Part shown: piece by piece, positions 1 through 64,000 of the stretch | Layout of the letters: each line of letters begins with the position of its first letter | Numbering within the stretch: the stretch's first letter is position 1 | IMG/VR virus record: IMGVR_UViG_3300047481_001036 | Origin: a virus | Strand: one strand, 5' to 3' | Length of the DNA: 64,000 nucleotides | Notes under the pieces: model-generated | What the model saw: the letters and a program-made list of their open reading frames with translations, nothing else | Told to the model about the DNA's origin: nothing | The model's database searches: none | Translations under genes and position numbers: made by a program

Positions 1-182
1 TTTTTTGTTTCCTCAAATACCCCCGTTTATACCTCTCATCAATCTTAGCCTAACGCCGAATCAGGGAAATAATAGCTAATAGTTTCTATTTTCTATTAAA
101 AGTATTCAATTTTTACTTATTGATTATGCCCGTGGTGAAAAACGCATTAAAGATGGCTATTAGGAATGGCCGATAATCCAGT

Positions 183-211
183 TTGACAACCATCAGTTTC
201 TATGGTATGCT
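183..211 (+). promoter_or_regulatory. sigma70-type promoter
   Basis: TTGACA-17nt-TATGCT with extended -10 TG, upstream of the small-ORF array. Confidence 0.7.
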
Positions 212-1336
212 GGATACTACTGGTAATGGTAGTTTTACTAATAGGTATAGGAAAAAATGTATAAAAATGTATTATTGACCGATAAAGAAATTGCTCTACT
301 CAAGCGTGTTGTAGGCGATTATTTGCATGAAAAACTTACTCCAGAACGTAATAATTTGACCATTATTCTTAACCGTTTGCGTGGTATTAAACCCACTAAA
401 AGTTATAATCAAAGTATAGATTAGGGAAATGAACCCACAAATGAATACCAAATCAGATTCTAATAGTTTCCAGCAATATGCTATCAAAGTGGCCGATTAT
501 ATAGAGATGGAATATGGGGGTTTTGATAGTGATACTGTTATGACCGATGATGAAAAATATACTGTGCGAAATATTCTAACAGCATATCACGAAACTAATG
601 ATAGTATAAATAATGCGGCTAATAGTGTTATGACTTATCTAAGGAAGAATAAAGTTTGGAAGGAGAATAACTAATGGGGAAATTGGTCAAATCTGAAACA
701 ACATCTTTGCCTATCAGTGATGGTCTGGTAATGTATTTGTATGATGCTGGTGATAGTTGTGGAAATTATTCAAGAGTAGATTTTGTTAACTATTCTAACT
801 ATAATGATTTTCTCATGATAATGGATAGGTCTAAATTGAAAGAAGTGGCCGAATTTATTTTGAAATATTTGGATAACGAATGAAATATACTGATCCACCT
901 TATCTTTGTGATTATCTTAATTTCTTTATTGAGAAAAGAACAAAGCCAATCATTAATCAAAAGAGTAAAGAATACGTTGTTGCTTTTCATCCTAGAAATG
1001 GATTTTTTGAGGAACCTCCATTGTCTAGGGAAGATTTGAAAGGGTTGGCCGATTTTATCTATAAGTATTTGGAGAATAACTAATGCAAGTTTATATTGTT
1101 ATAGGCACTAAAGAAAATGTTTATCAAGAGACTGTAGGTGGGGAATTTTTGCCTCATCCAGACAAGCAAATTATACGAGTATTTTCTAGCGGAGAACACG
1201 CTAGGCAGTTTGTGGCTACCTCAAAATTAGCCAAACCAACAAGAAAAGGTTACGGAGATACATCATACTATCGCGGTGGATATTATGATATGGAAATTGA
1301 AAGTCATATTATAGACCAAAATTTGGAGAATAACTA

Positions 1337-1486
1337 ATGGAAATTATTATTGACGAGAATATAAAAAGCGAAATTCAAGAGTTTCTTGTTAAGTGGAAAA
1401 ATACTACCGAAAAAGATATTGATCTATGGGATTTCTAATGGGGCGCTCTTGAACTTTTGGAACAGACTATCAAGGAGAATAAATAA
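1337..1486 (+). pseudogene. small ORF with in-frame TAA at 1436-1438
   Basis: MEIIIDE...LWDF*WGALELLEQTIKENK*; frame continues to the usual GGAGAATAAATAATG junction. Confidence 0.5.
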
Positions 1487-2049
1487 TGAAAATTGACCTT
1501 AAAAAAGATGATATTTTTCTCTTGATTGACTCTTTGTATAGTTACCAATTAGATATTGAACATGGAAATGATAATGGGTTTGAATACTCTTGGACTGAAG
1601 ATCAAGTAATGAATTTAGTAGATAGATTAACTACATTTGTAGAGACTAAATCATGAGCAATTATTATTGTATAGATTGTGACGGCGATAATATTGGATGG
1701 GATGCTTGGGTAGATGAAAACGGCGAATTATTGGCTGGCCCATTTGATACTTGTCAATGTATGGATTGTGGCTCTGATAGCATAGAACAAAAGGGAGAAT
1801 AATTAATGAAAAAGAAAAAAGTTACTAAAAAGCAAAAACCAATTGGGCGTAAACAAAAGATTGATGTTGTAATAGAATCATTGGTTCATCTTGAGCAAAG
1901 AGTAAAAGAACTAATAGATAGAGTAGAAAGTTTACATACGCAAGTATATTATCACCCAGAAAAAGCTGTGCCAAAAAAAATATTGGCCTAATGATTTTTA
2001 CCGTTATCATGGACTTACTAACAAAATGACCTTTTGCTAAAGAACAGTC

Positions 2050-2077
2050 TTGACAAACCCCGATACTGTGATATAGT
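2050..2077 (+). promoter_or_regulatory. sigma70-type promoter with CCGATA spacer motif
   Basis: TTGACA-aaccCCGATActgtga-TATAGT. Confidence 0.8.
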
Positions 2078-2115
2078 GTTGGCGTGGACTTCAACCATTC
2101 TGGAGACTAAATAAA

Positions 2116-2583
2116 ATGGGTATGGGTAGTTTTGCGGTTAACAGTTTTGTTATTGGATATGATGATCTTAAAAAGATTGTTCCAGACGAAATATCGGCCA
2201 TTGAGAATGAAAAATTCTTTAAAGAGATTGGGTGGGCAACTATTAGTCAGTGGTTGAGTTGGGATGACTTATCTGTTGTTGAGGATGCTATATTAGATTA
2301 TTGTTTTGATGAAGAAAAAGACGATGACCATAACCAAAAGATAGCAGAAGAAGTCTCTCAAGTTTATGATAAGCATATCTCAGAGTTGAAGAATGTTTTT
2401 AATCAGAAAACCGGCCTAACTCTGTATTTCGACCATTATGATGAAGATAGTGGAGATAGGTATGATAATCCTAATGATAAGGACGGTTGCATATTCTGTG
2501 TGGATGGTATGGTGCAACTAACTCCTGCGGGCGAAAAGTATAAGGACATTATAACTGAACGACGATGGACGCAGTACGGATAA
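2116..2583 (+). CDS. hypothetical acidic protein
   Basis: 155-aa ORF, GGAG RBS, directly after a promoter. Confidence 0.8.
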   Translation: MGMGSFAVNSFVIGYDDLKKIVPDEISAIENEKFFKEIGWATISQWLSWDDLSVVEDAILDYCFDEEKDDDHNQKIAEEVSQVYDKHISELKNVFNQKTGLTLYFDHYDEDSGDRYDNPNDKDGCIFCVDGMVQLTPAGEKYKDIITERRWTQYG

Positions 2584-2587
2584 AATA

Positions 2588-2761
2588 TTGATTATAATGA
2601 GTCGCATGGGACTTTCCATGATGATAAGACGTATTCTTACCTACGGGAGACTAAACCAGACCGAATCGTGAAATAATAGTTCCAAATATCCTATTATTAT
2701 AGCGGCCCTCTTTTAGTGGAATAAATTGTAGGGACGGGTGCAGTTGGTACATTATAGTCGA
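2588..2761 (+). ncRNA. candidate structured RNA with kissing-loop potential
   Basis: Intergenic; 12-bp closing stem 2588-2599/2750-2761; internal hairpins whose loops carry complementary TTCCA and TGGAA. Confidence 0.5.
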
Positions 2762-3956
2762 TTTTATAAGGAAACAGAATGAATATCTCAATTGAACAAC
2801 TCAAAAACCTAATAATGAAATATGATTACGATCATGGAGAATATCCAGAGAGTGATTATGAGGGGCTTAGTGTTTATGAATTTATATGTCATGAATTAGG
2901 CATTAAATCTGATTTTGAGTACGATCATTTTAATAAAAAATATGCTAAGTTGTTAAAAGAAACTTTTAAGGAAAATAATAATGAGTCCACAACTTAGACA
3001 AAATATTCAAAAATTTTTAGTCGATTGTGATAATCCTACTAATGAAATTAGCCGTGAGGCTTATCTTTATAATAGCCTACAAACAGCCTTAAATTTTTTG
3101 AGGATGGCTATTATTGATTATTATAAGATTGAATCTGACGAAAATGATCTACAATCTGCTACTAAAACTTGGATAGAAGCAGTCCAAAAATATTATGAGA
3201 ATGAGCCAAATCGTAAAAAACTGACCCAAATATTCATGAGAGGATATTTTTCGGGTTGGAGTGAAAGGGAAGTGGCTACCCTAGCGGACAAATTATTTAA
3301 GAACAATCAAGATTATCCATTGAGATAAAAATGCAGAGCAGTAAATCTAATACTAATAAAAGTTCGTTTAGAAGCGATGCTCTAAATATTCATTTCTTTC
3401 ATCAAGGAATGATGTATAATGATAAATATGGTATAATGTTTGGTCCAACTAAAGGTCATGCTAATCCTCCTATTTCTAGAGCAGAACTTAAATCTTTAGC
3501 TGATTTTATATATCAGTATTTGGAAAATCACTAATGAATAACTTGTCTACTTATAATATTCTTTGTGTTAGTTTCTATTTTAGTATCTTATTGGGAACAC
3601 TAATGAATTTTATGGAAAAACCAGAATATAGTTTTCCTCCTAATATGGGGTGGATAGTTATGCTGGGTCTATTGACTATCTTAAATAAGGATAATAAATG
3701 AATGAACTTTATGATTATCTACAAACTCTAATAGGCACAAAAAATTGTCCTATTATTTCTATTCATCCTGTTTTTGGAACAACGGAAAACTATTTTGAAT
3801 TAACTATGAAAAATGGCGAGAATATAAGGGTATCAGAAAGTAAAATTTGTATAACTAAAGACTGGAGATATGCTAGACCGATGGTTGGTCTTGACGAAAT
3901 GGGCCTACCAATTTTTATAAACAGTTGGGATGACAAAGTAAAAAGGAGTCTAAATA

Positions 3957-4211
3957 ATGAGTAAAACATATAAACTTGCATATATGATTGTGCCACTTTT
4001 GGCTATGGGATGCCAACCAGATGTTTCCCAACTTAAACAATATAAAGTTACTATCACGAATTCTAATGGTATGATTCATAAAGAAAAGACTATTTATAGT
4101 ACTAGTGTTCCAACTGTACATTTTATTGGAGATACTTTAATGTATTTTGATTGGCATGACAATAATTGGAGACAAAATAGATTGCCGGTTGGATGGTTAG
4201 CAGAAATATAG
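3957..4211 (+). CDS. putative lipoprotein
   Basis: Hydrophobic N-terminus ending in lipobox-like LAMG-C. Confidence 0.5.
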   Translation: MSKTYKLAYMIVPLLAMGCQPDVSQLKQYKVTITNSNGMIHKEKTIYSTSVPTVHFIGDTLMYFDWHDNNWRQNRLPVGWLAEI

Positions 4212-4410
4212 CCTATAGTTGAACAAGAATAACTTATGGAGAATAAATAGTGAGTCCTCATCCTTTAGATACTGTTACGGTGTTTATCAATGATGCAGAA
4301 AAATATGGTCTTGTGCCAGAGGTTATTTTGTCTGCTCTTTTATATATGAAAAATAATCCAGATCGTGAAATTGAAGATGCGATAAGTTATGGTTTTTATG
4401 AGTGGATAAA

Positions 4411-4728
4411 ATGAAGCTATACATAGCAGTATTGGATGAATTTCCAGATTACATGACTCCAACTTTAGTAGCCCATGCTGTATTGGGGGCTCATTTAAAG
4501 TTTCAAGACAATGTAGACTATCAGAATTGGTTAATTAATTCTTTCAAAAAATGTGTTGTTCGTGTTAATAAAAAAGAATTTGAAAAAATATGCGAATTAC
4601 CAGAAGTTTATCTGGCTCATGAAAATCATACATTAAATGCTCAAAAATCTTGTGCAATTCCTGTGCCATGCGAAAACGTACTTTTGCCAAATGTATTAAA
4701 ATACGCTAAATTATGGAAGCCTATATGA
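4411..4728 (+). CDS. peptidyl-tRNA hydrolase type 2 (PTH2)-like protein
   Basis: KLYIAV...LVAHA...W...FKKCVVRV pattern and ~105 aa size typical of the PTH2 fold. Confidence 0.6.
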   Translation: MKLYIAVLDEFPDYMTPTLVAHAVLGAHLKFQDNVDYQNWLINSFKKCVVRVNKKEFEKICELPEVYLAHENHTLNAQKSCAIPVPCENVLLPNVLKYAKLWKPI

Positions 4729-5029
4729 CAAAAATATATAGTATTAGATTCAATGAATATTTTATGCAAAAACAATACGAGTCTTTAATAAAAAATGGTT
4801 ATCATTGGAAACAAGCCGAAAAAATAATTATAAAACAATGGAGAGAACATGGTTATTGAAATAAGTCATCATTGGCAGTCAGATAAATATTTGTGGACTT
4901 TGTACGATGGGCCGGATGGTATTGACAAAAGAGTAGGACAGTGCGATACTCTAGGAGAAGTTTTTGAAAAAGTGCTGGAAGCCAGATTGATTATAAAACA
5001 GTCTTATAAGTAAAATTACTACTAATTTA

Positions 5030-5629
5030 GTGGAGCAAAAATTGAGTTCTATAATAACTATCGATCCCAAACAAATCACAAATTATCACAGAACTGATAA
5101 TGAACTTCAAGCCTTTTGGCTGTTTTGTATTTTGGTTGCTGGAAAAAATTCAGATACTACAAGTAGAGTTATATCTAATATTATTAATGATCTTGAACCT
5201 TGGGATAGTCTATTCGACGGCATACAACGAATAGGATATGAAGGTCTGAGAGATATTCTACATAAAAATAGAACTGGTCAATATGATCGTATTTCTAGGG
5301 CTATTTGGCAAAGTATTAATTTAGATCTGAAAACTTGTAGTGTAGAAGATTTGGTAAAAATTCATGGAGTTGGGCCAAAAACTGCAAGATTTTTCTTATT
5401 GCATAGTAGAGAATTTTGTGATGAAATAGTATTGGATACTCATATTCTGAACTGGCTAAGAACCAGATGTAATATGATAGATGCACCACAGAATACTCCA
5501 CAAAACCCTAAACAATATCAAGAGTGGGCTATTATTTGTAAACAGTTTATGGAACAATATTATCCGGGTCTTACTTTGTCTAAAATAGATCTATTAATCT
5601 GGACTGAAATGAGTGGTAGATTGGATTAA
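5030..5629 (+). CDS. HhH-GPD DNA N-glycosylase/AP lyase (OGG-like)
   Basis: HhH motif LVKIHGVGPKTARFFL followed by VLDTHIL. Confidence 0.8.
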   Translation: MEQKLSSIITIDPKQITNYHRTDNELQAFWLFCILVAGKNSDTTSRVISNIINDLEPWDSLFDGIQRIGYEGLRDILHKNRTGQYDRISRAIWQSINLDLKTCSVEDLVKIHGVGPKTARFFLLHSREFCDEIVLDTHILNWLRTRCNMIDAPQNTPQNPKQYQEWAIICKQFMEQYYPGLTLSKIDLLIWTEMSGRLD

Positions 5630-5631
5630 AT

Positions 5632-6003
5632 ATGAATGGTATAAACATTCAAGGCCCGTGGTCTAGTCTTTTAATAAATGGTCAGAAAACCATCGAAACA
5701 CGATCCTATCCACTACCTAAAAAGTACAGAGATGTTACTTTGGCTCTCATAGAAACTCCCGGCGGTAAAAAATTTAAAAGTAGAATAATAGGAACTATTA
5801 CTTTTAGTGACTCTTTTAAATATGACAATGAAACATCATGGGCATCTGACTATAATAGACATTATGTTAGACCAGATGATATTTACGGTTGGAACGATAA
5901 ACCTAAGTATGGATGGATTGTAAAACAAATTGTAAAATTTGATAAGCCGGTTGAGCCGCCCAAGAAAAGAGGAATTGTTTTTTCAAAAGATTGTATAGTA
6001 TGA
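5632..6003 (+). CDS. ASCH domain protein
   Basis: IQGPWSSLLINGQKTIETRS signature. Confidence 0.85.
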   Translation: MNGINIQGPWSSLLINGQKTIETRSYPLPKKYRDVTLALIETPGGKKFKSRIIGTITFSDSFKYDNETSWASDYNRHYVRPDDIYGWNDKPKYGWIVKQIVKFDKPVEPPKKRGIVFSKDCIV

Positions 6004-7551
6004 ATGATTTAGATAAAAAAGACTTGCTAGAACTAGCGAATATAATTAAAACTTCTGCCCATACTATTGGTGCAGTAAAGATCAAAGATGATAGGATTAG
6101 TAGCGATAGTTATATAACTATTGTTGATGCTCTGAATGAAATTAAAGGCTGTGTGGATACTATTATTGAGATTGTAGAGAACAAACCTCATAAGATTGAA
6201 AGAATGTTTTAATGGAAGTAAATATAAAACAAGAACTAAAAAATCTAGATAGAACTAATTTATGTGATGTTAACGATCTGGTTCAAAAAATAATAGCTGA
6301 TCTTATAGATATTCTTATTACTACTGATAGTGAAGTAATGTTTGGAGCAGCCTCGGATTATATGATTGATCTAATTAATCCAGACCTTTTGGATTTTGAT
6401 TCAAGAGAAGATTGATAAACGCCGATACTATGGTATAAAGTGTCAGAGTTGACATTTTAGATAGTATCTGTGACGATAAGTGACATTTTTGGCACATTGG
6501 AGACATACAATGAATTTTTTTATTGAAAAACACGATATGAGTATTATTATTGATGCTCTAGAATTTATGCAAGAAACTATGAGGCAAAGAGAGTTATTTG
6601 GCCTTCCTAGTATCTGGCCCTATTCTAAGGAGGACATTGATATTTTGTCCCAAAGTTTTGATACTTCACTTGTGGAGAATACTAAATGAGTAAATTTATA
6701 AAATCTTTTGTTTTTGCTATTGTCTTGATTGGTTGTAGCACCTATAGTATTATTACTCCAAAAACTGCTTTTGCTATTAGTGATGAAGAAATCAATAAGA
6801 TTTTGAAGGCTAAAGAAATTGTTAGAGGTATGGTGAACTATCCAGATACTTTGGTGTTTCATGAATTTTATACTAAAGTCAGAGGAGATATTGTTACTCT
6901 TAAATTCACTTGCAAAAATGGTTTCGGTGTTGCTGAAACTCATGTTATGGATATAAATACTCGTAAATGATACAATCTCATATATATACTGTAGATAATG
7001 GTCAAAATTATACTATAGATTTTTTACGCACAAAAGACCAAATCAATTTTGAACATCACAAAAAAGTTCAGTTTTTATCTTATGACGATCTCTTAAAACT
7101 AAGAGATAATATTGAAAAAATAGTCATACATTTGACTTATGATAAACGATAGCATAAAGTTTAGAGTTGTACAAAATCCCATTAGTAAAAATATAACCCT
7201 TGAAATATATAGACCATATGGTATTGATAATGACTGGATGAGAGTTGATTCATTTAATGAAATGACGGTGCAAGAATTAAAATATCTTACAGAATATTTG
7301 ATCAAACTATTTAAAACCAAATCAAGTAATTAATAATGTTAAAATCAATCATAGAATTTTTCTATACGCCTATATTTACTCAATCTTCTAATATATTTTA
7401 TATAGGAAGAAAAAAAATTCCTATCGCTGTCAGAAAAACCCAGCAAGGCTATACAATTAAATTAGGGTCAGGATTTGCTAGTTATACGTTAGATACAACA
7501 TCTCAAGAACTATCTGCTCTTGCAAACTTTATTAATAGTAATTTGAAATAG
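6000..7551 (+). other. small hypothetical ORFs (6000-6212, 6212-6415, 6510-6689, 6686-6970, 6967-7152, 7139-7333, 7336-7551)
   Basis: Co-oriented overlapping ORFs. Confidence 0.75.
6412..6439 (+). promoter_or_regulatory. sigma70-type promoter with CCGATA spacer motif
   Basis: TTGATA-aacgCCGATActatgg-TATAAA. Confidence 0.65.
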
Positions 7552-7558
7552 TTCTCTA

Positions 7559-7586
7559 TTGACAACAAGTGATAGTGTGGTATAGT
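7559..7586 (+). promoter_or_regulatory. sigma70-type promoter
   Basis: TTGACA-16nt-TATAGT with TG extension. Confidence 0.75.
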
Positions 7587-7608
7587 CCAGATATACAGAG
7601 CGAAAACA

Positions 7609-8058
7609 ATGAAACAAACTATATCTTATTCTTGGTCAAAATTTGATAATGATATTATTTTTCTTTATCAGAAAATTCTATCACAACATTGGATACCGGA
7701 TTATATAGTGGGTGTTAAACGAGGAGGTCTTGTTCCTGCTATTAAGCTTAGTCACCTATTATCAAAACCAATGATTATGATGAGTTATCAACTCAGAGAC
7801 AGTATTGATAACTCTATTAGACTATTAGAAGCACAAACTTTGCCTAAAGATAAAAATGTACTAATAGTAGATGATATATGTGATAGCGGTGAAACTATTA
7901 CAGATATAATTCAAAAATTCATAGAAGAAGGATTTAATTCGGTAAAAACTTGTGCATTATATTTTAATGATAAACAATCATTTAATATAGATTTTTTTGC
8001 AAATATAATTGATAGAAATACAAATGCTCAATGGATTATTTTTCCGTGGGAACAGTAA
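7609..8058 (+). CDS. type I phosphoribosyltransferase (xanthine/hypoxanthine-guanine PRT-like)
   Basis: VGVKRGGL, PRPP loop VLIVDDICDSGET, C-terminal WIIFPWE. Confidence 0.9.
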   Translation: MKQTISYSWSKFDNDIIFLYQKILSQHWIPDYIVGVKRGGLVPAIKLSHLLSKPMIMMSYQLRDSIDNSIRLLEAQTLPKDKNVLIVDDICDSGETITDIIQKFIEEGFNSVKTCALYFNDKQSFNIDFFANIIDRNTNAQWIIFPWEQ

Positions 8059-8070
8059 TTTGTACATTTA

Positions 8071-11000
8071 ATGTTTGAAAACCTTGATAGAGGAGTAATT
8101 ATGAATAATGTCTCATTGGACTATAAATCCGCTGCTATGGAGTGTGCTAGATATATATTTGATAGCGATTGTGAACAAGTATCATATCAAGAATATATTC
8201 AAGATGGTAATGACCCCAGAGAGCATATCCTCTATTGTGCCGCTATAGTTTTGGGTGAAACAGAAGATTTTCAAATTGATATTAAAGAATACCTTAAAGG
8301 AGAATAATGATGAATTCTATTCAAGAATTGCGTAAAGCAGGGTATAAGGTTAGGGTATTGCATTTTCGGGACAGAATAATTAAAAATAGGATGGATACCA
8401 GTGTCAATGGATACGAGTCGCCTAAAGGTGGATTTACTAAAATAGTAATAGACAGTCCAGATGGTAAGCACTATGAAGGAGAAGCATGGTGTAGTCCTAA
8501 AGATAATTATAGTAAAAAGCTGGGTGTAAGGATCGCACTAGGAAGATGTGGAGTATGTAATGAATCAGTTACTACAAAATAAATTGTATGAAAAATACCC
8601 TAAACTTTTTGAAAATAGATATAAAACCATGCAAGAAAGTTGTATGTATTGGGGAGTGTCTACGGGTGATGGCTGGTTTCATATTATAGATGTATTATGT
8701 AATGGTATTCTTAATCATGAAACATATATTATGAATCCTAAATGGCCTAGATATAATCCAAATTATATTCCGGTAACATTTGATCAAATTAAAGAAAAGT
8801 TTGGAGGACTAAGCGTTTATTACTCTGGTGGCGACGAATATGTAAAAGGTCTTGTTGCTATAGCACAACATATTAGTTATTATACTTGTGAAGTTTGTGG
8901 AGATAAAGGTTCAACCAATAAAACAGGCTGGATTTCAACTCTATGTGATAAGCATAGACAAGATAGGGTAAGCAAATGATTTTTCGCTCTAGATACAATT
9001 ACTGGTGCTGCTCTAAAATAGCAGATTTTATTAGGGGTACTCCGAAACCATTTGCTTTAGAATGGGGAGAATGGGAAAATTGGCACAAAGAGGCTAAGTC
9101 CAAACATCCTTATAGATATTGGCTAGCAGAAACAGGATTAAAGAATCTACAGAACATAGTCATGTTCCCCAGCGACCTGTATCATAGTATTGAAACCTAT
9201 ATTCATAATAGGTGGATAAGCAAAACACATTTTCTGAATACTGGACTAGAGCCCGGTCATTATTATGAGTTTGATTATAGAGTCCTACATGGTTTATTTA
9301 ATGAATTAGTGGATTATGTGGAAATGGAATTGGCTCATGTTAGTAAATATAGTAAAGAAAAGAAATATAAATTCAAAAATGGTCGATGTGTAGAAGCCGC
9401 GATGGATTATTTTGATTGGGCCTGTTCTTTGGTATATAATGAAGAATATGGAATATCTAAAGACGATGACCATTATGGACAAATTACTCCACAAGCATTG
9501 TCAGCCAGAAAAGTTAAAGAACTATATTTATGGTGGAAAGAAACAAGACCCAATAGAATCGAACCATATGATGCTGTAAATATGCAGAGATTTCAAGGTA
9601 ATGAATTTTCTAGTAAAAAGTCTAAAGAAGAGATAAGAGCGATGCATAAAATGACTAAACTAGAAGAACAATATGATAAAGAAGATACTAACAAACTTAT
9701 TGAACTAATTAAGATCAGAAAGGAAATTTGGACATGAAAGCTATTCTAGAATATAATTTACCTGATGATCAACACGAATATGAAGTGGCTATTCAGGCCC
9801 AAAAAATGCAATCTTTTATTTGGGATTTTAGTCAGCAACTTCGTTCATGGTATAAATATCATCATGAATTTAAAGATGCCGACGATGCATTAGATAAAAT
9901 ACGAGAAGAATTTTATAAACTTATTAATGAACACCAAATAAATATTGATCTATGACTAATAATAAACAATATTCTAGTTCACCAGAACGAGGTTCTTTTT
10001 ACCGTGGAATATGGAAAAAGCAATTAGTAGAGGGTAAGACCACACAAGAATTATATGATCAAATGATGAATATTCTTGATAAAGAAAAGGAAAGAGAAGG
10101 CGAAGAAGATAAGAGTTTTAATCTAGAATATGATTTGCGTTCTAATCCAGAAATTTTAAATAAAGCCAGAAATAGTGACACTTATAGTCAGAATTTATAC
10201 GCAGCCCTTTGTAATAATAGATTTTTTTATGGAGATAAGGAATGGACTTGTTCGTGGAGACACGCTGGCGGTATAATTGCTGATATGTTACAAAAAGGAG
10301 ATTATATAGACTGGTACTGTTCTGGTATTGGTTCAGATTCAGAAAATAGTCTTGGATATGTCGGAGAGAGTTTTGTAACAGAAGAAATCAGACTTGATTT
10401 ACTTAAAATGGGATGGATTGTAAAACCATATGAGAACATATAAAACTGTCAAAAGAAAAGTTGAAGATAAAATTTATTGTGATGTCTGCGTAGAAAATTG
10501 TACCACCGAACAATTAGGCTCAGAATATGCAACTCTTGAGGCTATTTGGGGATATTCGTCCGGTAAAGACGGCAAGAAGTATGATATTCATTTGTGTGAG
10601 AATTGTTTCGATGAAACTATAGAATGGATGACAAAAAAGAGAAAAAGATTTTTGGGCTGTTTTAATTATCCTCATGCCAAAGACCCGTTAAAGGGCGAAG
10701 GTTATGATATACTATGAATAGAAAACAAAAAAGAACCAAAGAAAAAGGAGCCAAAGGAGTAAAAGGTTATCTTTTATATGACCCATTTAAAAAAAATCAT
10801 TTTTTTAGAGTTCATAACAAGAAAGATCCAGCTAAATTTAAAGATTATAAAATAACAGCAGAAGATATAGAAATCAAACTGCTATCTAATTTTAATTGTT
10901 TGGTAGAATTAGAAAATGGAGACAAGATTTTAGATTATAGTTCAGAGGTTTTGGGCTATAAATGAGTGAATACTTTAAAAAAACAATAGAAGTATGTCAA

Positions 11001-11204
11001 GAACTTATTATAGATATTCATTACAATCCTAATATATCTAAAAAACCATACTTATGTAGAGTTTTTGGTTATGATGGCTTAGTAGACGCTCGTTTAGACT
11101 CTAAAGAATTGTTAAGATTAAGTGAGAGTTTAGCCGATTGTTTATTTGACAAACCAGACGTTAAAGACTATAATGACTGTTTTACTGAGAAAGACGAGAA
11201 TTAG
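8071..11204 (+). other. hypothetical phage ORFs (8071-8307, 8307-8582, 8548-8979, 8976-9737, 9728-9955, 9952-10443, 10430-10717, 10714-10965, 10962-11204)
   Basis: Co-oriented coupled ORFs; 8548-8979 has GDGW...QIKEKFGGL and a CxxC motif, a pattern common in phage hypotheticals. Confidence 0.8.
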
Positions 11205-11212
11205 GTAACGCA

Positions 11213-11818
11213 ATGAGTATAACACTTATAGGTGATGTTCATGGTAAGTATGAACGCTACCATAGAATCATTAGAGAAAAAGACAGACATCCATTTACTG
11301 TACAATTAGGTGACTTTGGTTTCAATTATGAAACATTAAAAAACGTCGATCCTAAACATCATGTATTTATAGGAGGTAATCACGACAACTATGATAAGGT
11401 TACGGATGTTCCTAACTATCTTGGTGACTATGGATATATGGTGAACTTTAATAGCATAGATTTTTTCTATTATCGTGGAGCATGGAGTATCGATCAGATA
11501 TACCGTACTATAGGAATAGACTGGTGGGAACAAGAGCAGGTAAAAATTGAAAGCTTTATGAAGGCTAGAGAACTTTATCGTCAAGTTAAACCAGATATTG
11601 TATTAACTCATGATTGTCCAGAAAGTGTTGCCCATTATCTTATACCTCCAAATGGTAGGATATTTCAGCAAAATACTGGTTGGGCATTACAGGAACTATT
11701 CAATATACATCAGCCTAAATATTGGTATTTTGGACATTGGCATAAAAGTTGGTCTATGACTATTAATGGAACACAGTTTAAATGTCTAAATGAACTAGAG
11801 ATTGACACCATAGGATAG
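11213..11818 (+). CDS. calcineurin-like metallophosphoesterase
   Basis: GDVHG, QLGDFG, GNHD, THDCP, FGHWH motifs. Confidence 0.9.
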   Translation: MSITLIGDVHGKYERYHRIIREKDRHPFTVQLGDFGFNYETLKNVDPKHHVFIGGNHDNYDKVTDVPNYLGDYGYMVNFNSIDFFYYRGAWSIDQIYRTIGIDWWEQEQVKIESFMKARELYRQVKPDIVLTHDCPESVAHYLIPPNGRIFQQNTGWALQELFNIHQPKYWYFGHWHKSWSMTINGTQFKCLNELEIDTIG

Positions 11819-11829
11819 TCTGGTATAAT
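11802..11829 (+). promoter_or_regulatory. sigma70-type promoter
   Basis: TTGACA-16nt-TATAAT with TG extension. Confidence 0.8.
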
Positions 11830-11938
11830 GGTATTGTTGATGCCGCAAGGTAGAGATCGCGGGTATTCTCACAATCAACTTCCGTAGACTTTTAGCACGG
11901 TTTTGTGTAAGACTGAAAATCTTGCTTTATTTTATAAT

Positions 11939-12538
11939 ATGCTAACTGTAATTAAAAAACCCTATAATAGTATATTGATACAATCAGATTCTCAAAAAGA
12001 ACTTGTTTATTCTTTAATGAGATTTCAAGAGTATTATGAAAACCCTAAATTTAGACATCAAATTTTTACTATAGGAGTTTTAAAACAGTGGTATAGCCAA
12101 CAATATGGAGCAGATACTTATGCTAAAGATTGGGTAGGATTTAATTTTCCTAGTTATGTGTTAGATCCATTTAGGCAAGGACTATTTGATCCTCTTACCA
12201 AATATGAACAAGCAGTTATCGATCTGTTTAGATATAGAACCAACAATTTCTATATTATAGGTTCAAATAGTGACGAAGTAACGAAACACGAATTACACCA
12301 TGCTTTATACTATTATAGCACAGAGTATAAGACACATATTGACAAAATCTTTCAAAAATCAAAAAATTTGTCCGTTAAACAAGCAATAAGTAAACTGCTA
12401 AATAAAGGTTATCATAAAGAAGTAGTATATGATGAACTACAAGCATATATACTAGATGATGATCAAAATTTTATATCATCTATTATAGATTCTGGTATAA
12501 AAAGCAAGGTAACACGCCTCTATAATAAATACAAATGA
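11939..12538 (+). CDS. hypothetical protein with HExxH (zincin-like) motif
   Basis: RFQEYYE...KHELHHALY. Confidence 0.55.
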   Translation: MLTVIKKPYNSILIQSDSQKELVYSLMRFQEYYENPKFRHQIFTIGVLKQWYSQQYGADTYAKDWVGFNFPSYVLDPFRQGLFDPLTKYEQAVIDLFRYRTNNFYIIGSNSDEVTKHELHHALYYYSTEYKTHIDKIFQKSKNLSVKQAISKLLNKGYHKEVVYDELQAYILDDDQNFISSIIDSGIKSKVTRLYNKYK

Positions 12539-15447
12539 GTGATGATACATACAAAATATTCGATTTCGGCAATAAGTCCACATTTATTGCATCATATAAT
12601 CATAAAGATATCTGGAATATAACGATTACTAATAAAAATAAAACCACAGAATTTAATCTTAATCACAAAGAAGCCGAACAATTATATTTTCTGTTGTTAG
12701 ATACAATAGGAACACCATCAGAAAGAGAAATAATTTAATTATGGATTGTCCCAATTGCGTAACTCCGTGGAAATGCAACGGGCCTCATATAGTTCAAACT
12801 TCAAGTGGGTATTATTCTAGTACTGATGGTATTTTTATTAAAGAATCTAATGAATGGAAATTTATTCCTAATGAAAAAAGTTTTTGTGGACATCATCTAC
12901 TAGATATTGTTGATATATTAAATGTACTAAATAAAAGAGAATCAAAATATAAAAGTCAAAAGAAAAGATTAGAAGCGTTACAAAAACTAAGTGATTTAGA
13001 TCAAGAACTAGGATTAATGTAATGAAAACTGGATCAGTAGTTGTATTTGAACCAAAAAATTTTAATCCAGAATTTTGGAAACAATTTCCAGAAAAAGATA
13101 AGATTAAATATTATGGGTCTTTGGGTTACGGTTCAGACAGGAAAAAGTTTTTTGTATTTTTAACAGAAATTCATGCTGCTCCCGGTCATTGTTTGTTGGT
13201 TGATCTTGATGATGGTCATATAGAAACTATGAGACACATGGCAGATTTTAGAGAAGTATTACAGGACGAGTTTTGATTATGAGAAAAAGAAAAACCACTA
13301 GTGCTGCTAAAAAACCGCGATTCAACTGTGATGTTGATGGCGGCATCATGGTTACTTGTGCATTACGATACTCTCTTGGGAGGATGACTTATGTACCAGC
13401 AGCAGTTCAAGATTGGATAAAAACTTATTGGGATGACCTTGATAGTCATACTAAGTTTAATGTAGTGAGAGATGTATTTCAACACCTACATGAAAATTAT
13501 CGCATCAGAAATGACGCACAGTTTGTAGATGTTGTTAGCGATTATGATGCTAAAGAATGGGAAAAGTTTGGTATTGACAGATATTGGGCCTTAAGTTATG
13601 ATGAGCGAAAGAGCATTGATATGTACTTGGGAAGCCAAAGAAATAATGCTAAGTGGCTAACAATTTGGATGCCCAAACTTTACGAGAATCGCCATGAACT
13701 TTGAACAAGCAAGAGAACTATCCTTTCTGGTCAAGTGGAAAGCCATCGAATGTTTTAGTGGGCCAGAATGTTGGTGCAGAATCATAGTTCCTGTTGAGCC
13801 AATATATTATAGTCATCCAGAAAATCCAGATAACAAACATGAATATTCTATTGTTGACGCTGGGGCATTAGATCAACAGACCGCCGAATATATTGTGCGA
13901 ATTCATAACGAAAACTATGATAGAGTTCAGCAAAGTCTTAAACAAGAGTGGGATGGACTAAATACTGGGCCTAGAAGTATTAGCACTATAGAAATGAACG
14001 AAATGGTTGAAACTTTTGAAAAATTGTGGGAAAATAAACAGAGTAAAATTGGTAAAATAATAAGAAAAGAGATAGATTAAAATGAGTTGGAATCATCGTG
14101 TAATTCGTAGAACTTATTCTGATACTCATATGTATGAGATTCACGAGGTTTACTATGATAAAAAAGGAAAGATTAATGGTCTGACTGAAGAACCTATAAG
14201 AATTAGTGAAGAAACTGTGGGCGATCTAAGAAAAACGGTCGAGCGATTGACAAAGTGTTTGGAGAGTCCTATAATTGACTACGACACGTTACAGGAAATC
14301 AAGGAATAAGTAATGGATATTGGTTGGCAATATAGAATTGTTCAGAAAGATACTAAATGGGGTTTTCATCATGTATTTATTGATGAGAATGGAGACATCT
14401 CTAATATTAGTGATATGCCAGCTATTTGGTCAGATTCTATAGAAGGTTTACTCAAAGAACAAAATTTAATGCAAAAGGCGTGGGATTATCCTACAATAGA
14501 TTATAATACTGGAGAAGAACTTAAATCCAATGATTGACGAAAAATCAAAAGAGTTAATCCTTGAGGTTATGAAATTATGTAATGAAAAAATCCAAGACCA
14601 AAAAAAACATGAAAGTAGTGCTGGATATGGTGAGGATTATACTGATGGAAGAATAGTTGGTGGTGCTGCGTTGGCACGACGAATTTTGGATATACTAAAA
14701 GAGTTTCAATTCTAAGAAAGAGGATTATTTATGAAGAGTAGTAGTTATTTTATTATGGCCGCATTTGCAAGTTTTGTTTTTAGTGTTACTCTATGGTTTC
14801 TAGGAGATACTGATCTTAATAAGCAGCAAGCTATCTTTGTTGGTCTATGGGTTCCATCAATTCTTTCCCTTGGTAATCTTCTCAAATGAATAACTTTGTT
14901 ATTTTTACCGTAGGCTTGATAGTAACCCTCATAACAGCTATGGGGGTTCTTACAAGTACGGTTTTTGTTGCATATAAACAAGCAGAGCCTATAAAAACAA
15001 GTGGTGAATTAACACCCGCCCCTTAGTTGATCGCAAGGGGTAGCGTCCTGAGCCTCTGTTCATCTATTGTAGGGATTTCCCTCTCGATGTTCAATAATGG
15101 GGGCGCTTTCAATACAACAAAGGAGAAAAATTATGGCAGAATCAGTATCAGTTTTAGCAAAAGAATTCGTAGATGGCTTGAAAGCAAAGATAGATCTAAA
15201 TGATACTATAGAAGTTTTCGATTCACAAAAATATGATATATCAGATGATTCTTTCACTGGGGTTTATGGTTGGACTAATCTTGATACTGATACTCCTGTT
15301 GGACATTCTATAGAGTGGAAAAAAGACACTCATTCTGTTACAGATGTTATGGAGGAAATCAAGAATCAACTACAAAATGAATATAATGGAAAAATTAAAC
15401 CTTTAAGAGATGGTGTTCATCTTGTGTTAACAAGGATAAAAGAGTGA
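12535..15447 (+). other. hypothetical ORFs (12535-12738, 12741-13022, 13022-13276, 13273-13704, 13694-14080, 14082-14309, 14313-14537, 14530-14715, two small membrane ORFs ~14730-15026, 15133-15447)
   Basis: Co-oriented coupled ORFs; 14082 and 14313 look like tandem paralogs (WxYR/WNHR...H.V..D..G.I). Confidence 0.75.
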
Positions 15448-16808
15448 TAAGTGGAAAAACATTAATTGATTTAGGATATCAACCGTCTAAATGGTTTAGT
15501 TCTGTCATAGAGTATGCTAATACTAATGATCTTAATACAGAACAATTGCATAACCATATAAGTTCAATACTTCCTAAAGTTGTTGAACCATTGTCTAATC
15601 CTATAGATTTTCACAAAAATATTCTGGCCGACAATGAGCATGAGTTGAAAAATATAAAGTCTGTTTATGAGGCTATGAACTCTTTGCTCACAATACCCAC
15701 AGCAGTAGATGCTGCGGTAATGCCAGATGCTTGTCCTACAGGTAAAGATGAAATTCCTGTGGGTGGGATAATAGCAACTAAAAATGCTATTCATCCTCGT
15801 ATGCACAGTGCGGATATATGCTGTTCAGTTATGGCTACTGATTTAGGACATACCGATCCTAGAAAAGTAATGGATGTTGCTTTTGAAACTACTCATTTTG
15901 GAATAGGCGGAAGAGATAGAAACGATCAATTAATAAGACTTCCTCTTGATCTTAAAGAGAAAATACAAAGCAACTATTATCTGAATAGTGATAAAAGTTT
16001 AAAGTATGCTCATAGTCACCTTGGTACTCAGGGTGATGGTAATCATTTTCTGTTTGTTGGAATAAGCAAGAGTAATAATCATACTTACTTAGTTACTCAT
16101 CATGGTAGCAGAGGATTCGGGGCCAATCTTTACAATGAAGGAGTATACAAAGCTGAATCTTTCCGCAAAGAAATAGCCCCCAATGTTAGTAGTAAAAATG
16201 CGTGGATTCCTTTTGATACTAAAGAGGGTCAGGATTATTGGGAGGCTCTTCAGATAGTACGAGAATGGACAAAAGTAAATCATGAATCTTTACATGACTC
16301 TATAAGAAATAAGGTTAAGGGTTCTGTATATTCAGAAAGATTCTGGAATGAACATAATTTTGTATTTAAGAAAGATGATGTATTCTATCATGCCAAGGGG
16401 GCTACTCCTATGGATGATAGTTTTGTTCCAGACTCATACAATGGGCTTAGACTTATTCCTTTAAACATGAGCCAACCTATACTGGTAGTAAAAGGTTTAG
16501 AAAACAATAATGGTCTTGGATTTGCTCCTCATGGTGCTGGACGCAACTTTAGTAGATCAGAACATAAAAGAAATAGATTAGTTGACAAAACATCGGAAGA
16601 ATTATTCTACGAGGAAACAACTGGTCTTGACGTTAGATTTTTTTCTGGTAAGATAGACATAAGTGAGTTGCCTAGTGCTTACAAAAATGCCGAAAAAATC
16701 AAACAACAAATTAGTCATTTTAATCTAGGAACAGTTGTAGATGAAATAGAACCCTATGGGTGTATCATGGCGGGACATATAGAAAAGCCGTGGAGAAAAA
16801 AGAAATGA
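15444..16808 (+). CDS. rtcB: RNA ligase RtcB family
   Basis: MPDAC, SADICCS, LGTQGDGNHF, HHGSRG, HNF, HAKGA, PHGAGR, ELPSAYK motifs. Confidence 0.93.
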   Translation: MISGKTLIDLGYQPSKWFSSVIEYANTNDLNTEQLHNHISSILPKVVEPLSNPIDFHKNILADNEHELKNIKSVYEAMNSLLTIPTAVDAAVMPDACPTGKDEIPVGGIIATKNAIHPRMHSADICCSVMATDLGHTDPRKVMDVAFETTHFGIGGRDRNDQLIRLPLDLKEKIQSNYYLNSDKSLKYAHSHLGTQGDGNHFLFVGISKSNNHTYLVTHHGSRGFGANLYNEGVYKAESFRKEIAPNVSSKNAWIPFDTKEGQDYWEALQIVREWTKVNHESLHDSIRNKVKGSVYSERFWNEHNFVFKKDDVFYHAKGATPMDDSFVPDSYNGLRLIPLNMSQPILVVKGLENNNGLGFAPHGAGRNFSRSEHKRNRLVDKTSEELFYEETTGLDVRFFSGKIDISELPSAYKNAEKIKQQISHFNLGTVVDEIEPYGCIMAGHIEKPWRKKK

Positions 16809-17029
16809 ATCCTTTATTGAAAATGCTTATTAGCGGAATACTTGCAACATCGGTTTCGATTATTCTTACGCTTATCTATTATTATGCTTGTTATATTCTT
16901 GTGATGTATTTTAAATATAATTACGGAAACGACAACTATTGGGTATTTGGTCATTGTTTTGTTTTGCTTATTATCTCTTGGATATTTAGCTTCGGATTCT
17001 TTGCTTCAACAATAGGAGATAATTTGTGA
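16805..17029 (+). CDS. small membrane protein
   Basis: Two hydrophobic segments. Confidence 0.6.
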   Translation: MNPLLKMLISGILATSVSIILTLIYYYACYILVMYFKYNYGNDNYWVFGHCFVLLIISWIFSFGFFASTIGDNL

Positions 17030-17322
17030 AAGGTCCGTTAATTTATTACGAAATTAAAGATATGTATGGTACAGACTTGTCTAGTACGAAATTATCATCA
17101 GAATTACGCAAGAGTGTGCTAGAAGAAATTGATCTGGGTTTTAATGTTGAGATTGATTTCAAAGGAGTTAGATCTATTAGTAATGGTTGGGCTAGAAACC
17201 TAATAGGCGTTATCGTAAAAGAAAAAGGTGAAAGTTTTGTCAAAAATCATATTTTACTTAGTAATATGAACAAAGGTGTTAGACAAACAATCTTAGAAGG
17301 AACATCGGAAATACTAACATGA
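17026..17322 (+). CDS. STAS-like domain protein (DUF4325-like)
   Basis: L.S....LR...VEIDFKGVRSISNGWA..LIG pattern. Confidence 0.7.
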   Translation: MKGPLIYYEIKDMYGTDLSSTKLSSELRKSVLEEIDLGFNVEIDFKGVRSISNGWARNLIGVIVKEKGESFVKNHILLSNMNKGVRQTILEGTSEILT

Positions 17323-17541
17323 CATTTGAAGAATTTCAAACCAAAATAGACGATACGTTTATGGCTAATCAACCACCAAAAGTTCTTGCTACTAATCGGT
17401 GGAGATATGGTCAAACAATAATGAATGTTTTACACGATGTTTGGCATCAAAAATATCTTGAAATTAGCGATTCAGATATGGATTGTTTTTATACTAATTG
17501 TAATGTTGCTATAGTTTTGAATAAACTAGAAAAAGAGTGGC

Positions 17542-18564
17542 ATGAGAAAGTTAGCTAGTATACAAAAGATCAAATATGTTAAACCTATACCGGATGCTGA
17601 TAGTATAGAAACTGTCGGAATTTTAGGTTGGGAGTGCGTTAGCAATAAAGGAGAATTTCAACCAGATGATCTTTGTGTTTATTTTGAGATAGACTCCTTA
17701 CTACCAGAGATTCCAGAGTTTGAGTTTCTACGCAAAAGTTGTTGGAATGATTCTCTCAAAAAGTTTAGACTCAAAACAATAAAACTACGCAAACAACTAA
17801 GTCAGGGTTTAGCATTACCAATAAGTGTATTTCCTAAACTAGCAGAGTTGGCCGTTGGAGATGATGTTAGTGAACTATTAGGAATAGAAAAATATGAGCC
17901 ACCAATTCCGGCAGCAATAGTTGGTGATGCAAGAAGGTTCTTGTGGCCTATTAGTAAAACTGATGAGGTTAGGGTTCAGTTAGATGATGAATATAAGTTC
18001 ATTGAGACTCTCACAGGGCGACCATACTACATTAGTTTAAAACTAGATGGTACGAGCAGCACCTTTTTAATCGACCCCTCAGACGAGACTTTTCACGTTT
18101 GTGGGCGAAATTTTAGCTACCAAAACAAAAAAGAGCATAGTTTTTGGCAAATAGCTGAAAGGTACAATATTGAGCAGGGATTAAGAGACTTGTGGAATGA
18201 GGGCAGAAAAATTGCTATACAGGGAGAGGTTGTTGCTCCCGGTGTGCAAAAAAACCCACTAGGTTTACCAATAGCAGATTTGTATGTTTTTAATGTTGTA
18301 GATATTCCTACTAATACTAAATTGTGTTTGGATGATAGTTTGAGTATTGTTGAGCGATTAGGTTTAAAATTTGTGCCGGTACTTGAAAAAGGTGAAAGTT
18401 TCGGGTATACTGTAGACGATCTATTGGAACTGGCACAGGGCAAATATGTTCAACACTTCTTATCTGCTAAACCCTCTCAAGAAAGAGAAGGAATAGTAAT
18501 AAGGGACATTTTTGGAACAGTTAGTTTTAAGGCTATTAATAATCAATTTCTATTGAAGGAATAA
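17542..18564 (+). CDS. ATP-dependent RNA ligase, DRB0094/Rnl5-like
   Basis: N-terminal RKLASIQ..IPDAD.IE..VYFEIDS; KLDGTS motif I, QGE, EREGIV, FKAINNQFL. Confidence 0.9.
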   Translation: MRKLASIQKIKYVKPIPDADSIETVGILGWECVSNKGEFQPDDLCVYFEIDSLLPEIPEFEFLRKSCWNDSLKKFRLKTIKLRKQLSQGLALPISVFPKLAELAVGDDVSELLGIEKYEPPIPAAIVGDARRFLWPISKTDEVRVQLDDEYKFIETLTGRPYYISLKLDGTSSTFLIDPSDETFHVCGRNFSYQNKKEHSFWQIAERYNIEQGLRDLWNEGRKIAIQGEVVAPGVQKNPLGLPIADLYVFNVVDIPTNTKLCLDDSLSIVERLGLKFVPVLEKGESFGYTVDDLLELAQGKYVQHFLSAKPSQEREGIVIRDIFGTVSFKAINNQFLLKE

Positions 18565-18565
18565 T

Positions 18566-19782
18566 ATGAAGCAATATAAAGCTGGCCTTGGTCTTTTCCT
18601 TACGATCTTGATAGTCGCACTAATTTTTATAGTGATCGGCCCGTTCATTCAAATCTGGGCAGTTAATACTCTATTCAAAACAACCGTAGAATACTCTTGG
18701 TTGAATTGGGCTTGTGTTATTATTCTTAATAGTAGTATTAGTGCATTTTCTTATAAGGGAAAGTAATGAACTATTTTCCTATAGAAGATAATAATAGTAA
18801 TTTTGGTTTGGTAGAGATTAAAACTACTAATAATTGTAACCCAACCCCTCATTGCAAAATACACGGGGCTATGAATTGTGTTGCTGTTCATAAGAATGGT
18901 AAGTTATGGCGATGTATACAAAGTAATCAATTAAAAGATTGCAGAGCAGGATGTGAGGAAAAATATGAATAGTTTCCTAAAAGGATTTTTTAGTCTATTC
19001 GATTGGACTAGTCCTAAAAGTCTGGATGAAAGTATTAATGATCTTGACAATCAGATGCAAGACTTGTATGATCGAATGGGTTGGGGAGAATATAAAAAAC
19101 CTTCACCTATGAGCGGCTGGAACGATGCCTGCGATTTTAATAGGGTATTAGAAACAAATCAAGATTTAGTCAATGATATTTATGGATATAATTTTAGAAA
19201 AATAGTTACCAAAGAGTTTCATAAACCTATGATAAAAGATCCAGCAAGACCCAGGGTTCATAAATACTATGATAGATAATAATAAGATCACTATAACAAC
19301 TTCACAACAATTTTTAGACCAGATGATGAAATTGGTTCCATCCGGCTGTTTCCAGCCTTATGCTTATTATAATCAGGATATAGATGCTATAGAATGTTAT
19401 TTTAAAGATGAAAATTGTTACACTAAAACTTTAAATGATACGATAGAATTACATTTATCATTTGACAATGAACAGGTGGTTGGGGTAAATATTCTTGGTA
19501 TTAAAAAATTGATGCAAGATAAGGTGGGTTTAAATGAATAATCTTATACAAAAATGGATAATCTATCATCCTAGAACACAAAGTTTTATTACTGGTAGTC
19601 CATTTAATTATACCAAAAATCCTGAATTGGCAAGGATTTATAATAATTACTCAGACGCCATAATGGCTTGTAATAATCACTACAATAAGGAAGAAAAAGA
19701 GTTTGGAGAAGGACATCATCCGGTAGAATTACGCTTTCATTTTAATCCTAAAACCTTGAATAAAGTAAAAGAAGATGACTAA
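18566..19782 (+). other. hypothetical ORFs (18566-18766, 18766-18972, 18965-19279, 19269-19541, 19534-19782)
   Basis: Co-oriented coupled ORFs. Confidence 0.75.
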
Positions 19783-19957
19783 ACTAACTAATAATGAAAT
19801 AGATATTTTACAGGCACTAATTCAAAAAAGACTTAATGAAATGGGCGACTCTCCAGAAGGAGCAGAAGTTTATTTTAAACCAGAGATTTTAGCAAAGATA
19901 AGAAACAAACTAGACAAGATGCTATTTCAGTGAAAGGAGAAAATAATAAGTGATATC

Positions 19958-20531
19958 ATGATATATTTCACATCTGATACTCACTTTGGTTAGCCTTCGG
20001 GCTAACTAAGGTCATAATAATATAATCAAGCATTGTAATCGTCCATTTGATAATGTTCATATAATGGATCAAGTTATACTCGACAGAATAAATGAAACTG
20101 TGGGGGCTGATGATACTCTGTATATACTGGGCGATTTTTGTTTCAGAGGCAAGAAACCTATAGAATATCGTTCACGAATAGTTTGTCAGAATATTTTCCT
20201 CATAAGAGGCAACCACGATAAACTGTCTGATTATAATGATAATCTTCAAGGTTTTATTTCGATAGAAGAAGCCAAAGAAATAATATATTGTAATCAAAGA
20301 ATATATCTACTTCACTACCCTTGTCGTTCGTGGCCCGCCTCTCATAAGGGCAGTTATCATCTGTATGCTCATTGTCATGGCAAACTAGATCATGAAGATA
20401 AAGAGTCAAAACGAAAAACTCTGGACGTTGGTGTTGACAATACTGTAAATTACAATAAGCCGTTTGGAGAGCCGTGGAGTTTCAAGGAAATACAAAAACT
20501 GTTCAATAGTAAGGATAAAAATGAACGATAA
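19958..20531 (+). CDS. metallophosphoesterase interrupted by a 22-nt coding gap (segments 19958-19990 and 20013-20531)
   Basis: MIYFTSDTHFG + HNNIIKHCNRPF... joins into the canonical N-terminus; downstream LGDF, RGNHD, LHYP, HCHG, DVGVD motifs. Confidence 0.85.
19986..20012 (+). promoter_or_regulatory. putative translational bypass (hop) element, T4 gene 60-like
   Basis: GGT(take-off)-TAG inside a 10-bp stem with cUUCGg loop, followed by a matching GGT landing codon. Confidence 0.75.
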
Positions 20532-20814
20532 AGAATTCCTTAACTGGATTATTACCAGACTAACTAATATGTTTGGAGATGATCCTAACGCTGATTTCAT
20601 CCATAGGCTCCGTAATATCGCTAATAAATCAGAAGAACTATCATTAAGAATAAAGTTAGGCGATTTATTTGACGAAACTAAGGTCGATACTTGGCTACAC
20701 AAACCCAATAAAGCATTTGATAATAAGCGACCAATAGATTTAATTCATGAAGGAAATACCGACCCCATATATAAAATGATTTATATTTGGGAAAGCGGGG
20801 AGCCGTTGCTATGA
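20521..20814 (+). CDS. Xre/MbcA/ParS antitoxin C-terminal-like domain protein
   Basis: F.....WLHKPNKAFDNKRPIDLI..G signature. Confidence 0.75.
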   Translation: MNDKEFLNWIITRLTNMFGDDPNADFIHRLRNIANKSEELSLRIKLGDLFDETKVDTWLHKPNKAFDNKRPIDLIHEGNTDPIYKMIYIWESGEPLL

Positions 20815-22641
20815 ACCAAAACGACTTTAACAAATTGCTTTTAATCCGCAAACTGCTTAAAGAAGCATACGATCATGTTTTTCATAATGATCCTGACTGT
20901 GGGCATAAAAGCCAAGAGGGTCATATTAGCGTAGAGTTTGGCAATTATTGGGAAGATAAAAAATGTGAAATGAAAATTACATCAATCAGTATTTATAGTT
21001 ATGTTTTTGGTCATACTAGAACTCATTGTTATTACACTCTTGATGAGGCATTAGAGGTTGTAAAAGAGTGGCACAAAAACGAAATGAATACAGACTATGC
21101 TGAACAACGCAGACTAGAAAAAGAATATAATGAGAAACATTATCCTCAAGGTTATTTGATTAATCCAGATATTAAACTGAAGAAAGATTATTGGGGTGGC
21201 CCATCTATCGAATCTTGACAAATTGCTCACTAGTGCTAGAATAAGGTAACATTCGTCATCAACCACAAGGAAAAATTATGAATCTTTTCATTAAGGCTCT
21301 TCAAGATCATTATGCCGCTCAAATCAGCGAGGCAGTTGCTACTCTTAATGTTTATCTAAATGCTAGTGTTGGGGTTGGAGAACACCCAGATCTTCTTACA
21401 GAAATTAAAAAGTATGTAGATTTGCTTGATGATGCTGACGGTAAGTTGGAAACACTCAATAAGTATATGAAAGATACTTCTCCCGAAAAGACAGAATCAC
21501 AAACTAAGGAGTAACTTATGAAAGACCGTTTTAATCTTGAAGAAGAAATTAGTATCATTCATACTTTTGCCGATCAGTTGGGTACTCTTAGCGAAGGTAT
21601 TCTTGAACATGAACTAACCAATGATGAAATTGTAAATGTAATTGAGGGTATGAGAGTGATGCTAAATCTTCATGCTCAAAAGTTACACGATACTATGGCT
21701 CAGTGTTTTCATTTGGATAACTACAAAGACTCTCATTTTTCATCTATTAAAGATCTAGGCTAATGATAATTAGAGTCGATATTAAAACAGATTGTTCTGA
21801 TTGTCTATACTATAAAGATAACAGAGAATGGTCTGTAATTCATAAATCTAAAACTAGATTAAGTGAATATGAAAGAGAAGAACTGTTAAAAACTATTAAT
21901 TTTGATCCTGCTAAGGATAGTGTCTATTTATATAGAATGATTCATCCAGACGGATCTGTTTCTCTTGTTTCTTCAATAAATAAAGCAATAGGTAAATTAT
22001 CTTGTAGAAAGTGTGCTTAATATGCTTAAAGCATTGGCCGAGAATGTAAAAGTTGGAGATATTGTCTACAATCTTTTTATGCAAAAGTTGGTGGTTGGTT
22101 CTATAAGCCAAGGCGATAACAATATAGTTTTTACCGTTGTTGATACCGGATTAAATCCTCATGCATACTCATATGAGGATATTTATCTTGAGGATTTTTA
22201 TGGTGAGAGCGATGAAGAAAAAAATTGGATAAATTGGGCTAAAAATAATAAAGAATTTATTAATACATTTGATCACTTGTCAACAATAAAATGGATATAT
22301 CAACAAGGTTTTGCTGATGGTTTTGTTTATCGTAAAAAAATCTCTTTTGAAGAAATGATGCAAAAATAATGTTGTGGTCGCACATAAGGTCTTGGGCTAA
22401 AGAAAAAGGATATAAGTCTGATAGGACTAAATTAAGCAAAGATACTGATGAAGAAGAGACACATTATCTATATAAATGGTCTAAAATTAGCGATGAATCA
22501 ATAAATGGTGAGGCTAGTAGTGTATCTAAACTAGCCAAAGCTATTTTTAATCATATAACTAATAATGCTCACATAGAGTATCAGATGGAATATCTTTCTA
22601 AATTAGAATCCGAAGATATAAACTATGAAAAACCAATTTGA
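20811..22641 (+). other. hypothetical ORFs (20811-21218, 21278-21514, 21518-21763, 21763-22020, 22013-22369, 22369-22641)
   Basis: Co-oriented ORFs; 21278 has the VGVGEHPD motif seen in T4-like phage hypotheticals. Confidence 0.75.
21215..21242 (+). promoter_or_regulatory. sigma70-type promoter
   Basis: TTGACA-16nt-TAGAAT with TG extension. Confidence 0.7.
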
Positions 22642-22778
22642 GTCCGAAAAGACACAAAAGCAATGTGTAACAATTAGTATAAGTAGCATCATTGCGTCTA
22701 TAATTAATGGTATCATCTCCTATATTGCTGCTTATTTTTTCCAGCCAGTTTGGACTAAATTAGTAAGGTGGTGGAAGA

Positions 22779-23453
22779 ATGAGATCTGATATTATCATTA
22801 TTAGTGATATACATTTAGGTTCTCATATTTGCCAACACGACAAAATTCTACATTTTTTACAAAGTATTGAATTTCGTACTAATCATTTAATTATTAATGG
22901 AGATTTGTTTGATAATTGGAATTTTACCAGACTAAGCCATAATCATTGGAAAATTTTAAAAACTATACGCAAAGCTTCTGAAAAAATACATACTACATGG
23001 ATAGCAGGAAATCATGATGGGCCAGCAGATATTATATCTCAGTTATTGAATATAGAATTTATAGAAGAATATAGATTTAATAATGGTGAAAAGGAATTTA
23101 TAGTTTTACATGGAGATATCTTTGACGAATACGTATCCAAATATCCTCGGTTGGCTAAATTAGCAGATTTCTTTTATCGGATTGTGCAAAAACTAGATCC
23201 ATCCTTGTACTTAGCAAGAAAGTTAAAAAGAAGTAGCAAAACCTTTTTAAGAGCGATAGAAAAAGTAGAAAAACGAGCATTAGAATATTGTAAACATCGA
23301 AATGCTAATGTTATTTGCGTTGGTCATACTCATCATCCAACATCTGTTGATTTGGGATATATTGAATACTATAATAGTGGGTCGTGGACTGATACCGTGT
23401 GTACTTATTTAACTATAACTAATGGAAAAGTTAATCTGGTGACATATGAATGA
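22779..23453 (+). CDS. LpxH-like (UDP-2,3-diacylglucosamine diphosphatase family) metallophosphoesterase
   Basis: ISDIHLG, NGDLFD, GNHD, LHGDIFD, GHTH, YYNSGSW. Confidence 0.85.
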   Translation: MRSDIIIISDIHLGSHICQHDKILHFLQSIEFRTNHLIINGDLFDNWNFTRLSHNHWKILKTIRKASEKIHTTWIAGNHDGPADIISQLLNIEFIEEYRFNNGEKEFIVLHGDIFDEYVSKYPRLAKLADFFYRIVQKLDPSLYLARKLKRSSKTFLRAIEKVEKRALEYCKHRNANVICVGHTHHPTSVDLGYIEYYNSGSWTDTVCTYLTITNGKVNLVTYE

Positions 23454-24108
23454 AGAATTTGTCAAACTTATTTCAGTTACTCCTGACGCAGAAAAATTGA
23501 TAGCTTATTGTGCCAGAGTTTCTAATCCAAAAAATCAAGATAACGAAAACTGTGCAAAATTATTAAAATATTGTATAGATCATAAACACTGGTCTATTTT
23601 TGAGCAAGCATTTCTAACTTTAGAAGTTAATACTACCAGAGGACTAGCTGCTCAAATTTTAAGACATAGAAGTTTTACTTTCCAAGAATTTAGTCAAAGA
23701 TATGCTGATACAACTTTATTAGCAGATAATATACCTTTATTTGAGTTAAGACGCCAAGATACAAAAAATAGACAAAATAGCACAGATGATCTATCGTCTG
23801 AAATCAAAGCTAAATGGAATACTAGAATCAGAGAACATTTTGCTAAAAGTAAAGCCCTATATGACGGTATGATACAAGATGGCGTGGCTAAAGAGTGTGC
23901 TAGATTTGTTCTACCATTGGCTACTCCAACAAGACTTTATATTAGTGGAAGCTTAAGATCTTGGATACATTATATATCTTTACGAGAAAAAAATGGAACG
24001 CAAAAAGAACATCAAGAATTAGCAAAAGCTTGTAAATACATTTTTTGTAAACAATTTCCTATAATTTCAGAGGCTATCGGAGGATATGAACTAGAATGGA
24101 ATGTATAA
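23446..24108 (+). CDS. thyX: FAD-dependent thymidylate synthase
   Basis: CARVSN, HWSIFE, RHRSFTFQEFSQRY motif, ARFVLP. Confidence 0.95.
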   Translation: MNEEFVKLISVTPDAEKLIAYCARVSNPKNQDNENCAKLLKYCIDHKHWSIFEQAFLTLEVNTTRGLAAQILRHRSFTFQEFSQRYADTTLLADNIPLFELRRQDTKNRQNSTDDLSSEIKAKWNTRIREHFAKSKALYDGMIQDGVAKECARFVLPLATPTRLYISGSLRSWIHYISLREKNGTQKEHQELAKACKYIFCKQFPIISEAIGGYELEWNV

Positions 24109-24279
24109 GCTCATATAATATTACTGCCCAGGTTTATGATAGGCAAGATAAAAATAAACAAACACTACTAATTAATAGAGTTATTGAAGCCAGATCAGAT
24201 ACTAATGCTATTAATGAATTTTATGGACAAAATCCAGAATATGAAATTATAAAAATATTTTCTACGGAAAAAATATAGT

Positions 24280-24912
24280 ATGGAAACAAAACAAAATTTT
24301 ATAATCAAAGTTGTTAGAGAATTATTAGCAAATAATTTTTCTGTATTATTGCACAATGCTGAAAAATTAGAAGATAACTGCGGCGGCTGGTGTTGGATAG
24401 ATGATGATGAAAATAAAAGAGAATTTGCTGTAGCCATGAAACATCATATGGGATTTGAGATTTTGATCCATGAATACTGTCATTTTTTACAATGGAAAAC
24501 TGATCGTAAATTTTGGGACTCGACCTTAAAAACATATGATATATTATTTGATTGGATTGCTGATTTAACATTAGAAATTAGCGAGTTAGATTTACAGCAA
24601 AGTTTAACAGATATAATCTCTATAGAGCATGATTGTGAAAAACGTGTATTAAAACTGATTAAAAATAATCCTATAGAAGATTTTGACAGTGATAAATATA
24701 TTAGAGCTGTTAATGCCTATATATGGAGTTATCACATAAATAAAGACTTAAGAAAAAGACCATTAAACCCCATTTACTCTGAAAGAGTATTACCGTATAT
24801 GCCTAATATTTTTCATGAAAACGTATCATATTATTTAGATAAGAATAATCTTACTTCAGATATTCGTAATGCTTTATTGGTCGAGTACCAAGAAAATTCA
24901 AGTGGTTGTTGA
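24280..24912 (+). CDS. HExxH metallopeptidase-like protein
   Basis: ILIHEYCHFLQW...E.DCE. Confidence 0.55.
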   Translation: METKQNFIIKVVRELLANNFSVLLHNAEKLEDNCGGWCWIDDDENKREFAVAMKHHMGFEILIHEYCHFLQWKTDRKFWDSTLKTYDILFDWIADLTLEISELDLQQSLTDIISIEHDCEKRVLKLIKNNPIEDFDSDKYIRAVNAYIWSYHINKDLRKRPLNPIYSERVLPYMPNIFHENVSYYLDKNNLTSDIRNALLVEYQENSSGC

Positions 24913-24936
24913 CACAACGCCGATACATGATATAAT
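24909..24936 (+). promoter_or_regulatory. sigma70-type promoter with CCGATA spacer motif
   Basis: TTGACA-caacgCCGATAcatga-TATAAT. Confidence 0.85.
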
Positions 24937-24954
24937 TGCCGAAACGGAGGTTTT

Positions 24955-25893
24955 ATGTCAATTAGACCGGGACTGTGTTGTATCTCATTGTCTTTACAGG
25001 AGCGTGATCCTCCTATTAAATTTCAGACAATGACCTTTAAAAGATTTTCATCTTTGCCTCGTAATGAAGCCCTAGAGACTCTAGGAGGTAGGATTCTAAA
25101 CAACCTTCAAGTCACCAATGAAACTATTAAGTTTTGTGCTGACAACGGCTGGGTCTACAGAGTATCTTCTGATATATTTCCATTGATTACTTATGATGAA
25201 GCCAATATTACTTTGGAAGATTTGCCTCAACACGATGAGATTCAAGACGAATTTGATAACATAGAACAGACTATTAAACAGACAAATGTTCGTGTCTCAG
25301 CACATCCATCTGAGTTTAATAGTTTGTCTAGCCTATCTGAAAAAGTAGTGGAAAAAACTATCGTTGAACTTAATTTTTATAGTAGTTTCTTTGATAGAAT
25401 AGGTTTGCCTGCTAGCACAGTGGCTCCGATGAATCTTCATGTTCATAACAACAACGGAACCAGAGAAGAAATAGCACATAGATTTTATTCTAACTTCAAA
25501 AGATTGGATGAGAATTGCCAAAGTAGACTTACTATTGAAAATGATGACAAATTGAATTGCTGGAGCGTAAATGAATTAGTTAATATATTTTACCCTATAA
25601 CACAAATTCCTATCTGCTTTGATTATTTGCACCATAAATGTCATCCCGGTAATCTAACTGAAGTAGAAGCCATTCATATGTGTTATAACACTTGGAACAC
25701 TAGACCTTTATTTCATTACAGTGAAAGTCGTGAGGGTAATAATCCAAGAGCCCATGCTGACTATGCTACTCAGCCGATGAATACATATGATCTAGAATTT
25801 GATTGCGATTTTGAATTGAAAGCTAAGTGCTTGGCTATTAAACAATATGAAAAACTTTATCCAAATATAAATAATGTTTTGATTCAAGTATGA
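24955..25893 (+). CDS. uvsE: UV damage endonuclease
   Basis: GLCC, YRVSSDIFP, SAHP, LTIENDD, FDYLHH, HYSES, RAHAD, ELKAK. Confidence 0.92.
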   Translation: MSIRPGLCCISLSLQERDPPIKFQTMTFKRFSSLPRNEALETLGGRILNNLQVTNETIKFCADNGWVYRVSSDIFPLITYDEANITLEDLPQHDEIQDEFDNIEQTIKQTNVRVSAHPSEFNSLSSLSEKVVEKTIVELNFYSSFFDRIGLPASTVAPMNLHVHNNNGTREEIAHRFYSNFKRLDENCQSRLTIENDDKLNCWSVNELVNIFYPITQIPICFDYLHHKCHPGNLTEVEAIHMCYNTWNTRPLFHYSESREGNNPRAHADYATQPMNTYDLEFDCDFELKAKCLAIKQYEKLYPNINNVLIQV

Positions 25894-26342
25894 CTAGATC
25901 TACTAAAGATATTATATCTAAAAAAATAGAAAATTTTAGAGGAAATAGGGATAACTACAAAAAGAAAAAACCCTATATTAGTAAACCTTCTAAAGAAGCA
26001 GACATAAAAACTATATTGAAGAATAAAATTATTAGATTTCACAGAGACAAGAAACTATGGAAATATCCTCCAATGACATTTAAAGTAAAAGATTTGCTAG
26101 ATAAAATAGGAGAAAATCCTACTTGCTATTTGACTGGTCGCCCAATTAATCTAATGGATGGTCAATCGTATCATTTAGATCATATAATTCCTAAAAATAA
26201 AGGGGGCGAAAACTCTATAGAAAACTGTAATATTGCTTGTCGTGATGCTAATCAAGCCAAAGGCAACTTGTTGTATCAGGAATTTATTTTATTATGTGAA
26301 GAGATACTAAGTTTTCACAAGCAAAATAAGGTCAATATATGA
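25890..26342 (+). CDS. HNH endonuclease
   Basis: CYLTG...HLDHIIP...GG...N...AC..ANQAK. Confidence 0.85.
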   Translation: MTRSTKDIISKKIENFRGNRDNYKKKKPYISKPSKEADIKTILKNKIIRFHRDKKLWKYPPMTFKVKDLLDKIGENPTCYLTGRPINLMDGQSYHLDHIIPKNKGGENSIENCNIACRDANQAKGNLLYQEFILLCEEILSFHKQNKVNI

Positions 26343-26643
26343 GCGGGTGGTTAATAGCGTTGTGTGGTTGCATCTATGCTTATGTAGCATTAGAACAATG
26401 TTATAAGGGTAATTGGGGAATGTTTATAGCATATACTGGTTATGCTTATGCTAATATAGGTTTATATATGCTTGCTAGTAAATGAGGAACTTATGAAACA
26501 ACCCAAACAAATCAAACTAAATGATTCACCAGAATGTAAAAAAGTCAATCTTACACCATTGCCGCCTATTAATAGGTCATATCCAGAACCTATGAGTGAT
26601 GACATATATAGTAAAACTACTGAAGATAATATTGGAATAAATA

Positions 26644-27096
26644 ATGAAAATAATTCAGAAAACCATTCGGAAAGCATATAGCAACTGGAATCCTTGCAAA
26701 GAGATTCGATGCTATCATTATAGTGCGTGTTTTGATGGAACTAAATTAATTTGTTTCACTCAGAATAATCCTGTTAAAACCCATGCTGGTGCTTATAGGA
26801 TCGGAGAGGACTTCAATCTTCCTAAATATAAGGAGCATCCATTTTATCATGCAGAATCTCATCTTGTTTCTCAACTTCTGGATCGCTACAATACCATTGA
26901 TCCTAATTGGTCAATTGTTGTTATACGAATTAATAGAAGAGGACTGATACTCGGCAGTAAACCTTGTGAAAATTGTGATAAACTTCTTAATGCTGTTGGA
27001 CTAACAGATATATATTATAGTAATGATAACGGCGGTTTTTGTGATAAGTATGGATCTAATATAGGAACAGAATATGCCACATTGTCTTTGGTTTAA
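26644..27096 (+). CDS. cytidine/deoxycytidylate deaminase-fold protein
   Basis: HAE...SKPCENC zinc-binding motifs. Confidence 0.8.
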   Translation: MKIIQKTIRKAYSNWNPCKEIRCYHYSACFDGTKLICFTQNNPVKTHAGAYRIGEDFNLPKYKEHPFYHAESHLVSQLLDRYNTIDPNWSIVVIRINRRGLILGSKPCENCDKLLNAVGLTDIYYSNDNGGFCDKYGSNIGTEYATLSLV

Positions 27097-27186
27097 ATTC
27101 TTAACTACAGTCATACTATCTTTTATCGGATATTTCTTAGGATATTGCTTGGGTCATTGGTCAAATTTTATATTCAAGTAAACCGT

Positions 27187-27215
27187 TTGACAGTGCCGAT
27201 ACCGTATGATAGAAT
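27187..27215 (+). promoter_or_regulatory. sigma70-type promoter with CCGATA spacer motif
   Basis: TTGACA-gtgCCGATAccgtatga-TAGAAT. Confidence 0.8.
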
Positions 27216-27235
27216 GTGTTAACGGAGGCACACCT

Positions 27236-27454
27236 ATGAATTGTATATATTGTAATGCTTTGATTCCAGATGGACGTTTGGAGTTTCTTATGGAAACAAA
27301 CAGAAGTTTGGTATGTATTGAATGTAGTAGCGAGAACAGGGCTATTGGCTTTATGGATTGGGGTCATAAAACAGCACCAAGTTTGGTAATGGTTCCTTCT
27401 AATGCTACTGAGACTATTCGTAAACTTAATAGGGCCAATCGTCGTGCAAGGTGA
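27236..27454 (+). CDS. DksA/TraR-type C4 zinc finger protein
   Basis: CIYC...IPDGRLE....CIEC. Confidence 0.7.
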   Translation: MNCIYCNALIPDGRLEFLMETNRSLVCIECSSENRAIGFMDWGHKTAPSLVMVPSNATETIRKLNRANRRAR

Positions 27455-27457
27455 TTT

Positions 27458-29804
27458 GTGAGAATTAAAATTTTCTATCACGACAGTTGTAAAACTTTTG
27501 AACAATTTCAAACAGATATTAATTTATGGTTGATGGAACACGAAGATATTGAGATAATTTCTGCCGATAGAATTCCTGGGTCTTATAGTATCTTATATAA
27601 AGAAATGAGTGTGGGAAATGACAGCGATGAAGTGGATTGATTTGTTTAAGTTTCTTAATGAAAGAGCCAACGATATAAAGAATCTTGGATCATTTAATTG
27701 GCAGGCTCCAGTTACTATTCACGATGCCGAGACAGGAGATGAATTTAGTTGTGATACATATTATATTAATGATATCAAAGGGAATGATCGTTTAGTTCTT
27801 ATAACGAATGTTGAAAAAGTTTTTGAGGAGAATATTTAATGGATTTGGAAATAGAAAGCCTCTTATTCAAACAAGTAGAGAAACCTAAACAATTTTTAAT
27901 GACCAAAATTATTAATGTATTTGAAAATAGATATCGTATTAATGTTTATATCGAAATTTATGAAGATAATCTAGTAAAAAAGAGAATACACAGTAGTTAT
28001 TTTTGTCATTATAAACCTGGATCATTAGTAATTATGACAGATCCAGACAAAGAAAAAAATATCAAATCTATTAGATCTTGGTGATCCGATGCTTTTGAGA
28101 AAATTCTTAAAGAGTCTGTCTTGACAACGCCGATAACTCTGGTATACTTAGAGAGTACCTACTACTAAACTACGGAGACTACTGAATTATGGCTAAGGGA
28201 CAAAAAACTTGTGACAAGTGTGGAACTATGACTGGCCCAAGAGCGTATATGTGCAAAAAGTGCAATACTCCTTTTGTTTTTAAGGCTAAGAGCAAGGAAG
28301 CAAAAAATACTAAGATTATACGCGATTTTAATTGGAGAGAACTGGTTAAGGGTGATCGTGTAAGAGTTGCTGGTGGCCCATATTTTGTTAGCCGTGGCGA
28401 GTTTATTCCTATGGGTTATAGGGGTAGATTTGTTGTTGAGTCTCTTGATGATAATGGAATTTTGGCTTTCGGTATTGACAAGCACCAAGGCTTCTGTCAT
28501 ATTTATATGGGTGGAGATATTCAAAACAAGGAAACTGGCGTTTGGAAAACGGCTCATAAACTTATGAAACTTAAACAAAAAGAATTAACGTCATGACTTT
28601 AACACAAGAACAAAAAGACCAATTTAATAAGCTAATAGATTATAGAGACGATATTACAGATAGTCTCTATCATATAGAGAGGATATTAAAAACATATTTT
28701 CCAGAAGAATTTGAAATAGCATATCAGCACTGGATTCCTCAAATAATAACAGCTTTATATGAAGATAATAGATGGTTACAAAGAGGAGAAAGAAATATGC
28801 AGCAAACCATAAATCGGCTGATTGATAAAATTCAGTCTGACCAAGATAAGGGTGTATATAAATACATATAATTGGAGACATAAATAATGTCAGAAGTTTA
28901 TGCTATCACAGATTTGCGTTCGTATGCTACTCAAATGAGAGAAGCGGCGGCAACTAGTTTGTCGGATTCGTATGATGAAAATTTGGACTCCTATATCAGT
29001 CTTCAACAAATGATAGGTTTGGTAAATAAAATTTGTTTGGGTTTTGACGATCAAAACAGACCATTACTGAATGAAGATACTAATTCAGAAATTTTTGGTC
29101 AAACAGCCGCTTGGATATATAATGTCGGCCTTGCCAAATTAGCCTCACAAGATTTAATTGAATGTGCTTGGGATAATGAGTCTAACGAAATGGTATTTTG
29201 GCCCAAACAAAAACCATCAGATATCAAAACTAAAAATGAATCAAAATCAAGCAAAAATAGAAAACCTAAAGGATGAAATACATCATCTAAAAGAATATTT
29301 ACTCTCTGATTGTTGCAGACAATGTTCGGAAATAGTCTCTAAGATTGAACAATATCAGAAAGAATTATATCAACTAGAAAATAATCATGACAAACATTAG
29401 TCAAAAACGACTTAATAAGTTAAAAAAACAAGGAAAATTAAGAGACAATTTTGAACTTTGGGTTGACAGACATAATCATAAATTTGAACTTATAAGAACT
29501 ATTACAAGTCTGCTTGGTATTATTATGAGTTCTCTTATTATGCTCAAAGTTTTTAAAATCATATAGGATTATAATTATGATAGACAGAAACCATACACAA
29601 CTATCAATGTCTGTAATATTAGTAGGAATAATAATATTCATTGTGGGCCTGATAGGTATCAATATATCAAACAATCGAATAAGTAAGAATGAAACTATCA
29701 CAGCTAATGAAGTATCAGAAGAAGATTTGATATTGATAAAAAAAGAAATTAGCCGATTGGACGAAATATCACGAACAGACTATTATAAGAATAAGGGCGA
29801 GTAA
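27458..29804 (+). other. hypothetical ORFs (27458-27640, 27609-27839, 27839-28084, 28189-28596 Zn-ribbon, 28593-28871, 28887-29276, 29236-29400, 29577-29804)
   Basis: Co-oriented ORFs with RBS. Confidence 0.75.
28121..28148 (+). promoter_or_regulatory. sigma70-type promoter with CCGATA spacer motif
   Basis: TTGACA-acgCCGATAactctgg-TATACT. Confidence 0.85.
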
Positions 29805-30148
29805 AGGTATCGATTGGATATAGAAGATTATGTAAGCAAGTAGTGGTTAATCGACCGGCCACTTTAAAAGTCGATTAAATGCTTTAACTGGCACAACTCA
29901 GTTAGCCCTTGCTGCCTAATAAAACGGGCAGTAACAGATTGCGATTGCGAACGAGGGTAGCGATCAAAAATCTGTCGTTAAATCCCTCTGCACTTATAAT
30001 ATCCAACAGATTATAAGTTAAGCAAAGTTGGTAAAATGGGAAGAATCTTGTTTGTTCTAAAATCCTATTTAACTAATGAACAAAATAAACTTGTAGAAAG
30101 CATAGTTAGAAATATCGCAAGACTCGGGTTCGACTCCCGACTCGTCCA
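29795..30148 (+). ncRNA. ssrA: tmRNA; tag reading frame 29890-29919 = GTTQLALAA*
   Basis: Acceptor stem GGGCGAG/CTCGTCC with G3:U70 Ala determinant, T-arm TCGGG-TTCGACT-CCCGA, TAACT before the resume codon, tag ending LAA. Confidence 0.93.
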
Positions 30149-30157
30149 CTATCATAT

Positions 30158-30739
30158 ATGATAACCAATCAAGATATTATTACTTATACTGTAGAATCAG
30201 AATTTATGAATCTGATAATATCTAATGCTAAAAAAGCAGAAATCGGAGGTTATTCTCAGTTCAGAAAGTCTAGTGATAGAAATTCTACTTTAGGAGAAGA
30301 TCAACTTGTTGGACAAATATCTACCTATTGTGCATCTATGGTTTTAACGGGTTCTTATGATGGATATATTAAAGCCAGAGAAAAAGCTAATGCTAATCCT
30401 TTAAGCGGTGACGGTGGAATAGATATTATTGGTATTGATAATGTTGATATTAAAGGTAGTTTGATGAGATATTCTAATAATCCTCTCAACTATAGACTTT
30501 TAGTAAGACCTAGAGAAAGACATAAAAACTGGATTTATGTTTTGGGATTGGTTCCCAAAGAAAGACCTTATAAATGTCATTTAGTAGGATGGGTTAATGA
30601 TTCAGATTTACCCCAAAATACTTATAATGGGTCTATTAAGTCTTTACATGGTGCTTATGTAGTAGAGGCTGATCGTTTACTTAAAATAAGTGAGTTAATT
30701 ACAAAATTAAACCCTCTTAATAGAAAGATTTATATATGA
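30158..30739 (+). CDS. hypothetical protein, possible PD-(D/E)xK nuclease fold
   Basis: DGGIDI....VDIKG. Confidence 0.45.
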   Translation: MITNQDIITYTVESEFMNLIISNAKKAEIGGYSQFRKSSDRNSTLGEDQLVGQISTYCASMVLTGSYDGYIKAREKANANPLSGDGGIDIIGIDNVDIKGSLMRYSNNPLNYRLLVRPRERHKNWIYVLGLVPKERPYKCHLVGWVNDSDLPQNTYNGSIKSLHGAYVVEADRLLKISELITKLNPLNRKIYI

Positions 30740-30880
30740 GTGTATGGAAAAAATTATTTAAGAAAACTCAAAAAGAGAATAATAAACATCATGAACAGGA
30801 AATGGAGTATTTAAGACTTCTAGAAAAACGCATGAAAAAACTTGAAAAACAAGTAGAGAAAAAGAAAAAGAAATAATAGA

Positions 30881-31225
30881 ATGCCAAGAAAAATTTGTTC
30901 ATATTGTGGCGAAAGGAAAAATAGAAAAAGTTTTCCTAAGCACAGTATGTACAAGGATAATTTAGATAGTAGATGTAGAAAATGTATTAAAAAACATTCT
31001 AAGATAAGAAGCAAACTCCATAAAAAAGCTCCCCCAAAACCAGAAGTTTGTGAGTGTTGTAAAAAAGTTCCATATAAATGGGCTTTAGATCATGATCACG
31101 ATGATAATAGTTTTAGAGGATGGCTCTGCGAAAGTTGTAACACTGGTATAGGAAAATTAGGAGATGATTTTCAAAGTATTGTGAACGCTATGAATTATTT
31201 TCTTTCAAGGCCCAATCGCAAATAG
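30881..31225 (+). CDS. endonuclease VII-like HNH protein
   Basis: CECC...LDHDH...RGWLCESCNTGIGKLGD. Confidence 0.85.
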   Translation: MPRKICSYCGERKNRKSFPKHSMYKDNLDSRCRKCIKKHSKIRSKLHKKAPPKPEVCECCKKVPYKWALDHDHDDNSFRGWLCESCNTGIGKLGDDFQSIVNAMNYFLSRPNRK

Positions 31226-31232
31226 TCGATAC

Positions 31233-31261
31233 TTGACAAAGAGCAATCGGCATGATACAAT
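31233..31261 (+). promoter_or_regulatory. sigma70-type promoter
   Basis: TTGACA-17nt-TACAAT; spacer holds ATCGG (reverse complement of CCGAT). Confidence 0.7.
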
Positions 31262-31289
31262 TGTGTGAAACACAGGAGACTTATTGGAA

Positions 31290-32609
31290 ATGAAAAACGA
31301 GCATCATTTTGATTATGTTTGGGGAATGGTTCGTGATCTTAGGGCGACTAGCAGCACTATTGATAAGCAAGGTATTATTGAAGACTATTGTAACCATAGT
31401 AGTAGTGCTGCAAATTTTACTAAGAAAATTCTGCTCTATACCTACCATCCTTTATGGCAGTATAATGTTACCAGCGATAATCTAAAGAAAAAGAACCATC
31501 TTATTGCACGAAAGAACGAGTACAATAATTTCTTTAATCTGCTGGATGATCTAAAAGATCGCAAGATTACTGGTCACGACGCTATTGCTGCTGTTAATAG
31601 TTTTATCGAACATAATGATGAGTATGAGGAACTTATTCATTGTATTATTGATAAAGACTTGAAAACCCGTGCTGGCGACAAGATTATTAATAAGGCTATC
31701 GAAGATCATATTCCAGAATTTAGCGTTGCTCTGGCCGATAAATATGAACCTAGTATTGTAGACTGGAAGGATGGATGGTATGTTAGCAGGAAAATTGACG
31801 GTGCTAGATGTATCGCTATTGTTGATGATAGTGGTAACGCTACTTTCTACTCCCGCACGGGAAAAAGTTTTGATACTCTTGACGTTGTTGCTGGTGGTAT
31901 TAAGGCTCTCGGTATTACTAATGTAGTTTTGGACGGAGAACTTTGTTTGGTCGATGAAGATGGGAACGAAGACTTCCAAGGAATTATGAAACAACTCAAA
32001 AAGAAAGATCATACTATTCCAAATCCTTCATATAAGATTTTCGATGCTATAACCCATGATGAGTTTTATAGTAAGAAGGGTGCCTACAATAGACCATATT
32101 CTATTAGGCTTGCTGATCTAATTGGGGCCATGAGGTTTAATGAATGTCCATGTTTGACTGTTCTTGAACAAGACCTTATTAAAAATGATGATCATTTTGC
32201 TGAGTGGGTTTCTAAGTCCACCAAGCAAAAATGGGAAGGTCTTATGCTTCGTGCTGATGAACCATATAAGGGAAAGAGAAGCAAAGATTTGCTCAAATAT
32301 AAGAGTTTCTTTGATGATGAATACGAAGTAATCGACACAGAAATGGGGCCGTTCCGATATGTACTAAATGGGAAAGAGCATGAGGAAACCATGTTGTCTT
32401 GTGTAATGATTTCCCATAAAGGACATACTGTTAGAGTTGGTAGCGGATTCTCTATTGAACAAAGACAGGAATTTTATAAGCGTCCAGAGAATATTCTTGG
32501 TAAAATCATCACTGTGCAATACTTTGAACAAACTAAAAATCAAGATGGAGGGATCAGTCTTAGGTTTCCCACATTTAAAATCTTGCATGGTAGCAGCAGG
32601 GACACTTAA
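31290..32609 (+). CDS. ATP-dependent DNA ligase
   Basis: SRKIDGAR motif I, LDGEL, FD, EGLMLR, KRSKDLLKYK, VGSGFS, LRFP. Confidence 0.95.
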   Translation: MKNEHHFDYVWGMVRDLRATSSTIDKQGIIEDYCNHSSSAANFTKKILLYTYHPLWQYNVTSDNLKKKNHLIARKNEYNNFFNLLDDLKDRKITGHDAIAAVNSFIEHNDEYEELIHCIIDKDLKTRAGDKIINKAIEDHIPEFSVALADKYEPSIVDWKDGWYVSRKIDGARCIAIVDDSGNATFYSRTGKSFDTLDVVAGGIKALGITNVVLDGELCLVDEDGNEDFQGIMKQLKKKDHTIPNPSYKIFDAITHDEFYSKKGAYNRPYSIRLADLIGAMRFNECPCLTVLEQDLIKNDDHFAEWVSKSTKQKWEGLMLRADEPYKGKRSKDLLKYKSFFDDEYEVIDTEMGPFRYVLNGKEHEETMLSCVMISHKGHTVRVGSGFSIEQRQEFYKRPENILGKIITVQYFEQTKNQDGGISLRFPTFKILHGSSRDT

Positions 32610-33133
32610 TAAACCTCTCTCTCCTTGCGAGGTTTGATTCCTGTAACACAATTTATTACGGTTTCTAACCAATACCAAAAATATATCTTATTCAGTATGG
32701 GGTTTACCATCATAGTCATAACACAATAATTAGTGTCATAAGGACGTTTATGATGTAGTGCATGGGTTTTTTTGTTCTGTAGTATATTATATTTTTGAAG
32801 TAACCTAATCAGTTTATTTGTTTTAGTATGTTCCCAACAATGTATTTCATTACTTTGAGAAGCGATAATAAAAACTAAACATAAAAAATAATAATGCATA
32901 ATATAACAAATAACTGCTAGTATTAGTGCTGGAATGATTGTTGTCCAGTTTCTAGTCCAGTAGTTTCCTTTACAAAATAACATTGGATCTTTATGATGCC
33001 TAATATTAGGCTGTATAATATATTTACCTATTAATGGCCAATCTGGATTACCATATCTATCCTCCCACCAATGAAATATTCCTGTTAGTAAATCAGCAAC
33101 AATAATAGCTAATACTAAATATAGAATAATCAT
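32606..33133 (-). CDS. CarF/TMEM189/FAD4-type lipid desaturase
   Basis: ADLLTGIFHWWED.YG, HH, H.W.H, HH...NYC His boxes with TM segments. Confidence 0.85.
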   Translation of the reverse strand: MIILYLVLAIIVADLLTGIFHWWEDRYGNPDWPLIGKYIIQPNIRHHKDPMLFCKGNYWTRNWTTIIPALILAVICYIMHYYFLCLVFIIASQSNEIHCWEHTKTNKLIRLLQKYNILQNKKTHALHHKRPYDTNYCVMTMMVNPILNKIYFWYWLETVINCVTGIKPRKEREVY

Positions 33134-33205
33134 TATTTTAAATGCTCCCTATTAAAGAAATTCTATAATATTATACACTTAATTAGAAATATTAAAGTTT
33201 TCTGA

Positions 33206-33234
33206 TTGACAAGTCGATAACACTAGTGTACAAT
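33206..33234 (+). promoter_or_regulatory. sigma70-type promoter with TCGATA spacer motif
   Basis: TTGACA-agTCGATAacactagtg-TACAAT. Confidence 0.75.
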
Positions 33235-33269
33235 CGTGACATACCTTGGAAACACTTTTTGGAGAAACA

Positions 33270-33980
33270 ATGAGCGAAGTTAGTATTGAAAAAACACCAA
33301 TTGTTATGAGTACCAGCAAGGCCGACGAATTTTTTAGGAACTTTCCTAAAGATAAGGTGGTCGCCTATAAGGATTATTGGGAGAGTATTCGTCCGAATAG
33401 TCATGATGAAATTTTTCGTAGATATCTTTTTGCCTATATGAGTGTCCATACCACTTGGAAATCTAATGTTGCTGGATATAATGCTATTAAGAATTTCAGT
33501 GAATGGCTAGACGATAAAGAACTGCTCAGAGAAAAGATCAAGCATAGTGGGTGCGGACTTTACAATAACCGCACAAAGTTTATTTGGGATTTTAAGGATA
33601 AATTCTGGGCGAATCCCAAAGATTTTTATCTTACTACTAAGAAGTATCATGTTAAGAAAAGAGATCAGATTGTAAATAATATATCTGGACTCGGAACTGC
33701 TAAGGTTTCATTCGCTCTTGAACAATCTCATCCTAATGAATGTAGAGTCTTTTGTGGTGATACACATATGCTTGAACTTTATGGCATGAAAACATTGACA
33801 TATCAATCTAAAAAAGGACTTGAACTGTACAAGAAAATGGAAAGACACTGGAGTGTTAATTGCGGTAAAATAGGCGTACCAGCATATATTGCTAGATCTA
33901 TTTTTTGGGATGCCAAGCAAAATAAGACTGATTCACGATACTGGTCTTACGTCTTTGAAGAAGAATCTATTACTATATAA
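33270..33980 (+). CDS. HhH-GPD glycosylase-like protein
   Basis: ISGLGTAKVSFALE...CGDTHML. Confidence 0.65.
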   Translation: MSEVSIEKTPIVMSTSKADEFFRNFPKDKVVAYKDYWESIRPNSHDEIFRRYLFAYMSVHTTWKSNVAGYNAIKNFSEWLDDKELLREKIKHSGCGLYNNRTKFIWDFKDKFWANPKDFYLTTKKYHVKKRDQIVNNISGLGTAKVSFALEQSHPNECRVFCGDTHMLELYGMKTLTYQSKKGLELYKKMERHWSVNCGKIGVPAYIARSIFWDAKQNKTDSRYWSYVFEEESITI

Positions 33981-34110
33981 TATAGTCAGAAAGGTTAACG
34001 CATGAGTCAAAATGGCAAAGGCAGCAAGCCAAGACCCAAAAGTGTTGATAGTATAACATGGAGTAAAAATTGGGATAAAATTTTTAAACCCAAGAAAAAA
34101 GGTCATTCAA

Positions 34111-35079
34111 ATGCCAAAAGGCGTTAAAGTTTGGATAAAAAATAAAACAGATAATATAGACGAATTGAATAAATACGGATATATTATTAGAAGATTAAAT
34201 GTTCATTTCTATGAGATAGAACCAGAGGTAAAACAAACAAATGAAGATACTGTTATCTTACATAAGGATGACTTTGTAGAGATATCAGAATCTAATAGAT
34301 TTTTATATGGGATACGAAACAAGATACAATAATAATCAAACAGTCAGCTTATTCTCTCTGTGTGATTGTAAAAATGAAATCTTATATATGGAGTATGACC
34401 ACGAAATTAAGCTTGTGGATGTGTGTATTTTTAAATCCGGGTATGGTACACGCTTATCTTTAAAAGACAGGTTCAGATATATCTGGAGAGTTTTAACAAC
34501 GGGCAAACCGTACTCAGACCAGATCATGCTTAATTTAGAACAAATTAGAGATATTAAAAACTTTTGCAATACTATACTTAATTAGTGTATTAATATAAGT
34601 ACTATATACTCGTATATAAAGGGCTGTAATTATGAAAACAATGAATAATTATATCGGAGATGAATTAGCCCATAAGGTCAAGGTGCTAAGTCAAGCACTT
34701 AACGAAGCCAGAACAATTATATCTAAATTAGAAGAAGAAAATAATCTTCTAAAAGACGCTCTTATGAATATAACGTCTATAAATAAAGAATATTCTTATC
34801 CTCATTCAGAGGCTATGTGTGCTTAATTTTACAGATAAGCAGAATAATAAACAAATTACTGTTACTCAAATAAAAGATAATCAATTTTTAGTCGAAGGTC
34901 GGTATGATACCATGAAAATGGTAGGAGAGAATGAATACTGTATAAGCTATATTGATATAGAAGATGGTCCGTTTCTCCATGTAGGTAAAGATTTTTTAGG
35001 TATGGGTACTATACTAAGATTAGAACCCATTGACTCGTCTAGAGATAACTATATGATAATTAAGGTTTTTATAGGATAA
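34111..35079 (+). other. hypothetical ORFs (34111-34332, 34307-34585, 34632-34826, 34819-35079)
   Basis: Co-oriented ORFs. Confidence 0.7.
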
Positions 35080-35154
35080 ATTATATGCTAATACTAGAAC
35101 TAATTCCAGTGGTCGGTTTACAACAAGCACTACTTATATATGGATATACAGATT

Positions 35155-35346
35155 ATGTCACGACTAACTAAATGTACTAAAGATAGATCATTGTTTGGTG
35201 TGTGTTGCGGTATCTCTAAAGCAACAGGCATAGACGTAACTATCATTAGATTAGCCCTAGTATTAGGAGCATTATTTACAGGAAGTATTCTATTTTGGGT
35301 CTATATTATAGCAGCATTAGTGTTGCCTAGCGACGAACAGACTTAA
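35155..35346 (+). CDS. PspC domain protein
   Basis: RL.K...DRSLFGVCCGI....GIDVTIIRL...YIIAALVLP. Confidence 0.88.
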   Translation: MSRLTKCTKDRSLFGVCCGISKATGIDVTIIRLALVLGALFTGSILFWVYIIAALVLPSDEQT

Positions 35347-36344
35347 TCGTTGACACTATCTGCTTCTAAAATAATCTCTAAAGCTAATTTAGCTACTTGT
35401 ACTAAACCATTATAGTTTAGTCTATCTGAAGTATCTGTAGGTTTATGGTAGTGAATATGTGAACCAGTATGTAAGAATACAATAGGTATTCCTTTGTTAT
35501 AGAAAGGAGCATGGTCGCTCCCTCCTGGCCTATATCCACTTATATTTTTTGCAAATGAGTACTTGCTGTCTAATTTAGACACTATATTTTTTAGATCTAT
35601 AGCATTAGTATAATCATATACTGTCCATATCTGGTAATTTCTACATTTTGTCATATTTTCATTATCACCATATTTACCTTTTAAATATCCTATCATATCT
35701 AAATTAATCATAGCAATATGCTTATTAATATCCGGATCATTTAATGGGAATAATGGATTATTAGTATAATATTTGCTTCCTATCAAGCCCATCTCTTCTG
35801 CTGAATAAAATTGCAATAAAATAGTGTGATTAAGATGAGATCTATATTTACTCAGTGCTGTGGCTATAGACATAATTCCAGCCACACCACTAGCATTATC
35901 ATCAGCCCCAGGATAATAGACATTACCAGATGATCCTAAATGATCAAAATGAGCCCCAATTACTAATAAACTATCTGACTTAATAGTAATAGGATTTATA
36001 TATGCTATAATATTTTTTGTTTTTATGCCTCTCGCTAGAAATTCTTGTTCTTTATATGGAATATTTAATTTATCTAGATGGTCTTTTATATATTGTGCAG
36101 CTTTATTGTTTCCTTCTGTTCCAGTTCCTCTGCCACTATATTCTTTAGAAGCCAGAACTTCCACATATCGTTTAACGTCTTCTTTATTAATTAAGTCTAT
36201 AATTTGTTCGCGTGTTAATTGTATAGATATTTGTGGCGATGGTTTAACTGGTATTTTGTCTGATATTAAATTATAAGAGAATTTGTTTGATAAATTCAAT
36301 AATACTAATAAAATAACTACTAATGCGATAATATTTTTTTTCAT
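35343..36344 (-). CDS. M28 family aminopeptidase, exported
   Basis: Signal/TM N-terminus; GAHFDH, GADDNASG, AEEMGLIGS, NLDMIG, SDH, YH..TD. Confidence 0.92.
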   Translation of the reverse strand: MKKNIIALVVILLVLLNLSNKFSYNLISDKIPVKPSPQISIQLTREQIIDLINKEDVKRYVEVLASKEYSGRGTGTEGNNKAAQYIKDHLDKLNIPYKEQEFLARGIKTKNIIAYINPITIKSDSLLVIGAHFDHLGSSGNVYYPGADDNASGVAGIMSIATALSKYRSHLNHTILLQFYSAEEMGLIGSKYYTNNPLFPLNDPDINKHIAMINLDMIGYLKGKYGDNENMTKCRNYQIWTVYDYTNAIDLKNIVSKLDSKYSFAKNISGYRPGGSDHAPFYNKGIPIVFLHTGSHIHYHKPTDTSDRLNYNGLVQVAKLALEIILEADSVND

Positions 36345-36424
36345 AATAGTCTCCTTTAAATTATTATACACAATATTAGGTGTATATAAATCTATTGGAC
36401 TATAACTAAAAATAGGAGGCAAAT

Positions 36425-36913
36425 ATGAAAACCTTCGTAGCAATCTTAATGACCCTACTATTTGCTTCTTCTTCGTATGCTCTGGAAATAGTCACAGACT
36501 ATGATGTGGCTATAGAATTAGCTAAAAAAACAGAAAAAAATGTGTTATTAATTTTTAGCTTAGAAAACTGTCAGTATTGTGATCTTTTAAAAGAAGATAT
36601 GCCAAATATGAGACAGATAGACGATTATATCGTTTGTGTATTAGATTCTAGGAAAAATAAAAAGCTAACAGGAACAATGAACATAAAAAAATGGCCAACT
36701 TCTGTAGTTATGGTTATTGGTAAAGAAAATCAAGGAGAATCCGATAGGTTAGTAGGATATTCTGGAAAAGGAAATTATGATACTTGGCTTAAAAAGAATG
36801 CTAAATTTTTTAGTGATGATAATGTTTGTGGATGTGATTGTGTCGATACTTGTCGCTGTAGAAAAAACGGGATATGCACTTGCTGCGGTAAAACATGCAA
36901 TTGTAAAAAATAA
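36425..36913 (+). CDS. exported thioredoxin-family protein with Cys-rich tail
   Basis: Signal peptide, CQYC, WPT cis-Pro loop, C-terminal CGCDCVDTCRC...CTCC...CNC. Confidence 0.8.
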   Translation: MKTFVAILMTLLFASSSYALEIVTDYDVAIELAKKTEKNVLLIFSLENCQYCDLLKEDMPNMRQIDDYIVCVLDSRKNKKLTGTMNIKKWPTSVVMVIGKENQGESDRLVGYSGKGNYDTWLKKNAKFFSDDNVCGCDCVDTCRCRKNGICTCCGKTCNCKK

Positions 36914-37386
36914 TGAATAAACAAATTATACTATTAATAGGATTATGTTTATTAGGATACTCTATATATAGTAAGTATCAAGATAATCCTTCTATCCCTA
37001 TCGTTCCTGTATTAGTTCCAAATAAACCAGAGCTAAAAACAAATATATACTACGATGAGTATGAAAAATGTATACAATTATCTAAAACTTATAATAAAAA
37101 ATTAGTTATAATTTTTGGAGCTGATTGGTGTCCATACTGTAAGGCGCTTAAAAAAGATATAAATAATATTACTCAGTTTATTAATTATATTGTATGTTTT
37201 ATAGACACAGATAAAAATGAAGATTTAGTAAAAAAATATCGTATTAGAGGATTACCTACATCTGTTATTATAGACTCTAAAGAAACCGAATTATCTCGTA
37301 AAACAGGCTATAAAAATAAAGACTATGATAGATGGCTAGAAAACAATCTAGATGAGGGTAATATGTCATGGATGCCAGAAAAATAA
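36913..37386 (+). CDS. thioredoxin-family protein
   Basis: FGADWCPYC, GLPT; N-terminal TM. Confidence 0.88.
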   Translation: MNKQIILLIGLCLLGYSIYSKYQDNPSIPIVPVLVPNKPELKTNIYYDEYEKCIQLSKTYNKKLVIIFGADWCPYCKALKKDINNITQFINYIVCFIDTDKNEDLVKKYRIRGLPTSVIIDSKETELSRKTGYKNKDYDRWLENNLDEGNMSWMPEK

Positions 37387-38159
37387 TAGTCTTTTGTTTA
37401 ACTCTAATAATATTTTGTTCATCTAGTATAGGTGCGGATAGAATAGTTCCCATAGGATTAAAGTTAATCAAACTTAAAAAATATAAAAATTTTTCAGAAA
37501 CTTCTATTTATAACGAAGTAATGAATTATTCTGAAAGTCCTCCGTTTGGCGATGAACATGGTAGGTCTACAAATGTTCACGAAACTGTACATGGTATTAA
37601 TTCCTATATCAGAAATAAATTTTATAAAGACAAAATAAATGGATTTTATGCTGGTTCTGGTTATGGTATTCTGGTTAAAAATCCAAAATTAAGACTCAGG
37701 CAAATTAAAGATTATGTACCTTTGTCCTTGAGAGGCTATAGATTTAATCTATATTTTGAAAAACAACTAGGAGATTGGGATGATACTCCAACATATCACA
37801 TAGATGAATGGTCTGCATATATTGCTGGAGCAGAGTGTGCTGTTGATGATGCGAATAGGGACATTTCTTTTAAAGAAAGAAGCGATAGTGTATCTGGTGC
37901 TTTGGAATTCAGTATATATTGCACAGCACTGGCTATGGCTACAAAAGATTTAGATAAAACATATTGGGATTCAGAAGAACAATTAAAACAAACTATTAAT
38001 TATTTCTTAATTAAAGCAGAAAAGGTTTTCTTTGAGGGTCAAAAATTATTTCCTTCTAAAGCACAAGATTTATTATTATATAATCTTAGAAATAGTACCG
38101 ATGCTAAACCTATTAGAGATTTTTTAATAACAGAATTTGGAGGTATATTCGTTGACTAA
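37368..38159 (+). CDS. exported protein with HExxH motif
   Basis: Signal peptide; VHETVH. Confidence 0.55.
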   Translation: MDARKIIVFCLTLIIFCSSSIGADRIVPIGLKLIKLKKYKNFSETSIYNEVMNYSESPPFGDEHGRSTNVHETVHGINSYIRNKFYKDKINGFYAGSGYGILVKNPKLRLRQIKDYVPLSLRGYRFNLYFEKQLGDWDDTPTYHIDEWSAYIAGAECAVDDANRDISFKERSDSVSGALEFSIYCTALAMATKDLDKTYWDSEEQLKQTINYFLIKAEKVFFEGQKLFPSKAQDLLLYNLRNSTDAKPIRDFLITEFGGIFVD

Positions 38160-38538
38160 ATTATATTTACCAAATATGAGATTGCTAGTAGATTTACACA
38201 ATGAATCTAGATCTAAAGCTTCTTGGATGTGGCAAATCTCTCCACTGATAATGGATGATCAATTAATGTTATATGCTCAAGACTGGGCTGATTGGATGGC
38301 AGAGAATAATAGGATGGTACATAGCAGTATGAGAAAAATTATGAATCTAGGTTTTAATAGAGCAGGAGAAAACATTGCTTGGGGACAAGAAAATGAGCAA
38401 AGCGTAATGAAAGCATGGTTATGGAGTCCTGGACATAGAGCTAATATTATGAGTACTTCTTATACTAGAATTGGGTGTGCTGCTACTTATAGTAAATATG
38501 ATAGGTTGTACTGGTGTGTTTGTTTTGGAAGAAATTAA
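38137..38538 (+). CDS. CAP/SCP domain protein
   Basis: HN..R, GENIAWG, W..SPGHRANI, YWCVCFG. Confidence 0.9.
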   Translation: MEVYSLTKLYLPNMRLLVDLHNESRSKASWMWQISPLIMDDQLMLYAQDWADWMAENNRMVHSSMRKIMNLGFNRAGENIAWGQENEQSVMKAWLWSPGHRANIMSTSYTRIGCAATYSKYDRLYWCVCFGRN

Positions 38539-38630
38539 GGATTTAAACAACCTACTGGTTTTGAGAGCAATGATTTAAAAAAGCTGTCAGAACTGATTCT
38601 AAGCGGTTCAAATTTTTTCAAGTCCAGCAG

Positions 38631-38658
38631 TTGACAAACCCGATACCAATGATAGAAT
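38631..38658 (+). promoter_or_regulatory. sigma70-type promoter with CCGATA spacer motif
   Basis: TTGACA-aacCCGATAccaatga-TAGAAT. Confidence 0.8.
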
Positions 38659-38733
38659 GAATGAGTCGATCAGAGGTTTCGGTCGTGTGACTGACTTAAG
38701 GATCGATTGGATTAAAGATTTTGGAGGTTGATT

Positions 38734-39015
38734 ATGGCTGAAGTTACTACTCTTGATAAGCAGACCAGAGTGCGTTGTTCTGACGAAAAGTTTCTTGAAG
38801 CAGTTTTTTCCAGCAAGACTTATGCTGAGATTGCTACTAAGACAGGTCAGAAGGTTGCTAGCACAATGGCTCGTTATGCTCGTACCAAGGCTGCACTGTC
38901 CAAGAAGGGTATTGAACTGCCCGCTATGGAACGTGCGAAGCCTACAAAGACAGTTGACAATGTTGAGGCTATGGCTCAGGTTGTGGCTCGTCTTAAGGCC
39001 CATGCTAACGGTTGA
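38734..39015 (+). CDS. small basic protein, possibly DNA-binding
   Basis: GGAGG RBS; TYAEIATKTG helix-turn-helix-like segment. Confidence 0.6.
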   Translation: MAEVTTLDKQTRVRCSDEKFLEAVFSSKTYAEIATKTGQKVASTMARYARTKAALSKKGIELPAMERAKPTKTVDNVEAMAQVVARLKAHANG

Positions 39016-39109
39016 TTAAAAAACTAAAGACTCCGACTACATAAGTTAAGTGAGAGGCACACAAGTATAGTCAACCTCAAATCTATGACTTGTGTAGTCG
39101 GGGGATTAT

Positions 39110-39395
39110 GGCCTCTTGGCGTAATAGGCAGCCGCAACGGACTTATACAATTTGAGTGCTTAGGAGGAAACCCCTAAAGTAGAATCGCTTAAATTCGGTG
39201 AAAGCTTAACTGCTAATACCGAGCCAAGTCTGAGTAATCAGAAAGGTGTAGAGACTAAACAGGCGATACCTAAAACTAGAAGTAGTTAAGGTAAAGATAT
39301 AGTCCAGACCACAAACAGAAATGGCAACGAAAGTTGTAGTGGTAAGAAAATCCGTTGGGAGTAATCCCGTGTGGGTTCAAGTCCCACAGAGGCCA
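39110..39395 (+). tRNA. trnL: tRNA-Leu(UAA), intron-split (exons 39110-39144 and 39347-39395)
   Basis: Acceptor GGCCTCT/AGAGGCC, anticodon arm ACGGA-CTT^AAAA-TCCGT, long variable arm, T-arm GTGGG-TTCAAGT-CCCAC; CCA not encoded. Confidence 0.92.
39145..39346 (+). mobile_element. group I intron (ORF-less, 202 nt) in the tRNA anticodon
   Basis: P1 with U39144:G39154 wobble, core motifs AAATTCGGTGAA, GAGACTA, AAGATATAGTCC, terminal G; position U34^A35 as in bacterial/plastid trnL(UAA) introns. Confidence 0.9.
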
Positions 39396-39420
39396 CTGTA
39401 GTGTGATAAGTAGAGAAATA

Positions 39421-39463
39421 AATCTCTTTGGTGTAGTCTAAATTAGACTACATCAAGGAGATT
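39421..39463 (+). promoter_or_regulatory. 20-bp hairpin sequestering the RBS of the HNH gene
   Basis: AATCTCTTTGGTGTAGTCTA-aat-TAGACTACATCAAGGAGATT. Confidence 0.8.
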
Positions 39464-39466
39464 ATT

Positions 39467-39943
39467 ATGAAAAAATGTCGTAAGTGTCAACAAGAGTTTC
39501 CTAATAGAATAAAAGTTAATGGATCAATAAAAGTCTTAAACAGAAGAAAATATTGTTTGGAATGTTCCCCATTCGGACAAAGAAACACTAGGAAACTACA
39601 TCTTCCTCAAACTCAAAGAGATAAAAATACCAAAAAGAATTGCCCTCAATGCGGAAGAGATTTTAAATGGAACAAAAACAATGTTTGTTGGACCTGTAGA
39701 TCTTTTAATAGAAGAAAAAATAATAGATCTAAAGGACTCAAATATCTAGGAGCTAAATGTAAACGCTGTAAAAACAAAGATATTGAAGTATTAACTTTTC
39801 ATCATACTGATCGGGAAAATAAATATGATAATCTATCAAGCTTATGGCATCGAGAATGGTCTATTATACAAACAGAATTAGACAAATGCGAACTTCTTTG
39901 TGCCAATTGTCACATGAAATTACATAGAAAAGAAAACTTATGA
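39467..39943 (+). CDS. free-standing HNH endonuclease with N-terminal Zn fingers
   Basis: Several CxxC; C..C...LTFHH.D...KCELLCANCH...H. Confidence 0.85.
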   Translation: MKKCRKCQQEFPNRIKVNGSIKVLNRRKYCLECSPFGQRNTRKLHLPQTQRDKNTKKNCPQCGRDFKWNKNNVCWTCRSFNRRKNNRSKGLKYLGAKCKRCKNKDIEVLTFHHTDRENKYDNLSSLWHREWSIIQTELDKCELLCANCHMKLHRKENL

Positions 39944-42057
39944 CATTCGATCAATGGCTCCATCAAGACGAAGGGTTTGGCCCAAGAATAGATCGAATGA
40001 TGGATGATATAAAAGTTTCTGTTGAACAAGAACGAACAGACTCTATAATTAAGTGGCTCATGGCAGCGTATACTATGGGTCATGGTCAGGGATATGATAT
40101 AGGATATTCAGATGGTTATAACGACTGTGAAGAAAGTAAGGACATATAATGACTAAAAACACACTAGAAATCTATAAAATAGGTAGTAAGGTTAAATTGG
40201 CTGACGATATACATGGTTCTATCACAGCAATTTGTATTCGTGGTAATAATTATATAACATATGAATGTAGTTGGTGGAACGGCCGCTCCCACGATAATAA
40301 GTGGTTTTATGCTGATGAGATAGAGGTTACTACTGGCGAAAAAACAAAAATAGGCTTTGCATAAATATGTTAGAGTATTCTAATCCATTAGACTATATCT
40401 TGCGTTGTACAGAACAGGGCTTGGTTCCTAAGTTATTTACTGTGCAAAATGCTAAAGATGAACTTAAAAAACTTAGGCAACAGCTAGAAGCATTTAAAGT
40501 AGTAGCATATGGAAAAATCAATCATAATAATGATTTATATGATTTAAGACTACAAAATAATCCATATGATGATCAACAAAAAGTAATTTACTTATATTCT
40601 AATACTTTAAATAGTAATAAAAATGGTTAGTTTACCTAATAGACTATTCAGAGGAATTGTTAAAAATCCTACGGAAAAATATAAGCATCCAAACTTTCAA
40701 TATATCATAGTAGATACTGTCAGAGAAATACAAGATATTGAAGGAAACTGGCATACCGATAGTTTTGAGTCTTATGATGAGTATCTTTTGCATAATCCCG
40801 ATTATGGAGATATATTTTATGTTGTATACGGATCTTATTGGATCGATATTCCGTTAAGTAGTATTAAAATTACTGAAACAGATAGTTTAAATCAGGCCAT
40901 AAATATAGCTGAAGCTATTATGGGATCTTCTATAACAGAAATAGCACTACTTAAAAAGTAATAAGGTAAATATTATGTCAAATAATCAGACTCCTAATTT
41001 AGAGGCTGTTATAGATTTTGCTTGGGCTTCTGGTGCTTCTATAGAACTAATAAATGAAGCAAAAAGGGAACTAAAAAATTTGGTAGAGTCTTTGCTATTA
41101 TCAAAAACAATACTAGATTAAATTAATACGATAACTAATTACTATAAAGGATAAATTATGCCATATATTAAAGAAGAAAACAGGGCTCAATTAGATGGAT
41201 GTATAGAGGATATGATGTATTGTTTGCGTGGTAATGTTAGTCCAAACACAGATAATCCCCACTCAAATCCCTATAAAGAGAAACTAACTAATGACGAGTT
41301 TTTAACAATATGTGGGGATATCAATTATGCTTTTTCTCGGATTATATCGGGAGTAATGGGTGATGTTTCATATCCTAAGATTGCTATCATTACTGGTGTA
41401 TTAGAGAATATCAAGCAAGAATTTTATAGGCGTATAGCATCCGTATATGAAGATCAAAAAATCATTCAAAATGGCGATATACCAGAATACAAAAGGAGAA
41501 GCTAATGTCTAAAGATATTAATGACATTATGAAGGAAGTAATTAAAAGCGGAAAAGAGATACATAGAGTAGATACTAAATTTTCTAAAGAAATCATTGGT
41601 CTTCAAAAAGATGTAGAAGGCTTACATAAAGATATAAAAGTAATTGCTTCCAAAATAGATCTAATTTTAGACCTATTAAATAGTTTAACTATCTTTATAG
41701 AAGAAGAAGATGAGTCTTTAGATGACGATGACGATGAATATCAATCTAATGAGGGCTGGCTACCAGAAGTTAATAATTGGGAAGAAAAATACTTGGAAGA
41801 TGAAGATGAAGAGGAATTAGATGGCTAGTTTGGCTTTATTAGCTTCTCTAGTATTTTTATTGATTCTGTTTATTGGTCCAATTACTTATTTTTTGACTAA
41901 AATAGGATTACCTTCATTTATAATATGGATTTTAGCAAGTTTTTGTATTGTTTCGGGATGCTGGTTTGCTATAACTTTGCCTCATATATTTTATATAGGA
42001 CTTATTCCTATATATTATGGTTATATCAGTATTACAGCAACTAGCCAGAAATACTGA
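39940..42057 (+). other. hypothetical ORFs (39940-40149, 40149-40364, 40367-40630, 40623-40961, 41158-41505, 41505-41828, 41821-42057)
   Basis: Co-oriented ORFs; 41158 has MPYI...GDINY...EFYRR...YED.KI..NGD, a recurrent phage family. Confidence 0.75.
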
Positions 42058-42060
42058 TGC

Positions 42061-42089
42061 TTGACAAAGGGCAAAGTCGATAGTATACT
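42061..42089 (+). promoter_or_regulatory. sigma70-type promoter
   Basis: TTGACA-aagggcaaagTCGATAg-TATACT. Confidence 0.8.
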
Positions 42090-42128
42090 TGGGAGATCAC
42101 GGGTTAAACGACACTTTGGAGATTTAAA

Positions 42129-44783
42129 ATGAAGTTGGCAGACAGGACAGTTGAAATTCATTCTGCGGGTATTCAGTCCGCTAATCAGTTTAGTATCGCA
42201 CAGACCAGCAAAATGTTTAAAATCCTTTCGGATTCTCTATATTCCGATAAGGTTATGGCGGTTATTCGTGAGTTGAGTACCAACGCTTACGACGCACATA
42301 TTGCTGCAAAAAATCAGAATCCTTTTAAGGTTACTCTACCAACACAAACAAATCCTTCTTTTACAGTAAGAGACTTTGGCACTGGTCTTAGTCAGGCCGA
42401 TATGGAGGAATTGTATACCACATACGGAGCCTCTAACAAAAACGATAGCAATGATTTTGTTGGTTGTCTTGGTCTTGGTAGTAAAAGCCCGTTTGCTTAT
42501 ACCAAGAGCTTTAGTACTATTTCTTATTATAATGGTAAGAAGCTCTCTTATATCGCCGCTATGGATGAATCTGGGGTTCCTAGTCTGAATCTTATTAAAG
42601 TATCAGATACTAGTGAACCTAATGGTCTTGAAATTAGTTTTGCTGTAAAACAATTTGATTTTCATGAGTTTACATCTAAGGCAAAGAGAATCTTTCATTA
42701 TTTCAAACTTAAGCCGATCATTAATGGCGGTGTTTGCTCATCGGTAAATGATGGTTCTTATTCTCATACCAATATTGTAATCGATGGTAAGGGATGGAAG
42801 ATTGGTCGAGTTAGTAACGACCATACTAAATATCCTAGCAGTCATAATAGTCCCGGTAGTGGTGTTGTTGCTATCATGGGTAATATTGCATATCCAGTAG
42901 ATTCTAGCAAGATTATTGGTGAGGAAAGGCCAGATCAACCAGACCACATTCAGAAGTGGAATAGAGCCTTTGGTAAGGCAGACGTTGATAACTGGAAGCA
43001 TCTAGTTCAAGAGATTCTTAATGCTGGATTGTATCTTGAGATCCAATTTGGTATTGGTGAACTAGAAATGGATGTAAGCAGAGAGGGTTTGCAGTATACC
43101 AAGCAAGTTATCAAAGCACTCAGAGAAAAAACTCAAGATATTTATTTGCAACTTAAACAGGATATGAGCGATAAGTTGTCTACTGCCAAGAATTTGGTCG
43201 AGGCTTATCAAACATATTATAATCTGAGTGATCTTGCTGGAGGCTGGACTGCTGGTGCATCTTGGAAAGACCCTAATGGCAAGACGCATGAGTTGCAGTC
43301 TGGAAAAGATCTAGAGTATACTCTTAAAAAGAGTAAGCAATTGTATGTGTTTAACTTTAGAACTGCTGGTTATCGCTCTCGCAGAATGGTTTATCTAACG
43401 GACAAAATCCATTCTGAAACATTGAATGGTAAAGGTGCGTATTACTGGCAGAATAACCGTAAGACCAATCCTATTGCTTTCTTTGTTTGTGATGTTAAGG
43501 GAGAAGAGTCTGCTAAGAAGATCGTGACAAAGTATTGTAATCAGAATGATTGCTATGCTTATCTAATGATTGATAGCGACCATCCAGAAGATTCATCTGA
43601 AGGTTTTGATAAGATCGTCGCTGATATTGGGGGCGAATCAAATCTACTTAAAGTATCGGATTATCGTAGTCTGCTGGCTAGTGTAAACCCCCGTAAAAGC
43701 AGGGGTTCTACCGGAACTATTAGTAAGGATGAAATCTTTGCTATTACTGATCTAGGAGCAGATAAGGATTGCAAGGTCTTGGGCGGAAATGATCTTAATG
43801 ATTCTGGCTTCCTAAAGGAACTGTCAGAAACTCTAGTAGACTATATCGAAGATGGGGATAATGAGATTGTATATATTCCGATTGTTAGATATTCTTCTGT
43901 TGAAGGTTATCCTGCTATCAACAAAATTGTTGCTCTTGCTCGGGACGAAAATATCGTTATCGGTAAGAAACTTTTTGATAGTCAGAAGATTTTTGCGATC
44001 AAGCAAAGTTCGGTTGATAAACTCAAGAAAAATGGTATCAATCTGGTAACTTTTAATGAATGGTTTAAAAAGTATGTGCAGAAGATTGAATCTAAACTCT
44101 CAGAAAGTGTTTCAGTATACAAAGATGTGATCGAGTATTGTCAAAAAGAGTTTGAGAGTAACGATCCTGCTTATAACGGCGGTTATTACTACGGTTGTAA
44201 GCAATCAGATAGACAGATTATGTATCATATCTTTAATATTTTTGGTTTGGATTATGCCAAGCATATTAAGAATCAGGATATGATTGAATTGATTGACCAA
44301 TGGCTTCTGATAGAGTTCTTTACTGATACTATCAATAAAGATCAATTTGATATCAGAAGGTTTGATAAAACAGAATACTTTGTTTTGTTGACCAAGATAC
44401 TGGCTAAATATGAACTTAACGGACTTGATCCTGCAAAAATTAGGACTAATCATATTAGTCTAAAGGTGTTGCATCATAAGTTGTCCGATATGTACGGTGC
44501 TGAAACCAACCCTATAACAAAGTCCTTGTCTCATAAGAGCAATTCTAATATTGTAGCCAAATTGCCGAAGATGAGCGAACTGAGAAAAAATCTTAAAGAA
44601 CAGGTTGACAAAGCACCGATGTTGAAGTATATTGTGGGTGTGAGCGAGACTAATGGTAATATCCGAAGTCTCCATAGTCAGAATCCTATCAAGGCTTTTT
44701 CCGATAGTTATAGAGGCAAGCCGGAATGGGTTTCTAAAATTGATGCGGAAGCATTTAGACAAAGTTTGGGTAGTTTGATTTAA
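42129..44783 (+). CDS. rIIA: rIIA-like protein (N-terminal GHKL/HATPase)
   Basis: LYSDK..VIRELSTNAYDAH, VRDFGTGL, GCLGLGSKSPFAY, SREGL; paired with rIIB. Confidence 0.88.
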   Translation: MKLADRTVEIHSAGIQSANQFSIAQTSKMFKILSDSLYSDKVMAVIRELSTNAYDAHIAAKNQNPFKVTLPTQTNPSFTVRDFGTGLSQADMEELYTTYGASNKNDSNDFVGCLGLGSKSPFAYTKSFSTISYYNGKKLSYIAAMDESGVPSLNLIKVSDTSEPNGLEISFAVKQFDFHEFTSKAKRIFHYFKLKPIINGGVCSSVNDGSYSHTNIVIDGKGWKIGRVSNDHTKYPSSHNSPGSGVVAIMGNIAYPVDSSKIIGEERPDQPDHIQKWNRAFGKADVDNWKHLVQEILNAGLYLEIQFGIGELEMDVSREGLQYTKQVIKALREKTQDIYLQLKQDMSDKLSTAKNLVEAYQTYYNLSDLAGGWTAGASWKDPNGKTHELQSGKDLEYTLKKSKQLYVFNFRTAGYRSRRMVYLTDKIHSETLNGKGAYYWQNNRKTNPIAFFVCDVKGEESAKKIVTKYCNQNDCYAYLMIDSDHPEDSSEGFDKIVADIGGESNLLKVSDYRSLLASVNPRKSRGSTGTISKDEIFAITDLGADKDCKVLGGNDLNDSGFLKELSETLVDYIEDGDNEIVYIPIVRYSSVEGYPAINKIVALARDENIVIGKKLFDSQKIFAIKQSSVDKLKKNGINLVTFNEWFKKYVQKIESKLSESVSVYKDVIEYCQKEFESNDPAYNGGYYYGCKQSDRQIMYHIFNIFGLDYAKHIKNQDMIELIDQWLLIEFFTDTINKDQFDIRRFDKTEYFVLLTKILAKYELNGLDPAKIRTNHISLKVLHHKLSDMYGAETNPITKSLSHKSNSNIVAKLPKMSELRKNLKEQVDKAPMLKYIVGVSETNGNIRSLHSQNPIKAFSDSYRGKPEWVSKIDAEAFRQSLGSLI

Positions 44784-44809
44784 TTTCACAGGAAAACAGG
44801 AGAAGAATA

Positions 44810-45670
44810 ATGAGTGTTCCTTTTATGTGGGTTGACGGTAATCTGACTCTGATCCTTAATAATAAGGCTCATCAGATTCTTCCAGATCACCTTAATTATA
44901 AGCTGATTATGGAAAGGCTGAGTTCTGCTACGGAAGATGAATTGCTGGAGTTGGTGGATATTGAAAGTGCCGTAGCATCATTTAGTGATGGTGCTGTAGA
45001 GGTTAAGAATGGCAAGGTGTTCTATGATGGCGAAGAAGTTCATGGTGCTATCAGCAAGCGTATTCTTGAGTTTATGAGCAAGGGTCTGCCTTTCCAGCCG
45101 CTTGTTAATTTTCTCAATAATCTGATGGACAATCCAAGTATGCAGAGCCAGACAGAACTATATGATTTTCTTGAGCATCAATATCTGCCGATTACTGAGG
45201 ATGGTCACTTTCTAGCATATAAGGCAGTACGCAGCGATTATATGGATAAGTATCGTGGTACATTTGATAATCATGTTGGTAATGTTTGTGAAATGAAACG
45301 AGCAAAGGTTGACGATAATCGCGGAGTTGGTTGCTCTCAGGGTCTTCACGCTGGGGCTTTGAATTATGTTGCTGGCTATGGTAGTGTCGAGGCCGGTGAT
45401 AAGATTGTTATTGTTAAGATTAATCCCAAGGATGTTGTTAGTGTTCCCAATGACTGCAACTGCGAAAAACTTCGTACTTGCAGATATGAAGTAGTTGGAG
45501 AATATCAAGGTGAACTTCTTAAGCCACTCTATAAGAGCGACTTTAGTGAAGATGAATACTATGATGAAGAAGAGAGTCTTTATGACGAATATGACAATGA
45601 TTATTGGGATCAGTTCTATGAGGACGATGATGAAGAAGAAGATGATTACGAAGACGAAGATCAGTATTGA
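44810..45670 (+). CDS. rIIB: rIIB-like protein with acidic tail
   Basis: NPS...ELYDFL...ITEDGHFLAYKAV, CSQGLH, VVSVP.D...KLRTCRYEVV. Confidence 0.88.
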   Translation: MSVPFMWVDGNLTLILNNKAHQILPDHLNYKLIMERLSSATEDELLELVDIESAVASFSDGAVEVKNGKVFYDGEEVHGAISKRILEFMSKGLPFQPLVNFLNNLMDNPSMQSQTELYDFLEHQYLPITEDGHFLAYKAVRSDYMDKYRGTFDNHVGNVCEMKRAKVDDNRGVGCSQGLHAGALNYVAGYGSVEAGDKIVIVKINPKDVVSVPNDCNCEKLRTCRYEVVGEYQGELLKPLYKSDFSEDEYYDEEESLYDEYDNDYWDQFYEDDDEEEDDYEDEDQY

Positions 45671-45677
45671 TCTTTAA

Positions 45678-45800
45678 TAAGGAGACGATTGTCTGGCGAC
45701 AAGTCCGAATGAGGCGGCAGTTCGATTCTGCAACACTAAATGGTGTGTCTGGGTAACGGCTCGACTGGAATATAAGGTTCGATTCCTTAATCGTCTTTTA
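45678..45800 (+). ncRNA. tRNA-like structured RNA with two T-loops
   Basis: Closing stem AGACGAT/ATCGTCT abutting TAAGG-TTCGATT-CCTTA; second GCAG-TTCGATT-CTGC arm; no canonical cloverleaf. Confidence 0.65.
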
Positions 45801-45875
45801 CACAATATATTGACTCTGATAAGCATGGTGCTTATCCCAATATAAGTTTAGATGTAGTAGGAAACGGTGAAGATA

Positions 45876-47009
45876 ATGAGTAACGGTTTTAGTGATAATC
45901 TTGGTTTTAATCCTTTTGATAAGAGTAACAGTCATGCTGGAAAACGGCACGTTAATTCATGGTCTAGATTTCGACAGAAATTTTTAGATTCTTTTAAGCA
46001 AAGTCATATCTTTGTTTATAATGGTAATCCTCGTAAGAAGATTAGTAGTATGAACCATACTGGTGATTTAAATGAAGCTTTGCGGGCTAACGACAATAAC
46101 CATTCTGATGTTTACTTTTATGTAAATGGAGGTCGAAAACTATATGCTATCAAGCAATTTACTTGTTGCTTTTGTGATATGGATGCAGGCAGGGATAGTG
46201 AGGGCAAGTATTTTAAGCCTAGCGTTGTAATGACCAAAAAGAAGAAGTTCTTGGAAAAGATCAATAGTTTTCCTGTTAAACCTAGTTGGGTAATAGATAC
46301 TCGTAATGGCTATCAGTGCTATTGGATTTTTGACGATGCTAGTCGCAAGATTGTAGGCAGCAATAAAACTTTTTGGAATGGGTTACAGAAAAAGTTAGTT
46401 AACTATTTTGATGGTGATCCAAGAGCAATCAAACCTAATCAGATTTATCGTGTTCCGTATACTTGGTGGCGTAAGGAGTGGGAAAAGAAGGCTCCATATT
46501 TCACTAGCCTGCTTCCCGGTTCTACTGGTCAACCAGTTAATGTGGCAGATCTTAAAGGCGCATTAACCGGCCAGCCTGCTACTCTACAGATTATTCCTGA
46601 GAAGTGTAGCGACGAATGGTATAAGGGGTATGCTAAGGCTTATAACCAGAGTGATATTACTGGAGTTCCAGTATCGACTAATGTTGCTACTGATATCTTG
46701 AATAGTCTCCAAAATACACACGAATATAAGAGTTATGGGACTAAGATGCTTAATGGTCTTGAACGTGCCTATGGCGATCCCATGCCTGTGATGCCTGTGA
46801 GTGATGATACAGATGTTCTACAGACACTCTCAGGCGATGCTGGAGATGAAGATATAAATCTTGACGGTCAGCAGACCAAACTTTTAAAAACGGTCGTGGA
46901 GTTCCTTAATCAAGTGAGTACCCCACTCTATTTTAGTGGCAATCGTTTCCTAAGTAGTGCTGCTAAAGATCTTGCTAATCAAGTTAGTGATAAATTTTGT
47001 ATAGGATAA
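45876..47009 (+). CDS. RepB-like (AEP superfamily) primase-domain protein
   Basis: FCDMD, PSWVIDTRNGYQCYW, D...NQIYRVPYT.W.K. Confidence 0.65.
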   Translation: MSNGFSDNLGFNPFDKSNSHAGKRHVNSWSRFRQKFLDSFKQSHIFVYNGNPRKKISSMNHTGDLNEALRANDNNHSDVYFYVNGGRKLYAIKQFTCCFCDMDAGRDSEGKYFKPSVVMTKKKKFLEKINSFPVKPSWVIDTRNGYQCYWIFDDASRKIVGSNKTFWNGLQKKLVNYFDGDPRAIKPNQIYRVPYTWWRKEWEKKAPYFTSLLPGSTGQPVNVADLKGALTGQPATLQIIPEKCSDEWYKGYAKAYNQSDITGVPVSTNVATDILNSLQNTHEYKSYGTKMLNGLERAYGDPMPVMPVSDDTDVLQTLSGDAGDEDINLDGQQTKLLKTVVEFLNQVSTPLYFSGNRFLSSAAKDLANQVSDKFCIG

Positions 47010-47016
47010 TATTATT

Positions 47017-47454
47017 ATGAATGAAGATTACGGTTATGATTATGATTATGAGGATGACGACGATTATAATCATAGTCAGGACGATCTAGAGAGTCAGTAC
47101 AAAAAATTTTACTTCAAGTTTGATCCAACAGCATGGGATACTTGGGCTAAATGGATGCAAGAGGCTCTTAATGATGTCGTACAATCTTCACCAAATATAT
47201 GGTATGTTATGCCAGAAATGTCGGGCATACCTCCTAAGTCGTTACCTGTGAATAGTTATTTCTCCAATACTGGTAAAGAATACTCTTCTTGCCAGTATTT
47301 GGGGATTAACTATCAACATCAGGAAGTATGGAAATCAAAATATTTTGTTTATAATCCAATAAATACAGAATATTCATTACATATACAATCCCACGCTAGA
47401 CATTTTTTACAACAACCAAATTATTACAAGGGTCTATTCGATATTCTTAACTAG
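47017..47454 (+). CDS. hypothetical protein, acidic N-terminus
   Basis: 145-aa ORF in operon. Confidence 0.7.
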   Translation: MNEDYGYDYDYEDDDDYNHSQDDLESQYKKFYFKFDPTAWDTWAKWMQEALNDVVQSSPNIWYVMPEMSGIPPKSLPVNSYFSNTGKEYSSCQYLGINYQHQEVWKSKYFVYNPINTEYSLHIQSHARHFLQQPNYYKGLFDILN

Positions 47455-47468
47455 AAAGTATTTGTATT

Positions 47469-47885
47469 ATGACAGATTTATTTGTGATTAAAGATGTAAA
47501 TCATTTTATTGATAGTACCCGTAAATTAGTATTTAATAGCTTTGGAAAAGAAGCTTCTTCTAACGAGTCTGTAGATAAGGTTTTATTTGAGGATATGTCG
47601 CCAGCAGACATAGAGGAAATGAATAAAGTTCTGAGTGTTTCAGAAACGCAAATGATTGTAAAAAATCATCTGAAAAAACAAAGAAACAAATCAACCGGAG
47701 AAACTAGATACATATTGACAGAACCGGGGTTTTGTGATATAGTAGAAGATCTTAATTCTAGAATGGTTAGCAACTTACTTAGAGAACTAGCTGCCAAAGG
47801 CATGATAGAATCAGCATATGATTCTGAACTAAATGACTTTGTATTTTGGATTAAAGATGATGAATCAACAAAAAAAGATAATTAG
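47469..47885 (+). CDS. hypothetical protein, paralog of 28887-29276
   Basis: Shared LA..(G/D).IE.A(Y/W)D.E.N(D/E).VFW C-terminal motif. Confidence 0.7.
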   Translation: MTDLFVIKDVNHFIDSTRKLVFNSFGKEASSNESVDKVLFEDMSPADIEEMNKVLSVSETQMIVKNHLKKQRNKSTGETRYILTEPGFCDIVEDLNSRMVSNLLRELAAKGMIESAYDSELNDFVFWIKDDESTKKDN

Positions 47886-48270
47886 AAAAATTAAGCCATG
47901 TGATATTGATGTTCATTTTAAATACAAATGTTCGAATGAAGAATGTGGTATCGAACACTGGCTTTTGTTAAATGAAGCAAGAACTAAAAACTTTAAAGTC
48001 GTATGTGAATGTGGAAATATTTATATTCCTAAAAGAGTATCTAAGCTACTTATTAAGTATGCTAACTCTACGACAAAGAAAACAGATACAAAACTAAAGC
48101 TGTCTAGTGATATTCTAAAAACATGTATAAGTATATTACAAAAGTATGGTTTTGATAAAAAAGAATCAGAGAAGCTTATACAAAAAGCTTTTGAACAAAG
48201 CGGTAATACTGAAACAGGTTCCTTAATTAAATTGGCTTTACAATTATTTGGAGATAATAACAATGTCTAA
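47857..48270 (+). CDS. Zn-ribbon protein with RuvA C-terminal (domain III)-like helix bundle
   Basis: C....C / CEC motifs; L..YGF...E...LI.........SLIKLALQ; overlaps ruvB start. Confidence 0.65.
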   Translation: MMNQQKKIIRKIKPCDIDVHFKYKCSNEECGIEHWLLLNEARTKNFKVVCECGNIYIPKRVSKLLIKYANSTTKKTDTKLKLSSDILKTCISILQKYGFDKKESEKLIQKAFEQSGNTETGSLIKLALQLFGDNNNV

Positions 48271-49147
48271 TGGTATTCGTCCTACATCGTTTGATGAGAT
48301 TGTTGGTCAAAGTGATGTTATAAGCAGACTCAAAGTGTCTGTGGTGGGCTGTAAAAACACTAATACGGTGATGCCTCACGTTTTAATAGACGGCCCTCCT
48401 GGGCTTGGTAAAACCACCATAGCGGGTGCTATAGCAAAGGAATTGGGGGTCAACCTATATACTACTAATGCCGCAAATATACGTAGTGTTAAAAATATTA
48501 TGCCTTATTTGCTAGGTATAGCTCCTAGATCAGTATTGTTTATCGATGAGATTCATAGACTTCCTAAATTAGTAGAAGAATTTTTATATCCGGTTATGGA
48601 AGACTTTATGTTAACTATTTCTACTGAAGATAAACCAGAACAAATAGATTTACCAGCTTTTACTGTAGTAGGAGCAACAACTAGTGGAGGAAGTCTAAGT
48701 CAGCCATTTTATGATAGATTTAGTATTAAAGAACACTTGTGTTTTTATAATGACGATGATTTAGCTAAACTAGCAAAGTTGAACTGTGAAAAGCTATCTA
48801 TTACTATTAATGATGAAGATCTATTAGAGATAGCCAAAAGAAGCAAGGGTACTCCTAGAATTTTAAATTCCAGATTACAGTGGTATAGAAATTATACTAG
48901 TTGTCACGGAGATGGTGATTCTATATCAAAAATTTATAGCCTTCAAGGCATAGACGAAAATGGTCTGGATACTTATGATAGAATGTATATGGAAGTACTT
49001 AAGAAAAATAAAAACAATCCTTTAGGTCTCAAAGCCATATCTTCTATGACAGGTATTGCTATAGACACTATTGAAAATAGCATTGAACCATTTTTAGTAC
49101 GTAAAGGATTAGTTATGCGTACTCAAAAAGGACGAGTATTATCTTAA
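48263..49147 (+). CDS. ruvB: Holliday junction branch migration ATPase RuvB
   Basis: IRP..FDEIVGQ, GPPGLGKTT, LFIDEIHRL, GATT, DRF, SKGTPR, EPFL...RT.KGR. Confidence 0.95.
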   Translation: MSNGIRPTSFDEIVGQSDVISRLKVSVVGCKNTNTVMPHVLIDGPPGLGKTTIAGAIAKELGVNLYTTNAANIRSVKNIMPYLLGIAPRSVLFIDEIHRLPKLVEEFLYPVMEDFMLTISTEDKPEQIDLPAFTVVGATTSGGSLSQPFYDRFSIKEHLCFYNDDDLAKLAKLNCEKLSITINDEDLLEIAKRSKGTPRILNSRLQWYRNYTSCHGDGDSISKIYSLQGIDENGLDTYDRMYMEVLKKNKNNPLGLKAISSMTGIAIDTIENSIEPFLVRKGLVMRTQKGRVLS

Positions 49148-49192
49148 TATAAAATATTAATCTTACGATTACTAAGAATACTAATTATAAAA

Positions 49193-49220
49193 GGGGGCAT
49201 TATTGCCCCCTTTTTCTTTT
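49193..49220 (+). terminator. intrinsic terminator (possibly bidirectional)
   Basis: GGGGGCA-ttat-TGCCCCC followed by a T-tract, preceded by an A-tract. Confidence 0.85.
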
Positions 49221-49251
49221 TGTGTAATGGTGTAAATGTTACTGGAGGCTA

Positions 49252-49569
49252 TTGACTATGGAGATGCTATTGTCTATATTGACCATAATATTATTATTTA
49301 ATTTAGTATTTATAGCTGGTATTTATATCGGTTTAAATTATAATAGTCAGCCTAATTTTGGGAGTCAGTCAGCTATTAGTAAAGCTACTAAGTCAAAAAA
49401 TACAAATAGTAGTAATACTATAAGCAAAATATCTATTGATGATACCAAATATGTAACTAAAATTAATACAGATAATCTTGAAAAAAAATATGAAGACATC
49501 ACTTCTATAAAAGAATCACAAGAAACAATTGAAAGTTCTGTAAATAAACTTAAAACACTAAAAGGTTAA
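49252..49569 (+). CDS. single-pass membrane protein
   Basis: N-terminal TM helix, helical C-terminus. Confidence 0.65.
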   Translation: MTMEMLLSILTIILLFNLVFIAGIYIGLNYNSQPNFGSQSAISKATKSKNTNSSNTISKISIDDTKYVTKINTDNLEKKYEDITSIKESQETIESSVNKLKTLKG

Positions 49570-49576
49570 TTAAATT

Positions 49577-50578
49577 ATGGCAAAAGGATTAGATGTAGGT
49601 ACTAGTTTTATAGTGTTATCTCAAGAGGACAACGGGAAAATAGTCTATAAAGACTTTAGAGATGCATTTTATACTATTAGTCCAACAACTCCTGTAGCAT
49701 CTAAGATGATAGAAAAAGGTTTAGCTGGTAAAATTTTTATCAAAGATAAAGACGGTTCATTTATTTTACTAGGTCAAGATGCTATCGATAAAGCTATTGA
49801 AAGAAATGATAATGCTAAAAGACCTATGAGCAAGGGGGTCGTATCTGCTAAAGAAAAGAATGCTAAAAGAGTTTTAGCATTTATATTAAAAGAAGTGGCT
49901 GGACAAGCAAAAGAACCAAATGAAAAACTTGTGTTTTGTGTTCCAGCACAACCAGTAGACCAAGAAGATGAAGATTTTGATATAGGATATCATGAAGATG
50001 TAGTTAAGTCTATTTTATCAGAATCAGGATACTCTGTAATTTCTATTAATGAAGCAGAAGCTTTGTGTTATGCTGAATTAGAGGGTGAGGATTACACTGG
50101 TATAGGAATAAGTTGTGGGGCCGGGATGACCAACGTATGTGTAATGTTAAATGGTGAGCCTACAGTAGTCTTTAGCACAACCAAATCCGGAGATTGGATC
50201 GACCGCATGAGTGCTGTGGCTACAGGAGAAAAAGATAGTGTTGTACAAGCCGAAAAAGAAAATGGTGGTTTTGTGATTGGAGAACATAATGAAAATCCTG
50301 TTTTAGCGGCGGTATCCTCTTATTATGAAAGATTAATAGATTATACTACTAAACATTTATCTTTAGCATTAACAGATCATAAATTATTACCAAAATTTAA
50401 AAATCCATTAAAAATTGTTGTTGCTGGTGGTACGTCTCAGGCTCGTGGATATATTGATATTTTTAGTCAAAAGCTTGTAACAAATAAATTTCCTTTAACG
50501 ATAAAAGAAGTTGTTCATGCTCCGGATCCTCTACACGCTGTTTCTAAAGGTTGTCTGATAGCCTCTAAAATATTATAA
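49577..50578 (+). CDS. actin-fold ATPase (MreB/FtsA/volactin-like)
   Basis: GLDVGTS phosphate-1, NEAEA, SCGAGMTN phosphate-2, VVAGGTS adenosine motif. Confidence 0.82.
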   Translation: MAKGLDVGTSFIVLSQEDNGKIVYKDFRDAFYTISPTTPVASKMIEKGLAGKIFIKDKDGSFILLGQDAIDKAIERNDNAKRPMSKGVVSAKEKNAKRVLAFILKEVAGQAKEPNEKLVFCVPAQPVDQEDEDFDIGYHEDVVKSILSESGYSVISINEAEALCYAELEGEDYTGIGISCGAGMTNVCVMLNGEPTVVFSTTKSGDWIDRMSAVATGEKDSVVQAEKENGGFVIGEHNENPVLAAVSSYYERLIDYTTKHLSLALTDHKLLPKFKNPLKIVVAGGTSQARGYIDIFSQKLVTNKFPLTIKEVVHAPDPLHAVSKGCLIASKIL

Positions 50579-50599
50579 TTTAATCAATAGAAATTAATT

Positions 50600-51421
50600 A
50601 TGACTAATAAATTAAATCAATTTTTAAAAAATAAAATTAAGTCAGAGTGCTGTCCAGAACCTCCTTTTGAGATAACACCTGATCCAACACCTTCTAGAAC
50701 GCCTGATCGCAGTCCTACGCCTACTCCTTCTATTACTGCTTCTCCAACTAAAACTAAAACGCCGACACCAACCAGAACTAGTACTCAAACAAATACTCCT
50801 ACTAAAACACCAACATCAACAGTAACTCCGACTAGAACTCCGAGCAATACTCCCACAAATACTGTTACTCCTACAAAAACACCAACCTCTAGTGTCACTC
50901 CTACTAATAGTGCAACCCCGACTAATACACCCACTAAAACACCAACTAAAACACCAACCACAACTGCTACTAGCTCTGTTACTCCAACTAAAACACCAAC
51001 ACCTACTAGAACTAGCACCTCAACTGTTACTCCAACATTATCTATTTCAGTATCTCCTACTCCATCTATTACAGCAACATTAACTTCTACTCCAACACGT
51101 AGTCCAACTAGAACAGCGACCCCTACACCTACAAGAACAGTAACTCCTAGTATTACTAGCTCATTAACAGCTACTCCTACTACTACTCCTACAAATACTC
51201 CTACGAATACTCCTAGTGTAAGTATTAGTCCTAGTGTTACTCCTAGCTTAAGTGTAAGTGTATCTATTACGCCAACATCTACTCCTACACAATCATTAAC
51301 TCCTACAAAAACAGCTACTCCAACACGTAGTCCAACAAGAACACCGACACCATCGCCCACACCGGAACCAACCCCGTCACCATCTTATATTATAGCACAG
51401 ACAATTAACTTTATTCCATAG
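50600..51421 (+). CDS. Thr/Pro/Ser-rich mucin-like protein
   Basis: About 230 aa of TPT(K/R/N)TP repeats. Confidence 0.75.
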
Positions 51422-51425
51422 TTTT

Positions 51426-52844
51426 ATGACCAATATTATTCCTATAAAATGTTGTTTAATCCCTTCTCCTACTCCGTCTAAATCGGCTTTGGTAGATATT
51501 TGTATTCGTGGACTAGTTTATCAAAATTCGTCTCATAATATTAAAAATGTATCTGAGTTAGGAAATATTGTTGCTGTATTAAATTACAAAGAATTAAATT
51601 TTATTAGTAGACCATATACTATTAATCTTCCTGGAGTACCAACTACTTTAGATAATAATTTTCAAATTAATTTTTCTGGTCAATTATATATTGATAACGC
51701 AGATTCATACAAATTAAACTTAGTAACAAATCTTAATGCTCAATATTCTATAACAATTGATAATATTATATACAATAATAATACAAATATTTATTTAAAT
51801 CCTGGATTACATTCGATAAGTATTCAGTATGTTCCTGGTAATAGCGATGATATTGAATTAAAAATGTTTTGGAATTCTGTATATACAAATAATACAGATG
51901 TTATTATTCCTTATAGTAATTGGTATTGTTCAGATCCTTTGGCGTCACCCACTCCTACTCCTACGCCCATGCCTCCTAGCGCTACTCCAACAAATACTCC
52001 TACTCCATCTATAACTCCGACTAATACTCTTACTCCTTCAGTAACTCCAACAATAGGCGCTACACCTTCGGTTACTCCTTCTGTTTCCATCACTGCTTCT
52101 ATTACTCCTTCAGTATCTATAACACCATCATTATCTCCTTCTAGAGCCGTACCAATACAAAGCGATCCTACTTTATTAACTCAAGTTGGTGGACAAAATC
52201 ATATAGTATTTAGTTGGGCAGCCCCCGCTAATCCTATAACAACACCACAAGAATATCATGTGCAAATTAATAATACGACTATAGGAATATTAAGTTATAA
52301 TTCTTTTCCTGTTACTGGTTCTAATGTTATAAGAAGTGGTATAATTACAGGATTACAAAATTATAACTCATATGATATAAGAATTGCCGCATACTATCCG
52401 AGCACCCATGTATTTGGAAACCTAGTATATGGCAACACAATATCTTCTATTCCTGTTCCTAATATTCCTGTTGGAGCAGCATCTCAAATATTATCTACTA
52501 AACCTGGATTTAGTGCTATAGAAATAGAATGGGCCGATCCTACATGGGATTATCATTCTTTTAATGCTAATTTCAATACAAATTTTTTTAGAGCAATTCC
52601 TGCTTCTTATGATATTTATTATTCTACAGATAGCGGATTGAGCTGGACTCTGGCTGGAAGTACGGATTGGAGCTTTAGAAAAATTATTATTAGTAATTTA
52701 AATTCAAGTTTAAATTATATTTTTAGACTAGTCACGCATTATTCTATATGGGGCTTTAATTACGGTACAGCTGCTATAAATGCAGGAGAACACCAGTCAA
52801 TAGTCTTTACGAATGATTATGCAACTCCTACTAAGCCCTTATAA
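51426..52844 (+). CDS. PA14-like + PT-repeat + fibronectin type III-like protein (putative virion/surface)
   Basis: F.G.LYI...Y..GLH.I.IQY; PT linker; SWAAP...Y, ITGL..Y.IRI.A, ISNL....Y.FR. Confidence 0.65.
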   Translation: MTNIIPIKCCLIPSPTPSKSALVDICIRGLVYQNSSHNIKNVSELGNIVAVLNYKELNFISRPYTINLPGVPTTLDNNFQINFSGQLYIDNADSYKLNLVTNLNAQYSITIDNIIYNNNTNIYLNPGLHSISIQYVPGNSDDIELKMFWNSVYTNNTDVIIPYSNWYCSDPLASPTPTPTPMPPSATPTNTPTPSITPTNTLTPSVTPTIGATPSVTPSVSITASITPSVSITPSLSPSRAVPIQSDPTLLTQVGGQNHIVFSWAAPANPITTPQEYHVQINNTTIGILSYNSFPVTGSNVIRSGIITGLQNYNSYDIRIAAYYPSTHVFGNLVYGNTISSIPVPNIPVGAASQILSTKPGFSAIEIEWADPTWDYHSFNANFNTNFFRAIPASYDIYYSTDSGLSWTLAGSTDWSFRKIIISNLNSSLNYIFRLVTHYSIWGFNYGTAAINAGEHQSIVFTNDYATPTKPL

Positions 52845-52850
52845 TTGCAT

Positions 52851-53243
52851 ATGTTTTCTATATTTTCTGCACGTTCTTCAGAATGGTCTAAGGTACGAAA
52901 ACTTTTTTTATCAACCAATAATAGCTGTGCTGCCTGCGGTTCTGAAAAAACACTAGAAGTTCATCATATAGAACCTTTTCATGTTAATCCTGATAAAGAA
53001 CTAGATATTACAAATTTAATTACTCTTTGTAAAACTTGTCATTTTATATTTGGACATTTAATGGATTATAATAGTTGGAATATTTCTGTTAGAGAAGACG
53101 CTAAGGTGTATTTAAGTAAGGTAAAAAATAGACCTTATAAAATAAAGAATATGAATTATGAAAACCAAAATAATAATTTGGTTAATAGCATTTTTAGCTA
53201 TTTGTTTACCAGTTTTAGCCGGACTAAGAGATCCAGAAACTGA
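52851..53243 (+). CDS. HNH endonuclease
   Basis: CAACG...LEVHHI.P...NLITLC..CH. Confidence 0.85.
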   Translation: MFSIFSARSSEWSKVRKLFLSTNNSCAACGSEKTLEVHHIEPFHVNPDKELDITNLITLCKTCHFIFGHLMDYNSWNISVREDAKVYLSKVKNRPYKIKNMNYENQNNNLVNSIFSYLFTSFSRTKRSRN

Positions 53244-53919
53244 TGATAGTAAACATCTTGAATTAGCTCAAGAGTACAATTATACAGGGCAAGTTCTAGG
53301 AACGGATAATAGAGATAATCCATGGATGGGTTCTTGTGTAGCTATACATGATCGTATTGTACTAACAGCAGCTCATTTTATGTTTGATGCTAAACACTGT
53401 ACCATAGTTATTAATGATCAAAAAATAAAAGCTATTAGATGGCGAGTACATCAAGATTTTCGTATGCCTATTATAGGTCAAAATGATATAGCAATAGTTT
53501 TAGTAGATAAAAATATTAAACTAAAAACATATCCAGAACTGTATATTGATAAAAACGAAATTAATAAAACTTGTTTTTTAGCCGGTTTTGGGCATCCTGG
53601 TACTTTTATTACTGGAATAACTGATTATGATAATAAGCTTAGAGCAGGATCTAATGTGGTTGACTATATAGATAAAGGAGTGTTGGTTTGCTCACCATCT
53701 AAAACTCATCATAAAACACCTCTAGAATTTTTAATAGCGGCTGGAGACAGCGGAGGAGGGCTCTTTATTGATAAAAAACTAGCTGGCATACACTCTGCTA
53801 TTAGTCAACCAGTAAACCAGAAAAAAGATCTATACTTATTAGAGTCTTATCATACTAGAATTAGTGAACATATTGATTGGATAGAATCAAATAAAACGGC
53901 TTTTTTAAAGGTAAAATAA
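53158..53919 (+). CDS. trypsin-like (S1) serine protease, exported
   Basis: VLTAAH, NDIA, GDSGGGL; signal peptide. Confidence 0.92.
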   Translation: MKTKIIIWLIAFLAICLPVLAGLRDPETDDSKHLELAQEYNYTGQVLGTDNRDNPWMGSCVAIHDRIVLTAAHFMFDAKHCTIVINDQKIKAIRWRVHQDFRMPIIGQNDIAIVLVDKNIKLKTYPELYIDKNEINKTCFLAGFGHPGTFITGITDYDNKLRAGSNVVDYIDKGVLVCSPSKTHHKTPLEFLIAAGDSGGGLFIDKKLAGIHSAISQPVNQKKDLYLLESYHTRISEHIDWIESNKTAFLKVK

Positions 53920-53920
53920 A

Positions 53921-54856
53921 ATGGATTTTTTAAAATTATTTCGTCGTAACAGAGTCTCGCTATTGCCATATATCAGAGAAGATTATTATGGCCTATCTAT
54001 AAATAGTCCACAACAATATGGCTGGGAATTAGAAAAATTTAATATACCAAAAGTATGGAGACAATCTAGAGGAGAAGGAGTTATAGTAGCAGTAATAGAC
54101 ACAGGGTGCGATCTTATGCATCAAGATTTGTTGCCTAATCTTTTACCGGGTAAGAATTTTGTTGATCATAAAAAACCTCCGTCAGATAACGCTGGTCATG
54201 GTACACACGTTTCTTCGACTATTGCTGCTATAGACAATGGTTTTGGTATGGTAGGAGTCGCTCCAGAAACTAAAATTATTCCAGTAAAAGCTCTTGGGGA
54301 TGACGGAACAGGATCATTAAAAGATGTTGCCGACGCTTTATATTGGGTTGCTGATGATACTAATGCTGATTTTATCAGTATGAGCCTAGGATCACCAACT
54401 AATGTAAAAGTTTTAGAAGATGCTATTCGTTATGCCTATAAAAAAGGTAAAATTATATTTTGTGCTGCCGGAAATGCTGGTGAAACATCTGATATTATGT
54501 ATCCTGCTAATTATAGCGATGTAATTTCTATTGGTGCCATAGACGAGAATCTAGATCGTACAAGTTTTACCTGTAGCGGCGACTCATTAGATTTTTTAGC
54601 TCCGGGCCATAATATTTTAGGATGCATACCAGGTAATAGATATGCATTAATGAGCGGAACTAGCATGAGTAACCCTTTTGCTATAGGTTGCGCATCATTG
54701 CTCTTATCCTATAATAAAAAAACTAACAAATATACATTAAAGTCTATAGATGATTATATAAATATTTTTAAAAAGAATGCTATTAGTTTATCTAATCCTA
54801 GATATAAAAATATTAGAAAATATGAAGGATACGGAATAATTAACCCTATTTTTTAA
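53921..54856 (+). CDS. subtilisin-like (S8) serine protease
   Basis: VAVIDTG, GHGTHV, AAGN, SGTSMS. Confidence 0.93.
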   Translation: MDFLKLFRRNRVSLLPYIREDYYGLSINSPQQYGWELEKFNIPKVWRQSRGEGVIVAVIDTGCDLMHQDLLPNLLPGKNFVDHKKPPSDNAGHGTHVSSTIAAIDNGFGMVGVAPETKIIPVKALGDDGTGSLKDVADALYWVADDTNADFISMSLGSPTNVKVLEDAIRYAYKKGKIIFCAAGNAGETSDIMYPANYSDVISIGAIDENLDRTSFTCSGDSLDFLAPGHNILGCIPGNRYALMSGTSMSNPFAIGCASLLLSYNKKTNKYTLKSIDDYINIFKKNAISLSNPRYKNIRKYEGYGIINPIF

Positions 54857-55208
54857 TTTCGGTATCTATATCAGGAGGGGATTCTGTATATTTTTTTTCT
54901 ATTTTATTTAAAGCTTTTCTATATGCTTTTAAATTTTTAGTATTATATAGTCTAGATAGTTTATTTAAATCTTTCTTGAGTTCTGGAGGACAAGGATAAT
55001 CATGTGATTCACTCGTATCCTCTTCTGGTGGGGCCATATACTTATAGTTATTGACTGATGCATAAGTATGGGCTTCTACAAAGTTTGTTAAGGTATGATC
55101 TAGACTCATAGCAGAATAATTAGGATATGCTGACTGAGCGAAGCACGAGTTAGTACTATAAAAACTTAATAAAATTAAGAAAATAGCAATGAAATATTTT
55201 GTATACAT
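54846..55208 (-). CDS. hypothetical exported protein
   Basis: Signal-peptide-like N-terminus; last gene of the minus-strand block. Confidence 0.6.
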   Translation of the reverse strand: MYTKYFIAIFLILLSFYSTNSCFAQSAYPNYSAMSLDHTLTNFVEAHTYASVNNYKYMAPPEEDTSESHDYPCPPELKKDLNKLSRLYNTKNLKAYRKALNKIEKKYTESPPDIDTEIKK

Positions 55209-55210
55209 AA

Positions 55211-55984
55211 TTATCTTTCTAAGTATCCTAGTTTAAAAAAGTTTGATATATTGGTTTCTGATATTTGTTGAAATTCTTGAGAATCTCTAAATACATTACA
55301 ACCACCACGTTCGGCAGGAACATGACCGACAACAGGAAAAGATTCTACTCTAGGAGTAAAATCACTATCTCCTGGATATGACAAAACAATTTTTTGAATA
55401 TTTCTATATCCCATATAAGCAGATAAAAGCTCATCGTCTCTCCATGTTTTGCCCAAGAAATTACTAATAAAATCAGGTAAGTCAAAAAATTTACGTAAAT
55501 ATGATACGGTCTTATACCCCTCCAAAACTTTAACATATGTATCCTTTGCTAAAGTGGTACAAAAGTGGCACGATCCGTCAAGAGATGCCATACCAGCAAA
55601 ACCTATAGCACATTCAGGATATTTTAATCTAGCATCCACATGAGCCTGCACCATACCATCCATATAGTATAGATCATCATCAGCAACAATAATTAAGGTA
55701 TCAGGATCATCAAGTCTATCTAATGTTGGTAAAATTTTGGTGATAGAACCATAGTCTATTGTTCTAAATATTTTTAGATGATTATATTCTTTACTCATAT
55801 GTTCTAACCATGTTGGTATTTCAATATCAGATCCTCTATATTCATTTGGAACATTAAAATGCACTTCATATGGTATAGAAACTTTTTGAGATAGAATAGT
55901 TTTTAAAGATTCTCTGGCTGTAGAGTGTCCATTTCTTTCTTCTAATCTATTAGGGACGCTTGTTAGTGTAACTATAATATTCAT
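55211..55984 (-). CDS. GT-A fold glycosyltransferase-like
   Basis: VTLTSVPNR, DYGSITK, VADDDLYY, WRDDE. Confidence 0.75.
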   Translation of the reverse strand: MNIIVTLTSVPNRLEERNGHSTARESLKTILSQKVSIPYEVHFNVPNEYRGSDIEIPTWLEHMSKEYNHLKIFRTIDYGSITKILPTLDRLDDPDTLIIVADDDLYYMDGMVQAHVDARLKYPECAIGFAGMASLDGSCHFCTTLAKDTYVKVLEGYKTVSYLRKFFDLPDFISNFLGKTWRDDELLSAYMGYRNIQKIVLSYPGDSDFTPRVESFPVVGHVPAERGGCNVFRDSQEFQQISETNISNFFKLGYLER

Positions 55985-56823
55985 AGTTGTATGATTCCTT
56001 GATCTTGTTTCATTACTTGTGAGAATACTGGATGATTCCATATATCCGTATTAGATTGTGCTCTCCATCTATTACATCCACTATAACTATCATATGGTAA
56101 GGGTTTTACTATAGGAAAACTATAAGATCCTCGACCATCATGATTTACCGGCCTATAGTCAACTTCGTCTTCATAAGTTGCACATAAATAGAAGAAATGA
56201 TTTTTCCATCCATAATATCCCATTAGGATATCATTATTCCAAGTCATAGACAAAAAATTAGGGTCTAATAGATCAGATTTAAGAAGTTTCTTTCTATATG
56301 ATACGGAGTGCCAGTGGTCAGGAAATCTAAGATAGATATCTTTTGGCGTAGGAAACAGTACGCAACTATTATATAGCTTTCCTACTTTGGTGGAATCTTG
56401 ATACCATGTACGCATTTCTTTGGGGTCATTACCTCTAAAACATATACAATGATTATCTGGATATTCTTGTAGTTTCTTCATATGGTATTCTACCATATCA
56501 CAATGATATAAATGATCATCATCACATACAATCAAAATATCATCATCACTCATATTTACTAATTGTATGGGATACAAGATATTTGTAATTGGTCCATAGT
56601 CTATATCGCTTCTAAGAATATTTATATTATTATCTTGATCTATTATATTTAATAACCATTCAGGAATAGAAAATTCTTCATAATTAATAAATTTATTAGG
56701 AATACAAAGTAATATTTTATATTCATAACTAGTTTTTTGATTTCTTAAAGCATTAAGACACTGCTCAAAGCTGTCTTTTAAAGCTATTCTGTCTGGTAGA
56801 CAACATAATGATATATAGATCAT
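55981..56823 (-). CDS. GT-A fold glycosyltransferase-like (paralog of 55211-55984)
   Basis: ISLCCLPDR, DYGPIT, VCDDDHLY, WNNDI. Confidence 0.75.
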   Translation of the reverse strand: MIYISLCCLPDRIALKDSFEQCLNALRNQKTSYEYKILLCIPNKFINYEEFSIPEWLLNIIDQDNNINILRSDIDYGPITNILYPIQLVNMSDDDILIVCDDDHLYHCDMVEYHMKKLQEYPDNHCICFRGNDPKEMRTWYQDSTKVGKLYNSCVLFPTPKDIYLRFPDHWHSVSYRKKLLKSDLLDPNFLSMTWNNDILMGYYGWKNHFFYLCATYEDEVDYRPVNHDGRGSYSFPIVKPLPYDSYSGCNRWRAQSNTDIWNHPVFSQVMKQDQGIIQL

Positions 56824-57560
56824 ATAGAATTCACCCAATATAAATCAATATCCGGAGCATCTGGTTTATTAGAAGTGTCTAATCCTAGAATAGGGAATTT
56901 AGTATAATCTACACATAAATTATCTACTATATGTTTAGAGACAAAAGATAATTCTAATACATGAGGAAAGTTTTTAACAATAACTGAATTATCAGAATTA
57001 GGTATTAGATTTAAGTCAAAAGTTCCGCCCCAAGAATTGCCGTGTATATGAAATAAGACTAAATTTTTAAAATTTTCTTGTATAAGTTTTACTAACTTAC
57101 CTCTATTCTGTTCTGAATGCAAATCATGTACTTCTAAAATTAAACCAGTTAGATTAGTATCAGGATAAAAATTATCAAAGATAGAATATTCTGCTCCTTC
57201 AATATCAACCTTTAACAAAACATTACGTTTGTAATCTGCTATAACATTAATAGGTATATCTTTTTCTTTAAAACCAACATTATTATGAACATAGAAAATA
57301 TTTTTATTAATTCTATCTGGGAATTTATGACAAATATTATTACAAGGATAGGTTCCGTCGTAAGCTTCTATTACAGAATTCGGATATTGTGCTGCCCATT
57401 GAAGTTCAAAAGCATCCTCTCCTCCGATTCCTACAGATATTAATCTTTCTGTATTATCTAATATAGCTTGATTGAGAATGTATCCACCATCATTTGGATT
57501 GCCTAATCTTAGCTTAGGGGAACCAACATCATATACAGATAAAGCTTGTAAAAAACCCAT
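56820..57560 (-). CDS. FkbM-like methyltransferase
   Basis: RLG..NDGGY, SVGIG, LLKVDIEGAE, ILEVH, FHIHGN. Confidence 0.8.
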   Translation of the reverse strand: MGFLQALSVYDVGSPKLRLGNPNDGGYILNQAILDNTERLISVGIGGEDAFELQWAAQYPNSVIEAYDGTYPCNNICHKFPDRINKNIFYVHNNVGFKEKDIPINVIADYKRNVLLKVDIEGAEYSIFDNFYPDTNLTGLILEVHDLHSEQNRGKLVKLIQENFKNLVLFHIHGNSWGGTFDLNLIPNSDNSVIVKNFPHVLELSFVSKHIVDNLCVDYTKFPILGLDTSNKPDAPDIDLYWVNSI

Positions 57561-57583
57561 TGTTATTACTTTCTATAATAGTA

Positions 57584-58864
57584 TTATAAATACCCTGTTA
57601 TCGGATCAGCCCAGCCTTTGCTTAAACTATGAGGCCAAACTATCCAACTTATAGGTTTAGAGTCTGTCTGAAATTCTCTCCATACCTTACAATATCCATC
57701 AGGATCTTGTTTCATTCTAATTATCTCATCTTTATCTGCATCTTTACGATAAATATCATTACCATCAGAATCTTTAAATGCTACAGCCCAGAAATCGTAA
57801 TCGTTTTCCGGAACCTGTCCGTATTGTATATCAATACAGTGCTTAAAAATCCTCAATAATTGTTTATCAAATTCTTCATCAGATAAATGTGATGTGTCTG
57901 GATCTGGTGGAGGTTTGTTATCTTTAACTCTTTTTTGTATGGCTCTTTTAGCAAATGAGAGTCCGGAGTATTTTTCATAATCTCTTAGGGTTCTTACTGT
58001 ACCAAAACCGTATATACCAAAATCTATATCATTAATTTCTCCATCCATTCCAAATAATTTTCGATTACGTAAATGACATGTATTATTTCTTTCAACCCAT
58101 TTACCATCATCATCCCATTGTTTAGATCTACCTTTTCGAGTATATTCGTGCCAACAAATAACTTTATTAGGATGGAATAGATCATATCCGTGAGTATAAG
58201 CTCTAGCAGCGATACTAATTTCTTCACCATGAAAATAATAATTAGGATCATGCTTTACTTCTTTACAGAACTGCCCAACAGTAAAAGCAAAATGAGCGCT
58301 ATAAAATCTAGCGGGTAATGGTTGTGACTTATCTTCCCATTGATCAAAAGAAGCTGGTAGAAAAAATACTGCACCCTCTGGAATAAACCTGTCAAAATTC
58401 ATTTTCCAAGGCTCTTGTACACGCATAGCGGGATCATTATCAGGATCAAAGCTAGGAATATATGCGGTTAATAATGGTTTTTCGTGTCCTTTGTTTTGTA
58501 GATCAGTCAACATTAGAATTAATTCTGAGTCCCAGTTCTCTACGAATCTGTGGTGACTATCCAGTTGAAGAGTATATTTCTCATCTTTATATAGTGATTG
58601 CACTAGGTTTCTAGCCCAGCATACTCCTTGACTGTCCTTATAATCAATATCTATAATTCTAAATCTATCATCTTGTTTAAATTCATCCAGATTGTCCCAC
58701 TCGTCACTAGGAGAATGTTGCCATGCTATACCTATTCTGAGATTTTCTGGATTTTTAGCTTTATCCAGCATATCTCTTAGCGTAGGCAATAGTTGAGGGT
58801 CTCTATACGCAGCTATTTGTATAAAAATAGTATCGTTAGCTTTCTTTTCTATCTTTTCCGTCAT
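57584..58864 (-). CDS. GT60 polypeptide GlcNAc-transferase (Skp1 GlcNAcT-like)
   Basis: TIFIQIAAYRD, GVCWAR, LQLDSHHRF..WD, F.GEEI...RAYTHGYD.FHP. Confidence 0.85.
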   Translation of the reverse strand: MTEKIEKKANDTIFIQIAAYRDPQLLPTLRDMLDKAKNPENLRIGIAWQHSPSDEWDNLDEFKQDDRFRIIDIDYKDSQGVCWARNLVQSLYKDEKYTLQLDSHHRFVENWDSELILMLTDLQNKGHEKPLLTAYIPSFDPDNDPAMRVQEPWKMNFDRFIPEGAVFFLPASFDQWEDKSQPLPARFYSAHFAFTVGQFCKEVKHDPNYYFHGEEISIAARAYTHGYDLFHPNKVICWHEYTRKGRSKQWDDDGKWVERNNTCHLRNRKLFGMDGEINDIDFGIYGFGTVRTLRDYEKYSGLSFAKRAIQKRVKDNKPPPDPDTSHLSDEEFDKQLLRIFKHCIDIQYGQVPENDYDFWAVAFKDSDGNDIYRKDADKDEIIRMKQDPDGYCKVWREFQTDSKPISWIVWPHSLSKGWADPITGYL

Positions 58865-60494
58865 AAAAATGTACTCTATTATGTGTGATGGGACTACCTA
58901 AAATAATTGCTGGTCTAACTTGATTAGTAATTGTTAGAGTATATATATGACTCATCCAGGTTTGCTCATACGGACGAGCCCATGTTGTGTCTAGAAACAA
59001 TTTTTGGTTACCTTCTTGGTCTATAATATGCGGCCAGTTAGAATAGTAAATCTCTCCTTCAGCATAAGGCATACCGTTAATAGATTTAATTTCACTAAAT
59101 TTTGTATTGGGTTTTTTGTTGATATTTCCAAAATATTCCAACTTTTTATCTGATGGTAAATTATGCCAGCTCCATTGTTCTCCATTATGACCATAAAATT
59201 CACTAAAGCTAAATTTTAAAAAATCATACGATTCTTTATTCATTAAGGCTATTACTTTATCATAAAAACTAGGAATAGATTTTCTAAATCCAAACGGACA
59301 ACATAAAGAAGACATATCTAATAACATATCATCTTCAAAGAACATCATATATTTAGCGCCATAATTCGCAAAATGTTCAGCAGCAAACTGTCGGCCTCCG
59401 CACACTCCTAAATTTCCCTGCTTGATCTGTTCTATAAAACCATATTCTGTACAAATTTGATCATATTTATCAAATAATGTAGTATCAGTAGAATTATTAA
59501 TGAGAATTTTTTTGGTTTTTGTTAAGAAATTATGGTCGTGCTGTTGAAAACTTTGTAAAACCATTAGTAATTGTTCTGGAGAATTAAATGTATTTATATA
59601 TAATAATACATCATTATTTTTATGGTTTTTACGACTAGCTGGTTTTTTACCAGAAAGTTCTAAATTATTATTTTTTACATTTTCAAAGAATGTAGACAAT
59701 AATCCATCAGAATTAATAGATGCAAATCTATAGATATCTGGATCAAGATAGGTCATTATAGTAAATATACTCTCTTCTGTACCCATTAAGCCGCCGTTAA
59801 TGGTATCATTAAGCAATGAGTAATAAACTTCATTAGCTTGAGATATACTGTCTATATGTCCACCAAAAAAACCTCCTCTAGCGACCCTGTTAACATCATT
59901 AGACCTACAATATTCTCTCATTTTAAGAATATTAAATCCATGAATTTCAGTATCTGGCTGATATGGAAAACAAACAAATAAAAACGAGTTTAGATTTGAT
60001 ACAATTTTATCTAAAACTTTATCATGACCAAAATATCCAGGATGAACAGTATTAGCTATACCACCATCTATCCAAAACATGTAATCACTACTAAAAGGAT
60101 TAAATATCTTAGCATTATGCAGCAAAAACATTTTGCTCATAACCATAGGATTATAAAAAGGTAATCTTGCTTGGGTACTATCTCTTAACCATCCTGCTTG
60201 GTCTAACCAACCTTCATTGGTCCTAATATCTTGTATTTTATCAAAAAATGGAAAAAAAGATCCACTAAAATCATCTTTAGAATGATGATAAACAGCAGTA
60301 TTAGACCTGTCTCTATGTTCCCACACTAAAGACTCGTGCTCTTTATCAATAAAGATAATTAAATTAATGTCTTTTGTTGATTGTAGCAGAGATATAAAGT
60401 TTTGTAGGTAGTGTTCAAAAGACCTACTCCACCCTTCAGATAAAGAGCCCCTACCAAGATCCCATAATCCTGTCACTAAAGTATAATTAGACAT
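58836..60494 (-). CDS. HtrL/WlaTC-like glycosyltransferase fused to a GT2-like domain
   Basis: TLVTGLWDLGR, YNP..MSK, NPF.S....WIDGG, GGFFGG; second domain N.G..GGR, FFEDD. Confidence 0.75.
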   Translation of the reverse strand: MSNYTLVTGLWDLGRGSLSEGWSRSFEHYLQNFISLLQSTKDINLIIFIDKEHESLVWEHRDRSNTAVYHHSKDDFSGSFFPFFDKIQDIRTNEGWLDQAGWLRDSTQARLPFYNPMVMSKMFLLHNAKIFNPFSSDYMFWIDGGIANTVHPGYFGHDKVLDKIVSNLNSFLFVCFPYQPDTEIHGFNILKMREYCRSNDVNRVARGGFFGGHIDSISQANEVYYSLLNDTINGGLMGTEESIFTIMTYLDPDIYRFASINSDGLLSTFFENVKNNNLELSGKKPASRKNHKNNDVLLYINTFNSPEQLLMVLQSFQQHDHNFLTKTKKILINNSTDTTLFDKYDQICTEYGFIEQIKQGNLGVCGGRQFAAEHFANYGAKYMMFFEDDMLLDMSSLCCPFGFRKSIPSFYDKVIALMNKESYDFLKFSFSEFYGHNGEQWSWHNLPSDKKLEYFGNINKKPNTKFSEIKSINGMPYAEGEIYYSNWPHIIDQEGNQKLFLDTTWARPYEQTWMSHIYTLTITNQVRPAIILGSPITHNRVHFYDGKDRKES

Positions 60495-60588
60495 AGAAGC
60501 CCTAGAGTAAGATATTAACCACACCACCTGCATAATATATAATCCATTACGAGACCTTTGTCAACTGTTGTATTTTTTAAAAAACTGG

Positions 60589-60616
60589 TTGACACGATCC
60601 CATGAGATCATATAAT
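60589..60616 (+). promoter_or_regulatory. sigma70-type promoter
   Basis: TTGACA-16nt-TATAAT in a divergent intergenic region. Confidence 0.75.
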
Positions 60617-60654
60617 ACAGTAGTTGTTCACTTTTATATACTTTTTTAGAAACC

Positions 60655-61331
60655 ATGTCAAAACAAGAAGATTTTCAGGATCGTAAGAATAACAGAAGAG
60701 ATAAGCTCAATAAGAGCAAAACCTCTAAACATAAGACAAATTACGAAGACGAAGACATCAAGCAGCATAAAATAAAAAAAGAAATCAAAAAGATAAAAGA
60801 GAGCTATCAAGACGAAGAATGGGAAGATTGGGACAATTATTATAATCACTAATATGCAATATCTTGAAGAATTAGTTGCCGGTGATTGTTTTGAAGCTGA
60901 AATTGGTAGTTTTATTGTTACTACGGACTTCAAGAAAAATGGCCAGAGATTATGTATAAATCTAAAAAGTGGCATATCACGATGGCTAGAATCAAATCAT
61001 CTAATTGAAAAATTAGATATATTTAAACTAGATAAAGAAAATAATATAATAGCCATTAAGGAAAGAACAAAAACTACCAATGATACGTCTACGAATACTA
61101 ACATTTCTTAAATCATTGTGGTTTCATGTCTATAATGGATTTCCAAAATCCACTAAGGATGAAATTATTTATAGATATAATATATGTTTATCTTGTGAAT
61201 ATTTTAATCAAAAAAAATCAGAATGTAATGTTTGCGGATGTAATATTAATAATAAAAGTGTTTTTCTAAATAAATTAGCGTGGGCTGATCAAGAATGTCC
61301 AAAAAATAAATGGCCGAAAATTAATAGGTGA
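60655..61331 (+). other. hypothetical ORFs (60655-60852, 60854-61111, 61080-61331 Cys-rich)
   Basis: Co-oriented ORFs; the last has R..IC..C...C..CGC...K.....CP..KW. Confidence 0.7.
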
Positions 61332-61335
61332 TATT

Positions 61336-61920
61336 ATGGTAAAAATGTCTCATAAAAATCATAGCCTTCATAATACTTTTATGTATTCTAATCATAATTT
61401 GTTTGAAACAGTCTATAATAGAGTAAAAGCCAAAGAGAAAGGCTGTACTGTTTTGATTCCTCATGTATGTAATAATGTAGATTCATTCGGCGCAGGATTT
61501 GCCGCTCAAATTGCTGAGCATTTTCCTTCCGTAAAAGCTGATTACCACCTATTAGGAAAAAATTTCTTAAAAGCCAATCTAGGATATGCGCAAATATTAA
61601 CAGTATATGAAGAACCTAAATATAAACATAAAATACATGTTGTTAATATGATAGCACAAAATGGTATCAAATCATCCTCTAATCCTAGACCGTTAAATTA
61701 TTGTGCATTAGTCAAAAGCATGGCTAAAGTAAATATGTTTATCAATATGAATACTGGTTTTATGAAAAATACAGAAAGTGTAGAAATTCATACTCCTAAA
61801 TTTGGTAGTGGTCTAGCTGGGGGTAATTGGTCTTTTATAAGTGATCTTATTGACGATATATGGGGTAAGTATTTCGTTACGGTTTATAACTATAATCCTA
61901 AAGCAAATGAAAAAAAATAA
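61336..61920 (+). CDS. macro domain (ADP-ribose processing) protein
   Basis: IPHVCNN...GAGFAAQI, VNMIAQ, PKFGSGLAGGNW. Confidence 0.85.
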   Translation: MVKMSHKNHSLHNTFMYSNHNLFETVYNRVKAKEKGCTVLIPHVCNNVDSFGAGFAAQIAEHFPSVKADYHLLGKNFLKANLGYAQILTVYEEPKYKHKIHVVNMIAQNGIKSSSNPRPLNYCALVKSMAKVNMFINMNTGFMKNTESVEIHTPKFGSGLAGGNWSFISDLIDDIWGKYFVTVYNYNPKANEKK

Positions 61921-62566
61921 AGTTATATCATTTAGCTTATGGGGAAATAAACCTATCTATTGTGTAGGGGCTCTTAAGAACGCAGAATTAGCCCTATCTT
62001 TATATCCTGAATGGATATGCTACTATTATATAGGGTTATCGACTCCTACTTACATTATAGATAAACTTAATTTATTCCCTAATGTAAAAACTATTCTAAT
62101 GCCCGACTATGGTGATTGGAAAGGTATGTTTTGGAGATTTTCTACTTGTGACGATCCTGAGATAGAACTATCTATTTTTAGAGATACAGATTCTAGACTG
62201 TCTATTAGAGAAAAGAATGCTGTTGACGAATGGATTGGTAGTGACAGAACATTCCATATTATGAGAGACCATCCTTTTCATGGATACCCGATCTTAGGAG
62301 GGATGTGGGGTTATAAAAATAATAATAAATTTCATATCAAACCCCTTATACAAAATTTCAGTCAAGCAGATAGATACGGTACGGACTATGAGTTTTTTGG
62401 AAAAGTTTTATATCCTCTGATAAAAGAAGATAAAATAGTTCATGATGAGTTTTTTGATAAAAGGCCGTTTCCTAGTTCTAGGATAGGTTCTGAATTTGTA
62501 GGAGAGGTATACAACGAACAAGATATACGTCACCCTATTCATCATACATATATACCAGTTAAATAA
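61907..62566 (+). CDS. glycosyltransferase-like protein
   Basis: ISFSLWG..Y..GA..N, MFWRF, RDTDSR, MRDHPFH, GGMWG. Confidence 0.7.
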   Translation: MKKNKVISFSLWGNKPIYCVGALKNAELALSLYPEWICYYYIGLSTPTYIIDKLNLFPNVKTILMPDYGDWKGMFWRFSTCDDPEIELSIFRDTDSRLSIREKNAVDEWIGSDRTFHIMRDHPFHGYPILGGMWGYKNNNKFHIKPLIQNFSQADRYGTDYEFFGKVLYPLIKEDKIVHDEFFDKRPFPSSRIGSEFVGEVYNEQDIRHPIHHTYIPVK

Positions 62567-62577
62567 AATAAATTTTT

Positions 62578-63357
62578 ATGCTAAGAGTATACAATACTTT
62601 TTGTACTGAACGTTGGCTACCTTTAGTTAAGGTATTAGCCGACTCAATTCTTTCCTTTAGTAAATATAAATTAATAATTAATTGTATTAATTTTTCATAT
62701 GATTTTAATAACTCTCAAATTATATCTAAACCCATTTACTTAAATAGTACACTACATAATTTAAATATGTTATATAGATATAAATGGTCTACATTATTAG
62801 ATCAAGACTACGATACATGCGTTATGTTAGACGCAGATATGATAGCATTGCCCGGTATAGACAATTTATTTGATAATGATTACGACTATTCCAATAGTAG
62901 GTATCCTTTATTTGCAGTTCATCCTCATAATCCTTTTGATAATCCGATGCATAAAGATAGATTATTTGATATGATGCAACTATTTACATCAAATAAACCA
63001 AAAATGCCCTATGTATATGCTTCAGGTGTCATCAGTAAAACCCATAGACTATTTATTGAAGAAATTACTGAATGTATTGATTGGTTTAATAAAAATAATA
63101 TACCAGCATATATAGAAGATGAAGGTATTCTAAATTGTTTATTGTCTAAATATGAAGCAAAAAAGAATCTAGGATATAATTATTTTCCTAATGCTACTTT
63201 ATATCAAGACTACATTTCTAATAATTTAGATAATAGTGTAGAACTTTATGAAACTTATACAAAACACAAATGTCCTGTTAAGTTCTATGCTTTACACGGA
63301 TGCAAAAATGCTAGAGAAGCACAATCAATATTTGATAGCATTAAAAAAATACAATGA
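62578..63357 (+). CDS. GT-A glycosyltransferase (GT8-like)
   Basis: MLDADM DxD motif, SGV, DEGILN. Confidence 0.65.
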   Translation: MLRVYNTFCTERWLPLVKVLADSILSFSKYKLIINCINFSYDFNNSQIISKPIYLNSTLHNLNMLYRYKWSTLLDQDYDTCVMLDADMIALPGIDNLFDNDYDYSNSRYPLFAVHPHNPFDNPMHKDRLFDMMQLFTSNKPKMPYVYASGVISKTHRLFIEEITECIDWFNKNNIPAYIEDEGILNCLLSKYEAKKNLGYNYFPNATLYQDYISNNLDNSVELYETYTKHKCPVKFYALHGCKNAREAQSIFDSIKKIQ

Positions 63358-64000
63358 TAATACATCATCATCTAGGATTAGGAGATCATTTTGTTTGTAA
63401 TGGCTTAGTTAATTATTTTTCTAAGAAACAAAAAATAGATCTTATATGCAAAAAACATAATGAACCCACCGTGAGATCTCTTTATACAGAAAATAATAAT
63501 GTTAATATAGTTCCAATAGCTGGACTGTATGAAATAGAAGAAAGTCACAAATATGCAAAAGACACACATCAAGATATACTATGTATAGGTTTTAATAAAT
63601 GTGATCCTAATAATTGGGATAAATCTTTTTATGCTCAGGTTGGATTAAATTTTATAGAAAGATATAGATTATTTAAATTTCCTAGAACATTACCACCACA
63701 AATCAATATAGACAACAAGTCTTTTATATTTGTACACAATGAGTGTAGCGAAGGTCGTTACAATCTTGAAATAGATTCTAATTTAGATAGATTTGTATTA
63801 GAAAAATATCAAACAAATAATTTGTTTAGTTATATAGATATTATACAAAAAGCCGATGAAATACATTGTATAAATAGTTCAATCTTTCATCTAATAGATA
63901 GTATGTCTAATGTAACACATAAATTATATTATCATGATACCAGAAATCATCCGTGTAATTTTGAAATATCTTCTAAGTGGAGTATAGTAGATTATGATTA
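63354..64000 (+). CDS. glycosyltransferase-like protein (stop codon at window edge)
   Basis: MIIHHHLGLGDHF...ADEIHCINSSIFHL; open frame to the end of the window. Confidence 0.6.
   Translation, partial: MIIHHHLGLGDHFVCNGLVNYFSKKQKIDLICKKHNEPTVRSLYTENNNVNIVPIAGLYEIEESHKYAKDTHQDILCIGFNKCDPNNWDKSFYAQVGLNFIERYRLFKFPRTLPPQINIDNKSFIFVHNECSEGRYNLEIDSNLDRFVLEKYQTNNLFSYIDIIQKADEIHCINSSIFHLIDSMSNVTHKLYYHDTRNHPCNFEISSKWSIVDYD

Follow-up and report, generated by a model that had tools for sequence, protein, structure and literature searches.

The stretch of DNA analysed here, a 64-kb window from an uncultured freshwater phage, carries a metallophosphoesterase gene (19958-20531, plus strand) that is interrupted inside its metal-binding motif by a 22-nt insert. 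The first part of the gene, ORF1 (19958-19990), has 11 codons that read MIYFTSDTHFG, with the Asp and the His that bind metal in motif I of metallophosphoesterases. Its last codon, a Gly codon GGT at 19988-19990, is the putative take-off codon and is followed directly by a TAG stop (19991-19993), which would occupy the A site at take-off and is invariant in all 16 aligned cassettes. A second GGT, the putative landing codon, lies at 20010-20012, and the 173 residues encoded in the +1 frame from this codon on begin with GHNNIIK and run to 20531. By the convention used for T4 the coding gap is 19991-20012, its 22 nt consisting of 19 untranslated nucleotides and the landing codon, and ORF2 (20013-20531) supplies the remaining metallophosphoesterase from His12 onward, 172 codons and a TAA (20529-20531). 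Joined across the gap, the two parts give a 183-aa enzyme with the D-x-H-x-G-H motif intact; the ORF reported by a gene caller begins at ATG 20064, has 155 aa and lacks the D-x-H metal ligands. An earlier note, made from the sequence alone, had placed the start, the stop, the second GGT and the +1 frame at these positions and had proposed that skipping 22 nt restores motif I, absent from the ORF that begins at 20064, and on each of these points its reading was accurate.

Both Gly codons and the stop are contained in one predicted hairpin (19983-20012, plus strand), in which a 13-bp stem (arms 19983-19995 and 20000-20012) is capped by a UUCG tetraloop (19996-19999) and the landing codon lies inside the extended stem. 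The earlier note had described a UUCG hairpin with a stem of 10 bp; the hairpin stands, the stem is longer. The fold has a free energy of -18.5 kcal/mol (z = -5.5; none of 200 shuffles is as stable), the 14-nt core by itself (19991-20004) reaches -5.9 kcal/mol, and a 17-nt hairpin pattern occurs once in the window against an expectation of 0 from 100 shuffles. A loop variant at window position 2524 was considered as a second cassette and rejected as plain coding sequence. A conserved 5' stem-loop around the start codon was likewise considered, being seen in a single-sequence fold only, and is not claimed since it is absent from the consensus fold.

The anatomy observed at the gap restricts the ways in which the two parts can be joined. 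Across the gap, frame 0 runs into the TAG and a further TAA, and in the window, as in most alleles, a TAA immediately ahead of the landing codon shuts the landing frame, so that only a jump from GGT to GGT yields a single protein. It is conceivable that the two parts are joined not by a long hop but by programmed frameshifting or by read-through of the stop, given that two allele types (L109 and L141) have no stop in the +1 frame of the gap, where a +1 shift at take-off would add 7 residues. However, this is highly improbable for three reasons beyond the closed frames: first, read-through or reassignment of the TAG would meet the TAA four codons later. Second, the 7 extra residues would fall inside the metal-binding motif. 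Third, the gaps of the related cassettes described below are 21, 22, 26, 35, 36 and, in T4, 50 nt long and thereby represent the offsets 0, +1 and +2, and the presence of all three argues against frameshifting.

The downstream part of the gene encodes a calcineurin-like phosphoesterase (Pfam PF00149, Metallophos, 22.9 bits against a cut-off of 21.5; PHROG 547 'phosphoesterase', 1.4e-37). Its G-D and G-N-H-D motifs are in ORF2, the D-x-H of motif I is encoded in ORF1, and an intact homologue (L002) aligns with the Metallophos profile from position 3. No second phosphoesterase copy was found in the window.

A nucleotide search of the phage collection with the locus gave no match, and relatives were reached by protein instead. 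Alleles were gathered by a protein-guided scan of viral contigs together with exact-pattern scans of viral, metagenome and genome collections, which gave 24 distinct alleles: 13, which come from 12 samples or more, have the insert and have it at the identical codon, and the other 11 lack it and read ...SDTHFGH... uninterrupted. The earlier note had suggested aligning homologues to see whether the insert is absent from some and conserved or covarying in others, and both outcomes are observed, the covariation being that of the stem across gene families described below. An assembly or sequencing artefact could in principle produce an insert of this kind, and unitigs do break near the site, which is read here as strain diversity around a conserved core. 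Nevertheless, the site (19988-20011) is spanned by contigs of four runs from four studies, with no indel and with none skipping the 22 nt, which excludes the misassembly that the earlier note had wished to see checked; with the insert present in 13 distinct alleles as well, an artefact can be set aside almost entirely.

Selection was estimated for ten of the insert-bearing alleles, a diverged set with dS of about 1.3 and synonymous sites near saturation. The observed dN/dS is 0.08 for the 11 codons of ORF1, 0.15 for codons 12-29 and 0.15 for the remainder of the gene, in comparison with 0.10-0.13 for the intact alleles. Codons 12-29 come after the landing codon and ahead of any in-frame ATG, the first of which is at 20064, and have no start codon of their own. 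Given that purifying selection acts on both halves, which lie in two different frames, both are translated as protein and must be joined. It remains to be asked whether the gene is instead split or inactivated, a tolerated endonuclease scar from which an 11-mer and perhaps the 155-aa fragment from ATG 20064 are made without any joining. ORF callers do report the 155-aa ORF, homing elements can damage their targets, and bypassing may be inefficient without a nascent-peptide signal. The selection on ORF1 and on codons 12-29 is, however, as strong as in the intact alleles with synonymous sites near saturation, which rules out both a decaying pseudogene and the 155-aa fragment as the product; no in-frame start precedes ATG 20064 for codons 12-29, the fragment would be made without the D-x-H ligands, the window contains no second copy of a phosphoesterase, and none of the 13 insert-bearing alleles shows decay of the frame downstream of the insert, the sign of a simple pseudogene that the earlier note had named. 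The absence of joining is thus considered very unlikely. The coding gap is real and selected.

Within the phosphoesterase alleles the gap is nearly invariant. Changes are confined to the second loop base (T/G), the loop being UUCG or, in two alleles, UGCG, and to two stem positions that toggle between G-C and G-U. Take-off and landing codons are GGT and GGT in 11 of the 13 alleles, the exceptions being L141, with GAC, and L041, with GGA. The GAC of L141 unpairs two basal pairs of the stem, and it may be either a tolerated landing mismatch or a mark of a decaying copy; this allele (L141:375-431, minus strand) has a GTG start, and its contig stops after 132 codons. The phosphoesterase of L041 (L041:2116-3600, the same as L144, on a contig of 194 kb, or 570 kb in the metagenome record) has a protein identity of just 34%, yet its 18-nt core is identical; its gap has 26 nt, take-off is at GGT, landing at GGA, and the 3' arm has been re-tailored to pair with the gene's own upstream codons. 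The gene tree intermixes insert-bearing and intact alleles, and two alleles (L018 and L001) agree completely (100%) over 33 nt at the start and are 64% identical thereafter. The phosphoesterase gene is a recombination mosaic in which the cassette-bearing 5' segment moves between backbones, and because of the mixed tree and the mosaic, gains of the insert cannot be counted against losses. In two intact alleles (L011 and L012) the leader, some 60 nt before the gene start, resembles that of the insert-bearing L001 and L018, and these may be cases of precise gap loss ('hit and run'), as reported for Aeromonas phages.

The relatives also indicate where the insert came from. In four insert-bearing lineages (L085, L109, L041 and L141) an ORF of about 300 aa ends 5 nt before the phosphoesterase start, and it is found in none of the 11 intact alleles. 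It contains a zinc ribbon and NUMOD3 motifs and belongs to phrog_23051, with copies 43-71% identical to each other; NUMOD3 motifs are DNA-binding modules of homing endonucleases. The ORF has no Pfam HNH match, no name for it was obtained from a PDB sequence search, NCBIfam or annotated phages, and its AF2 model (pLDDT 41) is too poor to use. Directly upstream of it lies a native 5' stub of 12 codons that ends in Gly-His and then a stop and is almost identical, up to the junction, to the 5' end of the intact allele L005. The order observed in these relatives is therefore native stub, endonuclease-like ORF, element-borne RBS and exon copy, gap and the rest of the gene, the 11-codon exon before the hairpin being a second, element-borne copy wherever the endonuclease-like ORF is kept. 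In the window both this ORF and the native stub are absent, and only the exon copy and the gap remain, together with some 25 nt from the end of the ORF: the segment 19932-19957 (plus strand), common to all insert-bearing alleles, is homologous to a stretch that in L085 and L109 forms the last codons and the stop of the NUMOD3 ORF, and this relic also provides the Shine-Dalgarno region of the phosphoesterase. From this shared architecture, the insert is the surviving 3' end of a homing-endonuclease-type element, the nuclease activity itself being inferred. In the relatives the element has been inserted after codon 12, leaving the native 5' end as a dead stub of 12 codons, and in the phage of the window the endonuclease ORF and the stub have been deleted while the exon copy and the gap were kept.

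Pattern scans of the viral, metagenome and genome collections, a search that the earlier note had also suggested, found the same hairpin in genes for two other enzymes. In a GT9 glycosyltransferase gene with a strong RBS (L076:10189-11202, on an unrelated 14-kb viral contig), an identical 21-nt cassette follows codon 15, with take-off at GGT, landing at GGC and a 21-nt gap that keeps the frame; five GT9 relatives (60-68% identity) are uninterrupted at the same Phe/Tyr-Gly-Asp site, and no endonuclease ORF lies beside this cassette. Two RNase HII genes (L151:376-1007 and L031:11283-11897, the latter on the minus strand of a 388-kb contig) begin with a mini-ORF of 24 or 19 codons, respectively, that ends ...D-E-A/V-Gly-TAG in the same hairpin, and 35 or 36 nt further on the reading frame continues with R-G-P/S-L-A-G-P. 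The downstream ORFs start at position 7-8 of the Pfam profile, with the catalytic D-E encoded before the hairpin. The RNase HII gaps are A/U-rich and have a Shine-Dalgarno-like purine run, GGA or GAGAG, followed by an A/U run, and the landing triplet of L031 is AGT, which is not a Gly codon. A 295-aa ORF overlaps the mini-ORF of L031; it contains DUF7487 and matches PHROG families annotated 'homing endonuclease'. Relatives of these RNase HII genes were not found in viral contigs, which leaves neither an intact comparison nor a selection set for this family.

Covariation was scored on the 13-bp stem in 16 cassettes of four families (phosphoesterase, GT9, RNase HII and gene 60). Paired cells make up 88.8%, and compensatory changes are seen in 6 of the 13 pairs. 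No shuffle out of 500 comes up to the real alignment in the share of paired cells, in cells altered on both sides, in additional pair types or in covariation score, and two of the 500 reach six pairs; all slid controls are far below the observed values. The consensus fold of 11 alleles supports the hairpin as well, and recovery of a gene 60 homologue (L065) by the pattern scan served as a positive control.

Other matches to the pattern were examined as bypass cassettes and rejected, being terminators, read-through coding sequence or unclassified structured RNA. The exact 20-nt T4 hairpin occurs as an ordinary bidirectional terminator between convergent genes (L051:2545-2561; also L036, L057, L073 and L055), a sister contig of the L051 terminator has compensatory stem changes, and L195 uses the same hairpin sequence as an ordinary terminator. 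Nine rumen-type metagenome contigs (L158, L164, L154, L147, L149, L145, L159, L150 and L049) carry the 18-nt hairpin within a longer helix, a conserved element that resembles a structured RNA, has no Rfam family and is unlike the coding gap. Given that the same hairpin also serves as a terminator, a cassette is identified by the context of the hairpin and not by the hairpin alone.

The closest known counterpart is T4 gene 60 (NC_000866; L022, from 2855 downwards). The window has the same 14-nt core, and over the 20-nt hairpin the sole difference is the third base of the take-off codon and its partner, a compensated pair, and the earlier note had given the T4 site correctly. As in gene 60, UAG comes directly after a Gly take-off codon, the stem of a CC-UUCG-GG hairpin includes both, and the landing codon is read by the same tRNA. 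Based on these features and on the comparisons above, the gap is most likely decoded by translational bypassing, a hop which, in the absence of protein or RNA data, is inferred. Ribosomes would translate the 11 codons of ORF1 and pause once the A site has reached the TAG, with peptidyl-tRNA(Gly) still paired to GGT, and the compact UUCG hairpin (19991-20004) would fold at the paused ribosome. The tRNA would then unpair, the ribosome slide across 19 nt and the tRNA re-pair with GGT at 20010, after which decoding would restart at the His codon to give the single 183-aa enzyme. The proposal of the earlier note, a programmed hop in a gene unrelated to gene 60, gains support here from intact relatives, from selection, from covariation of the stem and from the blocking of frameshifts, with the hop remaining an inference.

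There are points that speak against a hop of this kind. Three cassettes have no landing codon for the same tRNA (GAC in L141, GGA in L041 and AGT in L031), and the identity to the T4 hairpin could represent convergence on the most stable stop-containing UUCG hairpin. The main difficulty is the nascent peptide. In T4 the KKYK signal occupies codons 14-30 of a 46-codon ORF1, the nascent peptide is described as keeping hold of the peptidyl-tRNA while the ribosome slides, and a KKYK mutant bypasses at under 10% versus 49% (PMC11194080). In the window only 11 codons precede take-off, compared with 15 in GT9 and 19-24 in RNase HII, and the earlier note was right to conclude that a T4-type nascent-peptide signal is missing. 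Given that a chain of 11 residues cannot make T4-type contacts, the efficiency, which can only be inferred, could be low or the mechanism different; alternatively, short gaps may need less help from the peptide, given that partial deletion of the T4 gap can raise bypassing efficiency and that the 10-nt gaps of phiHau3, discussed below, are bypassed in E. coli. The gap differs from that of T4 in further respects: it has 22 nt rather than 50, there is no mini-Shine-Dalgarno sequence 5-7 nt before the landing codon with an AU-rich spacer and no free purine triplet at that position in the 22-nt gap, and the landing codon itself is within the extended stem.

A different reading is that the transcript loses the 22 nt and is resealed, whether as a micro-intron or through an endonuclease and an RNA ligase, and that translation is then ordinary. 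Removal at the RNA level explains the selection on both halves and the mixed frame offsets as well as a hop does, and 1.4 kb upstream of the phosphoesterase there is an RNA ligase gene (17542-18564; PHA02142 OB fold and RNA_ligase domain). However, the sole Rfam match in the 64-kb window is a tmRNA, with no intron of group I or group II. Group I splicing requires that the exon finish in U and the intron in G, a combination that none of the four equivalent 22-nt excisions provides. An archaeal bulge-helix-bulge intron has two 3-nt bulges around a 4-bp helix and is excluded by a stem that is perfectly paired and has no bulges, and the cut sites would be staggered by 5 bp within this stem. Furthermore, excision would need neither the conserved in-frame stop after the Gly codon nor the repeated Gly codon, and the stop-in-stem geometry is that of the proven ribosomal signal of T4. 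In the absence of RNA data, excision by an unknown route cannot be excluded, but removal of the gap from the mRNA is regarded as unlikely, and bypassing by the ribosome is retained as the best explanation of the gap.

The element around the gap can be compared with that of T4 too. The MobA element consists of an endonuclease, a 'homR' copy of the target codons and, last in order at its 3' end, a bypass cassette (Manning and Atkins, bioRxiv 10.1101/2022.08.31.505936), and the present element shares with it a cassette at the 3' end of an endonuclease ORF and an element-borne copy of the upstream codons of the target. The same study describes lineages of myovirus Topo2L genes in which the endonuclease has been lost and the gap kept, and a 20-nt gap in an Aeromonas clade (Manning and Atkins, bioRxiv 10.1101/2022.08.31.505936). 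The phage of the window is a comparable lineage, with the endonuclease lost and the gap retained. Nevertheless, the target is a metallophosphoesterase (and GT9 and RNase HII) and not Topo2L, the endonuclease is of the NUMOD3/phrog_23051 type and not MobA (HNH), and the target has not been split into two functional subunits, its native 5' end being simply replaced. By analogy with MobA it is inferred that the gap breaks the DNA target of the endonuclease, in which case the element would spare its own genome and leave the protein unaltered. Of the two roles that the earlier note had offered, a mobile or a regulatory cassette, the mobile one is borne out by the endonuclease-element 3' end and by the hairpin in two other enzyme genes, and there is no support for a regulatory one. 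The evidence leans, though only slightly, towards a more general view in which a minimal module, a Gly codon, UAG in a CC-UUCG-GG hairpin and a second Gly codon, is portable and is carried by different homing endonucleases into catalytic-motif Gly codons near the 5' ends of phage phosphoesterase, RNase HII and GT9 genes, with hops of 21-36 nt after chains of 11-24 residues and without the peptide signal in the exit tunnel that is regarded as essential in T4.

Bypassing has also been proposed in another phage enzyme, the large terminase of the Streptomyces phage phiHau3, in which two 10-nt gaps follow UUA and a junction peptide was identified by mass spectrometry in E. coli for a UAA variant (PMC10732093). 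The two cases are alike in that the frame of a phage enzyme gene is broken by a short insert which relatives do not have; phiHau3 differs in its trigger, a rare tRNA-limited codon, and in its proposed regulatory role, and it has neither a T4-like hairpin nor an endonuclease element. Mitochondria of Magnusiomyces capitatus reportedly contain, from the work of Lang et al. in 2014, many short mobile inserts, called byps, that ribosomes skip between matched codons. These bypass elements, which are mentioned in PMC11194080 and in PMC10732093, are mitochondrial and eukaryotic, belong to another sequence family and have neither a stop-in-UUCG hairpin nor an endonuclease partner. As with the homing endonucleases of group I introns and inteins, a selfish nuclease would enter a conserved catalytic motif and a device would restore the host protein, but here this device is neither RNA splicing, there being no intron core and the boundaries being wrong, nor protein splicing.

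The T4 cassette has been called unique and exclusive to topoisomerase genes by the only survey in the literature searched, and within that literature T4-like cassettes are reported only in topoisomerase genes; what is new is the target, the endonuclease, the minimal gap and the missing peptide signal. To our knowledge, programmed bypassing has rested for more than 30 years on essentially one system, T4 gene 60. A natural version with 22 nt, the T4 hairpin and no peptide signal, present in more than 12 diverged alleles, offers a minimal substrate for dissecting the T4 signals and for asking which of them are truly needed for take-off, for holding of the tRNA and for landing. The missing peptide signal, the main difficulty for a hop, is thus also what makes the element useful. 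Coding gaps are furthermore supported as a third route, besides introns and inteins, by which homing endonucleases may harmlessly invade essential motifs. Since gene callers truncate such genes, as with the 155-aa ORF here, phage annotations probably miss many of them.

Two further genes of the window are recorded here. A 97-aa ORF (20521-20814) overlaps the end of the phosphoesterase gene and has a C-terminal domain of the Xre/MbcA/ParS antitoxin type. A tmRNA gene lies at 29795-30151 (Rfam 107.8 bits; tag peptide GTTQLALAA), and its presence in a phage deserves mention given that the same genome would also rely on ribosomes pausing at a stop codon.

Follow-up and report, generated by a model that had tools for sequence, protein, structure and literature searches.

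Graded avoidance of TTA codons in putative early and abundant genes of a freshwater phage family with a tRNA-Leu(UAA) gene beside rIIA

The DNA analysed here (the window) is a stretch of 64,000 nucleotides from an AT-rich (32.6% GC) uncultured freshwater phage (IMG/VR record IMGVR_UViG_3300047481_001036). Genes of the window and of its relatives were called by an ORF heuristic of our own, and early and late labels follow promoters, the order of the genes and homology. A search for RNA runs containing this DNA returned none. The locus under study begins downstream of a terminator-like hairpin with a promoter and a small gene, followed by an intron-split tRNA-Leu(UAA) gene, an HNH endonuclease gene, a run of small genes, and rIIA and rIIB (Table 1). 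rIIA was identified by tblastn matches to annotated rIIA genes (28-36% identity) and by an N-terminal HATPase_c_3 domain, and rIIB by a match to phrog_609 (E = 4e-71).

Table 1. Features of the window, with TTA counts given per Leu codons, ATA per Ile codons and AAA per Lys codons
Feature	Position	Strand	Remarks
Promoter-rich block, about 60 small early genes	1-22700	+	partial, TTA-only deficit (TTA 29% of Leu)
RtcB gene	15444-16808		
RNA ligase gene	17542-18564		
78-aa gene	21278-21514	+	behind promoter 21215; TTA 0/10
thyX	23446-24108		TTA 11/21
tmRNA	29795-30151		
ATP-dependent DNA ligase	31284-32609	+	behind promoter 31233; TTA 1/32, ATA 1/36, AAA 21/41
Ogg/HhH-like glycosylase gene	33246-33980	+	behind promoter 33206; TTA 0/14
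Terminator-like hairpin with T run	38590-38609	+	closes upstream module
Sigma70-type promoter	38631-38658	+	TTGACA, 16 nt, TG-n-TAGAAT; 11/12 matches
93-aa gene	38734-39015	+	TTA 0/5, ATA 0, AAG 11/11 Lys codons; weak helix-turn-helix (sigma70 region 4) match
tRNA-Leu(UAA) 5' exon	39110-39144	+	last base U34
Group I intron	39145-39346	+	202 nt, without ORF; U.G pair at 5' splice site; terminal G
tRNA-Leu(UAA) 3' exon	39347-39395	+	from A35; long variable arm, A73; CCA not encoded
Free-standing HNH endonuclease gene	39467-39943	+	about 70 nt 3' of tRNA; TTA 6/14
Seven small genes, HNH gene to rIIA	39940-42057	+	
Sigma70-type promoter	42061-42089	+	ahead of rIIA
rIIA, 884 aa	42129-44783	+	TTA 0/69, ATA 3/67, AAA 36/85
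Sigma70-type promoter	44605-44633	+	for rIIB, within rIIA 3' end
rIIB, 286 aa	44810-45670	+	TTA 0/26, ATA 0/10, AAA 2/16
Actin-fold (Volactin) gene	49577-50578		TTA 19/25

ARAGORN finds the tRNA-Leu(UAA) both with its intron option and from the joined exons, as an 84-nt class II cloverleaf with A73. This and the promoter scan bear out the preliminary description of the window, in which its only tRNA was said to read UUA and to lie downstream of a sigma70-type promoter; that promoter is of the consensus type. The intron is inserted between U34 and A35 in the anticodon loop, the exons joining into a canonical tRNA-Leu, and it matches Rfam Intron_gpI (RF00028) over the full model (score 73.9 bits, gathering threshold 50; E = 1e-17). 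Homologous introns occupy this single site in seven phages of the family; among the seven copies, compensatory changes on both sides are found at 28 of 68 predicted pairs, the predicted core structure being kept by covariation. In its place after U34, small size, lack of an ORF, RF00028 match and covarying core stems, the intron resembles the group I introns of cyanobacterial and plastid trnL(UAA) and of Azoarcus and Agrobacterium tRNAs, but its carrier is a phage (PMC3984707). All phage group I introns known to that 2014 review sat in protein genes (PMC3984707), and no later report of one in a phage tRNA gene was found in the literature searched; introns of the self-splicing type are present here in phage tRNA genes on many contigs, the tRNA genes of no fewer than 89 viral contigs containing members of this intron family.

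The + strand has 18 sigma70-type promoters (TTGACA-N16-18-TATAAT with at most one mismatch) and the - strand has one, compared with 0.74 in shuffled sequences. Copies lie 12-180 nt upstream of each gene singled out in the preliminary description, so the promoters reported there are real.

None of the 95 Leu codons of rIIA and rIIB combined is TTA. Codon counts likewise agree with the earlier reading by eye in returning no TTA in the 93-aa gene, the 78-aa gene and the gene ending at 33980 and a single one in the DNA ligase, as well as in the TTA richness of thyX, the actin-fold gene and two glycosyltransferase-like genes (28/47 and 10/28 for the latter two; Table 1). Binomial P values rule out chance for the long genes: 1e-17 for rIIA at a rate of 43% and 5e-11 at the early-region rate of 29%, 1e-4 for rIIB and 2e-4 for the ligase; the 0/5 of the 93-aa gene is meaningless taken alone.

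In seven TTA-poor, high-bias genes, TTA accounts for 2 of 162 Leu codons, compared with about 42-43% in the remaining genes. ATA is nearly absent from them (8/139, 6%, versus 43% in the rest) and AAA is at about half its usual level (39% versus 81%), both of which had been overlooked. The idea of a TTA-specific effect is thus upheld in part: TTA loss exceeds the general loss of NNA codons, but ATA and AAA are also reduced in the named genes. An equal loss of all A-ending codons, envisaged as the opposite outcome, is not seen, as the log2 odds ratios between high-bias and other genes are -5.3 for TTA/TTG, -2.7 for AAA/AAG and -0.3 to -2.2 for the remaining NNA/NNG pairs. The depletion acts at the codon level and in the reading frame only, in-frame TTA occupying 0.09% of positions in the seven genes and out-of-frame TTA 4.9% and 1.9%, equal to other genes.

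Throughout the window, TTA usage correlates with promoter class, as had been predicted: first genes behind strong promoters have TTA at 34 of 274 Leu codons, versus 532 of 1238 elsewhere (Mann-Whitney p = 6e-4). The small early genes of the first 22.7 kb have a median TTA fraction of 0.29 versus 0.50 (p = 2.8e-8), with ATA (p = 0.3), AAA (p = 0.73), A at four-fold sites and GC3 unchanged; the same TTA-only deficit of bulk early genes is repeated in a relative, G001, whose sole tRNA is Leu(UAA). TTA is also low with normal ATA and AAA in the genes for UvdE (3/28) and a phosphoesterase (0/12) and in a deaminase-like gene (1/12). The GC3 of the biased genes is raised (0.32 versus 0.21).

A search with rIIA returned 80 related loci. 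In 20 different phages carrying a UAA tRNA, rIIA and rIIB have TTA at 64 of 1803 Leu codons (3.5%), compared with 37% in other genes there, and the bias is retained in rIIA orthologs down to 49% identity. Nearly all sufficiently long loci have a tRNA-Leu gene 2.5-3 kb ahead of rIIA, and no tRNA locus of the family is more conserved. The tRNAs found there share an anticodon but have unrelated bodies, some long-arm and some short, and one clade has switched to CAA; the locus appears to have been refilled repeatedly, which argues for strong selection on that one decoding capacity. Complete relatives carry 1 to 11 tRNAs, mostly reading A-ending codons (Leu-UAA, Ile-UAU, Lys-UUU, Glu-UUC, Gln-UUG, Arg-UCU, Thr-UGU and Gly-UCC), and tRNAs for heavily used A-ending codons are thus present both in the window, as Leu(UAA), and in these genomes.

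In the complete relative G003, the early block of 47 genes with 27 promoters has TTA at 3% of Leu codons versus 42% in late genes, AGA at 18% versus 70% and AAA at 37% versus 76%; six of the eight most depleted early-block codons have a cognate tRNA encoded by the phage itself. The block is GC-richer overall (44.7% versus 35%), non-ORF DNA included (43.7%), and the codon shift in G003 may therefore be compositional in part. Extended to all TTA-poor genes, this would mean that they are GC-richer through recent acquisition or another mutational regime and not through translation, to which the raised GC3 of the biased genes would also be attributed. However, in-frame TTA is reduced 17- to 40-fold, whereas out-of-frame TTA keeps its level in the window and drops 1.1- to 2.5-fold in G003; CTA, CCA and GAA are nearly unchanged in the window high-bias set; and the bias is held both in the distant rIIA orthologs and in 62 capsid orthologs. 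An artefact of composition or transfer is accordingly given very little credence.

Avoidance of TTA is not confined to early genes, to which it had been ascribed. The major capsid protein gene, identified by a profile match to gp27 of PDB 6wkk (E = 2e-10) and matched on more than 599 viral contigs, has in 62 orthologs TTA at 12.5% versus 44.6% in its neighbours, ATA at 4.9% versus 35.9% and AAA at 35% versus 75.7%, and late virion genes also avoid TTA. The capsid gene is low in ATA and AAA even where the phage has tRNA-Ile(UAU) and tRNA-Lys(UUU), so that these tRNAs leave their codons short of fully efficient. Such late genes would be expected if the bias marked only abundant proteins, made at any time, and if the tRNA-Leu were a cleavage-resistant substitute for a host tRNA attacked by anticodon nuclease or lost through host DNA degradation. 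Hypotheses of host-tRNA loss and nuclease escape have been reviewed in relation to late genes and phage tRNAs (PMC12482277). The RtcB, RNA ligase and tmRNA encoded in the window and the exchange of tRNA bodies, and once of the anticodon, at a single locus are consistent with this explanation. It leaves unexplained, however, the TTA-only deficit of ordinary early genes with unchanged ATA, AAA and GC3, and the match between relatives' tRNA sets and the codons depleted in early blocks; expression level as the sole cause is thus considered unlikely.

The preliminary description had likened the tRNA to bldA of Streptomyces, a tRNA-Leu(UAA) through which developmental genes with TTA are controlled, TTA there being rare and found in few regulatory genes. 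By analogy, the host would be unable to use UUA, TTA-free genes would be expressed first, and the mature phage tRNA would license the rest, with splicing as the timer. Codon and anticodon are the same in both systems, as is the notion of a gene set held back by how much of a single tRNA is available, and such a gate would fit the absence of TTA from rIIA and rIIB, the early deficits in TTA alone in the window and G001, the UvdE, phosphoesterase and deaminase-like genes, the near-exclusion of TTA from the G003 early block, the rank of TTA as the most depleted codon in every comparison (window and G003) and the conservation of the tRNA-Leu locus. However, TTA is the commonest Leu codon of the window (566/1512, 37%) and therefore no marker of a small regulon; 51 of the 60 genes in the early region contain it, as do 11 of the 16 promoter-proximal ones, and it makes up 30 of 67 Leu codons in the eight genes right after the tRNA (39467-42057, including the HNH gene). 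As TTA is, unlike in Streptomyces, both commonest and found in most early genes, the effect can only be graded. Also against a gate are the TTA avoidance of late capsid and virion genes and the usage of TTA for 43-55% of Leu in complete phages with Leu(CAA) only. Since group I introns are usually spliced within minutes or faster in vivo, splicing would be ill suited to timing, and of 47 related tRNA loci with the codon pattern, about 40 have no intron. A gate of the bldA type is therefore improbable, and the role assigned to self-splicing is not supported; the intron would be an optional, probably selfish passenger.

The wider proposal, in which the host is short of UUA decoding, the earliest genes avoid TTA and later genes depend on the phage tRNA, survives in that TTA tracks promoter class; its gate does not, given the many early genes with TTA. 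Nor is dependence on a phage UUA reader supported, since in a sister clade with tRNA-Leu(CAA) alone the ligase still has TTA at 0 of 33 Leu codons. In these phages TTA is avoided and TTG is not avoided in early genes, and which codon is avoided is thus only loosely tied to which anticodon the phage carries. A still stronger form, which we regard as very doubtful, is that infection is truly licensed by the decoding of UUA: the host would be essentially UUA-blind, like bacteria poor in TTA, for which reason the earliest proteins would be written without UUA, and most of the programme would wait for the tRNA(UAA) released by GTP-dependent self-splicing. If so, the transition would be tied to the energy state of the cell, and the intron would have spread among phage tRNA genes with U-starting anticodons for regulatory and not selfish reasons.

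The explanation preferred here, at a probability of roughly 0.6, is a graded stratification of codon use of the T4 type, coupled to phage-borne tRNAs. Discrete codon classes in the window and its relatives follow promoter or inferred timing class and abundance class, and codons read by phage tRNAs are under-used early relative to late, as the G003 codons and the depletion of TTA in the window illustrate. Because the phage genome is AT-rich, TTA, ATA and AAA would be its default codons. Two groups of genes would have been cleared of the A-ending codons presumably hardest for the uninfected host to read, most strongly of TTA, less so of ATA, and least of AAA and AGA: those needing the earliest translation, from consensus sigma70-type promoters, and those most heavily translated. 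In the window these groups would include rIIA, rIIB, the ligase, the glycosylase and the small DNA-binding protein, and in relatives the immediate-early block and the major capsid protein. The same type of early promoter would drive tRNA-Leu(UAA), from which the 202-nt intron would splice itself out; once charged, the mature tRNA would give most TTA-rich genes additional decoding of UUA (probably of UUR), affecting the rate of translation and not switching it on or off. Poor UUA decoding by the host is deduced solely from the codon classes of the phage, and a scarcity of the host tRNA and a benefit of the phage tRNA are presumed.

Phage T4 carries eight tRNAs for A-ending codons, and its codon-usage classes are reportedly tied to the time of expression. 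The present phages resemble it in being AT-rich, in having rIIA and rIIB, and in codon classes by timing or abundance, T4 tRNAs reading UUA, AUA, AGA, CAA, GGA and ACA. Unlike in T4, TTA is nearly excluded here, both from rIIA and rIIB and over the 47 early genes of G003, tRNA number varies within the family, and the Leu tRNA is fixed beside rIIA and sometimes intron-split. The pairing of phage tRNAs with codon use in these phages is a particularly clear example of what is known from T4, not a new on/off codon switch. Low-GC T4-like cyanomyoviruses likewise keep a low-GC genome and bring their own tRNAs for AT-rich codons, which suit viral and not host codons (PMC3152331); that comparison concerns whole genomes, whereas the contrast here is within one genome, by promoter class and abundance. 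The phage family, abundant and uncultured in fresh water, thus offers an unusually sharp genomic read-out of translational timing, in which codon classes could predict immediate-early and high-abundance genes. In a host search, capsid-gene matches were scattered over genome bins from unrelated phyla; the codon classes could narrow the host to a poor reader of UUA and AUA.

The TTA observations of the preliminary description were all confirmed by codon counts. TTA makes up 37% of Leu codons in the window, and is found at 0/69 in rIIA, 0/26 in rIIB and 1/32 in the ATP-dependent DNA ligase gene. Seven high-bias genes (rIIA, rIIB, the ligase gene and similar genes nearly devoid of TTA) show an approximately 40-fold depletion of in-frame TTA, whereas the two remaining frames have TTA at its usual frequency. 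As the depletion is confined to the reading frame, its cause acts on translation rather than on a DNA motif. ATA (8/139 versus 43% elsewhere) and AAA (39% versus 81% elsewhere) are also reduced in these genes. Expressed as log2 odds ratios, the shift is -5.3 for TTA/TTG, -3.5 for ATA and -2.7 for AAA/AAG, with other NNA/NNG pairs between -0.3 and -2.2. These unequal ratios, together with the loss of ATA and AAA, indicate that the bias is neither uniform over A-ending codons nor limited to TTA. The idea of TTA-specific avoidance thus stands in that TTA loss exceeds an equal loss of A-ending codons, but not in its exclusive form, because ATA and AAA also fall in the high-bias genes.

A second layer of bias affects TTA only. 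The median TTA/Leu is 0.29 in about 60 small genes of the promoter-rich first 22.7 kb and 0.50 in the 34-64 kb region (p = 2.8e-8), with no difference between the two regions in ATA, AAA, A at four-fold sites or GC3. This layer recurs in G001, the genome of a related phage (0.29 versus 0.39-0.44). In the window, the UvdE, phosphoesterase and deaminase-like genes are TTA-poor yet normal in ATA and AAA; the phosphoesterase gene is the clearest single case of TTA-only avoidance (TTA 0/12, ATA 11/13).

The window has 18 matches to a strict promoter pattern on its + strand and one on its - strand, compared with 0.74 in shuffles. As proposed earlier, TTA use correlates with promoter class, with 34/274 in the first genes after strict promoters versus 532/1238 elsewhere (p = 6e-4). 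The stretch between the HNH gene and rIIA, comprising eight genes with the HNH gene included, has TTA at 30/67. Many strong promoters (38631, 2050, 24909, 27187, 28121 and 33206) have in common a CGATA(C) spacer motif and a TG preceding the -10 hexamer, and may represent a promoter subclass or bear a site for a regulator.

The late genes bear on whether this pattern reflects a bldA-like gate, in which early genes would be free of TTA and later genes would depend on the self-spliced phage tRNA-Leu(UAA). In G001, the gene at 15564-16574 (L108) lies downstream of the terminase, portal and minor capsid protein genes; its product matches the major capsid protein gp27 (PDB 6wkk; E = 2e-10) and falls in Atlas clusters named major capsid protein, and its identity as the capsid gene is based on this profile match and these cluster names. 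An AlphaFold capsid model from 16 sequences was discarded (pLDDT 35). In 62 distinct orthologs of the capsid gene, TTA, ATA and AAA stand at 12.5, 4.9 and 35%, versus 44.6, 35.9 and 75.7% in neighbouring genes, and two virion proteins have TTA at 1/26 and 1/22; the bias is therefore common to abundant late genes. Avoidance of ATA and AAA in the capsid gene persists in phages with tRNA-Ile(UAU) and tRNA-Lys(UUU). Capsid Leu codons do not differ clearly with the phage anticodon in the few genomes compared (TTA 5-7 whether the anticodon is UAA or CAA, TTG 1-3 with UAA versus 3-7 with CAA). Evidence against the gate comes from the avoidance of TTA in late capsid and virion genes, from the ligase gene of phages with tRNA-Leu(CAA) only (TTA 0/33), and from the presence of TTA in 11 of the 16 first genes behind strict promoters.

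Genome-wide tests used the complete relatives G001, G003, G005 and G006. Complete relatives carry either one tRNA (Leu-UAA in G001, Leu-CAA in G005-G007) or 7-11, mostly reading A-ending codons. In G005, G006 and G007 (L211-L213; 122-178 kb; the first two rated complete, G007 88%), the sole tRNA is Leu(CAA), yet TTG accounts for 11-13% of Leu codons and TTA for 43-55% of those in bulk genes; codon supply fails to explain this tRNA. TTG is not avoided in these phages, and rIIB has TTA at 2/27. Across 20 distinct phages that carry a UAA tRNA, TTA is 3.5% in rIIA and rIIB, compared with 37% in other genes of the same loci. The CAA clade shows 11.8%, but this excess is not independent evidence because it represents one to three events on the rIIA tree, and in L039 a UAA tRNA coexists with 11 TTA codons.

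In G003 (L405), a block at 20.1-39.4 kb contains 47 small genes, 27 consensus promoters and the majority of the tRNA genes of the genome, features consistent with a putative immediate-early block. TTA (3% versus 42%), AGA (18 versus 70) and AAA (37 versus 76) are lower there than in late genes. Of the eight codons with the strongest depletion, six have a cognate tRNA in G003 itself, encoded within the block. The block is richer in GC throughout (44.7% versus 35% genome-wide); in-frame TTA is down 17-fold and out-of-frame TTA 1.1- to 2.5-fold. No such block is present in the single-tRNA G001, where high-bias late and early genes do not differ significantly in TTA (8/96 versus 7/178; Fisher p = 0.16).

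Overall, the best fit is a T4-like model, with discrete codon classes set by timing and abundance and with phage tRNAs serving AT-rich bulk genes. Cowe and Sharp in 1991 reportedly tied codon-usage classes in T4 to expression time, in support of this model. Further support comes from low-GC cyanomyoviruses that supply their own tRNAs (PMC3152331) and from work on late genes and phage tRNAs (PMC12482277). In this model, timing, the supply of host tRNA, splicing and charging are all inferred. Among the codons, TTA shows the greatest sensitivity, and within the phage family the Leu tRNA is conserved more strongly than any other. This codon/tRNA logic is already known, and the window is an extreme case.

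Nearly all loci of sufficient length have a tRNA-Leu gene upstream of rIIA, at a distance of 2.5-3 kb in L007, L009, L010, L011, L048, L054 and others. Bacterial tRNA-Leu is of class II. At the rIIA locus, unrelated tRNA bodies share one anticodon, being either long-arm (83-87 nt) or short and class I-like (74-77 nt, with A73); one clade has the anticodon CAA. L048 and L054 have near-identical rIIA and different tRNA forms. The free-standing HNH gene accompanies the long-arm tRNA-Leu with or without an intron (the window, L007, L019, L071, L073, L076 and L077) and is missing beside short intron-bearing tRNAs. A role as homing partner of the intron was rejected on these grounds; HNH may instead mobilise the tRNA cassette.

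The tRNA-Leu(UAA) of the window was missed by default ARAGORN and by a whole-window Rfam scan at the gathering score, but a local Rfam scan detected Intron_gpI at 73.9 bits (gathering score 50). ARAGORN with introns gave a 202-nt intron, and the joined exons form an 84-nt class II cloverleaf with A73; a further call by this program, tRNA-Phe with an intron of 2909 nt spanning rIIA, was rejected as spurious. The intron is inserted after U34. As read from the sequence, a GAGU guide can pair with exon ACUU, which places a U.G pair at the splice site; the last intron base is G. A homologous intron occupies the same site in seven related phages, with compensatory changes in 28 of 68 predicted pairs. 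It is present in only 7 of about 47 tRNA-Leu loci near rIIA and is optional.

Phage group I introns known by 2014 were all in protein genes (PMC3984707), and our literature search found no description of a group I intron in a phage tRNA gene, including after that review. Less expected is the presence of this intron family in tRNA genes of at least 89 viral contigs, found with a 16-nt core motif (L285-L403, IMG/VR). Among the matches listed, the interrupted gene is mostly tRNA-Leu(UAA); the others are Arg(UCU), Ala(UGC), Asn(GUU) and Leu(CAA), the insertion in these four always following an anticodon U. Several intron-split tRNA-Leu(UAA) were miscalled as Tyr or Phe by ARAGORN.

Features identified in the window, with coordinates where assigned
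Feature	Coordinates	Remarks
RtcB	15444-16808	
Rnl-type RNA ligase	17542-18564	
Phosphoesterase	20064-20531	
tmRNA	29795-30151	tag GTTQLALAA
ATP-dependent DNA ligase	31284-32609	
Terminator-like hairpin		5' of tRNA-Leu(UAA)
Near-consensus promoter	38631	5' of tRNA-Leu(UAA)
93-aa gene		5' of tRNA-Leu(UAA)
tRNA-Leu(UAA)	39110-39396	
Group I intron	39145-39346	
Free-standing HNH endonuclease	39467-39943	~70 nt after long-arm tRNA-Leu; HNH domain detected by PHROGs, none found by Pfam
rIIA	42129-44783	remote tblastn matches, 28-36% identity
rIIB	44810-45670	phrog_609
UvdE		
Ogg-like glycosylase		
thyX		
RuvB		
Volactin-type actin		
Glycosyltransferase-like genes		

The window has a GC content of 32.6% and tightly packed genes on the + strand. 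No near-identical GenBank phage was found, and a megablast search of the phage collection with 38600-46000 produced no matches. Sequencing runs containing the DNA are freshwater or aquatic metagenomes, with no RNA run among those listed. A host search by capsid gene in genome bins gave no consistent signal (bins labelled Alphaproteobacteria, Flavobacteriales, Chitinophagia, SAR202, Thermoplasmatales and others). The rIIA search yielded 80 related viral loci with 49-76% identity, some of them on complete genomes 150-233 kb long. Among at least 598 viral stretches related by the major capsid protein, the best 80 (L118-L197) show 86-100% identity in this protein, while rIIA falls to 49%. RtcB, the Rnl-type RNA ligase and tmRNA share one early region of the window and constitute a tRNA-repair and ribosome-rescue kit; in relatives, tRNA-Ile(UAU) directly precedes tmRNA, unlike in the window. 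Single ORFs of 5989-6196 aa in relatives probably encode tape measure proteins.
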